This document shows positions 1 to 64,000 of a DNA stretch of 64,000 nt, piece by piece. Each line of letters opens with the position of its first letter. Within the stretch, counting starts at the first letter, position 1. The translations under genes and the position numbers were made by a program. Origin of the DNA: Shigella phage ESh19; sequence record ON528729; one strand, given 5' to 3'. The notes below the pieces were generated by a model. That model was not told the origin of the DNA. It ran no database searches and saw only the letters and a program-made list of their open reading frames with translations.

Positions 1-216
1 ATCAGAGTACTCTTGAGTTTGCTTATCAATACAAACGTCAATCATAGCTTGGTGCATTTCTTTTGTTGTACAACCTTCATAGACACGCTTCATAGCTTCC
101 ATTACAACTTCTGACCAGATAATTCCTCTCTTGTCAGCCCATGAAGCCCATTTATTTAAACGTTCTGGTTCGAATGGTACAATTGTACCGTCTGATTTGC
201 GAATAGTGGTAATCAT
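1..216 (-). CDS. ribonucleotide reductase large subunit, N-terminal ATP-cone fragment (continues beyond window start)
   Basis: Minus ORF starting ATG at 216-214; translation MITTIRKSDGTIVPFEPERLNKWASWA resembles ATP-cone of class I RNR alpha (E. coli NrdA LLVTKRDGSTERINLDKIHRVLDWA). Confidence 0.5.
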   Translation of the reverse strand, partial: MITTIRKSDGTIVPFEPERLNKWASWADKRGIIWSEVVMEAMKRVYEGCTTKEMHQAMIDVCIDKQTQEYSD

Positions 217-235
217 TATATTAAATCCTACAGGT

Positions 236-260
236 GAAAAAGGGTCTCCGAAGAGACCCC
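236..260 (-). terminator. rho-independent terminator (stem GGGTCTC/GAGACCC, loop TTCG, then U-run on minus strand)
   Basis: Perfect 7-bp inverted repeat 242-259 preceded on plus by AAAAA (U-run on minus); sits after stop of 268..603. Confidence 0.6.
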
Positions 261-267
261 TTAGAGA

Positions 268-603
268 TTAAATGCTAAAAATCTTTTTACTTACCCAGAG
301 TTCAACGAACTTCTGTGATACTTTTGTCAGTGAACCTTTAGACATTGCATTCATGTACCAGTAACGCATACCATCATCGAATGCCATATCAAGTTTTTCA
401 CTAACATCATCTTCAAGTCGTGCAATTGAAAAGTTACCACGTACTTTGCAGACAACTCGTCCAAATTTGATATCACTGCGACCTTTGCAATCTTCAGTGT
501 ACATTACAAAGTCACCATGACGGAGTGTCTCACCAAACTTATCAGTGCCTAGTTCTTCACCAGCTTTGATTTCTTCTTTAGTTAACTTTTTAATTTTAGA
601 CAT
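268..603 (-). CDS. hypothetical protein (111 aa)
   Basis: ORF track; same strand and tight spacing with neighbours. Confidence 0.5.
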   Translation of the reverse strand: MSKIKKLTKEEIKAGEELGTDKFGETLRHGDFVMYTEDCKGRSDIKFGRVVCKVRGNFSIARLEDDVSEKLDMAFDDGMRYWYMNAMSKGSLTKVSQKFVELWVSKKIFSI

Positions 604-922
604 GATATCTATCCAAGTTTCGTTTCAAGTAAATCCACTGGTCATCTGTGCGCTCTACACCCATGAACAGTGGGGCTACAACAACTTTACCAAAAGTATT
701 TCTGTGCTGGCAAATCTCGTAAGAGTACGGTTTATCAATATTTAAGCCATACTTATACAACACTGCTGCTAATACTTGTTCATTATCCAGAATCGTTTCT
801 GGCTTCTCTCCGTACTTGTCTAACAGTGAATCATTCATAAACACTGTCATAGAGAGGTTGTAGTTGGAGAAGTGGCTTTTTGCCACCACTTCTTCACCTT
901 TATTAATGTTCTGTGAATCCAT
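596..922 (-). CDS. hypothetical protein (108 aa)
   Basis: ORF track; overlaps neighbours by a few nt as in phage operons. Confidence 0.5.
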   Translation of the reverse strand: MDSQNINKGEEVVAKSHFSNYNLSMTVFMNDSLLDKYGEKPETILDNEQVLAAVLYKYGLNIDKPYSYEICQHRNTFGKVVVAPLFMGVERTDDQWIYLKRNLDRYHV

Positions 923-1658
923 TATAACCGACTCCTTTCAACCACTGCTTGAGGTTGATTGCATCATAATTCAATTTCGGATATGAGGTTACATGGAACT
1001 TCTCACCATCATAGTACACAATATCCGCAAGCCATAATCCATTCTCACGGCAGAAGTCTTTATCTGCTTTTGAAGAGATTGGTTCAACTTTAGAAAAGTT
1101 TTTAATGCCAAGACTACCAAGACTTCCAATCAGTCCTTGGCAGATAACGCATGTGTCAGATGTTACCACAAATAATTCTTTTGCGTCAACTTCTGCAATA
1201 AAACTTTCAAGTTGAACTTTTGGAAGATTAGACTGTTTCATAATCTTACCATCAGACTTGCGAATAATCGCAAACCACTCTTTACCTTCGATGATTGATT
1301 GACGCAGGTAACATTCATCACCAGTACGTTTCTCAATATCAAACATTCGCTGTAAAGCTTCTTGATAGTCGTCTGTGTATTTGAGGTTGTTGTTTTCACA
1401 AACAGCCTTGATAGCACCATCATGGTCATGTTGTGTCAGGAAAATTAAACCGTCAAGTACATACTGCAAATCAGCTTGAGCATCAAGGGTCTCAACAGGG
1501 TCTTTGGATTCTACTGCTGCGACTAACTCTCTAGCTTCTTCAAGCATACACAGAGATTGACTTTTCAGTGATTCCCAATACTCTGTGCTGTATGGTTCTT
1601 TTGGATTATTGCCACAACGTAGATTCCAATTTTTTACGGATTCTCTGGAATTAAACAT
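903..1658 (-). CDS. hypothetical protein (251 aa); weak MazG-like motif (LEEARELVAAVE ... LQYVLDGLIF)
   Basis: ORF track; motif similarity only. Confidence 0.45.
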   Translation of the reverse strand: MFNSRESVKNWNLRCGNNPKEPYSTEYWESLKSQSLCMLEEARELVAAVESKDPVETLDAQADLQYVLDGLIFLTQHDHDGAIKAVCENNNLKYTDDYQEALQRMFDIEKRTGDECYLRQSIIEGKEWFAIIRKSDGKIMKQSNLPKVQLESFIAEVDAKELFVVTSDTCVICQGLIGSLGSLGIKNFSKVEPISSKADKDFCRENGLWLADIVYYDGEKFHVTSYPKLNYDAINLKQWLKGVGYNGFTEH

Positions 1659-1888
1659 TAAGCCTCCTTATCTTCAAACAACTTTTGTTGAGACTCAATA
1701 TAGTCCATTCGTTCTTTGAGTTCAACACGTTTGCTTAACAGATGTTGAATTTGTGATTCCAGAGCATCCATCTCAGCTTCTGTAGCTGACTTAGCTTTGC
1801 TGATAGTTTCCTTCAGTGCTGCTACGCCACTCTGGATTTTAGAAACATGGTCATTTTTGATTTTATTAAACATTTTAAACTCTCTCAT
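1658..1888 (-). CDS. hypothetical coiled-coil protein (76 aa)
   Basis: ORF track. Confidence 0.4.
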   Translation of the reverse strand: MREFKMFNKIKNDHVSKIQSGVAALKETISKAKSATEAEMDALESQIQHLLSKRVELKERMDYIESQQKLFEDKEA

Positions 1889-2375
1889 TAAGTTTCATGA
1901 TTTTAGTGATTCTCTTCTCAGCTTCATCATAAGTCTCTTTTGTAAGAAACTTGATTGCTGCAATGTTCGCATTGTAGAAGAGTCGAAGCTTAGAGTCAAT
2001 CCTTTTTGTCATGACGTCAAACTTATGTTGTAGGTTAGCTTCGCCATAAACCAAGCCACCTCGCGTATAGTAAGTCTGGATGATGTAGAAGTCAAACTCT
2101 TTTTCACCAAAAGATTCAATATCCTTCTTAATGTATTCAGAAGATGTTTGATAAGTCATCCAATCACTTTCTTTTGTCACGACTTTACGTCTGGTCTTTC
2201 CAGCAACCTTTCTCTTAGTGACGTTATTAAATTGTTTCTTTCCAATATAATATTGTCCAGTTTTCTTACAGTATACTAAATAGACAAAACCAAAATAGTT
2301 AGCGGGGTCAATTTCCCCGCACAGTGAAATCCAATGTCCATAAACAGGGCAATTTCCAAATCCTTTAATCTTCAT
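1875..2375 (-). CDS. GIY-YIG family endonuclease (166 aa)
   Basis: Motif GFVYLVYCKKTGQYYIGKK (GIY ... YIG spacing), downstream conserved R/E/N; RBS GGGAG before ATG. Confidence 0.6.
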   Translation of the reverse strand: MKIKGFGNCPVYGHWISLCGEIDPANYFGFVYLVYCKKTGQYYIGKKQFNNVTKRKVAGKTRRKVVTKESDWMTYQTSSEYIKKDIESFGEKEFDFYIIQTYYTRGGLVYGEANLQHKFDVMTKRIDSKLRLFYNANIAAIKFLTKETYDEAEKRITKIMKLNERV

Positions 2376-3405
2376 TCATAACTGGCTCCCAATTGTATTT
2401 TTTAAACGTAAAATCATCTTTAGGATTTCGTTCTTGATAAGCAATCCAGAAGTGCTGCTCCATTAGTTCTAGTGGAGTTCTTGTCACAATCTGACCATCC
2501 CACGATTCATAAGTATATGACTCTTTCTTAGCATAAAGTTCATAGATTGCGTCTAAGCACTCTTTGTAGGTAGTTTTACCTTCCAGTGCATTCATCACCG
2601 CAACTTTACCAGCACCTTTTAAACCGAAGTAGTTATCTGCATTATCACCTGCTACAGCTTGATAGCAGAGGAATTTAAAACCTACCCCGACTGTCTTCTT
2701 AGCTTTCGGTTTAGATTTGATAGGGCAATCCCAAATCTCACCAACGTTATTATCTGCAATGAAAATTAATGGAGATTTCTCGTAAGTCATATCAATACAG
2801 TAAGTTCCTTCAGCTTGACGAAGGTCTTTATCAATACTCATCAGAGCAGCTTTTTTACCCATCTTCTCAGCTTTTGCAATAACGATAGAGTCTGCTTCGA
2901 AGCCCCCCTTTAGGAGCTTAAACTCTGGTCGTGACAGAAGATACTCACGACAAGCAACTAGGTGTGTAGGTGTTACAGCTTCTTTTCTGTTACCTTGGTA
3001 TTGGTGTTCAAGACCTTTGATATCCTTGTGTTTGTGAACACCTTTCTCAGTAAGGTAACCCATCCATTTGCGTTCTTTACCAACGACTTTCAACCACTCC
3101 TGAAGAACTTGCTGTGTAGCCATAATTGCTTCAGCTTCACTCTTAGCTTCTTTCCAAGTCTGTCTTTCCCATTCATCTTCATCAAAGTCAAGTCCTAACT
3201 CTTCAGTTAAAACTCTTTGGTCAGACAACCATTGTGCTGCCAGTTTTGCACTATCAAAAGCGTCGGATTCTTCAGCAGTGATTTTATTCACATACTTGTA
3301 CTTTGCTTTTTCAACTACACAAGCACCTTTGTAAGCAATGCTATCAGAGTCAATAAAGACGTGTGTAACGCTCTCTGGGAGCTTTGTTAAGGTGTATTGT
3401 TCCAT
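2365..3405 (-). CDS. 5'-3' exonuclease / flap endonuclease (FEN/RNase H-like)
   Basis: VFIDSDSIAYKGA matches N-terminal nuclease motif of 5' nucleases; GDNADNYFGLKGAGKVA matches H3TH motif; start refined to ATG 3405 with RBS GGAGAG (upstream ATGs lie inside terminator hairpin). Confidence 0.6.
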   Translation of the reverse strand: MEQYTLTKLPESVTHVFIDSDSIAYKGACVVEKAKYKYVNKITAEESDAFDSAKLAAQWLSDQRVLTEELGLDFDEDEWERQTWKEAKSEAEAIMATQQVLQEWLKVVGKERKWMGYLTEKGVHKHKDIKGLEHQYQGNRKEAVTPTHLVACREYLLSRPEFKLLKGGFEADSIVIAKAEKMGKKAALMSIDKDLRQAEGTYCIDMTYEKSPLIFIADNNVGEIWDCPIKSKPKAKKTVGVGFKFLCYQAVAGDNADNYFGLKGAGKVAVMNALEGKTTYKECLDAIYELYAKKESYTYESWDGQIVTRTPLELMEQHFWIAYQERNPKDDFTFKKYNWEPVMNED

Positions 3406-3420
3406 TGTACTCTCCATACG

Positions 3421-3450
3421 AAAAAGCCCCATACGTCTGTACAGGGCTTT
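3421..3450 (-). terminator. terminator-like hairpin (AAAGCCC...GGGCTTT, U-run on minus)
   Basis: Inverted repeat between stop of 3468..4328 and start of downstream gene. Confidence 0.4.
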
Positions 3451-3467
3451 GTAGTAGTTACTGACTA

Positions 3468-4328
3468 TTACTCGTCGTCAGTTTCGAAATCATCTTCGTC
3501 GTCATCATCTGGGTTTGGTAGGTCGTCATCATCGTCATCACCACCTTTACCTTCATCACCAGAATCTTTTGCATCTTCTTCAGTGATTTCACCGTTATCT
3601 TCAACACCCGCAAGGCCAAGCATTGCCAGTTCATCTTCATCCAGTTCGGTTTCAGTAGCACCACCAGTACCACCAGTGTAAGGAACCAGAGTATCAATGA
3701 TGAATTGTTCCTGAATTGGCTTGGTCAGAACGTTACCTTCAAAAGTGTAGAAGTGAGTCGCCAGAATCACACTACCAAATGAACCGTTACCGACTGCAAT
3801 ATCTGGATGAATTACATCGTAAGTCTTGTCATCATCATGTTTGTCAGATTTTGCTGCCTTGATTTTCTTCATAGGCTGCTTAACTGCAACACGTTTACCG
3901 TTGATTTCTTCAACCAGCATTACAGGGAAACTCTGTTTTGCTGACCAAACAGCACCATCTTTGTATGCTGCTGAACGGCTAACCTTCAGGATGTGATAGG
4001 TTTCAGCTTCGAATGGAGGCTCACAACCAAACTTCTCTTCGAAGTCATCTGCATCAACAGCCTCTGTAGTAACTTTATCCCAACCTTCAGGATTCTTCTT
4101 AGTCTTGGTGAACTCTTTAAAGAGCTTGTTACCATCTTTTGCCAGAATTGAAACGCTGTAGTTACAATCTTTGCCCGGAAAATGCTTATCCACAGATTTA
4201 CCCTTTTGAGGGCGTGGAATAGTGTTCAGGTAATAGAACCAAACATCTTTCAGCAGGTAACGCAGAGTCTCACGTTCTTGACCATTGTACTTCTCTACCG
4301 GAGCTTTCATTTTAACAACTTTAGACAT
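3468..4328 (-). CDS. putative ssDNA-binding protein (acidic C-terminal tail)
   Basis: C-terminus DDDDDDLPNPDDDDEDDFETDDE typical of phage SSBs; located beside primase-helicase and exonuclease; RBS AAGAGG. Confidence 0.4.
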   Translation of the reverse strand: MSKVVKMKAPVEKYNGQERETLRYLLKDVWFYYLNTIPRPQKGKSVDKHFPGKDCNYSVSILAKDGNKLFKEFTKTKKNPEGWDKVTTEAVDADDFEEKFGCEPPFEAETYHILKVSRSAAYKDGAVWSAKQSFPVMLVEEINGKRVAVKQPMKKIKAAKSDKHDDDKTYDVIHPDIAVGNGSFGSVILATHFYTFEGNVLTKPIQEQFIIDTLVPYTGGTGGATETELDEDELAMLGLAGVEDNGEITEEDAKDSGDEGKGGDDDDDDLPNPDDDDEDDFETDDE

Positions 4329-4379
4329 TTTAATACCTCTTTCTCAAATTAACTTTTAACTCAACTATCAAGGAGTACA

Positions 4380-4408
4380 ATCTTACAGACTTCGTACTCC
4401 CTTGTCAA
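4380..4408 (-). promoter_or_regulatory. sigma70-like promoter (TTGACA-N17-TAAGAT) for SSB-like gene
   Basis: Minus-strand reading of 4380-4408. Confidence 0.5.
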
Positions 4409-4413
4409 ATACT

Positions 4414-4551
4414 TTAAGCAGATTTCTTAGCTGCTTTACGAGCCGTCTTACCTGTACGTACCCGCTTCTGTACATAGTGTTCAGCAGATTTACCAGCAGT
4501 TGCTTTCATGGAATCGCCAAATACTTTCTCGAATGCTTTAGAATGTTTCAT
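4414..4551 (-). CDS. small basic protein (45 aa, Lys/Arg-rich), not in ORF track
   Basis: ATG at 4551 with RBS GGAGAG 5 nt upstream; translation MKHSKAFEKVFGDSMKATAGKSAEHYVQKRVRTGKTARKAAKKSA. Confidence 0.35.
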   Translation of the reverse strand: MKHSKAFEKVFGDSMKATAGKSAEHYVQKRVRTGKTARKAAKKSA

Positions 4552-4829
4552 GAATCTCTCCGATATATTTCATATTCAAAATGTTTATTAGTCAAGGTAA
4601 AGATGTAAACTGTGGACAAATTATCAATTGCTAATGCAAACATCTCAACATTGTCTTTTGATATATGTTCAAACTTTACTTTATGTCCCTTGTTGATGAG
4701 TACTTTACCGAACTGTTCTATCTTAGTCAAGCACTCATTTACAAATTTTTCTCTACTTTCTTCTGAATAGAAGGGTTCAAAACCCTCCTTCAGATAACTA
4801 TCAATCAGTTTCGAACGGACAGTCATCAT
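4548..4829 (-). CDS. hypothetical protein (93 aa)
   Basis: ORF track. Confidence 0.45.
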   Translation of the reverse strand: MMTVRSKLIDSYLKEGFEPFYSEESREKFVNECLTKIEQFGKVLINKGHKVKFEHISKDNVEMFALAIDNLSTVYIFTLTNKHFEYEIYRRDS

Positions 4830-6792
4830 TATCCTCGTTAATCACAGGTGGAATGGTAGAACTTTCACGTTGCTCTTGTGTGTAAATCTCTCCAGATTCA
4901 CGGTCAAAATCAACATCTTCATAGTGTGGCATAGAGTCATCGTAATGGTCTTCAGCCTCACCAATACCAAACTGCTGACGAATATTCTCTGCTGCACCAT
5001 CAATATCAACACCACATCCAGCAGCCTTTACAAGACGACCTGTATCTGGATTATACCAAGTGTGACCAGCAATACCAGTTGATTTACCATGACGACGACA
5101 TTTCGTTAACTTGATTTTTGTCAAGTTCTTTTTAACAGGGTCTGGGTCAACCTTGTTACGCATAAGCAAAATGTTGTTCATGGAAATCTGGAAGTATGCA
5201 CCAGAACCCTTGATATCTTCTTCAGAAATATCACCACCTTCAGAGTTGGCCTTTTGACCACCTGCACTCTTACGAACGTGACACACGTTTACCTGAGCAT
5301 ACTGGTAACGCTTACAGCGACGAAGTAACTCAGACAGAACTTCCTCTTCATCTGTATCAGAGCGTGACAGCGCCAATGTAATAGGGTCAAGGATGATAAT
5401 CTTACAATCAAGACTGTTAACCAGATAGTCAACAAACTCCAGCAGGTTATCTTGGTCAATTGCCCCTTGGTGGTCTACGATGTGAATACGACGACCTTTT
5501 GACAACTCAGCATGTGCAACCTTAATCTCATCCCAATTACGCTCATCGTAAGGAATCTCTGAAATCTGCTTACTAAGATGGATTGCACAGAGCATTTCCA
5601 TAAGTTCTTCGTAAGTATCTTCTACAGGAATTACACCGATGTTGTACTCAGTATCTTTCCATGCTTTGTAAATCATCTCACGAGTATATGCAGATTTACC
5701 TACAGATGAAGGTGCAGCAAGGGTTGTAATCTCACCTAAACCATACCCGCCATAAGTCAGCTTATTCAAATCCCCGAAAGAATCTGGGAAAGGAATTAAA
5801 GGAATCTGACCACGATTCTTCATAGCATCGAAACCATCTGCAAAGTTCTTGATACCAGCAGGGCAGTAACGAGGTGCATTGTAGATTCGTTGTTTAAATC
5901 CTTCTAAGACTGTATCTTTGTCTTTGAAGAACTTAGTCCACCACTCACTAAGGTCTTTAATACCTTCAGGATACTGGAACAGTCTTACTTTCTCAATAGG
6001 TAAGATACCAGCAGCTTCCTTAGTTGCTTTAGCCCCTGCTTCATCATTATCAAAGCATAGGTAAATCTCATCAAAGGAAGTAATATACTGATAGTTCTCT
6101 TTGATAGACTTAACATTAGCACCAGATGGTACAGAAACGTGGCAGTAATTCTTACGTCTAGACTTATCTTTAATTGCTAAAGAAGTCATGTAGATTGCTG
6201 TAGCACATTCCATCTCACCTTCCCAGATGAAAAGACGGTTACCACCTTCTGGAGCAATCCATGAACCGAACATAGCCAGTTCACCTTTAATATCTCCGAC
6301 ACCACCAGAAAAGTCTTTCAACTTCCCACGTAAGTGCTCTTTGTGATAGTCATCTGGATATTTGTGACGAACACGATAACCTACATGTTGCAACTTACCA
6401 TCTTCATCTTTTTTGTATGTTGGATAGAAATGTGCATCAATGTCGCCATTATCGTCAATATCAACTTTAATACCAAGACGCTCAAGGACTTTTGCAGGAA
6501 TCTTCCTGTCTTTTAAATCCATTGCTTCTAGGTTTTCTTTCACATCATCCAAATCCATACCACGAAATGTACGGTTTTTATTCTCTGAACCTGAAGTATG
6601 AGTACTCACAATCTGCCCTTTATCAAAATCCCACTCTGGAAAACCTTTTCCACAACTGAAACATGTCATTGAATATGAACCGTCATCATGACGATATATA
6701 GAACCTGCATCTGAAGATAAACATTGAGGGCGTGGACATGCACAGTGACCTACAAATGTTCCAGCATCTTTCAGTTTTCTCTGTTTAGCCAT
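4801..6792 (-). CDS. DNA primase/helicase (T7 gp4-like fusion)
   Basis: N-terminal Cys cluster (CACPRPQC...CFSC) zinc ribbon, TOPRIM-like region, C-terminal DnaB-like Walker A LAAPSSVGKS and Walker B IIILD; RBS AAGAGGTG. Confidence 0.8.
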   Translation of the reverse strand: MAKQRKLKDAGTFVGHCACPRPQCLSSDAGSIYRHDDGSYSMTCFSCGKGFPEWDFDKGQIVSTHTSGSENKNRTFRGMDLDDVKENLEAMDLKDRKIPAKVLERLGIKVDIDDNGDIDAHFYPTYKKDEDGKLQHVGYRVRHKYPDDYHKEHLRGKLKDFSGGVGDIKGELAMFGSWIAPEGGNRLFIWEGEMECATAIYMTSLAIKDKSRRKNYCHVSVPSGANVKSIKENYQYITSFDEIYLCFDNDEAGAKATKEAAGILPIEKVRLFQYPEGIKDLSEWWTKFFKDKDTVLEGFKQRIYNAPRYCPAGIKNFADGFDAMKNRGQIPLIPFPDSFGDLNKLTYGGYGLGEITTLAAPSSVGKSAYTREMIYKAWKDTEYNIGVIPVEDTYEELMEMLCAIHLSKQISEIPYDERNWDEIKVAHAELSKGRRIHIVDHQGAIDQDNLLEFVDYLVNSLDCKIIILDPITLALSRSDTDEEEVLSELLRRCKRYQYAQVNVCHVRKSAGGQKANSEGGDISEEDIKGSGAYFQISMNNILLMRNKVDPDPVKKNLTKIKLTKCRRHGKSTGIAGHTWYNPDTGRLVKAAGCGVDIDGAAENIRQQFGIGEAEDHYDDSMPHYEDVDFDRESGEIYTQEQRESSTIPPVINEDNDDCPFETD

Positions 6793-6985
6793 TCACACCT
6801 CTTCGTTGTAGTTCTGCCTTAAGACCGTTTTCAATCTTATCAAGCTCATGGATTTCTTCTGCAATCTCTTTCCTTCTTGAAGCGACCCTTTCAAGTCGCT
6901 CCATCATAACTTCTTTGGAAAGAGATGAGAGTTCCACTGTACGGTGGTCAATTACTTTAAAGTTATTCTCTCTCATCTTCAACAC
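6785..6985 (-). CDS. hypothetical protein (66 aa)
   Basis: ORF track; RBS AAGGTG. Confidence 0.45.
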   Translation of the reverse strand: MLKMRENNFKVIDHRTVELSSLSKEVMMERLERVASRRKEIAEEIHELDKIENGLKAELQRRGVNG

Positions 6986-6988
6986 CTT

Positions 6989-7729
6989 TTATAGATTGAT
7001 AATGGTTTTAAGTTTACTCTCTAACTCTTCCATCGTTCCGTTATTCTGGATAATATCACGGGAGAAGTTAGTGGAGATACCACGTTCAGAGCTATGGGAA
7101 GCCACCTGAATAGCATCTTTTCTTGTAATCTCAATTATCTGGCTATCATAGCTTTGAAGGAACTCAGCTTCAATATCAAATCTTAAATCACATACCAGTG
7201 CAATACCTATGTGACTTTTCTTAACGCAATCACCATAGAATTTTTCAATACGTTCTGCCAAATCTGTAATCCAGAAACGCTCTCCAAGAATTTTACGGAT
7301 AACCTCACTACCCCAGACTTGCTGTATTTGTCTTGAGGAAATCATATATTCATTTTTCAAACCAAGCTTTGTAAGCAATGTTGGCTTACCAACTTTCTTT
7401 AACTCTTTGATAAGTCTGTCTGTGATTTCCCCACAAAGTTTTGCATCATCTTGTATACCCTTGCTTTTCATGTTTATATTGAAAGCCCATGCCACACGAG
7501 AGTTAAGGTTGTCAAAATCTAAGCTAAACTTTTTAGGCGTTTCTTTCGTATCACCATATAGGTCGTGCCAGTTTAAGTCAAAGATAAACCCAGCAGTTGC
7601 TTTTAAGTTATCGGCAAACGCAAACACTTTAACAGTGTATCCAGCCTCATTCAATAGATTTTTTACAATGCTGCAAGACGTATCCTTTCCAGAACGAGCT
7701 TTTCCAGTAAATGCAATAACACTTTTCAT
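6989..7729 (-). CDS. deoxynucleoside monophosphate kinase
   Basis: MKSVIAFTGKARSGKDT matches T4 gp1 dNMP kinase P-loop (MKLIFLSGVKRSGKDT); start refined to ATG 7729 with RBS GGAGTGA. Confidence 0.6.
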   Translation of the reverse strand: MKSVIAFTGKARSGKDTSCSIVKNLLNEAGYTVKVFAFADNLKATAGFIFDLNWHDLYGDTKETPKKFSLDFDNLNSRVAWAFNINMKSKGIQDDAKLCGEITDRLIKELKKVGKPTLLTKLGLKNEYMISSRQIQQVWGSEVIRKILGERFWITDLAERIEKFYGDCVKKSHIGIALVCDLRFDIEAEFLQSYDSQIIEITRKDAIQVASHSSERGISTNFSRDIIQNNGTMEELESKLKTIINL

Positions 7730-7786
7730 ATCGTTCACTCCATAATAAAAAGCCCCCAATTAAGGAGGCTGAAGGGTATGCCACAA

Positions 7787-8581
7787 TTATTGTAGTTGAG
7801 AACCAGTGAGTTCACGCTCAGACATTGCTTCTAGCTGCTGAACAAACTCTTCACCGAAGTTGATTGCAATCTTGGTGCTAAGGACTGCTGCACCAGTTTG
7901 GCTAAATACATCCCCTAGTGCTGCTGTATGAGCACCTTGTGAAATGCTCTCTACAAAGCTTGGGTCAGACTCTAACATTTTTGACACTTCAAGTAAAGCA
8001 TGAATACCCATGATACTAAAGATAGCGTTTAACAGTGAAGTTACCTTAACCTGAATAGGGTCTAAAGAGAGACCATTAGTAATCTCTGACAGCTTATTCA
8101 TTGTCTCATCAGCGTACTGAATTGCCTTGTCAGAGACTTCATCAAAGCCCCAATCCAGTTTTGCATAACGTGGTGACTTATCATTCATACGCTTCTCTAG
8201 CGATGCCATTACAGCAGCAACTGGTGTACAAATACCTTTCAGAAGGTCTTCATCACTCATGTTATCAAGCTCTTTAATACCCTTCTCAGTAATCTGGATG
8301 TATCCACCTGAATACATTTCATCAAAGATGTATGTTGCAAAGGCATCAACACCAATGAGGATGGTTTTCAGAGCATCAGTCTTATTAGCCAGCAGGTATT
8401 CAACCTCTTTACGGAAATCTTCGTCATTCTCTACAGCGTTTTCTACAACACGCAGAGATTCAGGGATAAATTTTCCTGACAGTGAGTTGCTACGCATAAT
8501 GATAGCAAGAGTCTCAACAGTGTTCAGCATGAATGCTTCGTCAATACCTTTTTCTTCCAGAATCTCATTTACAGTTTTCAT
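7787..8581 (-). CDS. hypothetical protein (264 aa)
   Basis: ORF track. Confidence 0.5.
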   Translation of the reverse strand: MKTVNEILEEKGIDEAFMLNTVETLAIIMRSNSLSGKFIPESLRVVENAVENDEDFRKEVEYLLANKTDALKTILIGVDAFATYIFDEMYSGGYIQITEKGIKELDNMSDEDLLKGICTPVAAVMASLEKRMNDKSPRYAKLDWGFDEVSDKAIQYADETMNKLSEITNGLSLDPIQVKVTSLLNAIFSIMGIHALLEVSKMLESDPSFVESISQGAHTAALGDVFSQTGAAVLSTKIAINFGEEFVQQLEAMSERELTGSQLQ

Positions 8582-9005
8582 CTTTAATCTCTCTCATTTT
8601 GTTAATAGTAAGTCGTGATAATCTTAAGCTTTCTTGTGAAGAGAAGTCAAGTCCTTTTTCAGACCGTGGGAAGTAATTTCTGTCCCAAGTATTCTCTGCA
8701 TCCTGAAGCAGTTGGGATAGACTATCTAAGTCCGTTCCATTTTGCAACTTATTTTTTAAGGTATCTATCAAAAAGATTGTGTCTTTCGCTTTACGTCTTT
8801 CTGAAGATATCTCTTTCATGTGCTCAAATACCGAGCACTTTAAACCTTCGTCATATCCACTTGATAGTTCTATCTCATGCTGAACATCAACCATTCGACG
8901 ATGTTGATAAGCATACTCCTTCTGAGCCTCAATGTAAAGTGCTTCAACTTTTTCTAAAGCTTGGACAAGGTTATTGATATCTGGGTGAACGTACATCCTC
9001 TGCAT
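8565..9005 (-). CDS. hypothetical protein (146 aa)
   Basis: ORF track; RBS AGAGG. Confidence 0.5.
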   Translation of the reverse strand: MQRMYVHPDINNLVQALEKVEALYIEAQKEYAYQHRRMVDVQHEIELSSGYDEGLKCSVFEHMKEISSERRKAKDTIFLIDTLKNKLQNGTDLDSLSQLLQDAENTWDRNYFPRSEKGLDFSSQESLRLSRLTINKMREIKDENCK

Positions 9006-9264
9006 GATTGCCTCTGTTAAGTATCTATAAAGATTTTAATCTCTTATCTTTATGTATGTTATACATATAACTTTAAAGATTTTTAAAAGCTATTAAAAAT
9101 CTTTTAAGACTTTTAAAGAAACTGTATAGTTAATCTATAAAGGGAGTCTATTAAGATAAAACCCACTTCGAAAAGACTAACACCTTGTCAAGTAGTTTGT
9201 CAACTTGCTTTTTGAAGAAAATTGCTGTAGGGTATTATCCAGAATGATTTGAGAGGGAGTAAAA

Positions 9265-11964
9265 ATGGACAATGTAGATTTCGAAAAATTACATTTGGTT
9301 GGTGATACAGAAACTGATGGGTTGCTCCTTGAGTTTACAAAAGCACACGTAATGGCTTTCGCAGACTATAAAGATGACAGTGATGAACCTGCTGTGTGGG
9401 TTTTCACTGATGAGCCTATTCTTGGTCACAAGTACACAAAATACATCAAAGGTGGTCTGCGTGAAGGTGTTGAGTTTGCACTGAAAGCTAAACGTCTTTG
9501 CATACATAATGGTTTAGGTTATGACTGGTGGGTGTTTAATCACATTGCACCTGACCTGTGGAACTTTGAGAATCCTAAGTGCAAGCCTTGGAGTGACTTC
9601 TTTCAGGATTCACTTATCCAATCTCGCGTACAGTGGATGGATAGACCTACACCAAAAGGTTACAAAGGTGCTCATGGTTTGGCTGCATGGGGTGCTCGTG
9701 TTGGTGTTCGTAAACCAGAGATTGAAGAGTGGGGTGTCTGGAATGCAGAGATTCTTACTCGTGTTGTAGAAGATATTAAGATTAACGCCAAAACTAAACG
9801 TGCTCTTGATAATGAGTACCTCAAGCTTAAGAAGTGTGGTGTTGACACTTATGAAACCTACATGCGAGCTAAAGAAACATCTTTCTGGATGAGTCAGCAA
9901 GCTATCAACGGTTGGAAAGCTGATGTAGAACTTATGCAGTTCCACGTTAAAGAGCTTGACAAGTTAACTAATGAGTTGGCTGCTGAGGTTGAACCACACC
10001 TTCCACCAACTATTAAGACAAAAGGTAAAGTCACAGGTGAAGAATTTGCCAAGTCTTGGAATGAGTATGTAGATACATTTGGTCACGTTGACGGTTTAAA
10101 AAGGATTACCAAGTACCCTAAGACAAAGTATCGTGAACAGATGCGTGAAGGTGAGTTGAAGCAGTACCCTATCAAGCCATATGGTAAGCCAACCACAAAG
10201 ATTTTTAATGTTGAGAAACGCAACTGCTACACTCCAACTAACACGGTCACAAAAGAAGAGTACCCTGAAGGTTTTGTAGCAATGAAAGATGCTCGTGCAG
10301 TTTGTAATGAACTGAATGAGAAGATTGGCAAGAAGTGTAAAGATTGGAAGCCAGTTAAGACTGTGAAAACTGTGAAGTACTACAACGTTCACGTTGTTAA
10401 TCACTTTGAGTTAGAGTCTAGTCGCTACACTGGTTTGATTGATGCACCATTCACACCAATTGAGTTTGAAGTTTCACGAATGACTCAGGTAGCTGTGGTG
10501 AAGGATTACTTAAAATCCGTTGGCTGGATTCCTGATGATTGGAACTATAAAAAAGATTCTGACGGTCGTCCTATCAAGGTTTGCAGGTTCAAAGACAACA
10601 AAAAGATGATTCGCAAACATCCTAAGTGGGATGAGATGGTTGAACGTTGTGGGTTGAACTATATTGAGCATGAAGGTGTCTACTACATCGAGCATAACTG
10701 GTCTGTTAAGAAGTACACAGATGTGCTTGAGCCTTGCTTGATTAGGACTTCACCAAAGCTTACAGAATCTTCTTATGATACAATCGAAGGTGAGCTTGGA
10801 CAGAAGATTGCGAAGTACTATACTTTGATGCACCGACGCAGGACTATCGAGAACTCAAAGGATGATGAGAAAGGTTGGCTGAACCAGATTCGTCCAGATG
10901 GTCGTTTGAGTGCAGGTGCAATGGTGTTTGGTACTTCTACTGGACGTATGACTCAGTATGGTATTGTGAACGTACCTTCTGGTGCTGCTGTGTACGGTGA
11001 GCCAATGAGGGCAGTGTGGATTTGTGAAGAGGGAACCAACGTAGTATCTGTTGATATGAACTCTGCACAGCTTGTACTACTCTGTAACTTCATGGGTGAT
11101 AAAGATTTCACCAAAGCGGTAACAGAGGGTAAAGAAGAGATTGAGTTTGTTCGTCAAGAGGATGGAAGATACTACTGTAAACACTTTGACCAGTATCTGA
11201 ATCCAGAGATTGACAAGTATCTGCGTTACGACTCTGAAAACGATTTGTACGTAGTTTACTCAGGGACTGATGCTCATACCCTGAACAGTATCTACTTCAG
11301 CCTTAATGATGAGCAAGATATCTTGACTTGTCGTGCTACTCAGGATGAGAATCTTCTTCATGAGATTAGCAAGGGACGTAAGAAAGCTAAGAATGGTATC
11401 TATGCCCTGTTGTTCGGTGCAGGTGATGAGAAGTTTGCTAAAACAATTAAAGCAGCAACTACTCAGGAAGGTGCATTGACTAAGCAGACTTACTTTGTGC
11501 GTTTACCGAAGATTAAGAAACTGTTAGACAACTTGGAAGCTGATTTCAAAGCAACTAAGAAAGCACTTGAAGAGGTGTTTGGTAAGACTGCTGCAATAGC
11601 TAAAGGTGGATTTGTTCAGGTTGCTGGGGCGTGGTTGTGGTGTAAATCTCCACACAAACTCTTGAACTATCTGTTGATGGGTTCAGAAGCACAAGTTCAG
11701 AATGAAGCAATCAACCTTGCTTGTCGTCGTATGATTGATGAAGGTTTGATGAAACTAAATGGTCGTAAGCCAGCTATCGGTGCTCGTTTACTTTGTGCTT
11801 ACCACGACGAAACAAGCTGGGAATGCCCAGAAAGCATGACAGCAGAAGTTAAGGCAGTAACTGACTGGTATTATGGTCAAGCTTCTAAAAACTTGGGACT
11901 GAAGAAGGATACTTTGGTAACGGGTACTGGTAAGGTTGGTAAATCGTGGCTTGAAGTCCACTAA
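9265..11964 (+). CDS. DNA polymerase, family A (Pol I-like) with 3'-5' exonuclease domain
   Basis: Exo I DTETDGL; motif A VSVDMNSAQL; motif C YHDE; 899 aa; RBS GAGGGAG. Confidence 0.85.
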   Translation: MDNVDFEKLHLVGDTETDGLLLEFTKAHVMAFADYKDDSDEPAVWVFTDEPILGHKYTKYIKGGLREGVEFALKAKRLCIHNGLGYDWWVFNHIAPDLWNFENPKCKPWSDFFQDSLIQSRVQWMDRPTPKGYKGAHGLAAWGARVGVRKPEIEEWGVWNAEILTRVVEDIKINAKTKRALDNEYLKLKKCGVDTYETYMRAKETSFWMSQQAINGWKADVELMQFHVKELDKLTNELAAEVEPHLPPTIKTKGKVTGEEFAKSWNEYVDTFGHVDGLKRITKYPKTKYREQMREGELKQYPIKPYGKPTTKIFNVEKRNCYTPTNTVTKEEYPEGFVAMKDARAVCNELNEKIGKKCKDWKPVKTVKTVKYYNVHVVNHFELESSRYTGLIDAPFTPIEFEVSRMTQVAVVKDYLKSVGWIPDDWNYKKDSDGRPIKVCRFKDNKKMIRKHPKWDEMVERCGLNYIEHEGVYYIEHNWSVKKYTDVLEPCLIRTSPKLTESSYDTIEGELGQKIAKYYTLMHRRRTIENSKDDEKGWLNQIRPDGRLSAGAMVFGTSTGRMTQYGIVNVPSGAAVYGEPMRAVWICEEGTNVVSVDMNSAQLVLLCNFMGDKDFTKAVTEGKEEIEFVRQEDGRYYCKHFDQYLNPEIDKYLRYDSENDLYVVYSGTDAHTLNSIYFSLNDEQDILTCRATQDENLLHEISKGRKKAKNGIYALLFGAGDEKFAKTIKAATTQEGALTKQTYFVRLPKIKKLLDNLEADFKATKKALEEVFGKTAAIAKGGFVQVAGAWLWCKSPHKLLNYLLMGSEAQVQNEAINLACRRMIDEGLMKLNGRKPAIGARLLCAYHDETSWECPESMTAEVKAVTDWYYGQASKNLGLKKDTLVTGTGKVGKSWLEVH

Positions 11965-12025
11965 TAGTGTTGACAAGGTGCTCATGGAAGAGTACCTTAT
12001 ACTATATATTATATAGGAGACTTGT

Positions 12026-12226
12026 ATGACTATTTCAGAAATTGAAGTTCAACTGCAATGTGCTGGATATTCTCAAAGTGAGATTGAGGCTATGTGCATC
12101 ATCATTTGCAGTAGCCATAAGCACCTCAAGCTTTCTAATGAAAATCTTAGCAAGGTTGATATTTTTATTGCTGGAGGTAAGATTATCAAGGATAAGACAG
12201 GATACCTTAAAGGTGAACGTCTATGA
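12026..12226 (+). CDS. hypothetical protein (66 aa)
   Basis: ORF track; RBS TAGGAGA. Confidence 0.45.
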   Translation: MTISEIEVQLQCAGYSQSEIEAMCIIICSSHKHLKLSNENLSKVDIFIAGGKIIKDKTGYLKGERL

Positions 12227-12432
12227 GCCATCGTGGAAGAACTCATCTCGCTATGATGCAAGGTGCTTCAAAAGAGACTATCAAGAATCGGAAGAAAACT
12301 CTTTTTGACAGAATGAATAGACTCATTGATAATGCGAGCCTACCTAACTCTGAAAAGGTTTTCTTGAAAGGGAATCTGAAGAGTATTGCACAGGAACTTA
12401 TTGACATTGAATTTTGGAGACACCAAAAATGA
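12223..12432 (+). CDS. hypothetical protein (69 aa)
   Basis: ORF track. Confidence 0.45.
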   Translation: MSHRGRTHLAMMQGASKETIKNRKKTLFDRMNRLIDNASLPNSEKVFLKGNLKSIAQELIDIEFWRHQK

Positions 12433-12680
12433 GCAATAAAGAGCAAGAAGCTTTAGCAATCTTCAAGAGCGAAGACAAATCAATAGCTTTTGTCTCAGAG
12501 GCTTGGTGCAGGGATTTGGGGTATGATTGGTATATCTTCTTATGCGCTAAGAAAGATGTTAAACCAGTTGATGAAACCCGATTCAAAGAACTGTATACTA
12601 TCTGCCAAGAGGGTTATGAAGAACATTACGAAGGTTCTTTGAATCCTGTAAATTCAAAAGCTTCAGATTTATTTTATTGA
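12429..12680 (+). CDS. hypothetical protein (83 aa)
   Basis: ORF track; start refined to ATG 12429 (ATGA overlap with previous stop, GGAGA upstream). Confidence 0.45.
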   Translation: MSNKEQEALAIFKSEDKSIAFVSEAWCRDLGYDWYIFLCAKKDVKPVDETRFKELYTICQEGYEEHYEGSLNPVNSKASDLFY

Positions 12681-12690
12681 GAGGTTTAAA

Positions 12691-12936
12691 ATGTTAAAAT
12701 TATTGATACCAGCTTTAGCAGTCCTACTGGTTGGGTGTAACCCTTCTTATGAGAATAAGGATGCTTCTTACAGACTTCCTCCAGAAATGCAAGACTGCAA
12801 GATTTATAAGCTTAATGGTGATGCCATTAGCAGGGATGTTATTGTAGTTCGCTGCCCAAATTCTCAGACGACAACTTCTTACAAGTATGGGAAGAATAGT
12901 CAGTCACACGCCACAGTTTTTGATGAGGGATATTGA
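12691..12936 (+). CDS. small lipoprotein (81 aa)
   Basis: Signal peptide ending in lipobox LLVGC (MLKLLIPALAVLLVGCNPS). Confidence 0.5.
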   Translation: MLKLLIPALAVLLVGCNPSYENKDASYRLPPEMQDCKIYKLNGDAISRDVIVVRCPNSQTTTSYKYGKNSQSHATVFDEGY

Positions 12937-12937
12937 T

Positions 12938-13144
12938 ATGCAGGTTCTGGTAAACTTTATCTATAAGTATGAAAACATCTTCAGCACTATGACTGTAGCT
13001 CAACGCAATCCAGTTATTCCCCGAGAAGGGGAGACTGTTGAGATTAATGATTGGAACTACAGAGTTGAAGAGGTCAAGCATAAACTTAAAGATGGTTATG
13101 ACCACCAAGTTGTAAATGTGTATTTAAAAGGTAAGTGGCAATGA
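12938..13144 (+). CDS. hypothetical protein (68 aa)
   Basis: ATG at 12938 immediately after previous stop. Confidence 0.4.
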   Translation: MQVLVNFIYKYENIFSTMTVAQRNPVIPREGETVEINDWNYRVEEVKHKLKDGYDHQVVNVYLKGKWQ

Positions 13145-13383
13145 GTAGAGAAGACCAGTTAATTGATATGCAAAATGACAAAAATGAGGCAATATCCATA
13201 ATCCCAATATTGTGGGGGCATGACTGCACATATGGTAACTATCTGTGTGTTTGTGAAGACCGAAACATTGAACCCGTAAGCCGTGATGAGTATCAAAAAC
13301 ACTTAAAGGCTCTTGACAATTACTTCACAGATAATAAATGCTCTCAGATTTCAAGTGAGGTCTTGCATGAAGATTTTTATTAA
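13141..13383 (+). CDS. hypothetical Cys-rich protein (80 aa)
   Basis: ORF track (start refined to ATG). Confidence 0.4.
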   Translation: MSREDQLIDMQNDKNEAISIIPILWGHDCTYGNYLCVCEDRNIEPVSRDEYQKHLKALDNYFTDNKCSQISSEVLHEDFY

Positions 13384-13464
13384 AGTTATTGATGAAGATT
13401 TTGGAGGGTGCTCTTGGCACTCATTTTTCACAAAAGGTTGTCTAGCTTGTGAGGCACGTAATAA

Positions 13465-14565
13465 ATGACAATTCTGTACAAACAAAACAAAGATGGTTCT
13501 TTCAACGTCTGGTCATGTGTTGCTGTAGGTGATAAAGTCGTCACAACTTATGGTAAAGAAAATGGCAAGATGATGTTTGAAGAGTACACAGCAGAACCTA
13601 AGAACATCGGTAAAAAGAATGAGCGTAATGCTGAACAGCAAGCTCTCTTTGAAGTTGCTGCTAAGTACAAGAAGCAGGTTGACCGTAAAGGATATGCTTA
13701 CACAAAATCTGAAGCAGAGAATGTTGAGAAGGTTGGTGTACAGCTTGCTCAGGATGCTTCCAAGATAAGTCACAAGAAGTATCTGGTATTCCCTGCCGAT
13801 GCTCAACCTAAACTTGATGGTGTTCGTTGCAGGATTTCAAGAGATGCTGACTCAGAAAGTTTTACGGCATATTCTCGTGAGAACACGGTATACAACATTC
13901 CTGTAGAGTTGATTCCTGATGTTCTTCTTATGCTGAAACTGCACAAAGATGTTGAGGATTTCGACGGGGAGATTTATGCTCATGGTTGGGACTTGGAAGA
14001 TATTGTATCTATGATTAAGAATGCTGACAATCCAGACCGTCACCTTCTTAAATTCTACTGGTATGATATCTGTGACAAGACTAAATCTTGGCCTGAGCGT
14101 CGTGAAGTTATTGATAATTCACCAATCGTTGAACTCGGTGATGCTTGCAGGGTTGTACCTGTTCAGACAATCCGTGTTAACTCTTGGGAAGAATTTGATA
14201 ATGCTCATGACAACTGGGTTAAACTCAAGTTTGAAGGGGCAATGTATCGGTCAATCTCACCAGATTCGTTCTATGAGTGTGGTCATCGCTCTTACTTCCT
14301 GATTAAGCACAAGAAGATGCACACACAGGAATTTAAAGTAACTGGTGTAAAGACTGATAAACGTGGTCATGGTAAGTTCGTTGTAGAGACTCTTCCTAAC
14401 GTCTTTGTAGATGTTTCATGGAAAACTACACACGAGAAGAAAAAGTATCTTGCTGAACATCCTGAAGAGTTTATCGGGAAGCCTTTAACGGTTCAGTTCC
14501 AGAAGATGACTCGTAAGGGTTCTTTACAGTTCCCTGTTGGGCTAGTAATTCGAGATTATGAATAG
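13465..14565 (+). CDS. ATP-dependent DNA ligase (T7-like size)
   Basis: Motif I PKLDGVRC (KxDGxR), motif IV EGAMYRS, motif V FLIKHKK; 366 aa. Confidence 0.7.
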   Translation: MTILYKQNKDGSFNVWSCVAVGDKVVTTYGKENGKMMFEEYTAEPKNIGKKNERNAEQQALFEVAAKYKKQVDRKGYAYTKSEAENVEKVGVQLAQDASKISHKKYLVFPADAQPKLDGVRCRISRDADSESFTAYSRENTVYNIPVELIPDVLLMLKLHKDVEDFDGEIYAHGWDLEDIVSMIKNADNPDRHLLKFYWYDICDKTKSWPERREVIDNSPIVELGDACRVVPVQTIRVNSWEEFDNAHDNWVKLKFEGAMYRSISPDSFYECGHRSYFLIKHKKMHTQEFKVTGVKTDKRGHGKFVVETLPNVFVDVSWKTTHEKKKYLAEHPEEFIGKPLTVQFQKMTRKGSLQFPVGLVIRDYE

Positions 14566-14573
14566 AGGTTAGT

Positions 14574-14723
14574 ATGTTTAGCACAATTATCCTGTTTGTT
14601 TTTGTTGTTTTATCATTATCTTACTTCATAAGTAAACTTTTAAGCATAACATACAAAGCAGCCTTAGCCCTTACTCTGTTGTCATTTGCAGTAAATGCAG
14701 CAGTTAGAATGTATTTAGTATAA
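14574..14723 (+). CDS. small hydrophobic membrane peptide (49 aa), not in ORF track
   Basis: ATG 14574 preceded by AGAGGT; translation MFSTIILFVFVVLSLSYFISKLL... Confidence 0.3.
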   Translation: MFSTIILFVFVVLSLSYFISKLLSITYKAALALTLLSFAVNAAVRMYLV

Positions 14724-14728
14724 AATTG

Positions 14729-14756
14729 TTGACATGAGTAACCTGACGGGTATACT
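14729..14756 (+). promoter_or_regulatory. sigma70-like promoter TTGACA-N16-TATACT
   Basis: Consensus -35 and near-consensus -10 upstream of 14807 gene. Confidence 0.55.
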
Positions 14757-14806
14757 ACCTATATAGAAAATTATATAGGAACCCGTCAGAAACCTCGGAG
14801 GTGTTT

Positions 14807-15187
14807 ATGAAAAAGTTACTTGTTGGTGTCATTGCTATTGGTATGAGTTTTAGTGCAGCAGCTATGAAGATGCCTGAAGCAAACTTTAATGGTGTTGCTT
14901 TAGAATCTTGTAAGATTGTACAGAAAATCGCTTCAAATGCTGGAGAGTTGACTAAACCGTTGTCTGCTCAGACTGTTCAAGAAATGACTGATAAGATGGT
15001 TGACTACAACTACCATTTTATGGGAGATTACTATGACAGATTAGCAGATGAGATGGTCACTCAGAACGTTGACCTTCTTGATAGCAAAGGTATTGAGACT
15101 GTAGAAGATGTGAAAGACAACTTTATGCGTGAGTCTTTCAAAGGTGTTCAATACTTTATTGAAAATCGTCACTGCATGGGTTTATAA
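14807..15187 (+). CDS. secreted/periplasmic protein with signal peptide (126 aa)
   Basis: MKKLLVGVIAIGMSFSAAAM signal peptide; RBS GGAGG 5 nt upstream of ATG 14807. Confidence 0.5.
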   Translation: MKKLLVGVIAIGMSFSAAAMKMPEANFNGVALESCKIVQKIASNAGELTKPLSAQTVQEMTDKMVDYNYHFMGDYYDRLADEMVTQNVDLLDSKGIETVEDVKDNFMRESFKGVQYFIENRHCMGL

Positions 15188-15189
15188 TC

Positions 15190-15393
15190 ATGAAGAAGAA
15201 CATCTGTAGAACAGACTATGGTGAAGTGGTCGATGATGACGGAGTAGTTATTTACAGAGTTTGGGCTAATGATTTTGCAACCGTTGTAGAGTCTTTAGAT
15301 AACTACATCAATGGGACTCGTGAAAACGTCAGAGCAACTAATCTTGATTCGTTAATAGACACTTCTCGAAAACGGAGAAAGAAAGATGAATGA
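15190..15393 (+). CDS. hypothetical protein (67 aa)
   Basis: ORF track. Confidence 0.4.
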   Translation: MKKNICRTDYGEVVDDDGVVIYRVWANDFATVVESLDNYINGTRENVRATNLDSLIDTSRKRRKKDE

Positions 15394-15685
15394 AGTCTTT
15401 GACCCATATGCACCTCAAGATTCTTGGGAGGCTGATAGAGAGGCTGAAATGGAGAGTTATGTCTGTCCAATGGATATAGAAGAGATGAAAGACTTTGTAT
15501 CTTTCAGATTCTCTAAAGAGATTGAGAAGCTAAAACTTTCTCAGGCTCAAGTAGCAACTGTTTGTGAAATCTCACAGAGTCGTGTGTCAAATATCATTAA
15601 CGACCCTCAAAAGATTTCTTTAGAGTACATGCTTAATGCTTGTACAAAACTTGGTGTAAATTTTAACTTAAGGCTGGCAGATTAA
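15386..15685 (+). CDS. helix-turn-helix (XRE-like) DNA-binding protein
   Basis: C-terminal LSQAQVATVCEISQSRVSNIIN resembles HTH_XRE. Confidence 0.4.
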   Translation: MNEVFDPYAPQDSWEADREAEMESYVCPMDIEEMKDFVSFRFSKEIEKLKLSQAQVATVCEISQSRVSNIINDPQKISLEYMLNACTKLGVNFNLRLAD

Positions 15686-15686
15686 T

Positions 15687-16046
15687 ATGAAACGTGAAAA
15701 TGCAATCTTTAACGATAACTTTGCAATTGGCTTCTATGGTAAACCAACTCCAGCAGAGAAACTTTATGGTAATGCAATTCTGGAGACCTTGAAAGAGGTT
15801 TACACAACTGGTGGTATGAAGCATACTGAAGCAAACCGTGTAAGAGGTTATATGGCAATTGGCTCTGCAATCTCTAACATCAAACTTGAAACTACAAGTG
15901 CTAAAAAGGTGCGAGACCACTTCATCAAAGAGTTGTCAGAGAACCTAGATGGTGTTGAAGTCAAGGCTGTCTGGTTAGATGTTGATGGTCACAACTACAC
16001 AACTTTTGTGTTTAAAAATGAGGATATCAAATGTCTCTTCCCTTAA
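15687..16046 (+). CDS. hypothetical protein (119 aa)
   Basis: ORF track. Confidence 0.45.
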   Translation: MKRENAIFNDNFAIGFYGKPTPAEKLYGNAILETLKEVYTTGGMKHTEANRVRGYMAIGSAISNIKLETTSAKKVRDHFIKELSENLDGVEVKAVWLDVDGHNYTTFVFKNEDIKCLFP

Positions 16047-16534
16047 AACTTGATTTATACTTTGGTTACAGTGTATTACAGGGTAGCATACTTTCACTAC
16101 CAAAGTCAGATTACCGTTGTGATTTAGGTTCTGTGAAACGTGCATCACACTTCAATAACAACATTTTAGGCTTGCAGACACTTCACAGGTGGCTTGAGGA
16201 AGATGGACGGTTGAATGAGTATCTTCACCAACTCGAACTAGCCAAAGAAGAAGGTCATATGGGCTATGAGATGCTTCCACATCTTTACAAACCTGTAAGC
16301 CCAAATGAGATTCGTTGGAATGAGCAAGCTGTTGAGAGCTATAATAAATTTAATATAACTATTGGCTCCAGAGCTTGGAAGGAGTATATGAAACTCCGTG
16401 AAATCATCATACAGACTATTGGAAAGCGTGTAGCAAAAGGTCTTGTTTATGATGAAAAGGTTGACTGGAATACACAAAAGTGTATAAAATTCTTCAAGTA
16501 CGATAATGACAAGGATACTTTTGTAGAGGTTTAA
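16031..16534 (+). CDS. hypothetical protein (167 aa)
   Basis: ORF track. Confidence 0.45.
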   Translation: MSLPLKLDLYFGYSVLQGSILSLPKSDYRCDLGSVKRASHFNNNILGLQTLHRWLEEDGRLNEYLHQLELAKEEGHMGYEMLPHLYKPVSPNEIRWNEQAVESYNKFNITIGSRAWKEYMKLREIIIQTIGKRVAKGLVYDEKVDWNTQKCIKFFKYDNDKDTFVEV

Positions 16535-16535
16535 C

Positions 16536-17051
16536 ATGAAAATTGGAATTACCCTTTGCCAGCCTGAAGCAGAGTTCTTGAAATCAATGTTGTCTGAGCA
16601 TATGAAAGCTACAAATCATACTGAGAAGGCATTCTTGATTGATACCAACTATGATGCAGGAACTATTGAGTTCATCGATGAAGACACTGCTGACTCTCTG
16701 TGTGTTCTCCCTGCTCATCTGTTCACTCCAGAATTACGTGATAGTCGCTCTATTGAAGTTAATATGGAGCCAAGTATTGAACTGTACTCAGATACACAGT
16801 ATCCAAGAAGTTTTAAAGCATTGCTAAACATCTTCATAGCTGATATTGTAGAAATTGTTAAACAAACTGAAGGTGGTCATGTAGTGACTGCTGAGTACGA
16901 ACAAGGTACTATTAAGTTGACAGGTGATTTTGGTTCTATGAGTTTCTTAGACTTTGTTCCAAAACACTTCGAAGATTTCTTGTCAAGTGAAGTTGATGAC
17001 CTTGACTTCATACTCAAATTTGAACGCACTTTTAAGGTAAACAAAAAATGA
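16536..17051 (+). CDS. hypothetical protein (171 aa)
   Basis: ORF track. Confidence 0.45.
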   Translation: MKIGITLCQPEAEFLKSMLSEHMKATNHTEKAFLIDTNYDAGTIEFIDEDTADSLCVLPAHLFTPELRDSRSIEVNMEPSIELYSDTQYPRSFKALLNIFIADIVEIVKQTEGGHVVTAEYEQGTIKLTGDFGSMSFLDFVPKHFEDFLSSEVDDLDFILKFERTFKVNKK

Positions 17052-17320
17052 AAATCTTAAGCGGAGTATCACAGTGTTACATGAATGATGGTGAGCCAGT
17101 TAAATGCTGCCATTGTGGAGGTGAGAACTTCCAAGGTGAAGTTTCAGAGATTGTCTCTGGCAATATCGCTGAAGAGTACACCCGTTGCTGTGGATGTGGA
17201 AAGATTTTATCTTTTTGGGCTTATGGAAGTTATGAACCACAACCTCACCTTATTTACCATCCAAACAGGATTGTGAAGCGTGTTCTGAATTGGTTCATTA
17301 TCAAAGGATTTACAAAATGA
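17048..17320 (+). CDS. zinc-ribbon protein (90 aa)
   Basis: CCHCGG ... CCGCGK Cys pairs. Confidence 0.45.
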   Translation: MKILSGVSQCYMNDGEPVKCCHCGGENFQGEVSEIVSGNIAEEYTRCCGCGKILSFWAYGSYEPQPHLIYHPNRIVKRVLNWFIIKGFTK

Positions 17321-17862
17321 TTAAGTTAATTTTTGCAAGTGGTATTAACGGGGAGTTTGGCACAGCTACTGGAATGCCTTGGCCTCGTAATAAACAAGAT
17401 ATGGCAGAGTTTAAGAAGCAGACTATTAACCAGTTAGTCTTGATGGGTAGCGAAACTTGGAAGACTCTTGGGAGCAAGCCTTTGCCAAACCGTGATAATA
17501 TTGTCTTGACAAACTCTCTTGACTTTTATGGTCTGGATTTTAAAGATGACTCTCATTGTAAAGCAAGAGTTAAGCCTGAAGCTTTTGGGGCTTTCCTGAA
17601 GTATATTGATAGTTCTATTGATGAAGATGTTTTAGTAATCGGTGGAGCCAATATCTTAATCTCAGCTTTGCCGTATGCTGACGTAGTTTTCCACAGTGTT
17701 ATTAAGGAAGTTACTGAAGAGGCTACTGTCAAGCTACCTTATGAGGGTTTCTTCCAGTACTTGTATGACACAGAGTTATTTGCTAAAGTACAGTCCAAAC
17801 CTTCAGAAGATAAGTCTGTGGTTTTTGATACCTATGTTCCACAAGTAAGAGGACGTTTCTAA
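17317..17862 (+). CDS. folA: dihydrofolate reductase
   Basis: DHFR signature (GMPWPRNKQDMAEFKKQT ... LVLMGSETWKTLGSKPLPNRDNIVLT); start refined to ATG 17317. Confidence 0.8.
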   Translation: MIKLIFASGINGEFGTATGMPWPRNKQDMAEFKKQTINQLVLMGSETWKTLGSKPLPNRDNIVLTNSLDFYGLDFKDDSHCKARVKPEAFGAFLKYIDSSIDEDVLVIGGANILISALPYADVVFHSVIKEVTEEATVKLPYEGFFQYLYDTELFAKVQSKPSEDKSVVFDTYVPQVRGRF

Positions 17863-17863
17863 T

Positions 17864-18763
17864 ATGTCACAAGCAGATGTAAGCTACAAAGCTATTTTAA
17901 ACCACGTTTTATCAGTTGGTGAGTTGCGTAATACCCGAACTGGCTCAGTGATTTCAACATTTGCTCCACCTGAGTTTCGTTTTGATATGCGTAGTGGATT
18001 TCCATTAATCACCTCAAAACAAACATTTATGCGTCAAGTTCTCGGTGAAGCATTATGGTTTATGAACGGAGAAAATCAACTAGGGCATTTGCGTTACAGA
18101 ACTTGGGGAGAGAACGACGGAGAGCGTTGGACTATCTGGACAGATGATTTTAAACGTTGGTTGAAAACAACCTATGCTACAGAGAATGATTGGCTGGAGG
18201 ACGCTGGAGGAAGAATCTACGGAGTCCAATGGAGAGCCTACGAAGGTCATGGTGGCGTTGTTGTAGACCAGTTGAGTAATCTTGTAGAGAAGATGAGAAA
18301 GTCTCCTACAGACCGTTACATGCTCGTTAACGCATGGAATGCAGCAGATATCTCAAGTAACTCTATGGCATTAGCACCTTGTCATGTACTTTTTCAGATT
18401 TATATCTCGAACACTAATGAGGTTGATTTGAAATGGTATCAGCGCTCTTGTGATACATTCTTAGGGTTACCGTTTAACATTGCTTCCTATGCCTTTATCT
18501 TGGAAGTGTTGTGTAAACTGACGGGATATACACCGCGATATCTGATAGGGACTTACGGTGATACTCAAATCTATCAGAACCATATGTCGCAGGTTTTTCA
18601 GCTTCTTGGCAATGAAGAGTTTCCAGCACCTAAGTTTGAAATTCATCAAGATTTGAAGTCTCTTGAAGACTTGAGACATATGACAGCAGATGACTTCCTA
18701 GGTGGGTTGAAAGGGTATAAACATGCTGGTAAGATTGAAGCTCCCTTGTCAGTAGGTAAGTAG
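17864..18763 (+). CDS. thyA: thymidylate synthase
   Basis: TS motifs RIYGVQWRAY, ALAPCH (catalytic Cys), LGLPFNIASYAF. Confidence 0.85.
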   Translation: MSQADVSYKAILNHVLSVGELRNTRTGSVISTFAPPEFRFDMRSGFPLITSKQTFMRQVLGEALWFMNGENQLGHLRYRTWGENDGERWTIWTDDFKRWLKTTYATENDWLEDAGGRIYGVQWRAYEGHGGVVVDQLSNLVEKMRKSPTDRYMLVNAWNAADISSNSMALAPCHVLFQIYISNTNEVDLKWYQRSCDTFLGLPFNIASYAFILEVLCKLTGYTPRYLIGTYGDTQIYQNHMSQVFQLLGNEEFPAPKFEIHQDLKSLEDLRHMTADDFLGGLKGYKHAGKIEAPLSVGK

Positions 18764-18766
18764 ATA

Positions 18767-18800
18767 CAAAAAAAGGCTCCTTTTTACGGGAGCCTTAGCA
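18767..18800. terminator. terminator hairpin between convergent genes (AAGGCTCC/GGAGCCTT, A/T runs both sides)
   Basis: 8-bp inverted repeat 18773-18796 flanked by A-run upstream and T-rich loop/downstream. Confidence 0.5.
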
Positions 18801-19175
18801 TTATTTCTTTTTAGCATTCTGTGTATTTTGTTCGGTAATTGCTTGTAAAGCTGATACAGACTGTGCTAAGTTGTTCACACTATCTGAGAATTTATCAAGG
18901 GTTTTGGTCAACTTAGCGTTCTCCCCTTTAACGTTCTCTAACTGCACTTTCTGGTTTTCCATCCCTAACTGAAGGAGTTTCATATCAGACTGTAAATCAC
19001 GAATAGCTGAATAGTTACCTTTTGAGTAACCATCCAACTGTTGTAACTTTGTGTTGATAGAAACTTCTTGCTTTCCATCAGAGACCTGCATCGTAGTGTA
19101 CATACCAATTACACTGAAAATACCTACAACGATTGCACCAATATTATTCTTAAAAGCATCTTCAAGCCACTTCAT
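18801..19175 (-). CDS. membrane-anchored coiled-coil protein (i-spanin-like?)
   Basis: N-terminal TM (IGAIVVGIFSVIGMY) followed by coiled-coil; adjacent to holin-like gene. Confidence 0.35.
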   Translation of the reverse strand: MKWLEDAFKNNIGAIVVGIFSVIGMYTTMQVSDGKQEVSINTKLQQLDGYSKGNYSAIRDLQSDMKLLQLGMENQKVQLENVKGENAKLTKTLDKFSDSVNNLAQSVSALQAITEQNTQNAKKK

Positions 19176-19369
19176 TATTTCTCACCTTTAAAAGCCTTTT
19201 CCAAGGTATCTACAAATTCATCATCAATAGGTGTATCTGTTTTACTCGCAAGGTATCTTGCAAGCTTAAAGAACACTTTTTCAATCATGTATTCACTGAG
19301 AAGAGAAAAAAGAAGCTTCCAAAAGAATGCCCCAAGGTTTTTCATGAAGATTGCTAGAATGGTTGGCAT
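19175..19369 (-). CDS. small membrane protein (holin-like?, 64 aa)
   Basis: Single hydrophobic segment plus charged C-terminus; RBS AAGGTGA. Confidence 0.35.
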   Translation of the reverse strand: MPTILAIFMKNLGAFFWKLLFSLLSEYMIEKVFFKLARYLASKTDTPIDDEFVDTLEKAFKGEK

Positions 19370-19418
19370 TTAATCACCTTACTTCTTGAGCCAAGATGGT
19401 GAGAATACCTACTAAGAA

Positions 19419-19447
19419 ATATTAACACCATCTTGACAGTTAGTCAA
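19419..19447 (-). promoter_or_regulatory. sigma70-like promoter TTGACT-N17-TAATAT
   Basis: Minus-strand reading upstream of 19369 gene. Confidence 0.5.
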
Positions 19448-19455
19448 CAAGGTAA

Positions 19456-21831
19456 TTATGCAGTTCTTACCCAAGCCATTAATTTAATGTAAGTGTTAAG
19501 AACACTGAATGCTGCACCAGAACCAGTTGCACCAGTGTTACCACTGAATGTGTGGTTGTGAGCACCAATACCTACACCGTGACCGTGAGCACCTACCCAA
19601 CTTGTTCTCCCTGTCCAAGTTCTGGAAGCATAGAAGTTAACTGGCGCACCATAAGTGAAGTGAGAACCTGTCCAGCTATGCCCACCTTGGCTACCACTCA
19701 TTGCAAAAGCACCGTCTGCAACGTAGAACGAGTTATTATCACTTCTAAACCATCCAAAGTTACCAGAGATTTCCATATTACCTCTGTCATGGTCGTGAGC
19801 ACCTTGAGCGTCTGTGTACTTAGTGCCATAATCAAATGTACTTGTTGTTCCAGAGAAGCTATGAGTGTGCGCAGGAATATGACCAACACTTAGAGCCACC
19901 GTATCAGAACCACCAAGACCTTTCACATCGGAACCATTTGCAGAACCAATTCTAATAGTTCTGTTTGCACCCTCTGTCAAGTAAGTCCAAGTAGTGCCTG
20001 GGAAAGCTGTATTTGGGTTGACATTAGAAGCAAAGAACGTCACAATACCAACTGGATACACTTTTTTAAGGTCTGTAGCATCAGTTACAGCGGAAGCAAT
20101 ACGTTGGTCTACTTCAGCCTTGGTGTAAGCACCAAGTTCAGAGGGTGTAGGTTTGTCTTGGTCTGTGTAGATTTTAGCCCAAACCTCTTCAAAACCAAAT
20201 CCATCCCTTGCTGTTCTATAATAGATTCCAGTATTCTTGTAGTTAAATTTAAACTGTGCAGTCGGTGTAGATGCACCAACTCCAAGGTACATTTGGTAAA
20301 CTAAGTGAGTAGACCCACCAGTTGAATTTGTAACACTGTACAAACCTGTTTTTGAATTCCAAGCAATACCTGTTGCATCACCAACTTCTGTTCCCGTTCC
20401 AGATACACCAGACAACATATATCTTGAGTTTGAAGCAGATTGTGTGTAGTATCTTGAGTCAAAGTTTGACCAATCGCTTGGTCTTACTTGTCCAACAATA
20501 TTCACATGTGTATTCACATCTAAATCAGTACCAATATTGATTGCCTTTCCTGTTACATCATTGTTAAGTACCACATTGTTTTGACCAGCATCACCAATAC
20601 CCAACCACCATCTCCTGCTCCCATTAGCATTATGTGCAGACATGTAGATTCCAGAGTCTTGTACTGTTGCCTGTAGTCTAAAAGGATTGTCGCTGTCAGT
20701 ATTGATAGTCTGTGGACTAGTAAAAACGTTTGCAGCATTAGTTCTTGCAAGAACATTCGTTAAAGAGCTTGGAACGTATCTTGTATCAAAGTTTGCAAAG
20801 TCACTTGGTTTTACCTGACCAGTTACATTGATAGCTTTATTAAATGAAAACTCTGTAGCAATTTTCAAGTTAACATTTGTCATCTGATTTGCTAAAACAA
20901 TCTCAGACTGCGTACCATCTGGTTGACCTACATACCAAGTTCCTGTCCCAGCACTGTTATAACCACGCATAAATAATGCAGCATTCTCTGTAACCGCTCT
21001 TAAGTTAAGTGCATTACTATCTGCAATAACATAAGTCTTACCATTGAAGTTGTTAACCCCAACAAAGTTATTACTTGCATTAAGTTTTGCAAATCTCTGG
21101 TCAGCAGCAGTCTGTGTAAAGAATCTTGCATCAAGGTTATTCCAGTTATTAGGCTGAACCTGTCCATTGATTTCAAAATTCTTATCAACACTAACAGAGT
21201 TTGTGCCAAGAGTCAACGTAGCACCCTTACTATTAACTAATGTAACATCAGTACCAGAAGTCAAGTTACCAACTGTGAATCTCAAAGCATTATTTGAATC
21301 CCTTGCTTCAATATATGCTCCACCATCTGGTAAGATACTTTTAAGTGTTAAACCAACACCGTTGATATTAATGATTTGTCTTGCCAAGAAGGTATTTTCA
21401 GTTTCCTTCATAGCGTATCTTGCATCATTTTCAGTATTAGTTCTCATACCTAATTCATTAGGAGATGGTTTATTAAGTGTGTGATAAACTGTTGCAGACC
21501 TTGTGGCATCATTTACAGTTAATCTTAAAGCACTTGCATTAATTCTAAAGGTCTTGGCAGTGTCACCGAGAATAACCTCAGAAGAACCTGTTGGGTCTAA
21601 TAAGTCTTTTCCACCGTATCTTAATTTGACGATGCCAAGATTCCCTGTCATATCCCCACCAGTTAGTTGTAAGAATCTTTCTAGTTTGAAAGAGGCAAGG
21701 AAATTTGCATAGGTCATTTTACGGTCTTCATCACCTAGCATATCAGACCTTTTGATAATTCTTAGGTGAAGTAAATCTTCTGAGCGAACTGTATCAATAC
21801 TGTTTAGCTCACTTAGCTTATATTCAGCCAT
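19456..21831 (-). CDS. tail fiber protein (791 aa) with C-terminal His-x-His repeats
   Basis: Size, position distal to baseplate genes, HTHSFSG ... GAHDHD ... GAHGHGVGIGAHNHTFSG motifs; RBS AAGAGGA. Confidence 0.65.
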   Translation of the reverse strand: MAEYKLSELNSIDTVRSEDLLHLRIIKRSDMLGDEDRKMTYANFLASFKLERFLQLTGGDMTGNLGIVKLRYGGKDLLDPTGSSEVILGDTAKTFRINASALRLTVNDATRSATVYHTLNKPSPNELGMRTNTENDARYAMKETENTFLARQIININGVGLTLKSILPDGGAYIEARDSNNALRFTVGNLTSGTDVTLVNSKGATLTLGTNSVSVDKNFEINGQVQPNNWNNLDARFFTQTAADQRFAKLNASNNFVGVNNFNGKTYVIADSNALNLRAVTENAALFMRGYNSAGTGTWYVGQPDGTQSEIVLANQMTNVNLKIATEFSFNKAINVTGQVKPSDFANFDTRYVPSSLTNVLARTNAANVFTSPQTINTDSDNPFRLQATVQDSGIYMSAHNANGSRRWWLGIGDAGQNNVVLNNDVTGKAINIGTDLDVNTHVNIVGQVRPSDWSNFDSRYYTQSASNSRYMLSGVSGTGTEVGDATGIAWNSKTGLYSVTNSTGGSTHLVYQMYLGVGASTPTAQFKFNYKNTGIYYRTARDGFGFEEVWAKIYTDQDKPTPSELGAYTKAEVDQRIASAVTDATDLKKVYPVGIVTFFASNVNPNTAFPGTTWTYLTEGANRTIRIGSANGSDVKGLGGSDTVALSVGHIPAHTHSFSGTTSTFDYGTKYTDAQGAHDHDRGNMEISGNFGWFRSDNNSFYVADGAFAMSGSQGGHSWTGSHFTYGAPVNFYASRTWTGRTSWVGAHGHGVGIGAHNHTFSGNTGATGSGAAFSVLNTYIKLMAWVRTA

Positions 21832-21876
21832 TTATAAATCCTCTTTCTAGGGGCTGTGTAGCCCCTTATAAAATAA

Positions 21877-23052
21877 TTACGCAGTTCTCTTCCAAACATA
21901 TACAACATAAGAAGGTTGCTCAATATTAAATGCTTGTCCAGCACCAAATGCACCAGTTGTACCTGAGTGAGTGTGCTCAGAAGATTGAACTGTCACAGTA
22001 CCTGAGTGTCCATGTGAACCAATTGCAACGCTGTGTCCATGTGCTCCAATATACACACTGTGAGAGTGGTTACCACCAACTGAAGAGTTAACGTTGAAGG
22101 TATGTGTGTGAACCCCATCAAAGTCTGTATATGACGCATTACCAACACCTGCATCAGCCGTTGCCGTAATAGCGTTTACACCACCCCTGTCGGAACCCCT
22201 CAATGGAATCCTGTGGCTGTGACTACCAGCACTGCTTACAGAACCATTAACGTTATGAGCGTGGCTTCCAGAGTCGTTTGTGGCCTTAGAACCATAATCA
22301 AAACTTGATGTGCTCTTAGTCCCATAGTCAAAGCTAGAAATTACTACTGTTGCATTATGGGAGTGTCCACCACCAGTTAGTAATACAGAGTGTGTGTGAC
22401 TTGGAATGTTATTTTGTGTAAGTGTTACAGTAGCAGAACCAAATACTGATTCTACAGGTCTTGTATCTGTGTCATAACCAACAAGAGACCTTCCTTTAGA
22501 AACTAACTCCCAAGTACCACCACAAAGTAAATATGTAGATGGGTTTGCAGGGTTAACTGACAAATGAATAGTACCAATTGGATAGCTATTCTGGATAGCT
22601 CTGTATAAAGCATTCACAGCTTTTGCAGTAGCGTACTTATCAGCATCTTCAGAGTAAGAGTTTGAGTATGTCCAGTTTTGAATATTAGACAAACCTACTT
22701 GAATCTTGTTAGTGTTGTGAGGGTTATTCTTGTCATTAATGTGATTTTGAATAAGGGCATTAACTTCATCACTTGATAGAATATTAAGGTTCTGTCTAGC
22801 CTCTTCAACACTAACCACGTCTGACAAGTTATTAGCAGCCACTAATTGGAGTGCGTTAACAACATTACCAAGTTCTACGTGAACCTTTGTAACACCGTGT
22901 GGGTTATTTCTTAAAGATGCGTGTGGAGCAAGTAATTGCTCAAGTGTGCATCGTTTATCCTCAATACCTTGCTTCAGGTGAAAGATATCACTTAAATCAA
23001 TCGGTAATGAGGCTTGAGGCAATGCACTAATTTGAATTTCACCGACTGCCAT
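21877..23052 (-). CDS. tail fiber / receptor-binding protein (391 aa), His-x-His rich
   Basis: HTHSV, GGGHSHN, GSHAHN, GSHSHR, GGNHSHS, GAHGHS, GSHGHS repeats; C-terminus similar to that of 19456..21831. Confidence 0.6.
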   Translation of the reverse strand: MAVGEIQISALPQASLPIDLSDIFHLKQGIEDKRCTLEQLLAPHASLRNNPHGVTKVHVELGNVVNALQLVAANNLSDVVSVEEARQNLNILSSDEVNALIQNHINDKNNPHNTNKIQVGLSNIQNWTYSNSYSEDADKYATAKAVNALYRAIQNSYPIGTIHLSVNPANPSTYLLCGGTWELVSKGRSLVGYDTDTRPVESVFGSATVTLTQNNIPSHTHSVLLTGGGHSHNATVVISSFDYGTKSTSSFDYGSKATNDSGSHAHNVNGSVSSAGSHSHRIPLRGSDRGGVNAITATADAGVGNASYTDFDGVHTHTFNVNSSVGGNHSHSVYIGAHGHSVAIGSHGHSGTVTVQSSEHTHSGTTGAFGAGQAFNIEQPSYVVYVWKRTA

Positions 23053-23054
23053 TA

Positions 23055-23354
23055 TTAGCTCCCTTTATATTCGTATGTGTAAAGGTTAGTCGTGCTGGTG
23101 TGTGCAGTTCCTGTTACTGTGTCAATTAATTCCCAACCATTGGAAACTAAATCAGGTTGCTCCGTAGCAAATGAACGAACCTCTCCAACCGTACCATTTA
23201 CTTTGTTAAGCAAATAGTTGATAATATAGTTAAACCACTGACGACCCATAGGTTCACCCCTTAATAGGCCAGTGGCTTGAATTTCTGGAGGTGGTAAAAC
23301 TTTAAGCTGGTTACCATCAGCATCAACTGTATCTGTAGACCATGAAAGAGACAT
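23055..23354 (-). CDS. hypothetical tail-associated protein (99 aa)
   Basis: ORF track; position. Confidence 0.45.
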
Positions 23355-24211
23355 TATGAACTTCCTTCTTGTTGAGATTTATCTTTTCTGCCTTTGACGA
23401 TTTGGGCGACTTCTGCCATAATCCCATAATCACCACCTGCTACTGTTTCTTTACCAGCAATGAAATAGTCGTTGCTATTGTTTGTTTTGCTGACTTTTAA
23501 ATAATCTTTACTGGTACTTCCACCAGTTTTATCCACTCTTACATAACCATCTCTTACACCTGCATCTGCAAAACTACCTAATTTGTTTGCTTCTAGAGAG
23601 CCACCTGTGTTATTCGTAATAAGACCCTTGTTAGTGTTTGTTACAAACCAGTTATTGTTCTCATCAGTGATTGCCAGAGATGAATCAGCAACCTCTACAG
23701 GAGTCCAAGCAGTACCATTTAAGGTAACATCTCTAAGGATAACTGCCGAACCAATAGTTGTTGCAGCAATCTTAGAAAGTGTGTATGCTGTATCTAACAC
23801 GTTATTACGAGTGTTTACACGGACAACGATTCCACCAGTCATTGGTGTAATGTGCTCAAAAATCTGACTGAATGATGCGTTGTAAAGGGTCATAACAGCC
23901 CTTTGTAAGAAGTTTGGTGTGGTGTCAGAACGTCTTAAGAAAATTTGAATGTAGAGGATAGCTCTGTAAGTGTCATCATCAGCACCAATAGGTCTAGGGA
24001 CTTTAATCAAAGCCCCAATGTTATCAAGTTGTGTGCCAACACCTACACGAATATTTCTTTCAGTATATAACTGGTTACTGATATCCTCTAATAATTGTAA
24101 CTCATCTGTGATAGATTTCAATAGACTTGTGTAAATAAACTTATCTTTGAATTGAGTTACAGTTCTTTCGTCCAATGTTTTCTCATAAAAGTTTTCAATC
24201 TTTTTAAACAT
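23354..24211 (-). CDS. baseplate/tail protein (285 aa)
   Basis: Start refined to ATG 24211 (RBS GGAGTAACA) directly after upstream stop. Confidence 0.45.
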
Positions 24212-24213
24212 TG

Positions 24214-25683
24214 TTACTCCTTGGTAATTGTATACTGTGAGCTTTCCCAAACAGTGTACTGGTCACCATCAATAGTGATTCTTGAAGTTGTGTACTGCCC
24301 CTCAGCAGGTGGAATTGCTTGGTTATTTGAAAGTGCAACCTTAATCTCGTTAATCTCGATACCTTGAATCACATCATAGATATGTCCATAGATTCTGTTA
24401 GGGATTACATCGTTACCAACTTTCAACGTTCTACCATAGGCATTAATACCTTGAACAATTCTGTCATGAATATCCTGTTCAGGGATGTTAAGAGTTTCTT
24501 CATCGTAAAGAGAGTAAGTAACCTTGACAAAAACATATTTAGGCATTGGTCTGCTAAAGTAAACATCATGAGGGAGAGAACCTAAGTCATATGCAGTCCC
24601 AAAGATTGAACCATATGGGCGAATACCAGCAGGTTTCGTGTCCCAGATTGCCTGTGCAATATTATCATTCTGACCACCAACTACAACAATCTTAAAAGAC
24701 TTCGGAGGAAGACCATCAGCGTTTGTTGTCTCAGTATCATTTTCTACACCAGAAGCATCAGACACACCTTGCACTCTCTTGACAGCAGCTACAATAGCAT
24801 CCAGAGTACCTACACCAGTAACAGCCAGAGATTCTAAGTAACGCTGTCTCAGTTCTGTGTCAGTTTCCTCATCACGACCTGTTGTCAAGTCATATCTGTT
24901 GAAAACACTATCAAGACCATCTACAGTTGTTTCAATCTCAATCAAGGTTCCTGCAAGAGTCTGGATAGCTCCAGTTTCATCTGCTACAACGTCACTGATT
25001 GAAGTAATCTTTGTAAATGTTAAGAATGTCGTTGCAGTAACAACCATAGGGTTAGTTCTGGCAATGATATCTCCAGTGTCTTTATAGATTCTTAGAACTG
25101 AGCCATCATTAATAACTTCAGCCTTTGCAATAATACCACCATTGATAGCATCTGCAAGTTTCTGTAGCAATGTTGTAATGGTATCAGAGCTAGTCGGATG
25201 ATATGAATACTCAATGTTGTCAATGATAATAACATAGTTTGCATCTGTTCGTAAAGAGTTAACTTCTAAGTTTGCCTCTACACAGTAAGATGGAGTCAGC
25301 GTGAAAGTTGACACAGGGTAAAAGATATTACCTGCTGTGCTTCTTAACCTTGTAGTGGCTGGTACAGGAGCACCAGAATTACCAGTGAACTCAGCTTGAC
25401 CTCTTGTAGCCTGTGCCACATATCTGTATACAGCGTTCAAAGCTGTTACATCATCTAAACTGAATCCTTCAGCTTTGTCAATAGTACCACCGTCATAGAT
25501 TTCTGACAAGATTTCATGAACGTCTGCAAGACCTCGGCAAACAGAAGCTAAGAATAACCCAAGTTCGCTATCTTCAGAAACATCAAGGTTTGGTGAGATA
25601 TCTCTATACAGACTTGCTTTAACATCATCCAAGATTTCTTGATATCTTTTTGTTTGTAAACCTGTAGTTGTTAATCCAGCCAT
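24214..25683 (-). CDS. baseplate protein (J-like, 489 aa)
   Basis: Size and position within baseplate block; inference from synteny. Confidence 0.45.
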
Positions 25684-26098
25684 TAAATGTTTACCTCTGT
25701 ATTAATTTCAACATCGTCAGCAGTTGTCGTTGCATTAAATCTTACTGACACTTTTCTCATTGCATTATCCATTGTTGAAGAGTAGTTGTAGATGTTTGTT
25801 ACATCTCTCGTTTCAACAAGGTAACCTTTCATATAATTATCAAAAATAGAGGTCTTCTGCTTGAACTTAGCAAGCTGTAAATAAGGGAATCCAGCAGATG
25901 TATTAAAGAATACCTCTCCAGCCCTTAGAAGACACCTAATATGTAATCTTTGAGCTACCTGAGTAGCTTTATCGTCTTCTGGGATAATTCTAATCTGATT
26001 ACCCGTAATTTTTAAATCTCCGTGAGCAACGTATACAGAATCATTTCCTAATTTAGCTACGTAGTCACCACCAAGATTAATTGCAAAATCTGTTTTCA

Positions 26099-26099
<1 letters not shown>
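25683..26099 (-). CDS. baseplate protein (138 aa)
   Basis: Synteny. Confidence 0.4.
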
Positions 26100-28860
<2,761 letters not shown>

Positions 28861-28861
<1 letters not shown>

Positions 28862-31098
28862 TATTCATCCTCTGGGTAGCTAGAGTTTAACAGAATATCT
28901 TCCTGACTCTTATCAGTGATATCCACCATCTTAGTAGCAATCTGCTTACCATCCAGATTAAAGGAAACGTTAAGCGTCTGCTTAGTTTGCAATGGTAGTC
29001 CAGAGGGAGTCATCATCATAGGTGTCTGGTTAAACTTGTTTGCAAAGTTATTTAGAGACTCAGACAGGTTGTTCATGATAATATCCCAATTTGACAAACC
29101 ATTATCAACCCTCTGAATATTTCCAGAAGTGTCTGTGGTATATTGTGCAAACTGAAGTTGTCCATTCTGGTCAAAGAACATTGGACGTTTTGGATTAGTG
29201 ATTCCTGAGATAGCTTCATTGAAAGGATTAGGTGTGTTAACCTCGTTAAATCTCTTTCCAGCATTCTTGTCAACTGAACCAGATAACATTAATGCAGAAC
29301 CACCTACACCAAGAGCCATTCTGGTTGCTGATACACCAGCCGTTGTAGCTGCTGTTTCTGCTGCTGTAGTTAACCCAAACTTCTGTGCAATCTTAGCTAA
29401 GATACCTTCTTCAAAAATACTCTTGACAAATGCTACAGTACCACCAAAGATTTTAGCAACTTTTGTAATAGCTGCAATTGAAACACCGATAGCGGTGAAC
29501 GTAGCAACTAACTCAGCAGAGTCCTTGATTAGTTTCTGTTGACTAGCATCTAATTCCTTGAAATAACCCATTGAGGTGTAGTACAATGAAGAAATGCGGT
29601 ACATGATATCTGTCACGAAATCTAGGAGGTTACTAGCACCTTTTAAGAGGTAACCAATACCTGTACCAAGTGCTTCAGATGTACCAAGGGAACCTTGCAA
29701 GAACATTGCAACTGAGTTAGAGAGTTGTGAAATACCTTCGCTAGAGTTGTTAAACAAAGCTACAAGGGTGTTATCCCACATTGCCTTTGCTTGACCCATA
29801 GAGGTAGCTGTCTGCTTAGAAACTGCATTCATACCACCTGCTGCTTCAACAAGCTCTCTCATTTTTTCTGAGACTTTTGGTAGAACGTCTTTTGCAAGAA
29901 GCTGACCATCTTTCATCATCTTGTCAAGTTCTTGTGGAGTTTTACCAATAGCATCAGCAAATAACTGAACAGCACCTGCCAAACGGTCACCTAACTGTCC
30001 ACGAAGTTCTTCAGCCTGAATCTTACCTTTAGATGCCATTTGCTGGAAAGCAACCATGATACCTTTCAAGTCTTCATCAGAAGCACCACGAATACGTGAG
30101 AACATAGCAGCATTCTTATAGAACTCTTGAGTTCCTTTAAAACCTAACTCTGGTTGAGCACCAGCAGCGAAGTTTGAGTACTGCTTCATAGTGTCTGTGT
30201 AGTTCTGACCAATCTGGTGAGAGAACGTAGCAGCGAACATTCTAGCTTGCTGTGTATCCCCTCCAAAGATAGCTGTTGAGGCTAACTGTGCAGACTGTCT
30301 CTTTACACCTGCATCAATAGTCTTCTGAGCTAATTCCAGCATAGCATACGCTGAAACAAAACCACCTACAAGCTGTCTTAGTGAAGAGTTTGCTCTGTCT
30401 TGTAACCAAGCTGACTCTCTGACTGCCTTAAGTCTAGCATTTTCTGCAATAACCCAACGTTTGGTAGTGTCAATGAGTTTCTTGACTTCCATCTCATACT
30501 CACCAACTTTACCACTACCTTTGTACTTATTATAGATTCCTTGTAAGCTTCCTCTGAAGGAAGTAGCCATTTGGTTACCTTGTCCACCAATTGTTTCAAG
30601 ACGACGAGTCAAACCAGAGTAGAAGTTGTTATTAAACATTCTTTCCATTTGTCTTTGAGCAATATCAGGTCTAACTCTAGGTGAACCACCACCTCCAACC
30701 GGAGGGATAGTATTACCACGGCCTCTACCAACTCCACCACGAACATTAACTTTACCTTCAACATTCATAGCTTGTCTTAGAGCCTTATTAATCTCTTTGG
30801 CTGTTTTCTTACCCTGTGTTTCTAATCTACGAAGTGATTTTACACCTTGTGAATCTAAATTCATAGCATTGTTTAGGGATTTATTGATTCTGCCTGAAGC
30901 AGTCTGAGCGTTTTTTACAAGTCTGTTTAGAGCGTCTTGTGAACTTCTATTAGGCTTCACATCAAAGGCTTTATTGATATTGCGTTCAATACGTTGAGCA
31001 GACTGCATAGCCATTTTCTCAACTCTTTGCAAACCCTTAATAACCTTTTCACTGAATCCAAGTTCAACAATAAAACTATCAACTGTATATTGTGCCAT
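28861..31098 (-). CDS. tail tape measure protein (745 aa)
   Basis: Long helical/Gly-rich protein between chaperone genes and baseplate genes. Confidence 0.7.
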
Positions 31099-31325
31099 TA
31101 AATTTTACCTGCTTTTCTGAGTTCGTTGTAAGCCATTTCTTCTTTATATGACTTCTGGATTTCTAAATATTGACGTAGAGATAATAAATCAACGAAGGTC
31201 ATATCAAAAAGTTGGTTGAGTGTTTCTTTACACCCATCCATACCATAAATAGCAAGCACAAATTTCATCTCATCTGCTTCATCATAAGTTGCCTTTACAG
31301 CCCCGTCAGTCAGCGGGGTCTGCAT
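31098..31325 (-). CDS. tail assembly chaperone (75 aa)
   Basis: Small gene immediately upstream of tape measure. Confidence 0.4.
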   Translation of the reverse strand: MQTPLTDGAVKATYDEADEMKFVLAIYGMDGCKETLNQLFDMTFVDLLSLRQYLEIQKSYKEEMAYNELRKAGKI

Positions 31326-31333
31326 AGAATAAC

Positions 31334-31735
31334 TTAAGCTTCCTGTTGAGAAGTTAGGCTTTTGAAAATGCTTGCCTCGAAAAAACTTCCGAAGTTTGCC
31401 TCCAAAGCAAAAGCTAAAAAGTCAATAAATTCACCGTAGTTCGCTTGGAAGTAACTATCAATTTTCAGTGGGAAGTCATTAACTGTTGCCCCCTGAAATA
31501 GTGTCTCTGCCATTGCATCAATATCCAGTTCATCAACCTTTTCAAAGCAAGCTTCTACAAGCTCTTTAAAGGGAACTTTCACCTCTCCATCTTTTGAGGT
31601 TAGTCCAGAGAACATCTGTGCAAATGCTGGTACAACTGCTTTACCAAGCTTCATAGAGATACGGATACCATCTCTAGCTCCAAGAAGAATAATAGTTACC
31701 TTCTTGCCATTAATCATTTTAGTTTCAGTTTTCAT
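31334..31735 (-). CDS. tail assembly chaperone (133 aa)
   Basis: Position between tube and tape measure. Confidence 0.4.
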   Translation of the reverse strand: MKTETKMINGKKVTIILLGARDGIRISMKLGKAVVPAFAQMFSGLTSKDGEVKVPFKELVEACFEKVDELDIDAMAETLFQGATVNDFPLKIDSYFQANYGEFIDFLAFALEANFGSFFEASIFKSLTSQQEA

Positions 31736-31811
31736 TGTGATTCCTTAAAAGTTCTGGTATAAAAACACAAAAGGGGAAGACCTTTTACAGTCTCCCCCTT
31801 ATTAGGATTTG

Positions 31812-32258
31812 TTAAACGCTTGACGCAGGGATTGTTGAAGCGTAGTCTAACTTCTCACAACCGAAAATCCAAGTTTTAGAGTTCTGGTAACGTCCAAGTT
31901 CAATCTGTGGAAGCTCTTGCAACCAAGCATTGATACCTGTAGCCAGTACTGAACCGGATGGGTCATAAATTACGAAGTTAGATGAAATGTCTTCTTCAAG
32001 TTCCATGTCATCTTGTTTAGCTTGAATTGCAGAAAGCATCTGGTTAGATAGAGAAGTCTGCATTAGCTCAATCTCAATCGTACCTGTCTTGTCTGCATTT
32101 CTTGTCAGAGCTACTTGACCACCTGCACCTACAACTGGCGTAACAAGTGGAGAAGTTCTCTGAAGACGCAAGAATGAGTCTGGTGCAAAACCTTCAATGG
32201 CAATGCCATTCCAGCTACAAACTACATCTTTAGGGGAATATTGCTGATACATAGCCAT
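31812..32258 (-). CDS. tail tube protein (148 aa)
   Basis: Synteny after 450-aa sheath-like gene. Confidence 0.45.
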   Translation of the reverse strand: MAMYQQYSPKDVVCSWNGIAIEGFAPDSFLRLQRTSPLVTPVVGAGGQVALTRNADKTGTIEIELMQTSLSNQMLSAIQAKQDDMELEEDISSNFVIYDPSGSVLATGINAWLQELPQIELGRYQNSKTWIFGCEKLDYASTIPASSV

Positions 32259-32272
32259 TCCTAATTACTCCT

Positions 32273-33625
32273 TTATTCGTAAGCCACTGTGCCTTTCAAG
32301 TCAACATCCAAGATAGCCCCTGCAAGAATACCGTGGAAGGTAACGTCTTTCAGGATACGTGCTTTCTTATCTGCCAATGCAACTTGTGAGGCTTTAGGAA
32401 CAGTAACGGTGTAAGTTGACAAAAAGTTTCTGTTAACTGCTCGCTGAAGAGATGTTTCAATGACCTGACGAATACGGGTAATACCAGTATCATCATAAGT
32501 AATCTTACCACCCTTCTGATTAATTAGCAAGTCTCTCAGAGATGTTTTCAAATCAGATTCAAGCCAATCAACACCACGTACAATGTCAATCCATTCACCA
32601 CCAGAAGTGATACCTCTGCGCACTACAGGAACCCCACCATCGAGGTCAATGAAGTTACAGCTACGAGTGTCTAAAGCTGACTTCTGAATGCTTGTCAGTG
32701 GTCTCTGGTTAGCGGGTTGTAGAGATGCTGCAACACCAGTTAATTGAGCGTTACCCCAAGCAATTGAACCTGCATCGTATGGAGCGCCATATGCGATGTA
32801 AGCCATTTCTGGGTAGTCATACTCGGCTGTGTGATGCCACAAGCAAACTGTACGAGTGTACTTGCTCTTAGCTAACTGTGCCGGAACATCTGTTGCAGAG
32901 GTCAAATCAGTGCCTTGCAGAGCCTTAACATCAGCATTAGCTGTGAAGAAAATCTTCTTACGAGCCTGAATCTCTGAAGCCATTGCCAAGACAAACTGTT
33001 GAGTTCTGTCTTCTGCTGAGATGAAGTACCAATCTGTTGAATATGTTTCAATGGATGCCAGAGCAGCAGAAGCCGTGTCAGCAGTTGTTGCTGCAATAGA
33101 TGTTGTAGGTGTAATAGACGTTACTTTTACGAAGTCATTATCACCAGCTTTAGTAATAATCATCGTCGCAGAAGCACCAGTACCTGTTACACTAACATTA
33201 ACACCATCTTTAATTGTTGGGCTTGCTTCAATCTGTGATTTAAACTCATTCAAGACAATAAGTGCTGTGTCGCTTTCTTTTGCAGTGTACTGGAATGGCT
33301 GAGAAACACCACCACCAATAGCAACTGTCAATGAATATTCACTTCCTTCAGCCACTGTGTCGGGAATAGAAACAGTATATTGCATAGTTCTTCTACCAAT
33401 ATACAGTTGAGTTACTTTTGGAGTTTGGCTCCATAGCTGTTTTGCAGCTTTATACGCAGCAGTACTTTCATCAAAGTCTTCAGCTACTTCTGTTAATGAA
33501 GTGTAACCACGGATTCTTTCTTCAAAGTTATCTGTTGAAGCAAGGAATAATGGTAAACCAAAACCTTCTCTTGTAGTTCCTGCTGTGTTCAATGTAATAT
33601 CTACATTAACAATTGGATTCCACAT
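32273..33625 (-). CDS. tail sheath protein (450 aa)
   Basis: Size and position; implies contractile tail. Confidence 0.45.
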   Translation of the reverse strand: MWNPIVNVDITLNTAGTTREGFGLPLFLASTDNFEERIRGYTSLTEVAEDFDESTAAYKAAKQLWSQTPKVTQLYIGRRTMQYTVSIPDTVAEGSEYSLTVAIGGGVSQPFQYTAKESDTALIVLNEFKSQIEASPTIKDGVNVSVTGTGASATMIITKAGDNDFVKVTSITPTTSIAATTADTASAALASIETYSTDWYFISAEDRTQQFVLAMASEIQARKKIFFTANADVKALQGTDLTSATDVPAQLAKSKYTRTVCLWHHTAEYDYPEMAYIAYGAPYDAGSIAWGNAQLTGVAASLQPANQRPLTSIQKSALDTRSCNFIDLDGGVPVVRRGITSGGEWIDIVRGVDWLESDLKTSLRDLLINQKGGKITYDDTGITRIRQVIETSLQRAVNRNFLSTYTVTVPKASQVALADKKARILKDVTFHGILAGAILDVDLKGTVAYE

Positions 33626-34225
33626 TTATTTTACCCCTTTGGAGTCTACATCTAGATGGATAGTATATTCTGGTGGCTCCTGTCCTTCCTCGTAAACCAA
33701 TTCACCATCCACAATGATGCGCTCAATAATACTCCCACGCTCATCTTTTAATACTGAATTTTTTACAAGGGTTACAACAAGAGGTGCAGAATTTTCAAAA
33801 TCTGTGTTGAGATAAGTATAATCATTTGGGATAGCCCCTGTATCAAGTACTGAAGCACCTGTCATGTCAGCTAGATAATCTCTTGTAGTACTCATCTCTA
33901 ATCTTTGTTTTAGCTCAAGCATAATACTGTGAGCACCTTTACCATTTACAGTAATAAGTACAGGAATCTGAAAAGCAATTCTATAACAAACTACATCATC
34001 TTCCACGAACTTATCAAGAACCCAACCATAAGGTGTGGTAGCATCTTGACAGTATACTGTAATAAAAGGCTGGTCTGGTTTTAGACCTTTATCATTGGAA
34101 TTATCTGAAGGGTAAGCCCTAATAACGTTTGGTCTGTTATTCTTGTCTCTCGCTAAACGGTGACCAATAACATCAACCAAAACTCGGACAATACCTTTCT
34201 CAAGTTCTGCTGTTTCTAACTGCAT
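33626..34225 (-). CDS. tail completion/connector protein (199 aa)
   Basis: Synteny. Confidence 0.4.
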   Translation of the reverse strand: MQLETAELEKGIVRVLVDVIGHRLARDKNNRPNVIRAYPSDNSNDKGLKPDQPFITVYCQDATTPYGWVLDKFVEDDVVCYRIAFQIPVLITVNGKGAHSIMLELKQRLEMSTTRDYLADMTGASVLDTGAIPNDYTYLNTDFENSAPLVVTLVKNSVLKDERGSIIERIIVDGELVYEEGQEPPEYTIHLDVDSKGVK

Positions 34226-34601
34226 TCATCTTATTCCTTCTAATAATGATATACTCATAATGGGATGTGTGAGCTAATTGTTCAGACCAATCCATTGTCA
34301 TAAAGACTTCGTATTCGTGTCCCTTAATCATGACAATATCAGCTTCAGTCCAATCAACATCATCAGACGTTCTTAACTCAGCTACAGTGAAAAGGATTCT
34401 TGTATCTGTCAGTCTGATACCTTCAGGTAAAACAATCTGTGTACCATTCTTTACAGAACCCTTAATATAAGGTTGAATATTACCTTTACAGTTAATTGAT
34501 ACAATATCCTGTGAAGCTACCCAATCACCATCTTCATTGTAATAACCATCTTCAGATACCTTTCTTTTAACTACAAAGCTGTGTCTATTTAAGAGTCTCA
34601 T
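34200..34601 (-). CDS. head-tail connector protein (133 aa)
   Basis: Synteny. Confidence 0.4.
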   Translation of the reverse strand: MRLLNRHSFVVKRKVSEDGYYNEDGDWVASQDIVSINCKGNIQPYIKGSVKNGTQIVLPEGIRLTDTRILFTVAELRTSDDVDWTEADIVMIKGHEYEVFMTMDWSEQLAHTSHYEYIIIRRNKMNAVRNSRT

Positions 34602-35080
34602 TTTTTAATACCTTTCTTAGTAGAGATTTTATAAGCAAGGTTATCTCGTAAATCTCCAGTTTCCACAAGAGGGGCATTGAAGCCTTTCTTTTTAACTGTA
34701 GATGGAGCGTTAGGAGGCAATATAGCCGTATTACCAAAACCTCTTTTAATTGCTTTCTGAGCACTCTTTGCAAATGCTTCTAAAGTATCTGAGGGGTCAG
34801 TATTAAGACTGTTTAATTGCTTATAGAGATTCTTCTTAGTCTGCTCTAACAAGGTCTGTCTGTGTAACATCATAGTAATTTCAAACAACCTACGATATAC
34901 TTTACCTGAAGCTGCTGGTACACCAATAACTTCATGCAAGTACATTAAAGCAGAGTAAGAAAAACCAGAGCTATGTTGACCTTGTTCCTGAAAATACCCA
35001 ACTTGAGCATTAGCCGTATGCAAGTTCTTCATAGCCCCGACTAATTTAGCTCTAGCGGGGTGAATAACCCTTTTAACCAT
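34598..35080 (-). CDS. head-tail connector protein (160 aa)
   Basis: Synteny. Confidence 0.4.
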   Translation of the reverse strand: MVKRVIHPARAKLVGAMKNLHTANAQVGYFQEQGQHSSGFSYSALMYLHEVIGVPAASGKVYRRLFEITMMLHRQTLLEQTKKNLYKQLNSLNTDPSDTLEAFAKSAQKAIKRGFGNTAILPPNAPSTVKKKGFNAPLVETGDLRDNLAYKISTKKGIKK

Positions 35081-35529
35081 TATTCATCTCGCTCGATAAT
35101 AAATACACCATTGACACGTTCACAGTAATCTCTACCGTAGTATCTAACAGCATCGCCATATTCAGTATATTTCTTGACAGAGCAAGGATTTTGACGACGC
35201 ATGTCAATATCACACTGGTTAATACCACCCGCATAAGGGAGGCCACTAACAGAGCTTTTAACTAGGTCGTCATAGACAGCTTTCAGAGATTTGAATCTGG
35301 AAGAGTTTCGTAAATAAACACCACCAACTTTCTCATCTCCCATCTTGGCTACTTGAAAGAGTAAATATTTAAGAGCTTTGATGGCTGCTTTCTTTTCATC
35401 CTTTCCAGATTCTTGGTAGAACCACTCTAGAACCGATTGGTCAATGAGGATTTCATTGTTGTCAGTATCGGTGCAGAGGATTCGAACTCTATCAAGAGGG
35501 TTATTAGCGGGGTCGCCTGTATAACACAT
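35080..35529 (-). CDS. head completion protein (149 aa)
   Basis: Synteny. Confidence 0.4.
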   Translation of the reverse strand: MCYTGDPANNPLDRVRILCTDTDNNEILIDQSVLEWFYQESGKDEKKAAIKALKYLLFQVAKMGDEKVGGVYLRNSSRFKSLKAVYDDLVKSSVSGLPYAGGINQCDIDMRRQNPCSVKKYTEYGDAVRYYGRDYCERVNGVFIIERDE

Positions 35530-35551
35530 TTATAACCCTCCTTTCAAGTTA

Positions 35552-36655
35552 TTACTCAGCGTCTGAACGAACGTCAACAAGCAGTTGAGGACGTGTGCAG
35601 TATGGCAGCATGTAAGAGTGGGCTTCGAAGTCAATACCTTCGTCACGGTCTTTCTCATATTCGAACACATACAGTTCCTGACCCAGAGTGTTTGCATAAC
35701 CCATCTTAGGACATGGAGCGTAAGCAACTTCGAAGATGTTGTTAGCTTCACCCAACATTGCTACGTTAGGGAATGCGTGACCTACACCAACATTAGTGTC
35801 AGATACACCGTCAATGCTAACCAGCGTATGAGTCTTACCACGCTTGTCTTTGAACTTACCGTTGTACTGTACGAATACAACACCACCGTAGTAGAAGCGG
35901 TTCATGTGAGCCTGAACACCATCAGTACCACCAGTTCTTAGAGAACCAGTAATCTGTTGCCAAGCCAGCGGAGTCTGCTGTGCAAGGTATGCGTCACGAA
36001 TCTTAGGATGCTTGATAAGCTTGCTGAAGAAAGTTCTGTCAACAACGATGTGAATTTCTTCACCGTTAATTACAGTACCTGTCTTAGCTTCATCTTCCAT
36101 GTGCATACGCAGGTCTTCAATGTGCGCATCGATATCAGAGTTCGGGTTGTCCAAGTCGAAGTAGATAGTCTTCTTAGTTACATCAAACTGCTTGTACAGG
36201 TCTGCGTACAGAACACCGTTAGCGTCGATAACTTTACCCTTCAGAGCTTGCATAAACAAGAACTCACGAGTAATATCAAACTTGGTACGAATCTTCATCA
36301 GCTTCTTAGCACGTACAACTGCTTCAGTAGTCAGTTCATTTGCAGTGCCTGGCTGACGAACACCCTGAATCTCATCAGGAGTGATGCTTTCAACTTCCTT
36401 GAAGTACATCATCGGGAAGCTAATCTGACGAACACGCTCAGGAGCGCTAGTCTCAGCTTTACGGCTGGTACGGTCTACCGCATCCAGTAAGCTGATATCC
36501 CAATCAGTCAAGTCCATCAGGAAAGTAGTCTGTGTTTGTGGAGCAGAACGGAACAGTCCCAGACCAGAGATATATCCGTAAGTATTTGGAATAGACTGGA
36601 CTTCACCAGTTAAGTCAGCAAGGAAAAATCTGCTTTTTTCAGAATTAGTCAACAT
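35552..36655 (-). CDS. major capsid protein (367 aa)
   Basis: Size, position downstream of protease/scaffold, strong RBS GGAGAA. Confidence 0.6.
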   Translation of the reverse strand: MLTNSEKSRFFLADLTGEVQSIPNTYGYISGLGLFRSAPQTQTTFLMDLTDWDISLLDAVDRTSRKAETSAPERVRQISFPMMYFKEVESITPDEIQGVRQPGTANELTTEAVVRAKKLMKIRTKFDITREFLFMQALKGKVIDANGVLYADLYKQFDVTKKTIYFDLDNPNSDIDAHIEDLRMHMEDEAKTGTVINGEEIHIVVDRTFFSKLIKHPKIRDAYLAQQTPLAWQQITGSLRTGGTDGVQAHMNRFYYGGVVFVQYNGKFKDKRGKTHTLVSIDGVSDTNVGVGHAFPNVAMLGEANNIFEVAYAPCPKMGYANTLGQELYVFEYEKDRDEGIDFEAHSYMLPYCTRPQLLVDVRSDAE

Positions 36656-36686
36656 TGTAAAATTCTCCAGAATGTCTTATTATTAA

Positions 36687-37064
36687 TTACAGGCCAGTTG
36701 GGACGAAATCAATACCTTTCGCCTTAAGAGCAGACTTGACAGCAGCAGCATCAACACTATCTGCCAGAGTTAGCATGTCTTTCAGTTCAGCGTCACGGTA
36801 AATACCAACAACTTTTAACTGACCGTGGTAAGACAGTTGTAGGTCTGCGTAGAAGTTAACGATACATACAGAATCTGCCTGAGCTTCTTCACCTGCTGCA
36901 ACTTTAGTACCATCAGCTTTCAGAACTTCACCTACACGATACTCAGTGCTGGCTACTGGAGCGTACTCTTTACGAGAGTGACCAGTTGGTGTAATCTGTT
37001 CCCAAAGGATGATATCGTTCAGAGGTTCTCTGTTACCTAATTTAGTAAAACCTTGATATGCCAT
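36687..37064 (-). CDS. hypothetical head protein (125 aa, decoration?)
   Basis: Between protease and capsid genes. Confidence 0.4.
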   Translation of the reverse strand: MAYQGFTKLGNREPLNDIILWEQITPTGHSRKEYAPVASTEYRVGEVLKADGTKVAAGEEAQADSVCIVNFYADLQLSYHGQLKVVGIYRDAELKDMLTLADSVDAAAVKSALKAKGIDFVPTGL

Positions 37065-37076
37065 TATTTGTGTTCC

Positions 37077-38423
37077 TTATTTGATAAGAGTTTTCAAAGC
37101 ATTCTGGAGAGCCAGTTTGCGTTGGTCAGCGTTAGCATTAGCATTTGCTTCTGGAGCGGTGTCTTTACCGTCATCCACTTCTGCTTCGCCGTCATTGCCA
37201 AGTTCTTCCATAGCGTTTGAGTGTTCCAGAACAGCACCAGCAGTTTCTTTCAGCTTAGTGATTTCAGAATCCTTCTCAGACATGGCAGAAGCGTGGGACG
37301 CGATAGTTTCATTAAGTTTCTGGTTAGCACCTTCCATAGCATTCATAAACAGAACACTCAGAGGGTTGTCAAGACCAGCACCTAAAATAGCTGTTGCAGC
37401 TTCTTTTGCATCAAACCCAAAAGTTTCAGCAGATGCAGAAATCTTACCAGTTAAATCTGTAAGAACTGCTTCCTGTTCCTTAGCTTTCATTTGAGCAACC
37501 TGAAGACGCAGAGCTTCTAGTTCTTGCTTTTCTTGTTCAGTCATTTCTTCACCTGAATTGTTTGTGTTTAAACTTACAGGAGCTTCTTCAGAACCTTGTA
37601 AGTAATTTAAGAAATCATCTTGAGACATGATAGAGTTAATTAAACCAAGTTCAAGAGCTTCCTGAGCAGAATAAACATTCGCCTCAGTATTCTTTACAGC
37701 TTCTTCAGAGATATTACGTGAGTCTGCAACAAAACTAGTAAAAGTCTTGTAAGTGTCATCAATTCTCTTTTGAAGTCTATTCTTGCTTTCTTCTGATAAT
37801 GCTTGGAATGGGGAACCCATACCTTTAAATTCACCAGCTTTAATAACGTTAATAGTTACGCCATTCTTTTCAAATGCTTTAGTTAATTCTTGGTGAACCA
37901 TAATCACACCAATTGAACCAACATCTGCATCTGGTGATGCAATAATTTCTTCAGCGGAAGATGCAAGAGCATATGCAGCAGAGCAAGCAAACTCATCTAC
38001 ATAAGCAATAATTTTCTTTTGGCCTCTTGAAGCCATGATGTGTCGTGCCAACTCAAAACAACCTGACGCTTCACCACCACCTGAATCAACGTGCAGCACG
38101 ATAGTCTTAATAGACTCATCTGCTAGGGCTTCGTCAAAGCCTCTGCGTAAACCTTCATAAGAACTTAGTCCACCAGTACACATTGCATCCATGAAGGTCA
38201 TACGATGTGTTAGGCCACCCATAATAGGGATAATAGCAATATCATCTTTAACTTTTAAAAGACTTCTTGCCTCACCTTTTGGTTTATCAAAGTTTACTGC
38301 TGCTTGTACCTCACCTAACAAGCGGTTATTAACATAAGTCGCTGCTGAGTGGGCTAATGATTCTGTAGCTAGTAAAGGTTGGTTGAATAATCTGTCAGCA
38401 AGTCTGAAGATATTCGAACTCAT
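37077..38423 (-). CDS. prohead protease (S49/ClpP-like) with C-terminal scaffold-like coiled-coil
   Basis: IVLHVDSGGGEASG matches S49 peptidase core; C-terminal half is helical/acidic. Confidence 0.55.
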   Translation of the reverse strand: MSSNIFRLADRLFNQPLLATESLAHSAATYVNNRLLGEVQAAVNFDKPKGEARSLLKVKDDIAIIPIMGGLTHRMTFMDAMCTGGLSSYEGLRRGFDEALADESIKTIVLHVDSGGGEASGCFELARHIMASRGQKKIIAYVDEFACSAAYALASSAEEIIASPDADVGSIGVIMVHQELTKAFEKNGVTINVIKAGEFKGMGSPFQALSEESKNRLQKRIDDTYKTFTSFVADSRNISEEAVKNTEANVYSAQEALELGLINSIMSQDDFLNYLQGSEEAPVSLNTNNSGEEMTEQEKQELEALRLQVAQMKAKEQEAVLTDLTGKISASAETFGFDAKEAATAILGAGLDNPLSVLFMNAMEGANQKLNETIASHASAMSEKDSEITKLKETAGAVLEHSNAMEELGNDGEAEVDDGKDTAPEANANANADQRKLALQNALKTLIK

Positions 38424-38434
38424 TTTTACTCACC

Positions 38435-38767
38435 CTATTTATTTAAGTCAATGGATACTGAAGAGATAACATAAATTCCTTCTTCAGCAAAGAACTGAGG
38501 GCTACTTAGAGCACCTGTTGCCACGCACTTAGAGTTGTCATCCCATAAACTAAAATGAGAAACTGTAGCAGAAGCTGGAACAGTAATATTAACTGTGTCT
38601 TCTGAGGCAATTAATCCATTATTAGGTTCTGAGAAGAAGATAGCCACTGGCTGAGTAACCTTGTTTGCTGTAGGGTCTGCCGTTGGGTCTACATTGTGTA
38701 ATACAATAGTTGTCGGGGTTAGTGTGGCTAGGATTTTATTCTTACCATCAATCGTTAATGTTCCCAT
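38435..38767 (-). CDS. hypothetical protein (110 aa)
   Basis: ORF track. Confidence 0.45.
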   Translation of the reverse strand: MGTLTIDGKNKILATLTPTTIVLHNVDPTADPTANKVTQPVAIFFSEPNNGLIASEDTVNITVPASATVSHFSLWDDNSKCVATGALSSPQFFAEEGIYVISSVSIDLNK

Positions 38768-39267
38768 TAATTAAACCTTACTTTTTGTTTAAGGATTGTT
38801 GAATGGTTACCAGATTCATCTACCACATTTACAATCATATCATAAACTTTACCTTTGACAAGTACTTTGTAATCATTTTGTGAAAAAATGTACTCAAGTC
38901 TGTTAGACTCTTTGTTTACTGTCATTGGAGATTGAAATGCTGTATCAATGGTAATGAACGCAGCTTCAACACTATTAACGTTAACACGTTTATTCTCACA
39001 GTTATATAACTTTACACCCAAAAGGCATGAACTGTCAAATGGAATTTTAACAATTTCGTTACAATTGTTTGAAATAAACTGTTTTCCGCTCATTGGAGCA
39101 TCAAGTAACCTGCAAATAGTGAAAACGTCAGAGGTTCCACCATCACTAACATACCCTGAAAGGCTGACCCTTGAGCCAGCCTCTACAGTTAATTCATCAG
39201 TGATAATTAAGACACCTCTATAAGAATGCACTCGCGTAGCATTGGAAATAGAGATAACTTCTGCCAT
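38767..39267 (-). CDS. hypothetical protein (166 aa)
   Basis: ORF track. Confidence 0.45.
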   Translation of the reverse strand: MAEVISISNATRVHSYRGVLIITDELTVEAGSRVSLSGYVSDGGTSDVFTICRLLDAPMSGKQFISNNCNEIVKIPFDSSCLLGVKLYNCENKRVNVNSVEAAFITIDTAFQSPMTVNKESNRLEYIFSQNDYKVLVKGKVYDMIVNVVDESGNHSTILKQKVRFN

Positions 39268-40733
39268 TATTTGTTTGCCTTATTAGCTGTGCTTGGGTCT
39301 TTAGCTGAAGGAGTTTTAGCAGTCCCTTCTCCAGCAGTTTGATAACCATCACCAGAACGACTTTGAGTGTTTGGGGATAGTTTCTCAGATACTGGTTTAG
39401 ACTCATCAGCAGGTTCAAGGTCAAGATATTCTCTAAGCTTGTCAGACAATGGCTTATCAACTTCCAGAGCACCAACTGCAACTGTCTTCTGAATGAATGA
39501 TGCAATAGCTTCAAGGTCTGGTGTCTCAATATCATCATACACAATTTCTACGTGTTCTTCATCATCCCACATATTTAGTGCATAAGTCTGAGCAACCAAA
39601 TCACGGTTAATTACATTCTTCACTTGCTTCAGAAGAATATCAACTGACATTGCCAGTAAGCTTGTCTTAGAATCTGCCAGAGAGAATGAACCATATTTTG
39701 ACTGTCCCATAGCAAGAACATCAGACATAAACGCCATCATAATTTGCTTAGAGTATCTATCAATGATAGAACCTGTATCATAAGCTTTAGCACCCTGTCG
39801 AGAAACTAATGAGAACTCAAAGATATCTTCTTTAGTTTCTGGGTCGATAAATCTAGGCCAAATTAAACCTGCTCTGTCATTAGCAATTAAATCATTTACT
39901 ACTTCTTGGCAGTATTTAACAAAAGCTTTCTTTTCAGGCTCTGCATCTTCACCTAAGTAATCAGGTGGAAGACCAATCTTTGGCATACCTACTAAGTCTC
40001 TGGAAACACCAACTGCTTCAAACTCTTCAATTTGAACTTTGTATTTCCAAGGAACATAAGCATTAAGTAATGGTGAACGTCCCTCTGGGTTACCGTATTC
40101 ATCGTCATACTTGAACAATAAGAATTTACTTCTAGGAAGCTTTCTTGTCAATGGTTGTTCACCAAGATTAATTGCTCCTGCAATATGGGAAACATTACGC
40201 AGGTTCTGTCTAACACCAATAACTTTTCTATAGTCAGAGTCAAAGTACCATTTATCTAATGTAGTCTGATTACGGATTGGTAATTTAGCCCAACCAATTA
40301 AACCATCATTATATTTTGAAGGGTACTTACCTTTCTTGCCTTGACGTTTCTTATAAACTTTCTCGTTTACACAGAAACCGTAAGTACAGAATGACATTAC
40401 AGAGTTAATAAAGTCAGCCCAATCGTGCTCCATGTCATTCATTAGTGAGTTAAAGAAATTAGCCCTTTCAATCATCTTGGCATCTTTCTCTTTTCCCTTC
40501 GGTGGTACGAATCTCCAGTTAACCTTTCTGACAAACATCTTAATAATATTTACAGAGGCTGCTACTGAAGGGTCTCTCATCATAAGTTGGAAAGTCTTAA
40601 TACTTTCTGGGAATCTTAAAGCCTGTCTAGGTTCTTCATAGATTCTTCCTGAGCGAACTTTAAGGCCAAGACTCCCAACCTCACCCATTCTGAATGGAGG
40701 AAGGCTTTCTTGTGTTTCTGTGATATCTGCCAT
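39267..40733 (-). CDS. portal protein (488 aa)
   Basis: Immediately downstream of large terminase; size. Confidence 0.6.
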   Translation of the reverse strand: MADITETQESLPPFRMGEVGSLGLKVRSGRIYEEPRQALRFPESIKTFQLMMRDPSVAASVNIIKMFVRKVNWRFVPPKGKEKDAKMIERANFFNSLMNDMEHDWADFINSVMSFCTYGFCVNEKVYKKRQGKKGKYPSKYNDGLIGWAKLPIRNQTTLDKWYFDSDYRKVIGVRQNLRNVSHIAGAINLGEQPLTRKLPRSKFLLFKYDDEYGNPEGRSPLLNAYVPWKYKVQIEEFEAVGVSRDLVGMPKIGLPPDYLGEDAEPEKKAFVKYCQEVVNDLIANDRAGLIWPRFIDPETKEDIFEFSLVSRQGAKAYDTGSIIDRYSKQIMMAFMSDVLAMGQSKYGSFSLADSKTSLLAMSVDILLKQVKNVINRDLVAQTYALNMWDDEEHVEIVYDDIETPDLEAIASFIQKTVAVGALEVDKPLSDKLREYLDLEPADESKPVSEKLSPNTQSRSGDGYQTAGEGTAKTPSAKDPSTANKANK

Positions 40734-40745
40734 TCTTTCTACCTA

Positions 40746-42347
40746 TTATCGTCTTAGCCCCTGATATGGATTACTCTTCATAATATCTGTATGAGCACCC
40801 ATTGAAGGTGGCTTGAATAGTTTAACTTCGTTTAGACTGTTGAAAGCATCACTGGTAGCATCCACTTGGTCATCCTTGGTACGACCATCACCACAAAAAC
40901 CTTCTAGTTCTTGGAAATATGCTTCATTCCAAGAGCCTCTAACAATTTTGACAAGTCCTGCCTCAGAAGCAGCAGAGAAACCCGCAAAACGGGTGACTTT
41001 ATCTTTATTTGTTGGTTTAGCTCTTGCTCGGAAACCTTTCTCAGCAAGTTTTCTAATAAGGGAGGTTGCGTAGGATTTACCAGCAGCGCCGGGGTCTTGA
41101 GGGATAAAAATACCTGTGCGCTTACCGTCACCTTCAGCAGTTTGGTTAATTTGTGTTTCAACTCCAGAAGGTCTATCTCTAAATCTTACTACGTTAATCA
41201 CATAATAGCAACCATCTTTTTTAGATTTACCCATTTTAACACCTGCTGTCCAGTCAGGGTTAGGGTTAACCTCAGAAGGTAATGTTGCTGCTAAGTCCCA
41301 TGCTCTTACGTCAAATACATCTGCTGGAACACTATCAACAATTTCACACCATTGTCTTTGCCAGTAGTTTGAACCTTCAGCACGAGCTTTCCAGTTACCA
41401 AAACGTAAACGTGCAACGTTAACTGGTGTGTTGTTTTCTAATTTACCACGATACTTAGGTTCAAGGAAATCTAGAATAGGGTTGTCATCAATTGTACCAG
41501 AAATAAAGGTATATGTTTGAGGAATCTCAAGAGGGAACATTTCAAGAATTTTATCTCTATCCCAATCAGAAACCATGACACCATCATTCATAACATACCA
41601 ACGAATCCTACCGCACTTCTCTGGGTCTGGATATCCAGCATCATCTAGGAAAGGTTCTACCCAATCATAAATAAAGTGGTCTCTATCTGGGTTCATTGAG
41701 ATTTTCATATATGAGTCACCTTCAGCACCAGAACGTAAACGTGTCTGAAGATATGAAATCTGTGAAGCCGAGAAGTGTGTACCTTCGTCGAAGTAAATAG
41801 CTGAGTATTCGATACCTTGGTGACCTTCTGAGTGTTTTTCAAGTTCCAAATAAGTAAACTTAATAGTCGCCCCTGAAGGGAAAGTGATAGTCATTTTCTG
41901 TTCGTGTGGGATTCCACCAAACTTACCAAATAGCTTTTTAGCTGCTGGCCATAAACCACCTTGTAACTGTGTAGTATTTCGACGGAAATATACAGCGTTA
42001 TAGTTAGGGTCATCAATGAATCTCAAAGAGTCCATTAATAGGGCAGCAGTCTTACCAGCACCAGCAGCACCACCATATAGTACCAAGTCAGCATTAGTGT
42101 TCAAGAATACCTCTTGAGAGCCAGGCTGTGGAGCTACATAGTTCTTGTCAGTCATCAATTTAAAGATGAGTCTTACTTGGTCTGGGGTGTACCTTAATAA
42201 AGTCAGAATTTGAGTTGGAAGGAATTTAGAGGGGTCTTTACCAAAGGATTTGATAATATCTTTTACTTCTTCAGAAAGCCCCAACTCACCTGCTAGGACT
42301 TTCCTTACATCTTCCACTCGCTTCTGCTTAATAACATTTAAGTCCAT
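40746..42347 (-). CDS. terminase large subunit
   Basis: Walker A VLYGGAAGAGKTAAL; start refined to ATG 42347 with RBS AGAGGTG. Confidence 0.75.
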   Translation of the reverse strand: MDLNVIKQKRVEDVRKVLAGELGLSEEVKDIIKSFGKDPSKFLPTQILTLLRYTPDQVRLIFKLMTDKNYVAPQPGSQEVFLNTNADLVLYGGAAGAGKTAALLMDSLRFIDDPNYNAVYFRRNTTQLQGGLWPAAKKLFGKFGGIPHEQKMTITFPSGATIKFTYLELEKHSEGHQGIEYSAIYFDEGTHFSASQISYLQTRLRSGAEGDSYMKISMNPDRDHFIYDWVEPFLDDAGYPDPEKCGRIRWYVMNDGVMVSDWDRDKILEMFPLEIPQTYTFISGTIDDNPILDFLEPKYRGKLENNTPVNVARLRFGNWKARAEGSNYWQRQWCEIVDSVPADVFDVRAWDLAATLPSEVNPNPDWTAGVKMGKSKKDGCYYVINVVRFRDRPSGVETQINQTAEGDGKRTGIFIPQDPGAAGKSYATSLIRKLAEKGFRARAKPTNKDKVTRFAGFSAASEAGLVKIVRGSWNEAYFQELEGFCGDGRTKDDQVDATSDAFNSLNEVKLFKPPSMGAHTDIMKSNPYQGLRR

Positions 42348-42368
42348 TAAGCACCTCTGCAAATAGAA

Positions 42369-42575
42369 TTATTCAGAAACTTCTTCAGATTCCTGTTTAG
42401 GTTCTACACCAAACTTTTCATCTACTAAATTAAGAAGTTTATCCATCGTTGCTTCTTGTGGATTAATACCAGTTGCAACAATTAAACGTTCAGCCACAGC
42501 CATTACAGTTGCTTGAAGCATCTGAGCCTGTTTCTGAGTTTCATATAGTTCTTTGTAAACATTAGTCTCGTTCAT
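42369..42575 (-). CDS. hypothetical protein (68 aa)
   Basis: ORF track. Confidence 0.4.
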   Translation of the reverse strand: MNETNVYKELYETQKQAQMLQATVMAVAERLIVATGINPQEATMDKLLNLVDEKFGVEPKQESEEVSE

Positions 42576-42612
42576 TGTATTTCTCCAAAATTAAAGTTAT
42601 AGTGATTCTCCT

Positions 42613-42636
42613 GAAAAAAGACGGTGCAGAGACCGT
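42613..42636 (-). terminator. rho-independent terminator (GACGGT-GCAGAG-ACCGTC then UUUUUU on minus)
   Basis: 6-bp stem, A6 run upstream on plus; downstream of tRNA island on minus strand. Confidence 0.55.
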
Positions 42637-42702
42637 CAAGGAGAAACCACAATGTATGCCAGAGACATACTGTATAGGTCTGCCCATAAAGTATAACTCT
42701 AT

Positions 42703-42761
42703 AAAAAAGCCCTGTCTAAAAATACTCTCCGGTAGCGAAAGGGAGAATACTCATAGCAGGG
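42703..42761 (-). terminator. terminator-like long hairpin (GCCCTG...CAGGGC, U-run)
   Basis: Inverted repeat with nested hairpin and A6 run on plus. Confidence 0.3.
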
Positions 42762-42794
42762 CATAATAACTTTGAGAGAGATATTAATATAAAT

Positions 42795-42870
42795 TGGAGT
42801 ATCGGAAGGGACTCGAACCCTCATAAACCTGTTTTGCAGACAGGCACATAACCATTTCTGACACCGACAC
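42795..42870 (-). tRNA. tRNA-Cys (GCA)
   Basis: T-arm GAGGG-TTCGAGT-CCCTT, anticodon stem CCTGT/ACAGG loop CTGCAAA, acceptor GTGTCGG/CCGATAC, U73, CCA encoded. Confidence 0.7.
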
Positions 42871-42876
42871 ATAATT

Positions 42877-42969
42877 TGGAGGAAGATACCAGACTTGAAC
42901 TGGTACGCCGATTTCTCGGTTACTGGCAGTTTAGCAAACTGCTCCCTTACCTTTTAGGGTTAATCTTCC
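42877..42969 (-). tRNA. tRNA-Ser (GCT), type II
   Basis: Acceptor GGAAGAT/ATCTTCC perfect, anticodon loop TTGCTAA, long variable arm, T-arm ACCAG-TTCAAGT-CTGGT. Confidence 0.7.
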
Positions 42970-42970
42970 A

Positions 42971-43704
42971 TTATTTGTTCAGAGCTTCTTTCATCTCTGG
43001 AGTTGCAATAGTATCAATCACACCAGTTTTACATGAATCATCAAACCAGCTTGGTAGAACATTTGCAAGGAAACCATTAATATTTGTTTTCAGGTATTCT
43101 GCAATCAGTGCTGCTTCATCTGCAATCATCTGAGTTACTTCATTAGCATATGCAGTAATCTTTGCAATACCCTCATTAATCGCTGTAACGGCCTGTGTAG
43201 CGAGTTCAGAGATTGTATCTAGTCCTTGGTCGATTGCATCTTGCAAATCGCTTAGAACGCTATTTACAGCGTCTATGGAGGTATTAATCAAATCCATCGC
43301 TTTATTACCGTACTCGGTAGCTACGCCCATGATACCACTAAACGGTGTACATCCAACCTGTTCACCTGCTGCTCCCATAACGTTAGAGTAACCCTTAGCT
43401 ACTTGCATACGTTGTGAAAACTCATCTACAGACTTTTGCCCATACTCAGTGAGTGTACTTGTCGTTGAAGTTGTACTTCCAAGGCTTGTTGTGAAGCTTC
43501 CTAATAGGGCTGTTGTCAGTCCAGCAGCAACTAAAATCTGTTGTGTAGCTGGGTCTGTTACAGAACTAATTGAGTTAACTAATGATTGAGAGGCAGCTAC
43601 AGTACCACCAAGAACTGCTGCACCAGTAATAAGAGGGTTTGAGAAACCATTACCGGTTTTAAGGAGATTAAAAATCTCTTTACTTTGTTCTGTCATCTCT
43701 TTCA
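42971..43704 (-). CDS. hypothetical Gly/Ala/Ser/Thr-rich protein (244 aa) inside tRNA island
   Basis: ORF track (start refined to ATG 43704; upstream extension overlaps tRNA-Phe). Confidence 0.45.
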
Positions 43705-43721
43705 TTATGCACCTATAAAGT

Positions 43722-43797
43722 TGGTAGCCCATCGGGATTTGAACCCTGTTCTCATGTTTTTCAGACACGCGCTTTAACCATATAAGCTAATTGAGCT
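43722..43797 (-). tRNA. tRNA-Phe (GAA)
   Basis: Anticodon stem CGTGT/ACATG loop CTGAAAA; T-loop TTCAAAT; acceptor AGCTCAA/ATGGGCT (one mismatch); CCA encoded. Confidence 0.55.
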
Positions 43798-43804
43798 ATT
43801 AAAT

Positions 43805-43881
43805 TGGGGTGACCTACGGGAATCGAACCCGTATAGACCATGTTCACAGCATGGGTCATTATCCATTTATGATAAGGCCAC
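43805..43881 (-). tRNA. tRNA-His (GTG)
   Basis: Anticodon stem CCATG/CATGG loop CTGTGAA, C73, T-arm ACGGG-TTCGATT-CCCGT. Confidence 0.7.
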
Positions 43882-43912
43882 ATTTAAGGACTCTCGTAAG
43901 AATCCTTAGAAG

Positions 43913-43988
43913 TGGCAGCAGTATAAGGATTTGAACCTTAATCTTTCAGCTTCAGAGGCTGGAGCATTCCCAGTTATGCTATACTGCT
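43913..43988 (-). tRNA. tRNA-Gln (CTG)
   Basis: Acceptor AGCAGTA/TACTGCT perfect, D-stem GCAT/ATGC, anticodon loop CTCTGAA, T-arm TAAGG-TTCAAAT-CCTTA. Confidence 0.6.
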
Positions 43989-43994
43989 AATATT

Positions 43995-51162: not shown

Positions 51163-51531
51163 ATGAAGGCAAAGAGTGGAAAAGACTTTTATTGCTTCCT
51201 ACAATCTTATGTCCAAAGTGTTCAAGAAGGTGACAGGTATAATCTTGATGATGTACTTCCGACACCCTTAACATGGCGTGATAGCAAATGGCCTGAGAAG
51301 GATATCAACCCTACCGAAACATATTCAGAATACACACCTAAAATTCCTCTACCAGATACTGAAGAACTTCTATATCCGATGTTCCATATTGTGGGTCTTG
51401 GTACATTTTTGATGGATATTCAATATGTGATGGGTAAAGGCTATAAGATTGACGGAGTTGTTGTAGGTGATGTTTCACCGCAGCACAAAGGTTATTTTAG
51501 ACTAAATGCAAGATTAGAGGCTAAGAAATGA
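51163..51531 (+). CDS. hypothetical protein (122 aa), paralog of N-terminal domain of next gene
   Basis: Shared pattern K.YPDFKEF..F...V..G.RY......LP.T.....WPE.DI...T...YTP....P..EELLY with 51528..52412. Confidence 0.5.
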   Translation: MKAKSGKDFYCFLQSYVQSVQEGDRYNLDDVLPTPLTWRDSKWPEKDINPTETYSEYTPKIPLPDTEELLYPMFHIVGLGTFLMDIQYVMGKGYKIDGVVVGDVSPQHKGYFRLNARLEAKK

Positions 51532-52412
51532 TTAAAGCAAAGACATATCCAGATTTTAAAGAGTTCGTTAAAGACTTTGTAGCGAATGTTAAAGCTGGCA
51601 AAAGATACGACTTCAGAAAGTATCAAGAGGCCGTTCTGCCTCTGACATATAGCTCACCGTGGCCTGAGTCTGATATTCCAGAAGTTACTGACTTCAATTA
51701 CACACCAGACTACACAGTTCCATTTAGCGAAGAACTTTTATATTCAGTTGGTGCTCAGATGAGGACTGCTGACTTCTTCATGGACTTGCAGTATGCAATC
51801 ATCAATGGGAAGGATGTTGACACAGTTTATTGTGAATGGTTGGCAAGGGTTAAACCTTTCTCCATGCTTAATGCAAAGTTGAAGGATGCAATCACACCTC
51901 CAGTTATTACACAGCAGCCAACTGACCAAACTGTTAACGAGGGTGGAACACTTACACTTTCAGTTGTTGCTACTGGTGCAACTGGTTATCAGTGGAAGAA
52001 AGGTGCATCAAACATCTCTGGAGCAACCTCTGCAACATATACTAAGAATGGCGTAGTCCCTACTGATGCTGGCGCATACACCTGTGTAGTTTCTGGTGAA
52101 GGTGGCTCAAGTGTTAATTCCAACGCTGCCACAGTAACTGTGAATGCACTGCCTGTGATTACACAGCAACCTACTAACCAAGAGATTACAGAGGGAGGTA
52201 CACTCACCCTTAGCATCGTAGCCACTGGTGCAACTGGTTATCAGTGGAAGAAAGATGATGTAGATATCCCTTCAGCAACATCTGCAACATATGAAAAGAC
52301 ACCGACTTCTAAAGCTGATGATGAAGGTACTTACTCTTGTGTTGTAACTGGTGTAGGTGGCTCAATCACATCCCAATCTGCCAAGGTGGTTATTAACGCA
52401 GTAGGAGGTTGA
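51528..52412 (+). CDS. protein with two Ig-like repeats (294 aa)
   Basis: Tandem repeats PVITQQPT.Q...EGGTLTLS.VATGATGYQWKK ... TSATY ... Y.CVV.G.GGS typical of Ig-like domains. Confidence 0.55.
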   Translation: MIKAKTYPDFKEFVKDFVANVKAGKRYDFRKYQEAVLPLTYSSPWPESDIPEVTDFNYTPDYTVPFSEELLYSVGAQMRTADFFMDLQYAIINGKDVDTVYCEWLARVKPFSMLNAKLKDAITPPVITQQPTDQTVNEGGTLTLSVVATGATGYQWKKGASNISGATSATYTKNGVVPTDAGAYTCVVSGEGGSSVNSNAATVTVNALPVITQQPTNQEITEGGTLTLSIVATGATGYQWKKDDVDIPSATSATYEKTPTSKADDEGTYSCVVTGVGGSITSQSAKVVINAVGG

Positions 52413-52879
52413 TAATGCAACTCTCAAGTAAAGGCTTAGAAGCCATTAAGTTCTTTGAAGGGCTTCGCTTAGAAGCCTATAAAGACTCTGCTGGAATCCC
52501 TACAATTGGTTATGGAACAATCCGTATCAACGGAAGACCTGTAACAATGGGGATGAAGATTACTGCTGAACAAGCTGTTCAATATCTCCTTGCAGATGTT
52601 GAAAGTTATGTAGGTGCAGTAAACAGAGCAATTAAGGTTCCGACTACGCAGAACGAATTTGACGCACTTGTTGTAGAGACTTACAACATTGGTATTGGTG
52701 CTATGCAGGATTCAACTTTTATCAAGCGTCACAATGCTGGTAACAAAGCTGGTTGTGCAGAAGCTATGCAGTGGTGGAACAAGATTACAGTGAATGGTCA
52801 AAAAGTAACTTCCAAGGGTCTACAAAATAGACGTAGTTTGGAAGCCAAGATTTACCTTGACGCTGTTTATCCAAAATAG
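52409..52879 (+). CDS. endolysin, GH24 (T4 lysozyme-like) muramidase
   Basis: LEAIKFFEGLRLEAYKDSAGIPTIGYGT matches catalytic region of phage lysozymes; 156 aa. Confidence 0.75.
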   Translation: MIMQLSSKGLEAIKFFEGLRLEAYKDSAGIPTIGYGTIRINGRPVTMGMKITAEQAVQYLLADVESYVGAVNRAIKVPTTQNEFDALVVETYNIGIGAMQDSTFIKRHNAGNKAGCAEAMQWWNKITVNGQKVTSKGLQNRRSLEAKIYLDAVYPK

Positions 52880-52917
52880 TAGATTAAGAGGCTCCTTCGG
52901 GAGCCTTTTTTATTTCT

Positions 52918-53328
52918 ATGGAGAAAACTATGAAGCTTTGGGCAAATGATAATGGTACTTTCAAGTACACAAGAAGTGGTATGAAGGTTCGTATTGCAGG
53001 AACCAAGTTGATTACGATGGGTGATAAGGTGTTCACAAAGTTTGTTGTTGAGGTCATTGAACGTTCACCTATCACAATGGCTAACAAAGGTTTCTTTGCT
53101 GGTGAACTGTACAACGTGGATGACAATGGTATGTTCTCACCTTTAGGTGAAAGTTCTCTTGATATTATTTCAGAGCACCCCTTGACAAGATGGCAGTTAT
53201 CAGGTTACTATAAATTTCTACTTGAGCAGAAGAAGAAGTTACACCAGAGTGAGGCTACATACCATAACAATGAGTGTATCAAACTTCTGGATAAAATTGA
53301 GAAAGCTGAGAGAGGTTATTATGAATAA
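52918..53328 (+). CDS. hypothetical protein (136 aa)
   Basis: ORF track. Confidence 0.5.
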   Translation: MEKTMKLWANDNGTFKYTRSGMKVRIAGTKLITMGDKVFTKFVVEVIERSPITMANKGFFAGELYNVDDNGMFSPLGESSLDIISEHPLTRWQLSGYYKFLLEQKKKLHQSEATYHNNECIKLLDKIEKAERGYYE

Positions 53329-53704
53329 AGAGATTCAAGTCAAAGTTGACACTTCGCGTCATGGTGTTCAAGATTTGGAATTAGTTGATGCTTCCATCTA
53401 TGAACGTGATGGGGAGCTTTTCCTTCATTTTACAAAGGCTGATAATGAGCTTCGCCGTGTACGTGATGATGAAGATGGTTGCCCTGTTTTTGGTTGGTAT
53501 GGTGTTGATTTCCCGTTATATGCTTACCACTACCCAGATGGTCAGGAAGATTGGACTACACAGGCTATCTTTGATGAACTGAATGGTGTACCTCTGGAAG
53601 ATGAGGTTTCAGAACCAACTCTTCTAACTTTCACCTTCATCAAAGAAGAAAAAGTAGGTGATATCTCCGTAACAGAAGCGTTGCAAGTTACACAGGTACT
53701 TTGA
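53321..53704 (+). CDS. hypothetical protein (127 aa)
   Basis: Start refined to ATG 53321 (RBS GAGAGG). Confidence 0.45.
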   Translation: MNKEIQVKVDTSRHGVQDLELVDASIYERDGELFLHFTKADNELRRVRDDEDGCPVFGWYGVDFPLYAYHYPDGQEDWTTQAIFDELNGVPLEDEVSEPTLLTFTFIKEEKVGDISVTEALQVTQVL

Positions 53705-53705
53705 T

Positions 53706-53999
53706 ATGAGTAAAGTACAGGTTATATTTCCAATTAATGACTTCAGCTATGAAGCTGAGTTTGACCTGTACGAAGAACTCACTGATGATGTTATCTGGAG
53801 TGTGGTGACAAAGGCCATTAAGAAACTTTATGGTGGCCTTTTAAACCCTAATAACCCAAAAGTGTCAACAAAGCAAGTTTCTGAGCCATACACTAGCTAT
53901 GATGCTGAAAAGAGTAAGTTCGAGATTACTTGCTATGACCTTATGGTATCTGATAACAAAATCAACTACTTCTTCGTCAGAGAATACACAGATGCTTAA
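53706..53999 (+). CDS. hypothetical protein (97 aa)
   Basis: ORF track. Confidence 0.45.
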   Translation: MSKVQVIFPINDFSYEAEFDLYEELTDDVIWSVVTKAIKKLYGGLLNPNNPKVSTKQVSEPYTSYDAEKSKFEITCYDLMVSDNKINYFFVREYTDA

Positions 54000-54336
54000 G
54001 CTCCACATCGTTGTTTATAAGAATTTTGCAGATATACAAGAAGCCCTGTCATCAAGGCTGGACAAATGTCAGCAAAGACTATTTCTGATGTTTGATATGC
54101 TTGACTATAAACAACCTGATAAGCTTGTGTATAAAGATGGTACAGTAATCTTTAAAAGTGAAGATTCAGTGACCATCTTTGTTAAGCATGATATGCCAGC
54201 TAAAAATATAGGGATGCTTGAGTTCTACATCTACCAATCCACAGGTATGCGTGGTGAGGGTATTAAAATAGATTCTATTGAGGTCTTTGAAAAACCGAAG
54301 ACACCACTTAAAAAGTATTTAGTGAGGAAGTTATAG
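53992..54336 (+). CDS. hypothetical protein (114 aa)
   Basis: Start refined to ATG 53992 overlapping previous stop. Confidence 0.45.
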   Translation: MLKLHIVVYKNFADIQEALSSRLDKCQQRLFLMFDMLDYKQPDKLVYKDGTVIFKSEDSVTIFVKHDMPAKNIGMLEFYIYQSTGMRGEGIKIDSIEVFEKPKTPLKKYLVRKL

Positions 54337-54337
54337 T

Positions 54338-54931
54338 ATGAGTGTAAACATTAAAGAAAATGGTGGAGTTGATTCTCCACAAGTTGCATTAGTTCAACAC
54401 TACGGCAATGTTCAGGGTGTGCTTGCTGCGTTCCAGCCAAACATTAACTCACCAGCAAAAATTGCCAAATTGACTATGGATGTGAACAACATCTCTGCAT
54501 GTACCATTGAAGATGTGCAGTACTTTAAGTTCTCATCTAAAGAAGTTGATGAAGCACTTCTGAAGTACCGTTTAGACCTTGAGAAAGACATTAACCACCA
54601 AGAGGTTGTGAAACTGTTTGGTGACCTGCATGATATGCTTGATAAAGTTCACAAGCGTACATATTATATGAATGGTGGTTCTATTATCACTACGTACACT
54701 TCTCCATTCACTAAAGAGGTCATCTTAACAGATGATGAGCAGTTCTTTGTTATGACTGCCTCAAGTTCAGATTGGTGGATGAAGAACACAGGTATGAAGA
54801 CGATTATTGAAGCTATTCGTCAGCATATCCCGAACTTCAGCCCTTGGAAGGGTGCTTCTGATGACTTCATAGCTATCCTTGAAGATGTTCGAAGCAGAAA
54901 AAGTAAATTACTGCCTAGAAAATATACTTGA
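54338..54931 (+). CDS. hypothetical protein (197 aa)
   Basis: ORF track. Confidence 0.5.
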   Translation: MSVNIKENGGVDSPQVALVQHYGNVQGVLAAFQPNINSPAKIAKLTMDVNNISACTIEDVQYFKFSSKEVDEALLKYRLDLEKDINHQEVVKLFGDLHDMLDKVHKRTYYMNGGSIITTYTSPFTKEVILTDDEQFFVMTASSSDWWMKNTGMKTIIEAIRQHIPNFSPWKGASDDFIAILEDVRSRKSKLLPRKYT

Positions 54932-55001
54932 CAGTGATATCTAGAATTTTGTATGATGGGAGCTATCGAAAGGTGGTTCCCTTTTTTATTGGAGAGATAA
55001 A

Positions 55002-55742
55002 ATGAACAAAGTTAATGAATCAGATACAATTTTTATATATGTCAAGGAAAACCCATTGCGTAGAGTTGCAGCTACTGTCACACATGTCTCTGATAGTGGT
55101 GTGGTGTACTTCAGACCTTTGAAAAATATACACTTCAAGTTGTACCCAGATTCTCAAAACCTTGCAGAAGGGCATTTGTGGGCTGGTAAGGTTTATTCGA
55201 CTGCTGATATAGAAAATCTGGTATTCACAGGAAGCTTTAAAGACCTCCTTGGTATTGCTTTGGCAGATACTGGAATTATTAAAGATGAAGAGTCTGAAAA
55301 GGCAACTTTTGAGGCAACTCCGACTCTGAAGAAAGAGGTAACTCCAAAGGTTAGAACGATTGATGTTACTATTGAGGCTCCTACACACAGACTCACAGAT
55401 GTACCTGAGCAAGAGTCTAGATATCAAACTAAAGAAAACGGTCATCAAACTCTGGTCGTAGATAATGTCAGAGATTACTTCAAGTATTTCTGTGATGCGA
55501 ATCCACATAGCCATGCTTGGACTACACCACAAAAGAAATTTGACTCCATGTTGACCAATGCTTGTGAAGATGCTAAAAAGAAAGCTGAAGAGTTAAAAGA
55601 AGCAATCAGTGTCACAGACCATGTGGTTAATAAGAATGACATTGAGTACACAGTAAGGATGATGTTAAAAGCTGGTTTAACACCTTATCAGATTGCTGAA
55701 GAGATTCAAAGGCAATTCTACAATGCAATGGTGAAAGAATGA
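55002..55742 (+). CDS. hypothetical protein (246 aa)
   Basis: ORF track. Confidence 0.5.
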   Translation: MNKVNESDTIFIYVKENPLRRVAATVTHVSDSGVVYFRPLKNIHFKLYPDSQNLAEGHLWAGKVYSTADIENLVFTGSFKDLLGIALADTGIIKDEESEKATFEATPTLKKEVTPKVRTIDVTIEAPTHRLTDVPEQESRYQTKENGHQTLVVDNVRDYFKYFCDANPHSHAWTTPQKKFDSMLTNACEDAKKKAEELKEAISVTDHVVNKNDIEYTVRMMLKAGLTPYQIAEEIQRQFYNAMVKE

Positions 55743-55957
55743 AAAAGTTTACAACTCTAGGTGAATACTGGAAGCTCTCTGTTTCTGAGCAGTACAGACG
55801 AGCTAAGAAGACTAAACAGTGCTATGGCAAGTTTGCCAGAGGTGATATTCTGGTATGTACTGAAGAGTCACTTAAGAATGTTACTCCAAGAGGTAAGACA
55901 TTCCAGAGAATGATTGACAGAGAGTGGAATGCACGATTAAAGAGGATTGAACAATGA
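55739..55957 (+). CDS. hypothetical protein (72 aa)
   Basis: ORF track. Confidence 0.45.
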   Translation: MKKFTTLGEYWKLSVSEQYRRAKKTKQCYGKFARGDILVCTEESLKNVTPRGKTFQRMIDREWNARLKRIEQ

Positions 55958-56460
55958 TTTATGAAGATTCAAGAGACCAGATTTCTTATGAGAAGTCAAG
56001 ACACCATGTATCTTTCAAGATTGTGAAAGCAAACGGTGAAGAAGGAACTATTTCACACTTTGGAGGTGAAAATTGGTTTGGTACAGGATGTTTTGAAGGT
56101 TACAGCAGAGAGTACTTGAAAGCTTTCTACAGAGACTTCTCAGCAGACTACAACGAACTTATCAATCTTGAAAATAAGCGTAGAAATGCTGAACATAATA
56201 CCAGAGGGTGGGCAGGAATAGCAATCATGTTATCTGTATTCCTTGCTATGATTTGTGTAATCTCCTTCGGTGGCATGTACATGCAGGATTTAACGTTTAA
56301 CCAAGCTGAGAAGAAAATTTCTGAGATTTGGTTCTTGTATGTGATTCCAATAGTTGGTATCATCCTCTCATGTTTGAGAATGACAACTTACAAGAAGAAG
56401 ATTGTAGAGTTTGAGAGTAAGTTTGAAGAGGTAAGTAAAGAATGCAACCTAAAATTTTAG
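55954..56460 (+). CDS. membrane protein (168 aa, two TM segments)
   Basis: Hydrophobic stretches GWAGIAIMLSVFLAMICVISFGG and IWFLYVIPIVGIILSCL. Confidence 0.5.
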   Translation: MIYEDSRDQISYEKSRHHVSFKIVKANGEEGTISHFGGENWFGTGCFEGYSREYLKAFYRDFSADYNELINLENKRRNAEHNTRGWAGIAIMLSVFLAMICVISFGGMYMQDLTFNQAEKKISEIWFLYVIPIVGIILSCLRMTTYKKKIVEFESKFEEVSKECNLKF

Positions 56461-56530
56461 TAGTTTGTATCCGCTATGCTATTGCGGAAATGATTAACCA
56501 GAAAATCTTAAAAGATATCTCGGAGGGTAA

Positions 56531-56740
56531 ATGATTAGAACACCTGTCAAGCCTTTTGGCTTTAACACTCTGGAAGAGTTCAAAGAGTACCTTGAGAAAG
56601 GTTTCTACAACGAACAACCAGTAACAGTGATTAAATCTGACTTAGCACAGCTTGTTGACATTGCTATTGCAGCAACTGAGACTAAGAAGAAAGATAAAAA
56701 GATTTCTTCAAAGAAAGATAAAGAATCTGCTGAAGAGTAA
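56531..56740 (+). CDS. hypothetical protein (69 aa)
   Basis: ORF track. Confidence 0.45.
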   Translation: MIRTPVKPFGFNTLEEFKEYLEKGFYNEQPVTVIKSDLAQLVDIAIAATETKKKDKKISSKKDKESAEE

Positions 56741-56781
56741 TCTGTCAAGGGGTGTAAAAGCCCCTGTTTAGAGGAAAAGCT

Positions 56782-57078
56782 ATGACTCCACAATCCAGAG
56801 GCGTTAAAGGTATCCATCCTCCAAAGGGTGGCTGGAAAGATAACACTTTCTATATCGTTGAAGTTGCTTACAAGCCACTTAACATGATTCATAAAGCGAT
56901 GTTCTACACAGGGTTCTGTGATGATAATGGTGTACCTGCTGGTTACAACTGGCTTATGAATGGTGGTTATGAAGAACTTTGCAACATTCAAGAAGCTTAT
57001 TACTTGAAAGCTATTGCAGAGTTACCTGACGAGTTTCAGATTGAGAGAGATGAGGATTGGAAAGATGAAGAATGTTAA
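56782..57078 (+). CDS. hypothetical protein (98 aa)
   Basis: ORF track. Confidence 0.45.
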   Translation: MTPQSRGVKGIHPPKGGWKDNTFYIVEVAYKPLNMIHKAMFYTGFCDDNGVPAGYNWLMNGGYEELCNIQEAYYLKAIAELPDEFQIERDEDWKDEEC

Positions 57079-57499
57079 AGAGGTAGTGCGTAAAGCTTTG
57101 CTTAACAACGGGACTAAAGACGATATGTATAAAGATATCGTTGCAGAATTTGGTTGTTCAAGACATGCTGCAAAGGTTCTTCTACATAGCTTTATCTGGG
57201 AGTGTTCAGAAGCTTACATGCAATCTGTAATAACTGAAGGGCTTGATATGTCTCTACCTGAACGCTTCAAAGAAGAGACTGAAGATAGCTCCATAAAGCT
57301 AAACACACTCTATATTGTAGAAACCATTGGTACAGGTGAACCAGTAGGTACAATACTTATTGAAAGTGGGTGTAATGGTAAGTTTATTGGTTATGGTGAA
57401 GCAAACGCATATAGTGCATTCTCAACCGCACACTGGATAGTTGAAAATGATGGGTATATTCAGGTCAATGGTAAAAATACTTTCAAACTTAAGATGTGA
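57065..57499 (+). CDS. hypothetical protein (144 aa)
   Basis: ORF track, start refined to in-frame ATG 57065. Confidence 0.45.
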   Translation: MKNVKEVVRKALLNNGTKDDMYKDIVAEFGCSRHAAKVLLHSFIWECSEAYMQSVITEGLDMSLPERFKEETEDSSIKLNTLYIVETIGTGEPVGTILIESGCNGKFIGYGEANAYSAFSTAHWIVENDGYIQVNGKNTFKLKM

Positions 57500-58167
57500 T
57501 TATGGGACACCTACTGAAGAAGAGTTGGAAGAACTTAACAGATATGGTTCCCCATCTGAAGAGGAAGCGGAAGAACTCCGAAGAATGGGAAGCAATTACT
57601 AAGAAATGTTTTAAGGATTTGATAGAGATGAAAAAGTTTGAACTTGAAAGAAAGTATCTGGTACTGAGTCTAGATGATATTAACACTTATCTGTCAGAGG
57701 ATGAGCAAGAGTATCTTAACAATATTGTTGACACACTCTACAATGCACGTATAGAGGATTGTAAAGACCAACTTGAAGGTATCTTTATCAAGAAGTCTTA
57801 TCCGTTCTATGAAGATACTTTGAAGAAACTTGAGATGTATGTTAAGCAGCAGAACCGTAAAGAGTTCTCTATGATTTCTCTTGGTGGACAACAAATGCTG
57901 GTTATGGAAGATATAAACCCTAAGAGAACCAACAAAGGTGTTTGTATCAAGGTCACAGGTAAAGAGGAATTTGTTGAATATGACATACTCAGACACATTA
58001 TAGATGGTTTGGGTGCTGTACTGAACATGAATGAATACCATATTAGTTCACACCCGATTAAGGGTGACCAGATAATGATTCAGGTAAGAGAACGTCATAA
58101 TGGGTTCACACACTTCTTCCAGACTTCTAAAACTTCATTGCAAACTATGCTTAGTGAAGTGATGTAA
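57496..58167 (+). CDS. hypothetical protein (223 aa)
   Basis: ORF track. Confidence 0.5.
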   Translation: MIMGHLLKKSWKNLTDMVPHLKRKRKNSEEWEAITKKCFKDLIEMKKFELERKYLVLSLDDINTYLSEDEQEYLNNIVDTLYNARIEDCKDQLEGIFIKKSYPFYEDTLKKLEMYVKQQNRKEFSMISLGGQQMLVMEDINPKRTNKGVCIKVTGKEEFVEYDILRHIIDGLGAVLNMNEYHISSHPIKGDQIMIQVRERHNGFTHFFQTSKTSLQTMLSEVM

Positions 58168-58175
58168 AACTATAC

Positions 58176-58223
58176 AGCCCCTTAAAATGGATTCGATAGA
58201 ATCTATCTCATAGGGGCTTTTTA
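58176..58223 (+). terminator. terminator-like hairpin (CAGCCCCT...AGGGGCT then TTTTT) ending plus-strand cluster
   Basis: Stem with nested GATTC/GAATC hairpin followed by T5. Confidence 0.45.
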
Positions 58224-58339
58224 TTGAGTAAATTTACGAAATTTATAATTTTTATAAAATTTGGGATTCACTCCGTTCATCTTGGGTCACCATGATATGT
58301 GATAAAATATCTATACCCTTCTAAACACCCTCTCTAAGC

Positions 58340-58590
58340 ATCATCTCTATATAGTATTATATAGTATCTATATAGCCTCTTAGTCTCTAAATAGTGCTCT
58401 CTATATAGCCCTCTATAAAGCCTTCTAAGCCTACCATTAATCAACCCTATACAATCACCTTCCTAACCTCTTTCTAGCCCCTTAGAAGCCCCTATACCCA
58501 TCTTAATCTCTATGTCCAAGATAGTACCCTATATAGCAGAATCACTAGGTATTACTAAGCCTCTATATAGACTGTTATATAGCACTAAAC
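58340..58590. repeat. cluster of CTATATAG / TATAGCC short motifs on pyrimidine-rich plus strand
   Basis: ctatatagtattatatagtatctatatagcc ... ctctatatagccc ... cctatatagcag ... ctctatatagactgttatatagc. Confidence 0.5.
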
Positions 58591-58799
58591 AGGTATTCCC
58601 TTCTAAGGCTTATTCTACAAGGTCTAACACGGTACTAACAAGGTCTCTTATAAACCTGTTAATTCCTGTTTTATATAAGATAGTGTATAGATAGTTATTC
58701 AGAATTATAAAATTTTTATAAAATAGACTAGGTAGTGTTTATTTAGGGGTCTTTGGAGAATCTGAAAAATATCTACTTAGGGTGTATATCTGCTTGGTA

Positions 58800-59310
58800 G
58801 CCCTTAACAGCCCTGTAACATCCCCTTTGCAAAATCTTAAAATATCATTAACAATCTCTTAACAACTCTCCCAAGCTCTTAACATCTCTTCAAAGGTCTT
58901 AACAGTTTCTTAACAGAACTAACAAGGGTGTAACAAGAGTTTAATAGTACTTACAAGAATCTAACAAGTTGCTTATAAGTTGCTAAATAGTTAAATCTTA
59001 AGAGTTATTTTGTTAAGATAATTAACAAGATACTAACAAGTTCTAAACCTTTTTAACAAGCTATTAACATGGTCACTATCTCTTCTCTTATCGTTCCCTA
59101 TCCCTCTCAGTGATTCTCTAAACATACCTCTTAAAAGCCCTGTATAGCTCTGTGTGGCCTCTTCTAAGATTCTTACTAGTATCTATAGCCCAACTGACTA
59201 TATAGCTCTTTATAGCCCTTTATAGGGACTTATACAGGGACTTCAAAGTGTCTAACAAGCTTTTAACATACATCTAACAAGGATTTAACAAGGGGCTAAC
59301 AAGTCTCTAA
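58800..59310. repeat. array of degenerate about 10-11 bp tandem repeats (CTTAACAAG / CTAACAAG-like units)
   Basis: More than 20 units such as tcttaacaac, tcttaacatc, gtcttaacag, aactaacaag, aatctaacaag, gctaacaag, with roughly helical-turn periodicity. Confidence 0.6.
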
Positions 59311-59368
59311 TAAGCATAACTATGTTGCATTTGTTAAGATTTTGTTAAGAGAATGTAAAGGGGGCTAA

Positions 59369-59409
59369 CTTTTACGTTACTTTTAAGGTTCTTTTACGTT
59401 ACTTTTAAG
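59369..59409 (+). repeat. 19-bp perfect direct repeat CTTTTACGTTACTTTTAAG x2 (22-bp period)
   Basis: Copies at 59369-59387 and 59391-59409. Confidence 0.6.
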
Positions 59410-59771
59410 CTCTTTTTAGTCTCCATAACACATTATTAAGTAACTTTCAAGCACCTGTTTAACCATTCACAAGATACTAACGAGATAATAAAGCTTATAC
59501 CCCTTATAAGATTCTTTTAAGGCTCTAGAAAGCTCTATAAAGGGCTTTTAAGAAGTGGTTAATATGATTGCTTAAGATGAGATGATAAGCCCGTATAGAG
59601 CGTTATAGAGCGTTTTAGAGATTGCCCTTCCCTTTCGGGTTATGGGCTTATATTTAAGGGAAAGATTAGTTGACTTGATAAGATGATATAGAGTAAGCTA
59701 TAGAGTTATTGTTCTAAAGGTCTGGTAAGATTCTAGGAAGGGTTCTGTATAGAGTCCTATCTCATAGACGT

Positions 59772-59795
59772 AAAAAAGCCCCATCTAAGGGGCTG
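59772..59795 (-). terminator. rho-independent terminator (AGCCCC-ATCTAA-GGGGCT then UUUUUU on minus)
   Basis: 6-bp stem preceded on plus by A6; lies 3' of the minus-strand early gene array. Confidence 0.55.
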
Positions 59796-59835
59796 TAAAG
59801 GTGTCTGGGGCTATTTGCCCCGTTGCGGCGTCTTG

Positions 59836-60084
59836 TTAGTTCCTGCCAACCTTATCATAGTAAATAGAGATTATAGCATCTTCCCAATAGTGGTATGAGT
59901 AACCATCATTAATGGCCTCATTGACGGCAAAGTTCCAATAATCCTTTTCAGGGTTATAATCACTAATTACTGCAATGACAAGAGATTTCAGTAGTTTTTC
60001 TGGTAATTCAGAATTAGCAAGGTCTAATTTTGCATCAAGGATATAAGCACCAAAGTTGTTTACAGTAACACGTAAAGTAGCCAT
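59836..60084 (-). CDS. early protein, hypothetical (82 aa)
   Basis: ORF track; own promoter/leader cassette upstream. Confidence 0.55.
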   Translation of the reverse strand: MATLRVTVNNFGAYILDAKLDLANSELPEKLLKSLVIAVISDYNPEKDYWNFAVNEAINDGYSYHYWEDAIISIYYDKVGRN

Positions 60085-60147
60085 TTTCAGATTCTCCAGT
60101 TTAGGAATTTTAGGTTAGTGGGGAAGTTTCCCTCCCCGTTGAAAGTA

Positions 60148-60176
60148 ATATTAATTCATTGCTGCATAAGTTGCAA
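60148..60176 (-). promoter_or_regulatory. early promoter TTGCAA-N17-TAATAT with conserved leader (hairpin GGGGAGGGAAACTTCCCC, RBS AACTGGAGAATC)
   Basis: Minus-strand reading; overlaps 3' end of upstream gene 60151..60414. Confidence 0.55.
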
Positions 60177-60414
60177 GTCTTTTTTCATTGTATTTTGTAA
60201 GAATCTCACAAGATAAAACGTCATACTTTGCAACGGCTTCAGATTTAGTTAAACCGAAATGGCTTACAATTTCACCATTCATGTATCCAACTACTTCATA
60301 AGATTCTGCGACGATTTCACCGTTGAACCAATCACTTTCAATACGTTTGCAAAGTTGGATATCTTCTTTGTCAGTACCGATTTGTAACAGGATAGTGATT
60401 TCTTGATTATTCAT
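60151..60414 (-). CDS. early protein, hypothetical (87 aa)
   Basis: ORF track; cassette upstream. Confidence 0.55.
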   Translation of the reverse strand: MNNQEITILLQIGTDKEDIQLCKRIESDWFNGEIVAESYEVVGYMNGEIVSHFGLTKSEAVAKYDVLSCEILTKYNEKRLATYAAMN

Positions 60415-60473
60415 TTTCTAGTCTCCAGTTTAGGATTGTTGGGGAAGGTCATTCCCTCCCCGTTGATAAGTAC

Positions 60474-60500
60474 TTTATAGATTTACGATGATTTCGTCAA
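60474..60500 (-). promoter_or_regulatory. early promoter TTGACG-N15-TATAAA with conserved leader
   Basis: Minus-strand reading; spacer shorter than optimal. Confidence 0.4.
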
Positions 60501-61002
60501 GCTCTTTTTGCATATCTTTTACGGATTTTTCGTGTAATTTAATCATATCATTTAATGCTTGCCCTAACTGTAAATTGAAATCAATATCTTTTGTCTCACT
60601 AAGGTAAATACTTTCTACATCGTAAAGGTGGCAAGGATGACAACCTGTTCCCATTGCCTGAGTACCAAAAGCCAATGGCATGATATACATGTTATGAGAC
60701 TTGATAGAGCGTTCATAAGCCATTTTAAAGCGGTTTAATTCTGCCTTTGATGATTTGATGCAGTGTTCACAAAGTTCGGCTACCAGTTCCATAAAATCCG
60801 GTAGAATTGTTGCAACAGCTTTCATAAAGTTGTCTGCTGTTACTGCCTTAACGTTTTGGCGATGTACATAATACTTTTTATCTTCCCCTTTCGTAATGAC
60901 TGCAAACAACTTGTCATTGCAGCGAAATTCGAAGGTGTCTTTTACTGGCTTGCTCATCACTGCATTGGAACGGATATGGTTGATTGCTTGGAACTTATTC
61001 AT
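60475..61002 (-). CDS. early protein, hypothetical (175 aa, CHPCH motif)
   Basis: ORF track; cassette upstream. Confidence 0.55.
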   Translation of the reverse strand: MNKFQAINHIRSNAVMSKPVKDTFEFRCNDKLFAVITKGEDKKYYVHRQNVKAVTADNFMKAVATILPDFMELVAELCEHCIKSSKAELNRFKMAYERSIKSHNMYIMPLAFGTQAMGTGCHPCHLYDVESIYLSETKDIDFNLQLGQALNDMIKLHEKSVKDMQKELDEIIVNL

Positions 61003-61063
61003 TCTAGATTCTCCAGTTTAGGAATTTTGTTTAGTGGGGAAGTTTCCCTCCCCGTTGATGAAT

Positions 61064-61092
61064 ACTTTACTTGTTTTGATTCTGCATTGCAA
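61064..61092 (-). promoter_or_regulatory. early promoter TTGCAA-N17-TAAAGT with conserved leader
   Basis: Minus-strand reading of gattctgcattgcaag...acttta. Confidence 0.55.
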
Positions 61093-61207
61093 GTAGTTTT
61101 TTATCAAAAACTTTATCTGAGATTTCACCAATGATAAGCATTGCTAATGGCAACACAACAGAAACAATCATACCGCAAAGGATAGGGTTTTTAATGATAT
61201 CTAACAT
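61067..61207 (-). CDS. small hydrophobic early peptide (46 aa), not in ORF track
   Basis: ATG 61207 preceded by the conserved RBS cassette; translation MLDIIKNPILCGMIVSVVLPLAMLIIGEISDKVFDKKLLAMQNQNK. Confidence 0.5.
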   Translation of the reverse strand: MLDIIKNPILCGMIVSVVLPLAMLIIGEISDKVFDKKLLAMQNQNK

Positions 61208-61245
61208 TTAGTGATTCTCCAGTTTAGGAAGTTGCCTTTTGAAGA

Positions 61246-61274
61246 TACTATATAGATATGATTAGACCTTTGCA
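61246..61274 (-). promoter_or_regulatory. early promoter TTGCAA-N17-TATAGT
   Basis: Minus-strand reading. Confidence 0.5.
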
Positions 61275-61402
61275 AGTACTTTTACGCTTATCTATAAAGA
61301 ATCTATTAAGTTAATCCCTTTTAGATAAACCCCCTCGAACAAAGTTACACTTGTCAAGGGGCATTGTCAATAGTTTTTCAAAAGATTTTTATAAGTTGTT
61401 GA

Positions 61403-61744
61403 TTAGCTTATAAAGATTTTTTCTGGCTTAATATAGGTTAATGACTGTTTTTTAAGCAAATCAGACCAAATGAGCGCGGCAATGTGACTATATCCCTTTT
61501 CTCTTAACTCCTGCATAGCTGATTTGCGAGTCTCGAAACGTGTAGCATAGTATTCAGTGTTAAGGGTAGTTTTATTCCCTTCATTGTCAACATGTACAAC
61601 CTGCATCACTTGAAAGGGGCTTACATCTTCTCCCCTGTTCCACTGCTCAAAGTATTTGAGACACTGCATAGGTGTCATTTTGTCGTTAACTTGGGTAGAC
61701 CATGACGAATTTTCTTTATCGGTGATAATTGTTACATAGGCCAT
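61403..61744 (-). CDS. early protein, hypothetical (113 aa)
   Basis: ORF track; cassette upstream. Confidence 0.55.
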   Translation of the reverse strand: MAYVTIITDKENSSWSTQVNDKMTPMQCLKYFEQWNRGEDVSPFQVMQVVHVDNEGNKTTLNTEYYATRFETRKSAMQELREKGYSHIAALIWSDLLKKQSLTYIKPEKIFIS

Positions 61745-61806
61745 TTTTTGAATCTCCAGTTTAGGAATTTTGTTTAGTGGGGAAGTCTCCCTCCCCGTTG
61801 ATGAAT

Positions 61807-61835
61807 ACTTTACTTGTTTGCGTTTTCAGTGTCAA
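61807..61835 (-). promoter_or_regulatory. early promoter TTGACA-N17-TAAAGT with conserved leader
   Basis: Minus-strand reading; consensus -35. Confidence 0.6.
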
Positions 61836-62066
61836 CTACTTTTCTATAAGAATTTCATAATCACCATTCACACTGTCAAAGTAAATACCTTCATCATCTT
61901 CTGATTTATAGTAACATTGGATATCATCTGATGCAGGGTAGTCTTGCCTTGCTATCTGACAGGCAACAATAGCATTATTTTCACTACCTGTAAACTCTTC
62001 TAAACCTTTAAAGTCACATTGTGAACCATTGCAGATAGATAGGATAAGATAGATTGTAGTAAGCAT
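61836..62066 (-). CDS. early secreted protein with signal peptide (76 aa)
   Basis: MLTTIYLILSICNGSQC hydrophobic N-terminus. Confidence 0.5.
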   Translation of the reverse strand: MLTTIYLILSICNGSQCDFKGLEEFTGSENNAIVACQIARQDYPASDDIQCYYKSEDDEGIYFDSVNGDYEILIEK

Positions 62067-62129
62067 CTTTTAAGCCTCTTGTAAGCCCCTGTGCGGGGCT
62101 TTTATAGTGAACTGGTATGATTCTATGAT

Positions 62130-62687
62130 TTATGCTGTTAAGTCGTTTATAGCCGTTTCTACTACGTTGCTTTGCATTGTGTCAAAGATATCACAATATA
62201 CATTGCTCATCTCATCACTACGTTGGACTATTGCCGCAATGTTGCGTAATTCATCCGGTATATAGCCCAAGTTCCTATTATTCAGGTTAGGGACAAAGAA
62301 AGGCGCATACATAGCATTAAATTCAGTTGTGTAAATCTTTTTAATCCATTCTTTATCGAAATATTCTGTAAAGCTTGCTACGTCGCTCATGTTCTCACAG
62401 CTCCAGTCATCTTGTAAATCATCTTCTGGAATATCCAGTTCCAAGATAACAAGTTTTTGTGACTTCATTTGATAGGCTGCTGTAATGCTTGCGCTATCAA
62501 GCGCGTTTCTAATACCTTCATCTGTGATTTGTTCGTCATCCAGATTCTCTACATCATAGAACTTGTTAACAGGGTAGACGTAAAAACATCCATCCATATC
62601 AGAGCAATTCCAGACTCCTGATGGTTTATCACCGCCATTGATAAGGTTTACGAAGTTTTCTTGTGTAGTACCGTGGAAGCATTTCAT
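62130..62687 (-). CDS. putative ADP-ribosyltransferase (H-Y-E / diphtheria-toxin-PARP-like motif), acidic early protein (185 aa)
   Basis: N-terminal FHGTTQENFVNLINGG resembles YHGT of diphtheria toxin and WHGSRTTNFAGILSQG of PARP; candidate Tyr (GCFYVY) and Glu (ILELD) downstream. Confidence 0.4.
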   Translation of the reverse strand: MKCFHGTTQENFVNLINGGDKPSGVWNCSDMDGCFYVYPVNKFYDVENLDDEQITDEGIRNALDSASITAAYQMKSQKLVILELDIPEDDLQDDWSCENMSDVASFTEYFDKEWIKKIYTTEFNAMYAPFFVPNLNNRNLGYIPDELRNIAAIVQRSDEMSNVYCDIFDTMQSNVVETAINDLTA

Positions 62688-62737
62688 TTTTGATTCTCCA
62701 GTTTAGGATTGTTGGTAAAGCTCTTTATCTGGGGCTT

Positions 62738-62766
62738 AAGATACTAGCTTTTAAACCCCATGTAAA
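62738..62766 (-). promoter_or_regulatory. early promoter TTTACA-N17-TATCTT (class B leader with GGGG...CCCC)
   Basis: Minus-strand reading. Confidence 0.5.
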
Positions 62767-62771
62767 GCACT

Positions 62772-63020
62772 TTATTTAGTTTTCTTTGTAAAGATTAGTT
62801 TAACGGCAACAGTTGGTAACTCTTCAATACTTGTGAACAAAGTCACTTTTTGAGTCTTGACATTATAGCCATACTTTGAACCATAAGCTGTAAAACGGTT
62901 TACAATGTAACTGTAAGTTTTTGCAGTGTTATCTGGCATATGATATAAAAACGGCTTGCCAAGGTTATCAAGTTGTGTTAAGAGTCGGCAGGTATCAGGG
63001 ATATTCAGCATATTAAACAT
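62772..63020 (-). CDS. early protein, hypothetical (82 aa)
   Basis: ORF track; cassette upstream. Confidence 0.55.
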   Translation of the reverse strand: MFNMLNIPDTCRLLTQLDNLGKPFLYHMPDNTAKTYSYIVNRFTAYGSKYGYNVKTQKVTLFTSIEELPTVAVKLIFTKKTK

Positions 63021-63078
63021 TTTCAGATTCTCCAGTTTAGGATTGTTGGGGGCTTCTAACTTGCCCCGTTGATGAGTA

Positions 63079-63107
63079 CTCTACTACTATGTTTTTGCAA
63101 TGTCAAT
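63079..63107 (-). promoter_or_regulatory. early promoter TTGACA-N17-TAGAGT with conserved leader
   Basis: Minus-strand reading. Confidence 0.55.
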
Positions 63108-63514
63108 CAAATCTCTGAATAAATCGCATCGCAGATTTCACGGAAAACTTCGACCGGTAAGTTACGCTGTAACCATGTTGCAAAGAAATCAGCAATTGCA
63201 AAGTTTGCATCAAAATCAACACATAGCCACACTTTAACAGCAAATCGAAACATTTTCAAGTCAAGTTCTTTATTCATTACTTTTGACTTTGACAGCATTT
63301 CCTTCATCTCATATTGAGCACCATCAATTATAGCCCCTGCTGCTACATCTTGCAAGGACTCTTTAAGCTGTTTTGTGTCTACTACTACGCCCTGAATTTT
63401 GCCGATGATATTATGCAGTGTTTCGTCTGGCGCTGCTGATGTTACAATGTTGATGCGGTTAATGGTCAAACGTGCTTTCAAAATTGCAACTTCTTTGTGA
63501 TTAACATTAGTCAT
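63107..63514 (-). CDS. early protein, hypothetical (135 aa)
   Basis: ORF track; cassette upstream. Confidence 0.55.
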   Translation of the reverse strand: MTNVNHKEVAILKARLTINRINIVTSAAPDETLHNIIGKIQGVVVDTKQLKESLQDVAAGAIIDGAQYEMKEMLSKSKVMNKELDLKMFRFAVKVWLCVDFDANFAIADFFATWLQRNLPVEVFREICDAIYSEI

Positions 63515-63566
63515 TTTCTAGTCTCCAGTTTAGGTTAGTTTTAGATAAATCTCTTTATCTGGGGCT

Positions 63567-63595
63567 ATCTTATCAACTTGATAACCCCATGTAAA
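63567..63595 (-). promoter_or_regulatory. early promoter TTTACA-N17-TAAGAT (class B leader)
   Basis: Minus-strand reading. Confidence 0.5.
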
Positions 63596-63603
63596 GCAAT
63601 TTA

Positions 63604-63876
63604 TTAGACTAAATACAACTTTTTACCACTAACAATAATGTAACTTACACCGCTATTACTATAAACATCTTGATAAATTCTGCGTAACTTTCCAAGGTAT
63701 CGAACTTTCCAAGATGTAGGAATTTTCTTTCCATATCCTGTAGCGGTTTTTTGTAACCCTGCTACTTGCCAATCTAATAGGTGCTGTTCTGCTCTTAACT
63801 CTTCAAAGTTTAATACACCGTCTACATAGTGTTTTAAAGTTACGTTCAAAGTGCGACCGTCATTAGTAGTATACAT
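63604..63876 (-). CDS. early protein, hypothetical (90 aa)
   Basis: ORF track; cassette upstream. Confidence 0.55.
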   Translation of the reverse strand: MYTTNDGRTLNVTLKHYVDGVLNFEELRAEQHLLDWQVAGLQKTATGYGKKIPTSWKVRYLGKLRRIYQDVYSNSGVSYIIVSGKKLYLV

Positions 63877-63931
63877 TTTAGATTCTCCAGTTTAGGATTG
63901 TTGGGGGCTTCTAACTTGCCCCGTTGATGAA

Positions 63932-63961
63932 TACTTTACTTGTTTTGATTCTGCATTGCAA
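63932..63961 (-). promoter_or_regulatory. early promoter TTGCAA-N18-TAAAGT with conserved leader
   Basis: Same sequence as copy at 61064-61092. Confidence 0.5.
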
Positions 63962-64000
63962 GCTCTTTTTTATTAATTTCTTGAGCTATTACAATATAAT

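What the first reader, a model, noticed from the sequence alone, without database searches (positions are those of the whole stretch)
19456..23052. Two tail fibers with dense His-x-His repeats and related C-termini
Both fiber proteins carry multiple H-x-H motifs (HTHSFSG, GAHDHD, GAHGHGVGIGAHNHTFSG; GGGHSHN, GSHAHN, GSHSHR, GAHGHSVAIGSHGHSG) and end in similar sequences. His-x-His arrays coordinate metal ions in T4 gp37/gp12 fiber tips, so these are likely metal-stabilised receptor-binding tips, possibly two alternative host specificities.
Basis: partly seen in the sequence, partly recalled or inferred. Interest (0 to 1): 0.4.

Follow-up and report, generated by a model that had tools for sequence, protein, structure and literature searches.

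The report
Two known phage tail fibers
These are the short and long tail fibers of a Felix-O1-like (Mooglevirus) phage, each ending in a T4 gp37-type histidine-rich needle tip; the short one differs at 1 of 391 residues from a published Shigella phage Sf14 protein, so the reading is right but ordinary.

Summary
Two adjacent minus-strand genes (21877-23052, 391 aa; 19456-21831, 791 aa) carry 9 and 4 His-x-His motifs, all in their C-terminal parts, far more than shuffles give. Their C-terminal regions are homologous (30% identity, E 1e-17). The window is a Mooglevirus genome segment. The short fiber is 390/391 identical to Shigella phage Sf14 gp52 and the long one 88.8% identical to gp53. The short fiber's tip matches the solved T4 gp37 tip (PDB 2XGF, E 4e-25) and has the same HxH spacing (14-37-14-9-9) plus two extra motifs. 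The long fiber matches 2XGF more weakly (6e-5 alone, 8e-14 as a family profile). It keeps four motifs around a 63-residue head. The motif histidines are 72-100% conserved, and the stretch equivalent to the T4 head domain is hypervariable in the short fiber. The shared C-termini are the closing strand of a collar (Gp10_C) domain that the needle interrupts. Published cryo-EM of Sf14 and Bas63 already describes two co-displayed fibers with collar, HxH needle and head. "Alternative specificities" therefore holds only as two receptors bound at once. Trimer and metal geometry could not be tested: AlphaFold2 monomer models were poor at the tips. Already known, low interest.

The parts
21877..23052 (-). 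Short tail fiber gene (391 aa), orthologue of Sf14 gp52 / Bas63 gp26 (STF)
   Evidence: ORF. It is 390/391 identical to Sf14 FDI99_gp105 and matches phrog_2097 tail fiber at 4e-131.
22597..23052 (-). STF residues 1-152: N-terminal baseplate-binding region and helical shaft, with two NNPHxxxKxxVxLxN repeats
   Evidence: This is the most conserved part in 36 homologues. It carries the EDKRCT motif that the Sf14 paper names as the baseplate-binding region. Helices were predicted at moderate pLDDT.
22399..22596 (-). STF residues 153-218: N-terminal half of the collar (Gp10_C-like) domain
   Evidence: The Pfam Gp10_C match (5e-17, 63.5 bits against a cut-off of 27) spans protein residues 155-390 on only 136 profile positions, so the domain is interrupted. 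The segment also matches the T4 gp10 C-terminal domain 2FKK at 5e-7.
21958..22398 (-). STF residues 219-365: needle with nine HxH motifs (4 ascending, 5 descending) enclosing the head
   Evidence: Residues 146-363 align with 2XGF at E 4e-25. Spacing is 11,34,14,37,14,9,9,13 against 32,14,37,14,9,9 in T4. The motif histidines are 72-100% conserved.
22117..22212 (-). STF residues 281-312: head domain equivalent, the putative receptor-contacting tip
   Evidence: It lies between the 4th and 5th HxH, with the same 37-residue HxH-to-HxH span as T4 (929 to 966). It is hypervariable: only 13-22% of homologues share the query residue over 281-310, against 60-85% in the N-terminal region and collar.
21877..21957 (-). 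STF residues 366-391 plus stop: C-terminal strand(s) that return to and close the collar domain
   Evidence: This is the end of the Gp10_C match. It aligns with the C-termini of the long fiber and of T4 gp37.
19456..21831 (-). Long tail fiber gene (791 aa), orthologue of Sf14 gp53 / Bas63 gp27 (LTF)
   Evidence: ORF. It is 88.8% identical to Sf14 FDI99_gp104 and gives a full-length match to phrog_4277 tail fiber.
21397..21831 (-). LTF residues 1-145: N-terminal baseplate-binding region
   Evidence: This is the most conserved part of the protein: entropy 0.38, 100% identity in close relatives and 75% in distant ones. It carries the EDRKMT motif.
20422..21396 (-). LTF residues 146-470: three beta-rich shaft repeats (gp37_trimer modules), each ending in a G-Q-V-x-P-(S/N)-(D/N)-(F/W)-x-N-(L/F)-D-x-R-(F/Y) motif
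   Evidence: Pfam gp37_trimer 2.6e-43 in 3 stretches. The AF2 monomer reaches pLDDT 70-87 here. Foldseek hits the Mu fiber 8JU3/5YVQ and the T4 gp34 rod 4UXG/5NXH. The family profile hits T7 gp17 4A0T at 3e-5.
20467..20718 (-). LTF residues 372-455: allele-specific mosaic patch within the third shaft repeat
   Evidence: Identity to the Sf13-Sf19 group is 24-46% here and 95-100% in the flanks.
20074..20409 (-). LTF residues 475-586: gp37_C domain, homologous to the phage Mu tail fiber S domain
   Evidence: Pfam gp37_C 6e-18. PDB 8JU3 matches at 7.8e-22 for the single sequence and 4.8e-29 for the profile.
19870..20070 (-). LTF residues 588-654: N-terminal half of the collar (Gp10_C-like) domain
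   Evidence: Pfam Gp10_C scores 29.4 bits against a cut-off of 27 and spans residues 589-789 on 136 profile positions. The segment aligns with the STF collar.
19546..19869 (-). LTF residues 655-762: short needle with four HxH motifs (655, 679 ascending; 749, 758 descending) around the head
   Evidence: HxH positions are. The motif histidines are 98-100% conserved in 121 homologues. 2XGF matches at 6.4e-5 for the single sequence and 8.4e-14 for the profile.
19597..19785 (-). LTF residues 683-745: enlarged, aromatic-rich head region; the T4 positions H929/H931 and H966/H968 align with F/W and A/R
   Evidence: The replacements come from alignments. Entropy is 1.26 here against 0.4-0.7 in collar and needle. 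No structural model is reliable: pLDDT is below 50.
19456..19545 (-). LTF residues 763-791 plus stop: C-terminal strand(s) closing the collar
   Evidence: These residues are nearly invariant in the family.
23055..23354 (-). 99-aa protein between the wedge genes and the fibers; by gene order the counterpart of Bas63 gp25, the long-fiber platform
   Evidence: The assignment rests on synteny only: wedge 489 aa, wedge 285 aa, this gene, STF, LTF, the same order and wedge lengths as Bas63 gp23-gp27. It matches phrog_4141 of unknown function and has no Pfam hit. The Sf14 paper suggests 'T4 gp11 homolog?' and did not detect it by MS.

Best explanation
The region encodes the two tail fibers of a Mooglevirus (Felix-O1-like myovirus). 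Each is most likely a homotrimer. The N-terminus docks on the baseplate wedge or platform. The C-terminus forms a T4 gp37-type receptor-binding tip. In that tip the chain leaves a collar (Gp10_C-like) domain and runs out along a thin needle. It forms a small head at the far end, runs back along the same needle, and finishes by closing the collar. This is why the two proteins, and T4 gp37, end alike. Along the needle axis each HxH motif from the three chains would supply six imidazoles that bind one metal ion octahedrally (Fe2+ in T4). That gives up to nine sites in the short fiber and four in the long one, which would rigidify a needle that lacks a normal hydrophobic core. The head loops make the receptor contact, probably with the LPS core. 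Both fibers sit on the same virion, folded up along the sheath. The 630-Angstrom fiber probably makes first contact and the 430-Angstrom fiber a second one before the baseplate triggers. Shown here: the motifs, their conservation, homology to the solved gp37 tip, the interrupted collar domain, and orthology to Sf14 gp52/gp53. Taken from papers: co-display, fiber lengths and tip architecture. Inferred: trimeric metal sites, metal identity, receptor identity and order of binding.
For: Motif statistics are. STF against PDB 2XGF gives E 4e-25 over residues 146-363 with HxH motifs in register. The inter-motif spacing 14-37-14-9-9 is identical to T4 gp37. LTF against 2XGF gives 6.4e-5 alone and 8.4e-14 as a family profile. 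Gp10_C Pfam matches are above the cut-off in both proteins and stretch over 200-236 residues for a 139-position profile, so the domain is split by an insertion. HxH histidines are 72-100% conserved in 36 STF homologues and 98-100% in 121 LTF homologues. Other histidines in the LTF tip, H651, H718 and H724, are only 11-40% conserved. The STF segment equivalent to the T4 head is the least conserved part of the protein. A sister-phage LTF (REP10) carries a 97-residue segment 91% identical to the T4 gp37 needle and head at the same position, so the two kinds of tip occupy interchangeable slots. STF is 390/391 identical to Sf14 gp52 and LTF 88.8% identical to gp53. In Sf14 both proteins were detected in virions by MS and docked as 430 and 630 Angstrom fibers (PMC11821841). 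In Bas63 both fibers are described with a collar, an HxH needle and a head (PMC12609058). Seven Fe ions on the seven HxH motifs of T4 gp37 are restated in PMC12609058 and PMC11705849.
Against: No trimer model or metal site was obtained here. AlphaFold2 monomer models had mean pLDDT 62.7 and 53.2, with both tips below 50, and Foldseek did not retrieve 2XGF. The LTF tip is a weak single-sequence match to 2XGF and has only four motifs. Two T4 metal layers appear to be replaced by F/W and A/R, so part of its 'needle' may not bind metal at all. [quoted passage not shown] No receptor or host-range genetics for these proteins was found. No homologue of the T4 gp38 chaperone is in the window, so folding differs from T4 in at least that respect.
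Confidence: 0.85

Rival explanations
1. The two fibers are alternative, mutually exclusive host-range determinants, with one or the other used per particle or per host, as with the invertible S/S' fibers of phage Mu.
For: There are two tandem fiber genes with related tips but different head regions. The Sf14 paper draws the Mu comparison.
Against: Both genes are on the same strand and complete, with no long inverted repeats flanking either; the best pair is 36 nt at 72%. Both proteins are found in Sf14 virions by MS, and cryo-EM density for both was seen on the tail of Sf14 and of Bas63, where they attach to different baseplate sites. Their N-terminal regions differ in sequence, consistent with separate docking sites.
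Confidence: 0.07
2. The HxH arrays are a repeat or compositional feature of Gly/Ser/His-rich beta-structure that holds together by hydrogen bonding or stacking, without bound metal.
For: The region is low-complexity: S, G, H and T make up more than half of the residues. It contains 9-residue sequence repeats visible as 27-nt DNA repeats (D5). In the LTF, positions that are His in T4 are F/W and A/R, so the fold tolerates non-metal layers. No metal was tested here.
Against: Histidines in the motifs are conserved as pairs at 72-100% while neighbouring residues and non-motif histidines vary. The direct homologue with identical spacing, T4 gp37, binds one Fe per motif in the crystal structure.
Confidence: 0.1
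3. The fiber-bound iron is itself the ligand ('Ferrojan Horse' idea): the metal-loaded tip mimics a siderophore-iron complex and docks on a TonB-dependent receptor. On this reading the metal is more than structural.
For: The hypothesis exists in the literature for HxH-bearing fibers (PMC11705849). The fibers here have many putative sites.
Against: In the T4 template the ions are buried on the needle axis and not exposed (established structure, restated). Ounavirinae are reported to depend on the LPS core rather than on protein receptors (PMC8594841, PMC11821841). The variable, presumably receptor-contacting part is the metal-free head.
Confidence: 0.03

Closest known systems
Shigella phage Sf14 gp52 (FDI99_gp105) and gp53 (FDI99_gp104), Mooglevirus; cryo-EM study PMC11821841
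   Same: The genes are orthologous: 390/391 and 88.8% amino-acid identity, with the same gene order from the wedge genes to the 'holin'. They are the same two fibers of 430 and 630 Angstrom, retracted on the sheath.
   Different: The long fiber here carries a different allele of shaft residues 372-455, and there are scattered changes in the head. That paper discusses HxH only for the tail needle gp47, not for the fibers, and it places the gp37-tip-like domain of gp52 mid-fiber.
Escherichia phage Bas63 (JohannRWettstein) STF gp26 and LTF gp27, Felixounavirus; PMC12609058
   Same: Same gene order and wedge protein lengths. [quoted passage not shown] This is exactly the architecture inferred here.
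   Different: Identity is only about 52% (Sf14 against Bas63, as given by the paper). Bas63 is reported with 7 (STF) and 6 plus HHxH (LTF) motifs. Here a plain count gives 9 and 4, so this LTF belongs to the commoner 4-motif, large-head tip type.
T4 gp37 receptor-binding tip, residues 785-1026 (PDB 2XGF)
   Same: The STF shows significant sequence homology across collar, needle and head. All seven T4 HxH motifs are matched with identical spacing, the 37-residue span across the head is the same, and the C-terminal strand is the same.
   Different: The STF has two extra motifs next to the collar (9 against 7). The LTF has only four and a head region more than twice as long. The tip sits on a 391- or 791-aa single-protein fiber rather than at the end of a four-protein, kinked long fiber. 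No gp38 chaperone gene is in the window.
T4 gp10 C-terminal domain / phage tail collar fold (Pfam PF21939 Gp10_C; PDB 2FKK)
   Same: The collar parts of both proteins match this family above the curated cut-off, and the STF matches 2FKK at 5e-7.
   Different: In gp10 the domain is compact. Here it is interrupted by a needle-plus-head insertion of roughly 110-150 residues, as in gp37.
Phage Mu tail fiber protein S (PDB 8JU3)
   Same: LTF residues 475-581 are homologous to S residues 326-429 (7.8e-22). The shaft also resembles it by Foldseek.
   Different: The Mu fiber ends in a different tip, needs a separate chaperone and is switched by DNA inversion. None of these applies here.

Membership tests
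T4 gp37-type receptor-binding tip (collar-needle-head, PDB 2XGF) | Significant sequence similarity to the solved tip across the collar and both needle strands | tested here: met
   STF E 4e-25 over residues 146-363. LTF 6.4e-5 as a single sequence and 8.4e-14 as a family profile.
T4 gp37-type receptor-binding tip (collar-needle-head, PDB 2XGF) | Array of HxH motifs on the ascending and descending strands with the characteristic spacing | tested here: met
   T4 spacing is 32,14,37,14,9,9 and STF spacing is 11,34,14,37,14,9,9,13. The LTF keeps only 24,70,9, four motifs, so it meets the feature in reduced form. The histidines are conserved.
T4 gp37-type receptor-binding tip (collar-needle-head, PDB 2XGF) | Chain doubles back so that the C-terminus rejoins the collar domain | tested here: met
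   Met at sequence level only. The Gp10_C profile (139 positions) matches from before the needle to the last residue in both proteins. The C-terminal strands align with that of gp37.
T4 gp37-type receptor-binding tip (collar-needle-head, PDB 2XGF) | Interdigitated homotrimer with axial, octahedrally coordinated metal ions | not testable with these tools
   Only monomer AlphaFold2 was available. Tips had pLDDT below 50, and Foldseek gave no significant match for the STF and only shaft matches (Mu fiber, T4 gp34), not 2XGF, for the LTF. Metal content needs experiment.
T4 gp37-type receptor-binding tip (collar-needle-head, PDB 2XGF) | Variable head domain at the turn of the chain | tested here: met
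   STF residues 281-310 are the least conserved stretch, at 13-22%. The LTF head at 683-745 has entropy 1.26 against 0.4-0.7 in collar and needle.
T4 gp37-type receptor-binding tip (collar-needle-head, PDB 2XGF) | Dependence on a gp38-type assembly chaperone encoded next to the fiber gene | tested here: not met
   tblastn of T4 gp38 against the window gave E > 2. The genes downstream are small membrane proteins. The Sf14 paper reports no fiber chaperone homologues. This is an accessory feature of T4, not of the fold.
Ounavirinae two-fiber set (Sf14 gp52/gp53, Bas63 gp26/gp27) | Orthology and conserved position directly downstream of the baseplate wedge genes | tested here: met
   99.7% and 88.8% identity to the Sf14 proteins, and 95-98% nucleotide identity to many Moogleviruses. 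Gene order matches.
Ounavirinae two-fiber set (Sf14 gp52/gp53, Bas63 gp26/gp27) | Both fibers present together on the virion | not testable with these tools
   Taken from the papers: MS and cryo-EM of Sf14, cryo-EM of Bas63.
Pfam PF21939 Gp10_C (tail collar-like domain) | Score above the curated gathering threshold (27 bits) | tested here: met
   63.5 bits for the STF and 29.4 bits for the LTF.
   No gp12 chain was among the PDB hits at E up to 1 for either protein. Any relation is only through the general collar fold.

The most novel reading that the evidence does not exclude
The long fiber's tip may be a structurally undescribed variant of the gp37 tip. The two head-proximal metal layers of T4 (H929/H931 and H966/H968) would be replaced by F-x-W and A-x-R, leaving a four-metal stub that carries an enlarged 63-residue aromatic-rich head with its own fold and receptor-binding mode. 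The short fiber would be the opposite extreme, with nine metal layers, more than the seven of T4 or of Bas63's short fiber as its authors count them.
Probability: 0.35. Interest if true: 0.25.

Novelty: already known. Interest (0 to 1): 0.1.

Why it matters
It matters little as a discovery. The proteins are published (Sf14 gp52/gp53), and the HxH-needle tip of both Ounavirinae fibers was described for Bas63 in 2025. The practical value is correct annotation: short and long tail fibers with gp37-type tips, with the head segments (STF 281-312, LTF 683-745) as the places to look for host-range determinants. Three small additions come from this work. The short fiber reproduces the T4 motif spacing exactly, plus two extra layers. 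Most long-fiber homologues have a reduced four-motif tip. Some relatives carry a near-verbatim T4 gp37 tip cassette, which documents tip swapping between phage subfamilies that could be used for host-range engineering.

Tried and rejected
(1) AlphaFold2 with family alignments for both whole proteins. Monomer models were poor (pLDDT 62.7 and 53.2; needle and head below 50). They can neither support nor refute interdigitated metal sites.

(2) Foldseek of those models against the PDB. There was nothing significant for the STF; the best plausible hit was gp10 C-terminal domain 2FKK at probability 0.72, and long beta-hairpin toxins appeared as shape artefacts. The LTF model matched only through its shaft (Mu fiber, T4 gp34); engineered OspA beta-sheet proteins were also among the hits with E below 0.001 and were treated as shape matches. 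2XGF was not retrieved by structure.

(3) Mu-type invertible switch. Rejected: there are no convincing inverted repeats around either gene.

(4) gp12 relationship. Rejected: no sequence hit.

(5) Search for a gp38-like chaperone. Nothing was found for gp38 in the window. About 24 kb of the genome lies outside the window.

(6) Literature search for receptor or host-range genetics of Ounavirinae fibers. Nothing specific was found beyond LPS-core dependence.

(7) The original T4 tip paper (PMC2996694) and the T4 fiber review (PMC5899708) are not held. The T4 facts are cited through papers that restate them, and the T4 domain boundaries are from memory.

(8) I did not retrieve the Bas63 genome. 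Orthology to Bas63 rests on gene order, protein lengths and the paper's own Sf14-Bas63 comparison.


Full report
**What is there.** The finding's coordinates enclose exactly two complete ORFs on the minus strand: 21877-23052 (391 aa) and, 45 nt downstream, 19456-21831 (791 aa).

- Upstream on the same strand lie a 99-aa ORF, a 285/298-aa baseplate protein, a 489-aa Baseplate_J wedge protein and a gp25-like protein.
- Downstream lie two small membrane proteins.
- Beyond those, a bidirectional terminator faces convergent thymidylate synthase and DHFR genes.
- The 3.6-kb stretch is 98% identical in DNA to Citrobacter phage BSwM KMM2 and 95-96% identical to Shigella phages Sf13-Sf19.
- Sf14 is classified in Ounavirinae, genus Mooglevirus, and its annotation shows the same gene order.

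**Check of the observation.**

- The long protein has 4 HxH motifs (655, 679, 749, 758).
- The short one has 9 (219, 230, 264, 278, 315, 329, 338, 347, 360). All lie in the C-terminal 140-175 residues.
- Composition-preserving shuffles give means of 0.30 and 1.52 motifs for the whole proteins, and none of 20,000 shuffles reached the observed counts.
- Shuffling only the His-rich C-terminal parts gives 0.54 (P about 0.001) and 1.43 (P < 5e-5).
- The C-terminal regions of the two proteins align at 30% identity, E 1e-17, up to the last residues ...AWVRTA and ...VWKRTA.

**What the C-terminal parts are.**

*Homology to solved structures.*
- The short fiber hits the sequence of the T4 gp37 receptor-binding tip (PDB 2XGF) at E 4e-25 over residues 146-363. 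It hits the T4 gp10 C-terminal domain at 5e-7.
- The long fiber hits 2XGF at 6.4e-5 by itself and at 8.4e-14 as a 53-sequence family profile.

*Interrupted collar domain.* Pfam places Gp10_C above threshold in both proteins. The 139-position profile is stretched over 236 and 201 residues, from just before the first HxH to the last residue. The collar-like domain is therefore interrupted by the His-rich insert. The shared C-termini are its closing strand. T4 gp37 ends in the aligned ...FNYIVRLA.

*Motif spacing.* Using the T4 genome record I located the seven tip HxH motifs of T4 gp37 at 883, 915, 929, 966, 980, 989 and 998.
- T4 spacing is 32-14-37-14-9-9.
- Short-fiber spacing is 11-34-14-37-14-9-9-13.
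- The short fiber thus reproduces the T4 pattern, including the 37-residue span that holds the T4 head domain. It adds one motif on the way out and one on the way back, next to the collar.
- The long fiber keeps only four motifs (spacing 24-70-9).
- Alignments place F692/W694 and A736/R738 of the long fiber where T4 and the six-motif relatives have H929/H931 and H966/H968. Two metal layers therefore seem to have been lost around a 63-residue aromatic-rich head. This last point rests on alignment of repetitive sequence and is tentative.

**Conservation.**

- In 36 short-fiber homologues (37-88% identity) the motif histidines are 72-100% conserved, and most sequences have nine motifs.
- Residues 281-310, between the fourth and fifth motifs, are the least conserved stretch: 13-22% of sequences share the query residue, against 60-85% in the N-terminal region and collar. 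With the offset given by the motif alignment, this stretch corresponds to the T4 head domain. The T4 head boundaries (about 933-959) are from memory.
- In 121 long-fiber homologues the eight motif histidines are 98-100% conserved, while H651, H718 and H724 nearby are 11-40% conserved.
- 102 of the 121 have four motifs, as here, and 16 have six.
- One six-motif protein, from Escherichia phage REP10, contains 97 residues that are 91% identical to T4 gp37 898-994. The tip is therefore an exchangeable cassette, and the relation to gp37 is direct.
- By identity the short fiber's tip is closer to T4 gp37 (39%) than to its neighbour's tip (30%). The two tips are thus not a recent duplication.

**The rest of the proteins.**

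- The long fiber has a highly conserved N-terminal 145 residues.
- It then has three gp37_trimer repeats. These are the only part that AlphaFold2 modelled with confidence. Foldseek relates them to the Mu fiber and the T4 gp34 rod, and the family profile relates them to T7 gp17.
- Next comes a gp37_C domain homologous to Mu fiber protein S (8JU3, 7.8e-22).
- Both fibers share an N-terminal G-x-E-D-(K/R)(K/R)-(C/M)-T motif that the Sf14 authors assign to baseplate binding.

**What is already published.**

- The short fiber is 390/391 identical to Sf14 gp52, and the long one is 88.8% identical to gp53.
- The Sf14 cryo-EM paper (PMC11821841) detected both proteins in virions by mass spectrometry. 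It docked AlphaFold trimers into densities of 430 and 630 Angstrom lying along the sheath. It noted a T4 gp37-like distal tip in gp53, and a C24-like and a gp10-C-like domain in gp52. It found no fiber chaperone homologues and proposed the LPS outer core as receptor for at least one fiber.
- The Bas63 cryo-EM paper (PMC12609058) describes the orthologous STF (gp26) and LTF (gp27). [quoted passage not shown] The paper compares both to 2XGF, reports attachment to different baseplate components, and reports variability in the tips and in the LTF beta-helix repeats.

**Mechanism and its status.** I take each fiber to be a trimer whose needle is stabilised by one axial metal ion per HxH layer. That gives up to nine layers in the short fiber and four in the long one. 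The variable head contacts the receptor, and both fibers act on the same particle.

- Shown here: the motifs, their conservation, homology to 2XGF, the interrupted collar and the orthology.
- Taken from papers: co-display, fiber lengths and tip architecture in relatives.
- Inferred: trimeric metal coordination, which metal, which receptors and the order of engagement.

Only monomer AlphaFold2 was available. Both tips came out below pLDDT 50, and Foldseek did not retrieve 2XGF.

**Rival readings.**

- An either/or switch of specificity is unlikely. There are no inverted repeats, and both proteins are in virions.
- A metal-free His ladder is possible but disfavoured by pairwise His conservation and by the T4 template.
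- Iron as a bait for siderophore receptors is unlikely, given buried sites and the LPS dependence of the subfamily.

**Verdict.** This is a real feature, correctly read in the main, and already known. Interest is low.

Noticed in passing
window 20467-20718 (minus strand; long fiber residues 372-455): A patch in the third shaft repeat is only 24-46% identical to the Sf13-Sf19/Henu11 alleles, while the flanks are 95-100% identical. KMM2, ESh21 and ESh22 share this window's allele. It is a recombination patch in the shaft rather than in the tip, and it accounts for the '94% covered, 2 pieces' rows of the DNA search.
   Followed up: partly
protein P0217 (Escherichia phage REP10 long fiber), residues 661-757: A long-fiber orthologue that is 58% identical overall carries 97 residues 91% identical to T4 gp37 898-994 (needle plus head). 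This is a tip cassette shared between Tevenvirinae and Ounavirinae. 16 of 121 homologues have this six-HxH tip type.
   Followed up: partly
window 18801-19175 (minus) and 19175-19369 (minus): Two small membrane proteins lie directly after the long fiber gene. The 124-aa one (N-terminal transmembrane segment plus coiled coil) is annotated 'putative holin' in Sf14, yet the Sf14 paper lists it as detected in virions by mass spectrometry. That is odd for a holin. The 64-aa one matches phrog_402, of unknown function.
   Followed up: no
window 23055-23354 (minus): This 99-aa ORF between the wedge genes and the fibers has no Pfam hit. The Sf14 paper calls it a possible T4 gp11 homologue not seen by MS. 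By gene order it corresponds to Bas63 gp25, described as a T4 gp9-like long-fiber platform. The two papers disagree.
   Followed up: no
window 19392-19435 and 18773-18796: A hairpin with 16-nt arms sits in the 86-nt gap after the long fiber stop codon. A GC-rich bidirectional terminator-like hairpin sits between the convergent thymidylate synthase gene and the 'holin' gene.
   Followed up: no
window 23354-24250 (minus): The mechanical ORF call starts at a TTG and gives 298 aa. The PHROG match and the Sf14 annotation begin at the Met 13 codons downstream (285 aa, the length reported for Bas63 wedge 1), so the real start is probably ATG at 24211.
   Followed up: partly
window 22681-22908 (minus; short fiber residues 49-64 and 109-124): There are two copies of an NNPHxxxKxxVxLxN motif in the short fiber shaft, with histidines H52 (invariant) and H112 (83% conserved). 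It is a repeat seen in many phage fiber proteins and is unrelated to the HxH needle.
   Followed up: no

What the first reader, a model, noticed from the sequence alone, without database searches (positions are those of the whole stretch)
51163..52879. Tandem paralogs, the second carrying two Ig-like repeats, directly upstream of the endolysin
Proteins 51163..51531 and 51528..52412 share an N-terminal domain of about 120 aa; the second adds two near-identical Ig-like repeats (PVITQQPT...GATGYQWKK...TSATY...Y.CVV.G.GGS). The pair is translationally coupled to a GH24 lysozyme. This suggests a cell-wall or surface-binding accessory to lysis, or a decoration/adhesin module acquired with the lysin.
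Basis: seen in the sequence. Interest (0 to 1): 0.45.

Follow-up and report, generated by a model that had tools for sequence, protein, structure and literature searches.

The report
Known capsid decoration protein plus paralog
The Ig-repeat protein is the already-solved Hoc-like fibre that sits on capsid hexamers of Felix O1-like phages, not a helper of the neighbouring lysozyme; the only open question is what its conserved, Ig-less upstream paralog does.

Summary
ORFs 51163..51531 (122 aa) and 51528..52412 (294 aa) share a ~120-aa N-terminal domain (37% identity, E=6e-17). The second adds two Ig-like repeats and abuts a GH24 lysozyme. The window is a Mooglevirus (Felix O1-like myophage), 99% identical to sequenced phages. 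The long protein is the known 'Hex-Dec'/Hoc-like capsid decoration protein. Its residues 1-120 are identical to cryo-EM chain 9c2d_S (Shigella phage Sf14 gp20), and the window's major capsid protein is identical to Sf14 gp34. Adjacency to the lysozyme is inherited gene order and is also present in distant relatives. The short protein is a capsid-binding-domain-only paralog from one ancient tandem duplication. It is under purifying selection (dN/dS 0.06-0.18) and has a fixed length. It lacks the capsid-contacting Arg79 and Arg107. One viable subclade lost it through a single deletion. Neither cryo-EM paper mentions it, and its function is unknown. My best guess (~0.4) is a capsid-hexamer binder with altered specificity or low or transient occupancy. 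Overall the finding is ordinary and already explained, with one modest loose end.

The parts
51127..51150 (+). Intrinsic-terminator-like hairpin (GGGGC-GAAA-GCCCC plus T-run). It ends 12 nt before the short gene's ATG and marks the upstream boundary of the three-gene unit.
   Evidence: A terminator is annotated at the same place in Mijalis and AYO145A. This is a consensus match only; function was not tested.
51163..51531 (+). Short paralog (122 aa): a capsid-binding-domain (CapBD)-only homolog of Hex-Dec, orthologous to Sf14 gp21, Bas63_0125 and VpaE1 ORF40c. Function uncharacterised.
   Evidence: phrog_4463; its only PDB hits are 9c2d_S at E=1.7e-12 and 9ncf_S at 4e-10; dN/dS 0.06-0.18; AF2 pLDDT 61; Foldseek top hits 9c2d_S prob 0.98 and 9ncf_S 0.96.
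51528..51887 (+). Hex-Dec N-terminal capsid-binding domain (aa 1-120), with Arg79 and Arg107 that contact MCP Asp221 in Sf14.
   Evidence: aa 1-120 identical to 9c2d_S; PMC11821841; (Arg79/Arg107/Lys109 kept in all long orthologs).
51897..52148 (+). Hex-Dec Ig-like repeat 1 (aa ~124-207).
   Evidence: Ig_3, Ig_2, I-set; Hoc-like head decoration PHROGs match this part.
52149..52412 (+). Hex-Dec Ig-like repeat 2 (aa ~208-294) and stop codon.
   Evidence: 72% nt identity to repeat 1.
52415..52879 (+). GH24 (T4-lysozyme-type) endolysin, 154 aa, with no signal or TM segment. The likely start is ATG 52415 rather than TTG 52409.
   Evidence: PF00959 E=1e-38; phrog_7 endolysin; 7m5i_B 'Endolysin' E=7.8e-85; E-x8-D-x5-T motif; max KD19 0.73.
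52886..52919 (+). Intrinsic-terminator-like hairpin (10-bp stem plus T-run), the downstream boundary of the unit.
   Evidence: annotated terminators in Mijalis and AYO145A.
35552..36655 (-). Major capsid protein, the binding partner of Hex-Dec, encoded ~15 kb away on the other strand.
   Evidence: identical to Sf14 gp34 (9c2d_A) over residues 2-367, E=5e-250.
50529..51119 (+). Conserved 196-aa ORF of unknown function that precedes the CapBD gene in every lineage. It is syntenic context and is not shown to belong to the module.
   Evidence: phrog_4034, unknown; 25-49% identical homologs upstream of the CapBD gene in L006, L008, L011, L013; no PDB match.

Best explanation
This is a capsid-decoration gene pair that shares a terminator-flanked unit with the endolysin in a Mooglevirus (Felix O1-like myophage). 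Shown: the 294-aa protein is the phage's 'Hex-Dec'/Hoc-like decoration protein. Its N-terminal ~118-aa capsid-binding domain plugs as a monomer into the centre of the 60 pentamer-proximal hexamers of the T=9 capsid, through Arg79/Arg107 salt bridges to MCP Asp221. Its two Ig-like domains project outward as a short fibre. By analogy with T4 Hoc, the Ig fibre probably mediates weak adhesion to surfaces, mucus or other particles (inferred). The 122-aa protein is a paralog of the capsid-binding domain alone. It arose by one ancient tandem duplication and is kept under purifying selection. It has replaced the Arg79 contact loop with an invariant hydrophobic VGLG loop. My inferred mechanism for it (~0.4) is that it still docks on MCP hexamers but with altered specificity or at low, transient or symmetry-mismatched occupancy, for example on the 20 three-fold hexamers that Hex-Dec avoids, or on the same sites as an Ig-less competitor. 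The lysozyme is an ordinary cytoplasmic GH24 endolysin. Its adjacency reflects conserved gene order and probably shared late expression (inferred), not a joint function in lysis.
For: Identity of the phage: 99.1% nt identity to Citrobacter phage BSwM KMM4 and 98% to the Sf13-Sf19 phages. Long protein: aa 1-120 identical to 9c2d_S, and whole-protein E=1.9e-254 to 9ncf_S. The MCP is identical to Sf14 gp34. Cryo-EM placement (both phages) and virion MS (Sf14) are from PMC11821841 and PMC12609058. Ig domains. Short protein: homology, fold, dN/dS 0.06-0.18 against 0.03-0.06 for the long CapBD. It is intact in ~230 of 252 phage records and in a lineage only 49% identical with the same gene order. 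Its length is fixed at 122-124 aa while the long gene varies from 1 to 4 Ig repeats. The tree gives 100% bootstrap for separate short and long clades with the same internal topology. The short family's most conserved block (0.98) is homologous to the long protein's capsid-contact region. Synteny rather than lysis function: more distant relatives have a single CapBD gene between the up196 homolog and the lysozyme. There is no TM protein from 50302 to 55957, and the spanin lies elsewhere in Sf14 (PMC12482277). Terminators flank the trio.
Against: All the evidence against concerns the short paralog's proposed capsid binding. Both phages with solved capsids encode it (Sf14 gp21; Bas63_0125). Even so, neither model contains it, and Bas63 reports no density on the other hexamers. 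It lacks both capsid-contacting arginines (Gly78 and Gln107). One worldwide Felixounavirus subclade lost it through a single deletion and remains viable. The AF2 model is only moderate (pLDDT 61). No virion-proteome evidence for or against it could be read. 'Late' timing and co-transcription are inferred, since no transcriptome was found and no promoter was identified between the upstream terminator and the short gene.
Confidence: 0.8

Rival explanations
1. The short paralog is not a virion component. It acts in the cell as a chaperone or regulator of Hex-Dec. It might hold the Hex-Dec capsid-binding domain until heads have expanded, or set Hex-Dec occupancy. Alternatively it has taken on an unrelated partner through its new hydrophobic loop.
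For: It is absent from both solved capsid models although both phages encode it. Arg79 and Arg107 are lost and replaced by an invariant hydrophobic loop. It sits immediately upstream of Hex-Dec with an ATGA overlap, which suits roughly equal co-production. It is dispensable in a natural deletion clade.
Against: There is no direct evidence for any interaction. The CapBD fold is otherwise known only as a capsid binder, and the family has just 12 clusters among 1.84 billion representatives. Relatives with a single CapBD gene manage without such a helper.
Confidence: 0.3
2. One reading: the pair is a cell-wall or envelope-binding accessory that works with the GH24 lysozyme in lysis.
For: Tight, conserved adjacency of Hex-Dec and lysozyme (from a 3-nt gap to a 4-nt overlap) in every locus examined, including a lineage about 50% divergent. 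The lysin's ribosome-binding site lies within the Hex-Dec coding end.
Against: The long protein is a capsid protein by cryo-EM (Sf14, Bas63) and virion MS (Sf14), with an identical binding domain and an identical MCP here. No peptidoglycan-binding domain was found. Neither protein has a TM segment or signal. The whole neighbourhood is collinear in relatives, so adjacency is not specific. The spanin is encoded elsewhere.
Confidence: 0.03
3. The short ORF is a decaying remnant of a duplication with no function.
For: It was lost in one subclade with no obvious cost. Its dN/dS is about 3-fold higher than that of the long CapBD.
Against: dN/dS is 0.06-0.18, similar to the lysozyme and the upstream ORF. 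The ORF is intact with a fixed length in ~230 genomes and in a lineage 49% identical. It has 61 invariant columns and a nearly invariant block at columns 71-95 of the short+long alignment, roughly residues 68-92. A true pseudogene looks different: in mio the start is lost, the frame is shifted and ~220 nt are deleted.
Confidence: 0.05
4. Database reading: both are tail or tail-fibre proteins.
For: GenBank, UniRef and PHROG labels say 'tail protein' or 'tail fiber protein'. Ig-like domains also occur on tail tube proteins (PHROG hits).
Against: The labels come from the Ig domains. Cryo-EM places the protein on capsid hexamers, and the tail-protein PHROG matches cover only the Ig region.
Confidence: 0.02

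Closest known systems
Shigella phage Sf14 gp20 (PDB 9C2D/9C3A chain S) and Escherichia phage Bas63 Hex-Dec (PDB 9NCF chain S): the hexamer-centre decoration protein of Ounavirinae
   Same: The long protein is this protein. Its capsid-binding domain is 100% identical to Sf14 gp20 residues 1-120. Arg79 and Arg107 are present, the MCP partner is identical, the C-terminal Ig-like array is present, and the gene sits in the same place between the short paralog and the endolysin.
   Different: It has two Ig repeats, against three in Sf14 and four in Bas63. This is within the known range of 1-4. The Ig array is closer in sequence to Bas63 than to Sf14, so the protein is a mosaic. The short paralog shares only the capsid-binding fold. 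It lacks the Ig array and both contact arginines and is not in either model.
[quoted passage not shown]
   Same: It works like Hoc: a monomer at hexamer centres, with a string of Ig-like domains projecting from the capsid, and it is non-essential. The PHROG 'Hoc-like head decoration' families match the Ig part (phrog_4069 E=7e-28, phrog_2973 E=7e-24).
   Different: The domain order is reversed: the capsid-binding domain is N-terminal here and C-terminal in Hoc. The capsid-binding domain is larger, topologically distinct and unrelated in sequence (PMC12609058). It occupies only 60 of 80 hexamers. I know of no Ig-less paralog in T4 (own knowledge, not tested).
T5 pb10 decoration protein (PDB 5LXK and related)
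   Same: N-terminal capsid-binding domain followed by a C-terminal Ig-like domain, bound at hexamer centres. Its Ig domain is detectably similar (5lxk_A E=2.3e-9, 8zvi_a E=1e-9).
   Different: The similarity is confined to the Ig domain (query residues 131-206). The capsid-binding domains are not detectably related.
Single-copy CapBD proteins of more distant Felix O1-like metagenomic phages (P0095-P0099)
   Same: Same capsid-binding-domain family and the same genomic slot between the up196 homolog and the GH24 lysozyme.
   Different: They are single genes carrying other display modules (Big_2-like, one Ig, or a Lys/Ser-rich tail), with no tandem short paralog. P0098 (153 aa) shows that a nearly bare CapBD can be the only copy.

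Membership tests
Ounavirinae Hex-Dec / Sf14 gp20 family (long protein) | N-terminal ~118-aa capsid-binding domain homologous to gp20 | tested here: met
   Residues 1-120 identical to 9c2d_S; whole-sequence E=8.7e-185 to 9c2d_S and 1.9e-254 to 9ncf_S.
Ounavirinae Hex-Dec / Sf14 gp20 family (long protein) | Capsid-contacting Arg79 and Arg107, and an MCP partner with the Asp221 ring | tested here: met
   Arg79, Arg107 and Lys109 are present. The window MCP is identical to Sf14 gp34 over residues 2-367.
Ounavirinae Hex-Dec / Sf14 gp20 family (long protein) | C-terminal array of 1-4 Ig-like domains | tested here: met
   Two repeats: Pfam Ig_3 3e-19, I-set 3e-13. Length classes of 210/294/377/460 aa across 30 loci.
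Ounavirinae Hex-Dec / Sf14 gp20 family (long protein) | Physically bound at the centres of pentamer-proximal hexamers in the virion | not testable with these tools
   Shown for Sf14 and Bas63 (PMC11821841, PMC12609058). Inferred here from the identical binding domain and MCP.
Ounavirinae Hex-Dec / Sf14 gp20 family (short protein) | Capsid-binding-domain homology and fold | tested here: met
   E=6e-17 to the long protein; E=1.7e-12 and 4.2e-10 to 9c2d_S and 9ncf_S, the only PDB hits; Foldseek prob 0.98 and 0.96, TM ~0.5, from a moderate model.
Ounavirinae Hex-Dec / Sf14 gp20 family (short protein) | Capsid-contacting Arg79 and Arg107 | tested here: not met
   Gly78 (invariant in all short orthologs) and Gln107 (Gln/His/Arg among orthologs) occupy these columns.
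Ounavirinae Hex-Dec / Sf14 gp20 family (short protein) | Ig-like display array | tested here: not met
   122 aa with no Pfam domain; length fixed at 122-124 aa in all orthologs.
Ounavirinae Hex-Dec / Sf14 gp20 family (short protein) | Presence in the virion | not testable with these tools
   Not in PDB models 9C2D, 9C3A or 9NCF. MS tables were unreadable or not held.
T4 Hoc family | Homologous capsid-binding domain at the C-terminus after the Ig domains | tested here: not met
   Hoc-like PHROG matches cover only residues ~119-288, the Ig part. Here the CapBD is N-terminal. An exhaustive profile search with the CapBD found only 12 clusters, all of the Felix O1-like type. It is a functional analog, not a member.
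Endolysin cell-wall-binding or lysis-accessory modules (LysM, SH3, PG_binding, holin, spanin) | Peptidoglycan-binding domain, or TM segment(s) or lipobox | tested here: not met
   No such Pfam hits at E<=1. Max Kyte-Doolittle 19-aa window is 1.22 (short) and 1.15 (long), below 1.6.
GH24 phage lysozyme (third gene) | PF00959 domain with the catalytic Glu-x8-Asp-x5-Thr triad | tested here: met
   PF00959 E=9.9e-39; 7m5i_B 'Endolysin' E=7.8e-85; E15/D24/T30 motif.

The most novel reading that the evidence does not exclude
The short paralog is an unrecognised third capsid-associated protein of Felix O1-like phages. It would be an Ig-less plug adapted to the 20 icosahedral three-fold hexamers that Hex-Dec does not occupy, through its invariant hydrophobic VGLG loop in place of Arg79. 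It would have been missed because a monomer on a three-fold axis is smeared by icosahedral averaging. Alternatively it is an antagonist or placeholder whose competition sets the 60-of-80 Hex-Dec occupancy pattern. Either way, a duplicated decoration protein would have subfunctionalised by hexamer class.
Probability: 0.15. Interest if true: 0.5.

Novelty: already known. Interest (0 to 1): 0.2.

Why it matters
For the flagged feature it matters little. The Ig-repeat protein is a structurally solved capsid decoration protein in a phage 98-99% identical to sequenced isolates. The useful outcomes are corrections. Many GenBank, UniRef and PHROG entries still call it a 'tail protein', and its position next to the endolysin should not be read as a lysis function. 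The residual point of interest is the short paralog. It is conserved and under selection, and two cryo-EM studies and a genome-wide codon study left it unmentioned or 'hypothetical'. If it binds capsids, it would be a natural example of a decoration protein duplicating and specialising. It could also help explain why Hex-Dec occupies only one class of hexamers. Natural deletion strains (mio, REP7, fBSPA4, Z31) make this easy to test.

Tried and rejected
1. Hidden holin. The short paralog has an invariant hydrophobic stretch (LLYPMFHIVGLGTFLM), but the maximum KD19 is 1.22, below 1.6, and the stretch is homologous to a soluble domain. Rejected.
2. Frameshift fusion of short and long. The long ORF is in the -1 frame relative to the short. 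However, the window junction (GCT AAG AAA TGA) has no X_XXY_YYZ slippery heptamer, the long gene has its own GAGG and ATG, and solved chain 9c2d_S aligns from its residue 1. Rejected.
3. Virion proteomics for the short paralog. The wV8 paper covers only the tail fibre. The VpaE1 proteome table is an image, and the labels in its Table S1 were not updated from the MS results. The Sf14 supplement does not mention Sf14 gp21, no Bas63 supplement is held, and the J Virol 2018 Sf14 paper is not held. Inconclusive.
4. Transcriptome or late-promoter evidence. No Felix O1-like RNA-seq paper was found. The sigma-70 scan was below shuffle expectation, 5 sites against 10. The 'late operon' reading therefore stays inferred.
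5. Wider homologs. The word-indexed searches found only close relatives. The exhaustive profile search found 12 clusters in total, so there is no link to any other protein family.
6. Upstream 196-aa ORF as a virion protein. It has no PDB match and belongs to a PHROG of unknown function. Left open.
7. A better structure model. The AF2 model stayed at pLDDT 61 with the shallow alignment. A second job was not used, because the tool returns no coordinates for interface analysis.
Full report
OBSERVATION. The short protein aligns with the N-terminus of the long one at 37% identity over 123 aa, E=6e-17. The long protein carries two Ig-like repeats (Pfam Ig_3 E=3e-19, Ig_2 2e-14, I-set 3e-13). These repeats are 62% identical in protein and 72% in DNA, so they are similar but not 'near-identical'. 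The third ORF is a GH24 lysozyme: PF00959 E=1e-38, solved 'Endolysin' 7m5i_B E=8e-85, and catalytic motif E15-x8-D24-x5-T30. The short and long genes overlap by ATGA. The long gene's TGA is followed 2 nt later by the lysozyme ATG at 52415, and an AGGAGG lies within the last Hex-Dec codons. The 154-aa length annotated in relatives favours ATG 52415 over the TTG at 52409.

WHERE THE WINDOW COMES FROM. The region is 99.1% identical to Citrobacter phage BSwM KMM4 and 98% identical to Shigella phages ESh20 and Sf13-Sf19. These are Mooglevirus, subfamily Ounavirinae, that is Felix O1-like myophages. Annotations of the long gene in these records disagree with each other: 'tail protein', 'tail fiber protein', 'putative capsid decoration protein' and 'hypothetical'.

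THE LONG PROTEIN IS A KNOWN, SOLVED CAPSID DECORATION PROTEIN. Residues 1-120 are identical to PDB chain 9c2d_S, which is Sf14 gp20. The whole protein matches 9ncf_S, Bas63 Hex-Dec, at E=1.9e-254. The Sf14 cryo-EM paper (PMC11821841) shows that gp20 is detected by MS in virions. It binds as a monomer through its N-terminal 118 residues at the centre of the pentamer-proximal hexamers of the T=9 capsid. Arg79 and Arg107 form salt bridges to Asp221 of MCP gp34, and three predicted Ig-like domains project outward as in T4 Hoc. The Bas63 paper (PMC12609058) finds the same independently. It calls the protein Hex-Dec, notes that the gene lies more than 10 kb outside the structural module, and reports 1-4 Ig domains across the genus with no density on the other hexamers. 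In the window, Arg79 and Arg107 are present. The MCP at 35552..36655 on the minus strand is identical to Sf14 gp34 over residues 2-367. The published binding mode therefore applies here without extrapolation. The PHROG 'Hoc-like head decoration' hits cover only the Ig part. The capsid-binding domain is N-terminal, unlike in Hoc, so this protein is a functional analog of Hoc and not a member of its family.

THE LYSIS-ACCESSORY READING FAILS. Neither protein has a peptidoglycan-binding domain or a TM segment (max KD19 1.22 and 1.15). No ORF between 50302 and 55957 is membrane-associated. In Sf14 the spanin is encoded far away at gp047 (PMC12482277). The adjacency to the lysozyme is conserved gene order. 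All 30 complete loci examined show the order up196 - (short) - long - lysozyme. So does a metagenomic relative only ~50% identical (L006). More distant relatives, whose CapBD is ~25% identical, show up196-homolog - single CapBD gene - lysozyme within an otherwise collinear neighbourhood (DUF2828, DUF5681 and others). Intrinsic-terminator-like hairpins flank the trio at 51127 and 52886. Terminators are annotated at the same places in Mijalis and AYO145A. Co-transcription and late timing are plausible but inferred. I found no promoter signal and no transcriptome.

THE SHORT PARALOG IS THE ONLY LOOSE END. Its only PDB relatives are the two Hex-Dec capsid-binding domains (E=1.7e-12 and 4.2e-10). 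An AF2 model of moderate quality (pLDDT 61, pTM 0.58) retrieves exactly those two chains as top Foldseek hits, with prob 0.98 and 0.96 and TM ~0.5. The next best hit has prob 0.41 or lower.

An exhaustive profile search of 1.84 billion representatives finds only 12 clusters for this domain. They comprise the short form, the long forms, a divergent short/long pair, and single-copy versions fused to Big_2-like, Ig or Lys/Ser-rich tails. An NJ tree gives 100% bootstrap for a short clade and for a long clade, each with the same internal topology. This indicates one ancient tandem duplication, after the split from the single-copy lineages. The placement of one single-copy lineage (L008/P0096) relative to the duplication is unresolved (41% bootstrap).

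The short gene is under purifying selection. Its dN/dS is 0.06-0.18, against 0.03-0.06 for the long CapBD and 0.02-0.11 for the lysozyme. It is intact in ~230 of 252 phage records, and it keeps a fixed length of 122-124 aa while the long gene varies by whole Ig repeats.

Its most conserved block is LLYPMFHIVGLGTFLMDIQYV.GKGY, with a mean top-residue frequency of 0.98. This block is homologous to the region of the long protein that carries Arg79, but it is hydrophobic and Gly-rich. The Arg79 column is an invariant Gly, and the Arg107 column is Gln, His or Arg. That pattern looks like a conserved but altered binding surface rather than decay. A real pseudogene looks different. In phage mio the start codon is lost, the frame is shifted and ~220 nt are deleted. 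The same 192-nt gap occurs in Z31, fBSPA4, REP7 and L046. This points to a single deletion inherited by a viable, geographically widespread subclade, so the gene is dispensable for propagation.

WHAT THE SHORT PARALOG PROBABLY DOES (INFERENCE). Both phages with solved capsids encode it (Sf14 gp21; Bas63_0125). Neither paper mentions it: full-text searches gave 0 hits for gp21 in the Sf14 paper, and for 'paralog' or a relevant use of 'duplicat' in either. It was still listed as 'Hypothetical' in September 2025, with a high tRNA adaptation index of 0.883. My preferred reading (~0.4) is a capsid-hexamer binder with changed specificity or with low, transient or symmetry-mismatched occupancy. The main rival (~0.3) is an intracellular chaperone or regulator of Hex-Dec, or a protein with a new partner. 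The reported lack of density on the non-Hex-Dec hexamers counts against an ordered high-occupancy site. It does not exclude a monomer on a three-fold axis that icosahedral averaging would smear out. I could not read any virion proteome that settles the matter.

COMPARISON AND NOVELTY. The long protein is a member of the Hex-Dec / Sf14 gp20 family, and every sequence-testable defining feature is met. It works like T4 Hoc and T5 pb10 but shares only Ig-domain similarity with them. The short protein shares the family's fold but fails two defining features, the contact arginines and the Ig array. It is best called a CapBD-only paralog of unknown function. The finding as flagged is already known and ordinary. 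The paralog is a modest, cheaply testable open question.

VERDICT. Observation: confirmed. Interpretation: partly supported, because decoration is correct while lysis accessory and acquisition with the lysin are not. Novelty: already known. Interest: 0.2. The most novel reading not excluded is subfunctionalisation of a duplicated decoration protein by hexamer class, with probability ~0.15 and interest 0.5 if true.

Noticed in passing
window 42795-47882 (- strand); extra hit at 46903-46977: An array of 25 tRNA genes called by ARAGORN. Rfam adds one borderline tRNA match at 46903-46977 (29.6 bits against a gathering score of 29) that ARAGORN does not call. Sf14 is reported to encode 26 tRNAs.
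   Followed up: partly
window 48048-49463 (- strand): A 471-aa vWA/DUF2828 protein, annotated 'RNA-binding protein' in Sf14, lies directly beside the tRNA array. Its homologs carry PF11443 and PF25043. It might be a Ro60/TROVE-like RNA-handling module. This was not tested.
   Followed up: no
window 55954-56460 (+ strand): The only membrane protein near the endolysin (168 aa, KD19 peak 2.59, TM-like windows from residue 83 to 128). Mijalis annotates it as a 'putative cytoplasmic membrane protein'. It is a possible holin candidate, since no holin sits next to the lysin.
   Followed up: no
L006 11510-12369 and L007 8967-9826: The divergent metagenomic relative encodes a Gad1-family (anti-Gabija, PF25705) ORF about 3.8 kb downstream of its lysozyme. 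The window has no ORF of 250 aa or more at the equivalent position.
   Followed up: partly
L015 (Shigella phage Z31) 898-1470: In Z31 the Hex-Dec gene is split into 134-aa and 55-aa ORFs just after the capsid-binding domain, in a genome that also lacks the short paralog. This is either a sequencing frameshift or a natural, nearly Ig-less Hex-Dec. vB_SflM_004 shows similar fragmentation.
   Followed up: no
window 51528-52412: The long protein is a mosaic. Its capsid-binding domain is 100% identical to Sf14 gp20, while its Ig array is closer to Bas63 Hex-Dec. Synonymous divergence from Sf14 is higher in the CapBD (dS 0.26) than in the two upstream genes, the 196-aa ORF and the short paralog (0.04-0.09). 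This suggests recombination at the domain boundary.
   Followed up: partly
phage collection record 'Staphylococcus phage SA1': A record labelled Staphylococcus phage carries a Felix O1-like short-paralog gene that is 99% identical to VpaE1 ORF40c. It is probably a mis-assigned or contaminated record.
   Followed up: no
window 51127-51162 and 52886-52917: In this region, terminator-like hairpins are followed within ~12 nt by the next gene's ribosome-binding site, leaving no room for a promoter. Downstream genes may therefore depend on terminator read-through or on promoters embedded in upstream coding sequence.
   Followed up: no

What the first reader, a model, noticed from the sequence alone, without database searches (positions are those of the whole stretch)
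58224..59771. 1.5-kb gene-free, terminator-flanked region packed with helical-period short repeats
Between the plus-strand terminator (58176-58223) and the minus-strand terminator (59772-59795) there is no convincing ORF. The plus strand is strongly pyrimidine/A-rich, with over 20 degenerate CTTAACAAG/CTAACAAG units at about 10-11 bp spacing (58800-59310), clusters of CTATATAG/TATAGAG motifs, and a perfect 19-bp direct repeat (59369-59409). Helical-phase repeat arrays are typical of iteron origins, terminase small-subunit (pac) binding arrays, or partition/nucleoid-protein scaffolds; none is annotated by the protein-coding features.
Basis: seen in the sequence. Interest (0 to 1): 0.7.

Follow-up and report, generated by a model that had tools for sequence, protein, structure and literature searches.

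The report
Phage genome ends: terminal repeat region
The gene-free, repeat-packed stretch is where this Felix O1-like phage's linear DNA begins and ends: a 570-bp direct terminal repeat with its non-coding flanks, already mapped in close relatives, although the phased short-motif arrays inside it have not been described in the papers I could search.

Summary
Window 58224-59771 has no conserved ORF and is bounded by convergent terminators. It holds the strongest 10-11 bp periodicity in the 64-kb window.

The window comes from a Mooglevirus (Felix O1-like myophage, Ounavirinae). Five relatives carry an identical sequence at both record ends:
- vB_CbrM_HP1, same genus, 570 bp
- Pr103Blw and vB_EcoM_D4, 581 bp each
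- ECP2307, 592 bp
- SPJ41, 613 bp

All five map to window 58796-59365 exactly. The 608-bp terminal repeat of UAB_Phi87, determined by Bal31 digestion and run-off sequencing, maps to the same place within 2 and 8 nt.

So the TAACAAG array is the body of the direct terminal repeat (DTR), collapsed to one copy inside the assembly. The CTATATAG/TATAGAG arrays and the 22-bp tandem are the non-coding DNA just inside the two genome ends.

The boundary sequences are conserved as far as Kolesnikvirus. TAACA cores are 95% conserved against 71% for spacers. DTR length across about 35 genomes changes in steps of about 11 bp.

The most likely function is a cis-acting terminase recognition and end-processing site. 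That function is inferred, not shown. An iteron origin or a partition site is not supported.

It is a new member of a known kind, of modest interest.

The parts
58176..58223 (+). Intrinsic terminator closing the + strand block of small genes. This block runs toward the right genome end.
   Evidence: Hairpin AGCCCCT...AGGGGCT followed by TTTTT, -21.5 kcal/mol. Annotated as a terminator in phage Michonne.
58224..58795 (.). Non-coding unique DNA just inside the right genome end, holding a CTCTATATAG-type array in + orientation (about 58340-58580, period about 11.7).
   Evidence: No conserved ORF. CTATATAG occurs at 17.5 per kb here against 0.03 per kb elsewhere. Identity to seven Felixounavirus genomes is 72%, with blocks above 0.9.
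58247..58260 (+). First copy of the AT-rich 14-mer AATTTTTATAAAAT. With the copy at 58711, it brackets the CTATATAG array.
   Evidence: The only two perfect copies in the window are at 58247 and 58711.
58711..58724 (+). Second copy of AATTTTTATAAAAT, inside a block of 89% A+T (58696-58730) that lies 66 bp outside the DTR.
   Evidence: The block is conserved in Felixounavirus.
58783..58795 (+). Left boundary box TGTATATCTGCTT, immediately outside the DTR. It is the predicted cleavage context for the left genome end.
   Evidence: Identical in the 13 Mooglevirus and Felixounavirus sequences examined and in Kolesnikvirus SPARTY. Window 58780-58809 is the most conserved 30-bp block, at 0.96-0.97.
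58796..59365 (.). Predicted 570-bp direct terminal repeat (DTR). It is present once here because the assembly collapses the two terminal copies.
   Evidence: The terminal duplications of HP1 (570 bp), Pr103Blw and D4 (581 bp), ECP2307 (592 bp) and SPJ41 (613 bp) map to exactly these coordinates. The experimentally determined UAB_Phi87 DTR maps within 2 and 8 nt. There is a single copy in the window.
58796..59075 (+). Left half of the DTR: about 25 tandem 10-11 bp units of the form nnCTTAACA(A/G)(G), with period 10.3 bp.
   Evidence: TAACA cores are 95% conserved against 71% for spacers. The first 110 bp or so are the only part alignable to Kolesnikvirus.
59076..59115 (.). Non-repetitive pyrimidine-rich core of the DTR (ACTATCTCTTCTCTTATCGTTCCCTATCCCTCTCAGTGATT).
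   Evidence: No motif hits. Identity to Felixounavirus is 0.78-0.97.
59116..59320 (+). Right half of the DTR: mixed CTnTATAG and CTAACAAG units, with period 11.2 bp.
59329..59365 (-). Right end of the DTR: two inverted units (TTGTTAAG) followed by the boundary box AATGTAAAGGGGGC. The cut falls before TAAC.
   Evidence: Minus-strand matrix hits at 59329 and 59340. The box AATGT(A/T)AA(A)G(G/T)GGC|TA is conserved in all relatives including SPARTY. Some relatives have one unit more or fewer.
59366..59771 (.). Non-coding unique DNA just inside the left genome end. The motifs are in inverted orientation (TATAGAG on the + strand).
   Evidence: TATAGAG occurs 5 times on + here, and its reverse complement CTCTATA 4 times on + in the left flank. 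GC skew changes sign near 59300-59400. Identity to Felixounavirus is 76%.
59369..59416 (+). 22-bp tandem repeat (TTTACGTTAC-TTTTAAG, 2.2 copies) starting 4 bp inside the DTR boundary. It is a candidate recognition element.
   Evidence: Tandem Repeats Finder: period 22, 92% matches. TTTACGT(A/T)AC-TTT(T/A)(A/T)AG is kept in Felixounavirus, where TTACGTAA is a perfect palindrome.
59624..59647 (+). Conserved two-part GC hairpin: GCCC-TT-CCC-TTTC-GGG-TTAT-GGGC.
   Evidence: Identity 0.95-0.97. SPARTY has a hairpin of different sequence but similar shape at a similar distance. Function unknown.
59766..59795 (-). Intrinsic terminator closing the - strand block of small genes. This block runs toward the left genome end.
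   Evidence: Stem at 59777-59794 with a T-run. Annotated in Michonne and Mordin.

Best explanation
**What it is.** The window comes from a Mooglevirus (Felix O1-like myophage), and its virion DNA is linear with a short exact direct terminal repeat. The finding covers the genome ends as they appear when the two repeat copies are collapsed in an assembly, or as they lie in a replicative concatemer.

- 58224-58795 is the last unique, non-coding DNA of the right end.
- 58796-59365 is the 570-bp DTR.
- 59366-59771 is the first unique, non-coding DNA of the left end.

Both adjacent gene blocks are transcribed toward the ends and stop at terminators.

**Shown.**
- The position and boundaries of the DTR, by homology to six relatives with determined or duplicated ends.
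- Conservation of the two boundary boxes across three genera.
- Selective conservation of the TAACA cores.

**Inferred mechanism.** The phased 10-11 bp motifs place many equivalent sites on one face of the helix. These could load multiple copies of a phage packaging-recognition protein: the terminase, or a small subunit or accessory factor not yet identified. That would position the large terminase (window 40746-42362) to cut at ...ATATCTGCTT^GGTAGCCC and ...AAGGGGGC^TAAC. The single junction copy of the repeat would then be duplicated by strand-displacement synthesis, as in T7-type phages.

**Confidence.** About 0.9 that this is the DTR and end region. About 0.4 that the arrays work specifically as terminase-recognition sites. 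The single confidence value given for this explanation (0.85) refers to the identification as the DTR and end region.
For: **Identity of the phage.** The region is 92% identical to Citrobacter phage BSwM KMM4 and about 90% identical to Michonne, Mordin and Sf13-19.

**Ends determined in relatives.**
- Pr103Blw annotates a 581-bp 'short direct terminal repeat' at both record ends, from PhageTerm (PMC8303462).
- Its junction aligns collinearly with the window, and its DTR maps to 58796-59365.
- D4, SPJ41 and ECP2307 have 581, 613 and 592 bp identical at both ends, mapping to the same two coordinates.
- HP1 is in the same genus. It annotates repeat_region 1-570 and 88766-89335, described as 'direct repeats at both termini' (PMC9120918). 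It also maps to 58796-59365.
- UAB_Phi87 ends were found with Bal31 digestion plus run-off sequencing. Its published 608-bp DTR sequence matches the homologous 614-bp interval, differing by 2 nt and 8 nt at the edges.
- Kolesnikvirus SPARTY and PM21 have terminal duplications of 439 and 438 bp. SPARTY shows both boundary boxes and PM21 the right-hand one, and SPARTY's repeat is rich in TTAACA.

**Evidence that the arrays are functional.**
- TAACA cores are 0.95 conserved against 0.71 for spacers; none of 2000 permutations reached this difference.
- DTR lengths in about 35 genomes (558-658 bp) differ in steps of about 11 bp.
- The flank motif differs by genus (TATAGAG here, TTAGAAG in SPARTY), while the DTR motif is kept.
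Against: - There are no reads or virion DNA for this particular phage, so its ends are inferred from homology only.
- The run-off sequencing ends of UAB_Phi87 differ by 2 and 8 nt from the ends of the duplicated records. The exact cut positions, and whether the ends are blunt, are therefore uncertain.
- No protein that binds the motifs is known. Published annotation of Felix O1 and UAB_Phi87 identified no small terminase subunit.
- Higher identity at motif cores could be partly an alignment artefact, because repeated cores are easy to align.
- Length changes in units of 11 bp are expected from slippage in any tandem array, with or without selection for helical phase.
Confidence: 0.85

Rival explanations
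1. Replication origin. The arrays would be iterons for a phage initiator, and the block of 89% A+T at 58696-58730 would be the unwinding element. This could coexist with the terminal repeat.
For: - There are repeat arrays next to a conserved AT-rich block.
- The region is conserved and non-coding.
Against: - The units are 10-11 bp long in about 45 copies, not the few 17-22 bp iterons I recall as typical of iteron origins.
- There are no DnaA, IHF or Fis consensus sites.
- The site lies between convergent, terminated transcription units.
- The four neighbouring ORFs match only PHROG families of unknown function.
- The array boundaries coincide with the physical DNA ends, which already explains the conservation.
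Confidence: 0.1
2. End protection, or control of DNA ejection and entry. The phased arrays would give about 1 kb of non-coding DNA at each end. This DNA would be curved or would bind a host or virion protein. It could buffer against exonucleases, anchor the last-packaged end in the portal or tail, or pause genome entry.
For: - Each mature end would carry about 1 kb without genes: 570 + 406 bp at one end and 572 + 570 bp at the other (parts list).
- The periodicity is strong at the helical repeat.
- The motif orientation is mirrored around the DTR.
Against: - No host nucleoid-protein consensus sites and no Chi sites were found.
- Conservation is specific to the motif cores and the flank motif is genus-specific. 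Both point to a sequence-specific phage factor rather than to generic curvature.
- There is no experimental information on which end enters first.
Confidence: 0.15
3. Neutral satellite-like DNA. The short tandem units would simply expand and contract by slippage in a non-coding terminal region, and only the two cleavage boxes would be functional.
For: - DTR length varies by whole units among close relatives.
- The motifs are degenerate.
Against: - The cores are 95% conserved against 71% for spacers between genera.
- The arrays, their orientation and TTAACA itself persist in Kolesnikvirus, where the rest is no longer alignable.
- The region is at least as alignable between genera as the left neighbouring gene.
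Confidence: 0.1
4. Non-coding RNA locus, or a partition (centromere-like) array.
For: - There is a conserved hairpin at 59624-59647.
- From memory, phased 10-12 bp repeats resemble the parC and tubC centromeres.
Against: - No Rfam family was found; the only hit was a snoRNA model at E = 0.38.
- Promoter-like sites are not enriched: 6 found against 8.2 expected.
- Terminators face into the region from both sides.
- No partition-gene families were found among the four flanking ORFs tested, and the relatives are described as lytic in the papers read.
Confidence: 0.03

Closest known systems
Direct terminal repeat of Felix O1-like Salmonella phage UAB_Phi87 (Bardina et al. 2016, PMC4837284): 608 bp, determined with Bal31 and run-off sequencing
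   Same: - The sequence is homologous, at about 78% identity, and collinear.
- The left box ATATCTGCTT|GGTAGCCCTTAACA and the right box AATGT(A/T)AAGGGGGC|TA are the same.
- The TAACA arrays are the same.
   Different: - The window's repeat is 570 bp against 608-614 bp, about four 11-bp units shorter.
- It belongs to a different genus, Mooglevirus.
- The paper gives the sequence but does not discuss its internal repeats.
Terminal repeat of Citrobacter phage vB_CbrM_HP1 (Mooglevirus; OK539913.1, repeat_region 1-570 and 88766-89335; PMC9120918)
   Same: - It is in the same genus and has the same length, 570 bp.
- The boundaries are identical in position.
- Identity over the end region is 81-86%.
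   Different: - It is a different isolate with sequence differences.
- In the window's source assembly the repeat appears once, in the middle of the sequence.
T7/T3-type concatemer junction (short exact terminal repeat, one copy per junction, second copy synthesised during packaging)
   Same: - Both are short exact DTRs that are site-specifically cut (PMC10438801).
- From memory (Dunn and Studier 1983, not checked here), the T7 repeat is flanked by arrays of short repeats (SRL and SRR).
   Different: - There is no sequence similarity.
- The T7 repeat is, from memory, about 160 bp with its arrays outside it. Here the arrays also fill the repeat.
- T7 has an identified small terminase subunit, gp18 (gp18 and gp19 are named).
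- In T7, maturation is coupled to the phage RNA polymerase.
Phased binding arrays for oligomeric DNA-binding proteins (SPP1 pacL/pacR with G1P; R1 parC with ParR), a resemblance recalled from memory
   Same: Short repeats spaced at about one helical turn, of the kind used by ring-forming or filament-forming proteins.
   Different: - No binding protein is identified here.
- The unit number is much larger, at about 45.
- The arrays lie inside an exact terminal repeat rather than at a headful pac site or a plasmid centromere.

Membership tests
Short exact direct terminal repeat (DTR) genome ends, Felix O1 / Ounavirinae type | The homologous interval in relatives is duplicated exactly at both ends of the virion DNA or genome record | tested here: met
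   HP1, Pr103Blw, D4, ECP2307 and SPJ41 have 570-613 bp that are 100% identical at both record ends. All map to window 58796-59365. The experimental UAB_Phi87 DTR maps within 2 and 8 nt.
Short exact direct terminal repeat (DTR) genome ends, Felix O1 / Ounavirinae type | Boundary (cleavage-site) sequences are conserved | tested here: met
   TATATCTGCTT|RGTA and AATGTWAA(A)GKGGC|TA are present in the window and in the 14 other sequences examined; in PM21 only the right-hand box was matched. The 30-bp block 58780-58809 is the most conserved in the region, at 0.96-0.97.
Short exact direct terminal repeat (DTR) genome ends, Felix O1 / Ounavirinae type | Direct evidence in this phage: discrete read starts at both boundaries and doubled coverage, or end-labelling or Bal31 sensitivity | not testable with these tools
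   No reads or virion DNA are available. [quoted passage not shown]
Short exact direct terminal repeat (DTR) genome ends, Felix O1 / Ounavirinae type | The large terminase belongs to the clade associated with short DTR ends | tested here: inconclusive
   A large terminase is present at 40746-42362 (phrog_979, E = 3.8e-234). Its placement in the 'Felixounalikevirus DTR group' is taken from PMC4837284. No phylogeny was run here.
Headful pac site (P22/SPP1/P1 type) | Circularly permuted, terminally redundant DNA with imprecise ends downstream of pac | tested here: not met
   The relatives have exact, identical ends. In UAB_Phi87, discrete fragments disappeared on Bal31 digestion. PhageTerm classed Pr103Blw as DTR.
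Iteron-type replication origin | A few 17-22 bp iterons, with an AT-rich unwinding element, DnaA/IHF sites and an adjacent initiator gene (features as I recall them) | tested here: not met
   The units are 10-11 bp in about 45 copies. An AT-rich block is present, but there are no DnaA, IHF or Fis consensus sites. The four flanking ORFs match only families of unknown function.
Partition centromere (parC/tubC/parS type) | A repeat array next to a partition NTPase and adaptor gene pair, in a replicon that is maintained in the cell | tested here: not met
   The four flanking ORFs tested match only PHROGs of unknown function. The array lies inside the terminal repeat of a phage group described as lytic in the papers read. 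Only four ORFs were scanned.
Known RNA family (Rfam 15) | A match at the gathering score | tested here: not met
   The only hit was SNORA29, at 23.7 bits against a threshold of 50, with E = 0.38.

The most novel reading that the evidence does not exclude
The DTR and its flanks would form a large phased nucleoprotein platform. About 45 helically phased TAACA units lie inside the repeat, and genus-specific flank units (TATAGAG here, TTAGAAG in Kolesnikvirus) sit in mirrored orientation on either side. A so-far unidentified phage protein would bind these units and stand in for the missing small terminase subunit. It would measure and position the two cuts. The spacing between the cuts would be constrained to whole units of about 11 bp, so as to keep both cut sites in helical register.
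Probability: 0.3. Interest if true: 0.55.

Novelty: new member of a known kind. Interest (0 to 1): 0.3.

Why it matters
**Practical value.**
- It fixes the true ends of this genome: start at 58796, with 58796-59365 repeated at the other end.
- This matters for correct genome records, for genome engineering or rebooting, and for comparing Felix O1-like phages used in typing and biocontrol. Many of their database records are opened arbitrarily or lack the repeat.

**Biological value.**
- The family has no identified small terminase subunit.
- The conserved boundary boxes, core-conserved phased motifs, genus-specific flank motifs and 11-bp-quantised repeat length together give a concrete, testable map of the cis-acting signals its terminase must read.

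Tried and rejected
- **Rfam** scan at a permissive E-value found nothing credible.
- **Promoter scan:** sigma-70-like sites are not enriched, with 6 found against 8.2 expected. I therefore dropped the idea of a promoter cluster.
- **ORFs:** the 60-aa ORF at 58512-58694 and the small CDSs annotated in Michonne, ESh20, D4 and UAB_Phi87 are not conserved across genomes. I rejected them as genes.
- **Host-factor sites:** IHF, Fis, DnaA-box, Chi and T4-late-promoter consensus searches found none.
- **AT-rich 14-mer** AATTTTTATAAAAT as a general phage promoter element: it occurs only at the two sites in this region.
- **BSwM KMM2** record ends as evidence for Mooglevirus termini: there is only a 64-bp assembly overlap, opened inside the repeat, so it is not informative.
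- **Literature** searches for a description of the repeat's internal structure, or for transcriptomes of Felix O1-like phages, found none in the searchable library.
- **DNA curvature** was not computed, because I had no verified parameter set.
Full report
**1. What is in the sequence**

Window 58224-59771 lies between two blocks of small genes that converge on it. The + strand block ends at 58167 and the - strand block begins at 59836-60084. Each block is closed by a hairpin terminator: 58176-58223 on the + strand and a stem at 59777-59794 on the - strand.

The largest ORF inside is 60 aa. Across 14 homologous regions from relatives, no ORF of 40 aa or more is conserved in place. Four genomes have none at all.

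- A position weight matrix built from the TAACAAG units finds 25 sites inside 58796-59365. Hits of 10 bits or more occur at 24.6 per kb there, against 0.33 per kb in the other 58 kb.
- Fourier power peaks at 10.3 bp in 58796-59075 and at 11.2 bp in 59116-59365. It exceeds all shuffles and every same-sized segment elsewhere. The top three periodic 300-bp segments of the whole window are all here.
- CTATATAG-type units fill 58340-58580.
- The oriented form CTCTATA occurs 4 times on the + strand left of the array and 5 times on the - strand right of it. GC skew flips sign near 59300-59400. The arrangement is therefore mirrored.
- The perfect 19-bp repeat at 59369-59409 is a 22-bp tandem.

**2. 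What it is**

The window comes from a Mooglevirus, a Felix O1-like myophage of the subfamily Ounavirinae. It is 92% identical to Citrobacter phage BSwM KMM4 and about 90% identical to Michonne, Mordin and Sf13-19.

The key lead was that the Felixounavirus Pr103Blw record annotates a 581-bp 'short direct terminal repeat' under the homologous DNA. That repeat was reported from PhageTerm analysis (PMC8303462).

I rebuilt the Pr103Blw end-to-end junction with one repeat copy. It aligns collinearly with the window, and its repeat maps to 58796-59365.

Four further records carry a 100% identical sequence at both ends, and each maps to the same two coordinates:

| Phage | Genus | Terminal duplication |
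|---|---|---|
| vB_EcoM_D4 | not assigned in the record | 581 bp |
| ECP2307 | not assigned in the record | 592 bp |
| SPJ41 | Felixounavirus | 613 bp |
| vB_CbrM_HP1 | Mooglevirus | 570 bp |

D4 is called a Felixounavirus in its announcement. HP1 is in the window's own genus. [quoted passage not shown]

Independent wet-lab evidence exists for UAB_Phi87. Bal31 digestion removed two specific fragments, and run-off sequencing gave a 608-bp repeat. Its published sequence corresponds to the homologous 614-bp interval of that genome, differing by 2 nt at one edge and 8 nt at the other.

I conclude that 58796-59365 is the 570-bp direct terminal repeat of this phage. It is present once, inside the sequence, because assemblies collapse the two terminal copies. 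This is a known behaviour (PMC10438801). The DTR occurs only once in the window.

On that reading:

- The TAACAAG array is the body of the repeat.
- 58224-58795 is the non-coding DNA just inside the right end.
- 59366-59771 is the non-coding DNA just inside the left end.

**3. Evidence on function**

*The boundaries are the most conserved parts.* TGTATATCTGCTT lies immediately outside the left boundary. AATGT(A/T)AA(A)G(G/T)GGC ends the repeat and is followed by TA. Both boxes are present in the window, the 12 other Mooglevirus and Felixounavirus sequences examined, and Kolesnikvirus SPARTY. In SPARTY almost nothing else aligns.

*The motif cores are under constraint.* Within the array, the TAACA cores are 95% identical between the window and seven Felixounavirus genomes. 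The spacers between them are 71% identical. None of 2000 permutations reached this difference. Repeated cores are easy to align, so part of this could be an alignment artefact.

*The Kolesnikvirus repeat keeps the same design.* Its 439-bp repeat has TTAACA units at 10-11 bp spacing in its left half and inverted TGTTAA units at its right end. Its flank arrays use a different motif, TTAGAAG, in place of TATAGAG.

*Repeat length is quantised.* Across about 35 genomes it takes the values 558, 567, 570, 579-582, 591-592, 601-603, 612-614, 623, 633, 638 and 658 bp. These are steps of about 11 bp. In the 33 genomes tallied, 30 have a length congruent to 7-9 modulo 11. This fits gain and loss of whole units. 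It cannot by itself separate slippage from selection for helical register.

*The whole region is conserved.* It aligns continuously between genera at 72-80% identity. The left neighbouring gene is only partly alignable.

**4. Most likely mechanism**

*Shown.* The region contains the packaged-DNA ends. The cut contexts are conserved. The motif cores are constrained.

*Inferred.* During packaging from concatemers, the terminase recognises this region and cuts at the two boundary boxes. The large subunit is at 40746-42362, with the portal gene next to it. The 570 bp between the cuts is then duplicated, as in T7-type phages.

The helically phased motifs are best explained as multiple binding sites for a recognition protein. 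That could be a small terminase subunit or an accessory factor that has not been identified in this family. The genus-specific flank motifs and the boundary-adjacent 22-bp tandem are candidates for the specificity determinants.

I put about 0.9 on the identification as the DTR and end region, and about 0.4 on this role for the arrays.

**5. Rivals**

- *An origin of replication.* An AT-rich block lies next to the arrays. However, the unit size and number are unlike iterons as I recall them. There are no DnaA, IHF or Fis sites, and the neighbouring ORFs match only families of unknown function.
- *End protection, ejection control or curved DNA.* This is compatible with about 1 kb of gene-free DNA at each end, but nothing specific supports it.
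- *Neutral satellite DNA.* This is contradicted by core-specific conservation and by persistence across three genera.
- *A non-coding RNA or a partition site.* There is no support for either.

**6. Comparison with what is known, and novelty**

DTRs of 570-614 bp at this locus are already recorded for relatives, once experimentally. The finding is therefore a new member of a known kind.

In the papers I could search and read, I found no description of the internal architecture. The features missing from those papers are:

- the phased arrays;
- the mirrored flanks;
- the boundary boxes;
- the 11-bp length quantisation.

UAB_Phi87's paper prints the repeat sequence without comment. The searchable library is limited, so this absence is not proof.

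**7. Verdict**

The origin and partition options are not supported. Interest is modest, at 0.3.

Noticed in passing
window 1-64000: The tetranucleotide GATC is completely absent: 0 observed against about 226 expected from base composition. CCGG and CGCG are also about 8-fold depleted. This suggests strong avoidance of Dam or GATC-specific restriction.
   Followed up: partly
window 59624-59647; SPARTY junction about 2308-2340 (built from L019/L020): The two-part GC hairpin GCCC-TT-CCC-TTTC-GGG-TTAT-GGGC is about 96% conserved in Felixounavirus. Kolesnikvirus has a hairpin of different sequence but similar shape at a similar distance inside the same genome end. Its function is unknown, and covariation was not formally tested.
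   Followed up: partly
UAB_Phi87 locus L023 1597-2210, against Figure S1 of PMC4837284: The run-off sequencing ends of UAB_Phi87 extend 2 nt beyond one boundary and stop 8 nt short of the other, compared with the ends seen in five duplicated-end records. This could be imprecise reading, or the ends may not be blunt.
   Followed up: partly
L046 (IMGVR_UViG_3300045988_004931), downstream of position 7823: The right-boundary units (…TTGTTAAGAATTTGTTAAGGGGACTAACAAG…) appear several times in tandem in this metagenome contig. This is either a mis-assembly of the repeat or a real expansion.
   Followed up: no
phage database hits GU169904.1 (Staphylococcus phage SA1, 135839-136559) and OK283618.1 (Listeria phage LPML1, 47315-47447): Records attributed to phages of Gram-positive hosts contain DNA matching this enterobacterial-phage terminal repeat: 80% identity over 95% of the query for SA1, and 73% over only 17% for LPML1. 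Mixed assemblies or mislabelled hosts are likely.
   Followed up: no
window 42795-47882: There is a cluster of 25 tRNA genes on the - strand, immediately upstream of the large terminase gene at 40746-42362. No small-terminase-sized gene sits between them.
   Followed up: no
OP902295.1 (BSwM KMM2) record ends, L009/L010: This record starts and ends with the same 64 bp, and it is opened inside the terminal repeat at window-equivalent 58808-58870. This is an assembly overlap rather than true ends. Several other relatives' records are also opened arbitrarily and lack the second repeat copy.
   Followed up: yes

What the first reader, a model, noticed from the sequence alone, without database searches (positions are those of the whole stretch)
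59836..63961. Array of about ten monocistronic early genes, each with a reiterated promoter-leader-RBS cassette
Every small minus-strand gene in this region is preceded by nearly the same element: a sigma70-like promoter (TTGACA/TTGCAA/TTTACA, 17-nt spacer, TAAAGT/TAATAT/TAGAGT/TAAGAT), a leader hairpin in two classes (GGGGAGGGAAACTTCCCC/GGGGGCAAGTTAGAAGCCCCC, or GGGG...CCCC spanning the promoter), and an invariant RBS block TCCTAAACTGGAGAATC before the ATG. Several promoters lie inside the 3' coding end of the upstream gene. This looks like a recombination-prone accessory locus of host-takeover or anti-defence genes; the conserved leader could be a shared regulatory or RNase/translational-repressor target. 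A 46-aa membrane peptide (61067..61207) is only detectable because it carries the cassette.
Basis: seen in the sequence. Interest (0 to 1): 0.65.

Follow-up and report, generated by a model that had tools for sequence, protein, structure and literature searches.

The report
Promoter–hairpin gene cassettes in Felix-O1-like phage
A Felix-O1-like phage carries a row of small unknown genes, each separated by the same promoter, hairpin and ribosome-site cassette, and comparison with relatives shows that genes are gained and lost exactly at these cassettes, as already described for T4-like phages.

Summary
The window comes from a Mooglevirus (Ounavirinae, Felix-O1-like), about 96% identical to Shigella phage Henu11.

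- **Repeat:** the 13-nt block CCTAAACTGGAGA occurs 9 times at 60093-63896. All copies are on the minus strand, 6-9 nt before 9 of the 10 ATGs. It occurs nowhere else in the 64 kb.
- **Cassette types:** six are class A, with a sigma70-like promoter, 17-nt spacer and a G4..C4 hairpin 10 nt after the -10. Two are class B, with the hairpin wrapped around the spacer and -10. One has no hairpin.
- **Exception:** gene 5 has no cassette.

Across 16 related arrays, insertions, deletions and duplications have their junctions in the ~30-nt block before the ATG. One slot has six different contents. The promoter-hairpin part travels with the upstream gene.

This meets every computationally testable feature of PeSLs (promoter-early stem-loops), described so far only in T4-like phages.

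"Monocistronic" is not supported. There is one canonical terminator, at the array end, and the class B hairpin looks selected in read-through RNA.

No RegB homologue was found. The genes have unknown functions, except that one model has an ADP-ribosyltransferase-like fold.

Verdict: a new member of a known kind, of moderate interest.

The parts
63874..63961 (-). Cassette 1 (class A). -35 TTGCAA at 63956-63961, -10 TAAAGT at 63933-63938, hairpin GGGGCAAGTTAGAAGCCCC at 63904-63922, core at 63884-63896, ATG at 63876.
   Evidence: fold. Its promoter half is identical to cassette 8 and its hairpin-core half to cassette 3, so it is a mosaic.
63604..63876 (-). Gene 1, 90 aa, family G06, PHROG 3436 (unknown function).
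   Evidence: Absent from the pEC-M719 array.
63512..63595 (-). Cassette 2 (class B). -35 TTTACA at 63590-63595, -10 TAAGAT (preceded by TG) at 63567-63572, hairpin at 63561-63588 spanning the spacer and -10, core at 63522-63534.
63107..63514 (-). Gene 2, 135 aa, family G07, PHROG 4327.
   Evidence: Orthologue of Felix O1 ORF20, which was maximal at 5 min.
63018..63106 (-). Cassette 3 (class A). -35 TTGACA at 63101-63106, -10 TAGAGT at 63078-63083, hairpin at 63049-63067, core at 63029-63041.
   Evidence: In Moogle this cassette is fused directly to gene 4 because gene 3 is absent.
62772..63020 (-). Gene 3, 82 aa, family G08, PHROG 9030. A variable module.
   Evidence: Absent in Moogle, SFPB and pEC-M719, and replaced by other families in wV8 and SP116.
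62685..62766 (-). Cassette 4 (class B). -35 TTTACA at 62761-62766, -10 TATCTT at 62738-62743, hairpin at 62731-62759, core at 62695-62707.
62130..62687 (-). Gene 4, 185 aa, family G09, PHROG 3303. The predicted fold resembles ADP-ribosyltransferases.
62084..62100 (-). Hairpin AGCCCCGCACAGGGGCT between genes 4 and 5. No promoter, no core, no T-run.
   Evidence: -13.4 kcal/mol. The wV8 record calls the equivalent element a terminator.
61836..62066 (-). Gene 5, 76 aa, family G10, PHROG 4640. It has its own AAGAGG site and no cassette, so it is probably co-transcribed with gene 4.
61742..61835 (-). Cassette 6 (class A). -35 TTGACA at 61830-61835, -10 TAAAGT at 61807-61812, hairpin GGGGAGGGAGACTTCCCC at 61779-61796, core at 61753-61765. 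This is the main insertion hot spot.
   Evidence: Six different contents are found at this junction in 16 arrays. Junctions lie at -34 to -1 relative to the ATG.
61403..61744 (-). Gene 6, 113 aa, family G13, PHROG 4318.
   Evidence: Orthologue of Felix O1 ORF21, maximal at 5 min.
61330..61361 (-). C-run to G-run hairpin CCCCTTGACAAGTGTAACTTTGTTCGAGGGGG, followed by TTTATCT, inside the 195-nt gap after gene 6. It may be a terminator or a sub-array boundary.
   Evidence: The function is an inference; it was not folded or tested.
61205..61275 (-). Cassette 7 (no hairpin). -35 TTGCAA at 61270-61275, -10 TATAGT at 61247-61252, core at 61216-61228.
   Evidence: In Moogle and HP1 it drives the 175-aa gene directly.
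61067..61207 (-). Gene 7, 46 aa, family G14, PHROG 7482. One hydrophobic helix. A variable module.
   Evidence: Present in 7 arrays and absent from 8 that cover this slot. Its C-terminal LAMQNQNK is encoded by the promoter of cassette 8.
61000..61092 (-). Cassette 8 (class A). -35 TTGCAA at 61087-61092, -10 TAAAGT at 61064-61069 (its TAA is the stop codon of gene 7), hairpin GGGGAGGGAAACTTCCCC at 61036-61053, core at 61010-61022.
60475..61002 (-). Gene 8, 175 aa, family G15, PHROG 4725.
   Evidence: The model has pLDDT 90.5 but the fold search was uninformative. Orthologue of Felix O1 ORF22, maximal at 5 min.
60412..60500 (-). Cassette 9 (class A). -35 TTGACG at 60495-60500 inside gene 8, -10 TAAAGT at 60472-60477 (its TAA is the stop codon of gene 8), hairpin at 60441-60461, core at 60422-60434.
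60151..60414 (-). Gene 9, 87 aa, family G16, PHROG 7022.
   Evidence: Absent in Felix O1 and SP116.
60082..60176 (-). Cassette 10 (class A). -35 TTGCAA at 60171-60176 inside gene 9, -10 TAATAT at 60148-60153 (its TAA is the stop codon of gene 9), hairpin at 60120-60137, core at 60093-60105.
   Evidence: Silverhawkium and SFPB carry an extra gene at this junction.
59836..60084 (-). Gene 10, 82 aa, family G17, PHROG 4559. The last gene of the array.
59807..59821 (-). Cassette remnant CAAC-GGGGCAAATAGCCCC after the last gene. It is a class-A-type hairpin without promoter or core.
59772..59794 (-). The only canonical intrinsic terminator of the array: AGCCCCTTAGATGGGGCT followed by TTTTTT.
   Evidence: Annotated as a terminator in the Mordin, Moogle and Michonne records.

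Best explanation
**What it is.** This is the promoter-distal half of a roughly 7-kb hyperplastic array of small genes of unknown function. It lies next to the right genome terminus of a Felix-O1-like myovirus (Mooglevirus).

**Cassette anatomy.** The genes are separated by 60-90-bp composite cassettes of the PeSL type (promoter-early stem-loop). Each cassette has four parts:
- an A-tract;
- a host sigma70 promoter with a -35, exactly 17 nt, and a -10 of the form TAnnnT;
- a G4..C4 stem-loop, placed either 10 nt after the -10 (class A) or around the spacer and -10 (class B);
- a standard translation-start block, (A)ACAAT or AAATT, then CCTAAACTGGAGA, then 6-9 nt, then ATG.

**Shown here.** The anatomy and its confinement to the array are shown. 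So are its conservation across Ounavirinae, selection for hairpin pairing on the sense strand, and indel and duplication junctions that fall in the ~30-nt block before the ATG.

**Inferred.**
- Host RNA polymerase fires at each cassette soon after infection. Without strong terminators, this gives nested, overlapping transcripts that end at the single terminator at 59772-59794.
- The hairpin acts in RNA. It would be a 3' barrier or attenuator for transcripts arriving from upstream, and in class A also a 5'-terminal stabiliser of the transcript that starts 3-4 nt before it.
- The identical core blocks serve as crossover points for homologous recombination or replication slippage. The exchanged module is therefore [ATG-ORF-stop-hairpin-promoter], and it always lands in an expressed context.
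For: **Confinement.** The core occurs 9 times in the window's array and 0 times elsewhere. Henu11 has 14 copies, all on one strand and all in its array. There are none in the other Henu11 sequence fetched, which covers the part of the genome outside the window.

**Promoter signature.** Among 44 distinct class A copies from 10 genomes, information peaks at the A-tract, at TTG of the -35, at TA...T of the -10 and at ATCAAC-GGGG. The 17-nt spacer carries little information.

**Hairpins.**
- All variants fold.
- For class B, 94% of cells pair and 4 pairs change on both sides. No shuffle of 500 reached the covariation score, and slid controls gave 32-56% pairing.
- The sense strand is the more stable in 18 of 20 class B variants, with 19 G.U pairs against 6.

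**Plasticity.**
- The blastn breakpoints of the four indel events resolved on both sides lie at -34 to +2 of the ATG. For the fifth event (Silverhawkium) only one breakpoint, at -9, could be placed.
- The slot at cassette 6 has six states in 16 arrays.
- Michonne carries a tandem duplication with its junction inside a cassette.
- Cassettes 1, 3 and 8 of the window are mosaics of each other.

**Module boundary.** The noncoding part 5' of the core is 0.71 identical when the upstream gene is shared. It is 0.57 identical when the downstream gene is shared, against a background of 0.54.

**Gene content.** All ten genes belong to PHROG families of unknown function.

**Timing.** Four Felix O1 orthologues were maximal at 5 min.

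**Definition.** The PeSL definition and its G(n)-loop-C(n) stem come from PMC2839356 and PMC4122927.
Against: - No transcript ends, reporter data or recombination intermediates exist for any Ounavirinae phage in the searchable literature.
- The lax promoter scan is not enriched over shuffles in this AT-rich DNA: 19 found against 14.8 expected. The argument therefore rests on position and conservation.
- The -10 hexamers match the consensus at only 4 of 6 positions.
- The cassette hairpins have no U-tract, so termination is unproven.
- Gene order is almost collinear in all 16 arrays. Only one possible relocation was seen, at 40% identity. The evidence shows gain, loss and duplication rather than free shuffling.
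- Only intergenic junctions give viable phages, so some clustering of junctions is expected from selection alone.
- Three Felix O1 orthologues peaked at 25 min.
- The copies are related by descent and conversion, so the covariation and Mann-Whitney figures overstate independence.
Confidence: 0.75

Rival explanations
1. The cassettes are ordinary conserved early promoters and ribosome sites inherited by duplication. They regulate expression but play no part in gene gain and loss. Junctions map to them only because breaks elsewhere would be lethal or would silence a gene.
For: - Gene order is nearly collinear in 16 arrays.
- Intergenic DNA is only slightly more conserved than coding DNA, at 82-91% against 79-90%.
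- A viability filter favours intergenic junctions (inference).
Against: - Junctions fall in the last ~35 nt before the ATG, not anywhere in the 60-195-nt spacers.
- Mosaic cassettes and a variant shared by two paralogous copies in the window point to exchange between copies.
- One slot has six different contents.
- Tandem duplications have cassette junctions.
Confidence: 0.15
2. The invariant 13-nt block is the binding or cleavage site of a phage-encoded post-transcriptional regulator. This would be a RegB-like GGAG endonuclease or a RegA-like repressor that switches the whole array off together. It does not exclude the main explanation.
For: - Eight invariant bases lie upstream of a 4-nt GGAG, and ribosome pairing does not need them (sequence).
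- UCC and GGA pair around the loop UAAACU in every leader fold.
- The Felixounavirus variant CCTTAAACTAGGAGA adds a T and an A, which lengthen this stem by one pair.
- T4 RegB cleaves GGAG in early ribosome sites (T4 record note).
Against: - No RegB homologue was found by tblastn in the window plus the other Henu11 and Mordin sequence fetched. The Mordin 'RegB-like' note refers to a vs.1 homologue.
- The stem has only 3-4 pairs.
- The two-variant pattern is a single evolutionary event.
- Invariance can also come from recombination homology or from translation efficiency.
- No Rfam family matches.
Confidence: 0.2
3. The hairpins are efficient terminators or RNase processing sites, so each gene ends up on its own monocistronic mRNA.
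For: - A PeSL stem-loop reduced lacZ expression as strongly as rrnB T1 in RB49/phi1 (PMC2839356).
- Hairpins follow nearly every stop codon.
- Sense-specific G.U pairs point to an RNA role.
- The class B element is a 15-pair interrupted helix.
Against: - No T-run follows any cassette hairpin. The scan finds only one canonical terminator on this strand in an intergenic position, at the array end.
- Genes 4-5, and the G04-G05 pair in relatives, have no promoter between them.
Confidence: 0.3
4. The repeats are an assembly or sequencing artefact.
For: None found. Sf14 has a duplicated gene at its record end that may be assembly-related.
Against: The same cassette is present in 245 independently sequenced phage records. 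It is annotated as repeats in the wV8 and Mordin records and listed in the Felix O1 paper.
Confidence: 0.01

Closest known systems
PeSLs (promoter-early stem-loops) of T4-like phages RB49/phi1, T4/PST and KVP40/nt-1 (Arbiol et al. 2010, PMC2839356; Comeau et al. 2014, PMC4122927)
   Same: - AT-rich upstream region, sigma70-type promoter with 17-nt spacer, and a stem-loop built on G-run and C-run.
- The stem-loop sits in different registers relative to the promoter: after the -10, over the -10, or inside the spacer.
- A Shine-Dalgarno site and ATG lie at the 3' end.
- The elements are confined to hyperplastic regions full of ORFans.
- Indels between close relatives are bounded by the elements, and crossovers occur between the -10 and the ATG.
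   Different: - The host phage belongs to Ounavirinae, not Straboviridae.
- The sequences are not homologous.
- A 13-nt pre-ATG block is invariant across genera.
- Here the promoter-hairpin part co-segregates with the upstream gene, and promoters overlap its last codons.
- Promoter activity, terminator activity and mini-circles have not been tested.
T4 early-gene GGAG sites cleaved by the RegB endoribonuclease
   Same: An early-gene cluster in which every ribosome site contains GGAG in an A-rich context.
   Different: No RegB homologue was detected. The conserved context is a fixed 13-mer rather than a loose motif. Cleavage was not tested.
Phage morons (gene flanked by its own promoter and terminator)
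   Same: Small accessory genes that carry their own expression signals and are inserted between other genes.
   Different: Morons lack shared flanking sequence and are thought to arrive by illegitimate recombination. Here, identical flanks define the junctions.
Integron gene-cassette arrays
   Same: A one-directional array of small, mostly unknown genes, with presence and absence in units bounded by a repeated site.
   Different: No integrase or attC-type site is present, each unit carries its own promoter, and exchange is presumably by general homology.
5'-terminal stem-loop mRNA stabilisers such as the ompA leader (Emory, Bouvet and Belasco 1992; cited from my own knowledge)
   Same: The class A hairpin would begin 3-4 nt from the predicted 5' end of the transcript.
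   Different: The start site is predicted, not mapped. The class B hairpin lies upstream of its own start.

Membership tests
PeSL (promoter-early stem-loop) cassettes | Repeated intergenic motif containing a sigma70-like promoter (-35, ~17 nt, -10) | tested here: met
   The logo of 44 class A and 38 class B distinct copies shows conserved hexamers and a variable 17-nt spacer.
PeSL (promoter-early stem-loop) cassettes | AT-rich tract upstream of the -35 | tested here: met
   A conserved A-tract lies 5' of the class A -35, and ATAAAGT lies 5' of the class B -35.
PeSL (promoter-early stem-loop) cassettes | Stable stem-loop, typically polyG..polyC, with G-T pairs tolerated | tested here: met
   GGGG..CCCC stems of -4 to -16 kcal/mol. 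Covariation is seen in class B.
PeSL (promoter-early stem-loop) cassettes | Stem-loop occupies different positions relative to the promoter (subclasses) | tested here: met
   After the -10 in class A, and over the spacer and -10 in class B. It lies inside the spacer in Silverhawkium at L008 9114.
PeSL (promoter-early stem-loop) cassettes | Shine-Dalgarno site and start codon of the downstream gene at the 3' end | tested here: met
   GGAG lies 8-11 nt before the ATG in all 9 copies.
PeSL (promoter-early stem-loop) cassettes | Concentrated in hyperplastic regions rich in ORFans, absent from conserved modules | tested here: met
   The core is found only in the array. All products are of unknown function.
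PeSL (promoter-early stem-loop) cassettes | Indels between close relatives are bounded by the elements | tested here: met
PeSL (promoter-early stem-loop) cassettes | Demonstrated promoter and terminator or attenuator activity | not testable with these tools
   This needs reporter fusions or transcript-end mapping. No canonical U-tract follows the cassette hairpins.
PeSL (promoter-early stem-loop) cassettes | Formation of cassette-bounded mini-circles during infection | not testable with these tools
   This needs inverse PCR or long-read sequencing of infected cells.
PeSL (promoter-early stem-loop) cassettes | Occurrence in T4-like myoviruses (the described range, not a mechanistic requirement) | tested here: not met
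   The window is a Mooglevirus of the Ounavirinae. All PeSL papers found concern T4-like phages.
RegB-controlled early mRNAs (T4) | GGAG within the Shine-Dalgarno site of early genes | tested here: met
   All 9 cores contain GGAG.
RegB-controlled early mRNAs (T4) | Phage encodes a RegB endoribonuclease | tested here: not met
   tblastn with T4 RegB against the window plus the Henu11, Mordin and Felix O1 loci gave a best E-value of 5.7. The gene annotated 'RegB-like' is a vs.1 homologue, at E-values of 3e-10 to 4e-13.
Intrinsic (rho-independent) terminators | G+C-rich hairpin followed directly by a T-run | tested here: not met
   This holds for the cassette hairpins. The feature is met only by the element at 59772-59794.
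Known RNA families (Rfam 15) | Match to a curated covariance model | tested here: not met
   Only two chance-level hits, at E-values of 0.23 and 0.8 and far below the gathering scores.

The most novel reading that the evidence does not exclude
The invariant 13-nt block folds into a small hairpin (UCC(U)-UAAACU-(A)GGA) that hides the ribosome site. This hairpin could be the operator of a still unidentified phage-encoded global switch. The switch would be a translational repressor or a GGAG-specific endonuclease unrelated to RegB, and it would shut off the whole ORFan regulon at once. Alternatively, the block could be the target of a dedicated recombination helper, which would make the array an integron-like system without an integrase.
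Probability: 0.12. Interest if true: 0.7.

Novelty: new member of a known kind. Interest (0 to 1): 0.42.

Why it matters
**Generality.** If confirmed, PeSL-type cassettes would not be a peculiarity of T4-like phages. They would be a convergent and general way for virulent phages to keep a plug-in bay of accessory genes. Each module brings the promoter for its downstream neighbour, and every junction is a standard translation start.

**Open question on transcription.** The Felix O1 genome paper stated that promoters and temporal control could not be identified. These cassettes supply candidate promoters for this region of the genome in a group widely used for Salmonella and E. coli typing, biocontrol and therapy.

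**Practical uses.**
- The cassettes mark safe insertion sites that are already expressed, which is useful for phage engineering.
- They explain much of the gene-content difference between otherwise near-identical isolates.
- They are a caution for RBS-targeted knockdown screens such as the one done on SUSP1. Array genes share their ribosome-site sequence, so guides may cross-react (inference, not checked).

Tried and rejected
- **RegB hypothesis.** T4 regB was fetched. tblastn found no homologue, and the Mordin 'RegB-like' note turned out to refer to a vs.1 homologue.
- **Rfam.** Nothing was found.
- **Protein families.** Pfam, NCBIfam and PDB sequence searches of the ten proteins gave nothing above threshold.
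- **Gene-order swap.** I first thought that the 65-aa and 73-aa genes had swapped order between Mordin and Sf14. Clustering showed that the two 65-aa genes are unrelated families, so this was withdrawn.
- **5' hairpin in class B.** A second small 5' hairpin in class B transcripts (GAUAAA-GAGA-UUUAUC) forms only in the GAGATTTATC variant, so it is not general.
- **Class A covariation.** A hand-built arms-only alignment of class A hairpins (A3) had inconsistent trimming and was not used for counting. Per-variant folds were used instead.
- **First co-segregation test.** It included 30 nt of upstream coding sequence and was biased. It was repeated on noncoding sequence only.
- **Literature.** No transcript mapping for any Ounavirinae phage was found. 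The wV8 paper text mentions neither repeats nor promoters. The CRISPRi-ART supplement search for the gene names tried (gp097, gp101, gp108, SUSP1_gp097) found nothing.
- **Tool failures.** Searches failed: a strand error, a file path error, no answer from the script machine, and the afdb50 library being unavailable.

Full report
**1. Identity of the window**

Megablast of 59800-64000 finds 249 phage records. The best are Shigella phage Henu11 and Citrobacter phage BSwM KMM2, at 96% identity over 94% of the query. All are 82-90-kb Felix-O1-like myoviruses of the genera Mooglevirus, Felixounavirus and Suspvirus in the subfamily Ounavirinae.

In relatives the array continues beyond the window end. 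It holds 13-18 genes over about 7 kb. It begins after a conserved rIIB, vs.1-like, polynucleotide kinase, spanin and macro-domain block, and it ends at a terminator.

**2. The observation**

Ten minus-strand ORFs lie at 59836-63876.

The 13-mer CCTAAACTGGAGA occurs nine times exactly, always on the minus strand and 6-9 nt before an ATG. It occurs nowhere else in the 64 kb. Shuffles gave a mean of 2.2 matches at up to 2 mismatches, and none of 100 reached 10.

In Henu11 all 14 copies are in the array and on one strand. The further Henu11 sequence fetched, which covers the part of the genome outside the window, has none.

The cassettes fall into three types.
- **Class A (cassettes 1, 3, 6, 8, 9, 10).** TTGACA, TTGCAA or TTGACG, then 17 nt, then TAAAGT, TAGAGT or TAATAT, then ~10 nt ending in CAAC, then a GGGG..CCCC hairpin, then AACAAT or ACTAAACAAAATT, then the core.
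- **Class B (cassettes 2, 4).** TTTACA, then 17 nt, then TAAGAT or TATCTT, with the hairpin GGGG..CCCC spanning the spacer and -10. This is followed by AGATAAAGAG(C/A)TTTA(C/T)C and the core.
- **Cassette 7.** TTGCAA, 17 nt, TATAGT, and no hairpin.

Gene 5 (61836-62066) has no cassette. It has only a hairpin and its own AAGAGG ribosome site.

In cassettes 1, 8, 9 and 10 the upstream stop codon is the TAA of the -10 hexamer. In cassettes 3 and 6 the stop codon abuts the -35.

**3. Are the promoters and hairpins more than look-alikes?**

The generic promoter scan is not enriched in this AT-rich DNA, with 19 sites found against 14.8 expected. Consensus counting therefore proves nothing here.

The informative evidence is the conservation profile. 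I collected 44 distinct class A copies (58 in all) and 38 distinct class B copies (53 in all) from ten genomes. Information is high at an upstream A-tract, at TTG of the -35, at TA...T of the -10 and at ATCAAC-GGGG. It is low across a spacer that is always 17 nt, even where that spacer encodes the C-terminus of the upstream protein. This is the pattern expected of working sigma70 promoters.

The hairpins fold in every variant, and whole leaders have z-scores of -2.2 to -4.1.

For class B I used an alignment of the stem arms only, which I built from the hairpin ends and which therefore leans towards the structure. On it, 94% of cells pair and four pairs change on both sides. No shuffle of 500 reaches the observed covariation, and slid controls fall to 32-56% pairing.

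The sense strand folds better than the antisense strand in 18 of 20 class B variants, with 19 G.U pairs against 6. The GGGGAGG-type class A stems behave the same way. This points to a role in sense RNA, or in sense single-stranded DNA, rather than to a double-stranded DNA binding site.

The class B hairpin lies upstream of its own predicted start. An RNA role therefore requires transcripts that arrive from upstream.

**4. Monocistronic or not?**

Only one canonical terminator exists on this strand in an intergenic position. It lies at 59772-59794 after the last gene, and three related records annotate it as a terminator.

No cassette hairpin is followed by a T-run. Genes 4-5 have no promoter between them, and neither does the G04-G05 pair in relatives.

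The likeliest picture is a set of nested transcripts from many promoters, attenuated to an unknown degree at the hairpins. In RB49/phi1 a PeSL stem-loop did reduce lacZ expression as strongly as rrnB T1, so substantial termination cannot be excluded.

**5. Comparative evidence for exchange at the cassettes**

I clustered the array ORFs of the window and 15 relatives. Order is almost collinear, but units come and go.
- **Junction after G10 (window cassette 6).** It is empty in the window and six other arrays. Elsewhere it holds G11+G12, G12, G12+G19, G21 or G23.
- **G07-G09 interval.** It holds G08, nothing, G22, G24+G22 or G22+G08.
- **46-aa gene (G14).** Present in 7 arrays and absent from 8.
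- **G20.** An extra gene in two phages.
- **G06.** Missing in one phage.
- **Duplications.** Michonne has a tandem duplication of G02 that leaves a 9-codon stub at the junction ATG|CTTTACATGGGG. Sf14 has a duplicated G13 at its record end.

The blastn breakpoints between the window and Mordin, Michonne, Sf14, Moogle and HP1 all lie at -34 to +2 of an ATG, inside the shared block. For Silverhawkium only the breakpoint at -9 could be placed.

The part of the cassette 5' of the core follows the upstream gene. On noncoding sequence only, identity is 0.71 when the upstream gene is shared and the downstream gene differs. In the reverse case it is 0.57, against a background of 0.54. The Mann-Whitney p-value is 1e-16, but the pairs are not independent.

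The exchanged unit is therefore ATG-ORF-stop-hairpin-promoter. This explains why promoters overlap the last codons of the preceding gene. It also explains why the same gene sits behind class A in one phage and class B in another.

The window's cassettes are themselves mosaics. Cassette 1 has the promoter of cassette 8 and the hairpin and core of cassette 3. Cassettes 1 and 3 share an extra C in the hairpin that Henu11 lacks at both places. This suggests conversion between copies.

One possible relocation was seen. Mordin_114 has a 40%-identical homologue at the head of the SP116 array.

**6. Comparison with what is known**

The anatomy and behaviour match the definition of PeSLs in T4-like phages. 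That definition covers an AT-rich tract, a sigma70 promoter with N17, a G(n)-loop-C(n) stem in several registers, a Shine-Dalgarno site and ATG at the 3' end, location in hyperplastic ORFan regions, and indels bounded by the elements. Every feature that can be tested computationally is met.

Promoter activity, terminator activity and mini-circles cannot be tested here. All papers found that use the term concern T4-like phages.

In the Felix O1 group the repeats were recorded but not interpreted.
- The Felix O1 paper lists the 57-bp and 39-bp repeats between genes 15/16, 19/20, 18/19 and 20/21. It also states that promoters and temporal control could not be identified.
- The wV8 record annotates DR_1 to DR_9 at these sites, while the wV8 paper says nothing about repeats or promoters.
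- The Mordin record marks a 14-bp repeat_region before each ribosome site.

I therefore file this as a new member of a known kind.

**7. The invariant core**

Only GGAG can pair with 16S rRNA, so the eight bases before it need another explanation. Candidates are recombination homology, translation efficiency, or a regulator site.

All leader folds pair UCC with GGA around the loop UAAACU. The Felixounavirus variant CCTTAAACTAGGAGA inserts a T and an A, which add one pair to that stem. This is a single event and a weak stem, so I treat it as a lead only.

A RegB-type mechanism is not supported by homology. No Rfam family matches.

**8. The genes**

All ten match full-length PHROG families of unknown function. 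None has a Pfam or NCBIfam match above threshold.

Homologues of the 185-aa and 175-aa proteins come almost entirely from records of Ounavirinae phages or contigs of that genome size.

**9. Timing**

Felix O1 RT-PCR placed ORF16, 20, 21 and 22 at maximum at 5 min, and ORF17, 19 and 23 at 25 min. ORF20, 21 and 22 are orthologues of window genes 2, 6 and 8, and ORF19 and 23 of genes 1 and 10. This is semi-quantitative and only partly supports 'early'.

**10. Verdict**

The best explanation is a set of PeSL-type cassettes acting both as expression units and as exchange points (confidence 0.75). The roles of the hairpin and of the invariant core remain open. Interest is moderate.

Noticed in passing
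[not shown]
   Followed up: partly
window 58200-59800, especially 58796-59365: This is a 1.6-kb noncoding stretch between convergent transcription units. Positions 58796-59365 are 87% identical to the 570-bp terminal repeat annotated in phage HP1, so the genome terminus probably lies ~400 nt beyond the array terminator. The stretch is packed with short repeats (yTAACAAG; CTATAnAGCCC), often 10-11 or 31 nt apart.
   Followed up: partly
window 61067-61092 and 63933-63970: Two unrelated proteins end in the same peptide, LAMQNQNK*, because the promoter of the next cassette encodes it. They are the 46-aa gene and the gene that runs off the window end. Protein C-termini here are by-products of the regulatory cassette.
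   Followed up: partly
window 59807-59821 and 59772-59794: After the last gene comes a class-A-type hairpin (CAAC-GGGGCAAATAGCCCC) with neither promoter nor core. It is followed by the true terminator, which is preceded by CTTTACA, the class B -35 motif. This looks like decayed cassette material at the array end.
   Followed up: no
window 61208-61402: This unusually long 195-nt spacer is conserved in relatives. It holds a C-run to G-run hairpin (61330-61361) that contains TTGACA and is followed by TTTATCT. It may be a terminator that splits the array into two sub-arrays.
   Followed up: no
L006 (Felix O1) 7896-9058; L009 (wV8) gp18-gp26: Felixounavirus arrays use a second core variant, CCTTAAACTAGGAGA. 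Relative to CCTAAACTGGAGA it has a T and an A inserted, and together they extend the small stem around the loop UAAACU by one pair.
   Followed up: partly
L007 (Michonne) 4377-4470; L004 (Sf14) 9484-10269: Michonne has a tandem duplication of an 85-aa gene whose junction joins a complete ribosome site and ATG directly to a class B -35, leaving a 9-codon stub ORF. Sf14 has a duplicated 113-aa gene at the very end of its record, which may be real or may be an assembly effect of the repeats.
   Followed up: partly
L001 (Mordin) 1-447, locus tag Mordin_137: The record note 'similar to T4 endoribonuclease RegB' appears to be a mislabel. The gene is a homologue of T4 vs.1, the neighbour of regB, and nothing in the sequences searched resembles RegB.
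   Followed up: yes
window 63049-63067 and 63904-63922: The hairpins of cassettes 1 and 3 share an extra C (GCCCCC) in the window. Henu11 lacks it at both orthologous places, which suggests recent conversion between the two copies 855 bp apart.
   Followed up: partly
L013 (SUSP1) array, 5500-12230: SUSP1 was used in a published RBS-targeted dCas13d knockdown screen and carries the same cassettes. Guides against one array gene's ribosome site may therefore also match other array genes. This was not checked against the published guide sequences.
   Followed up: no
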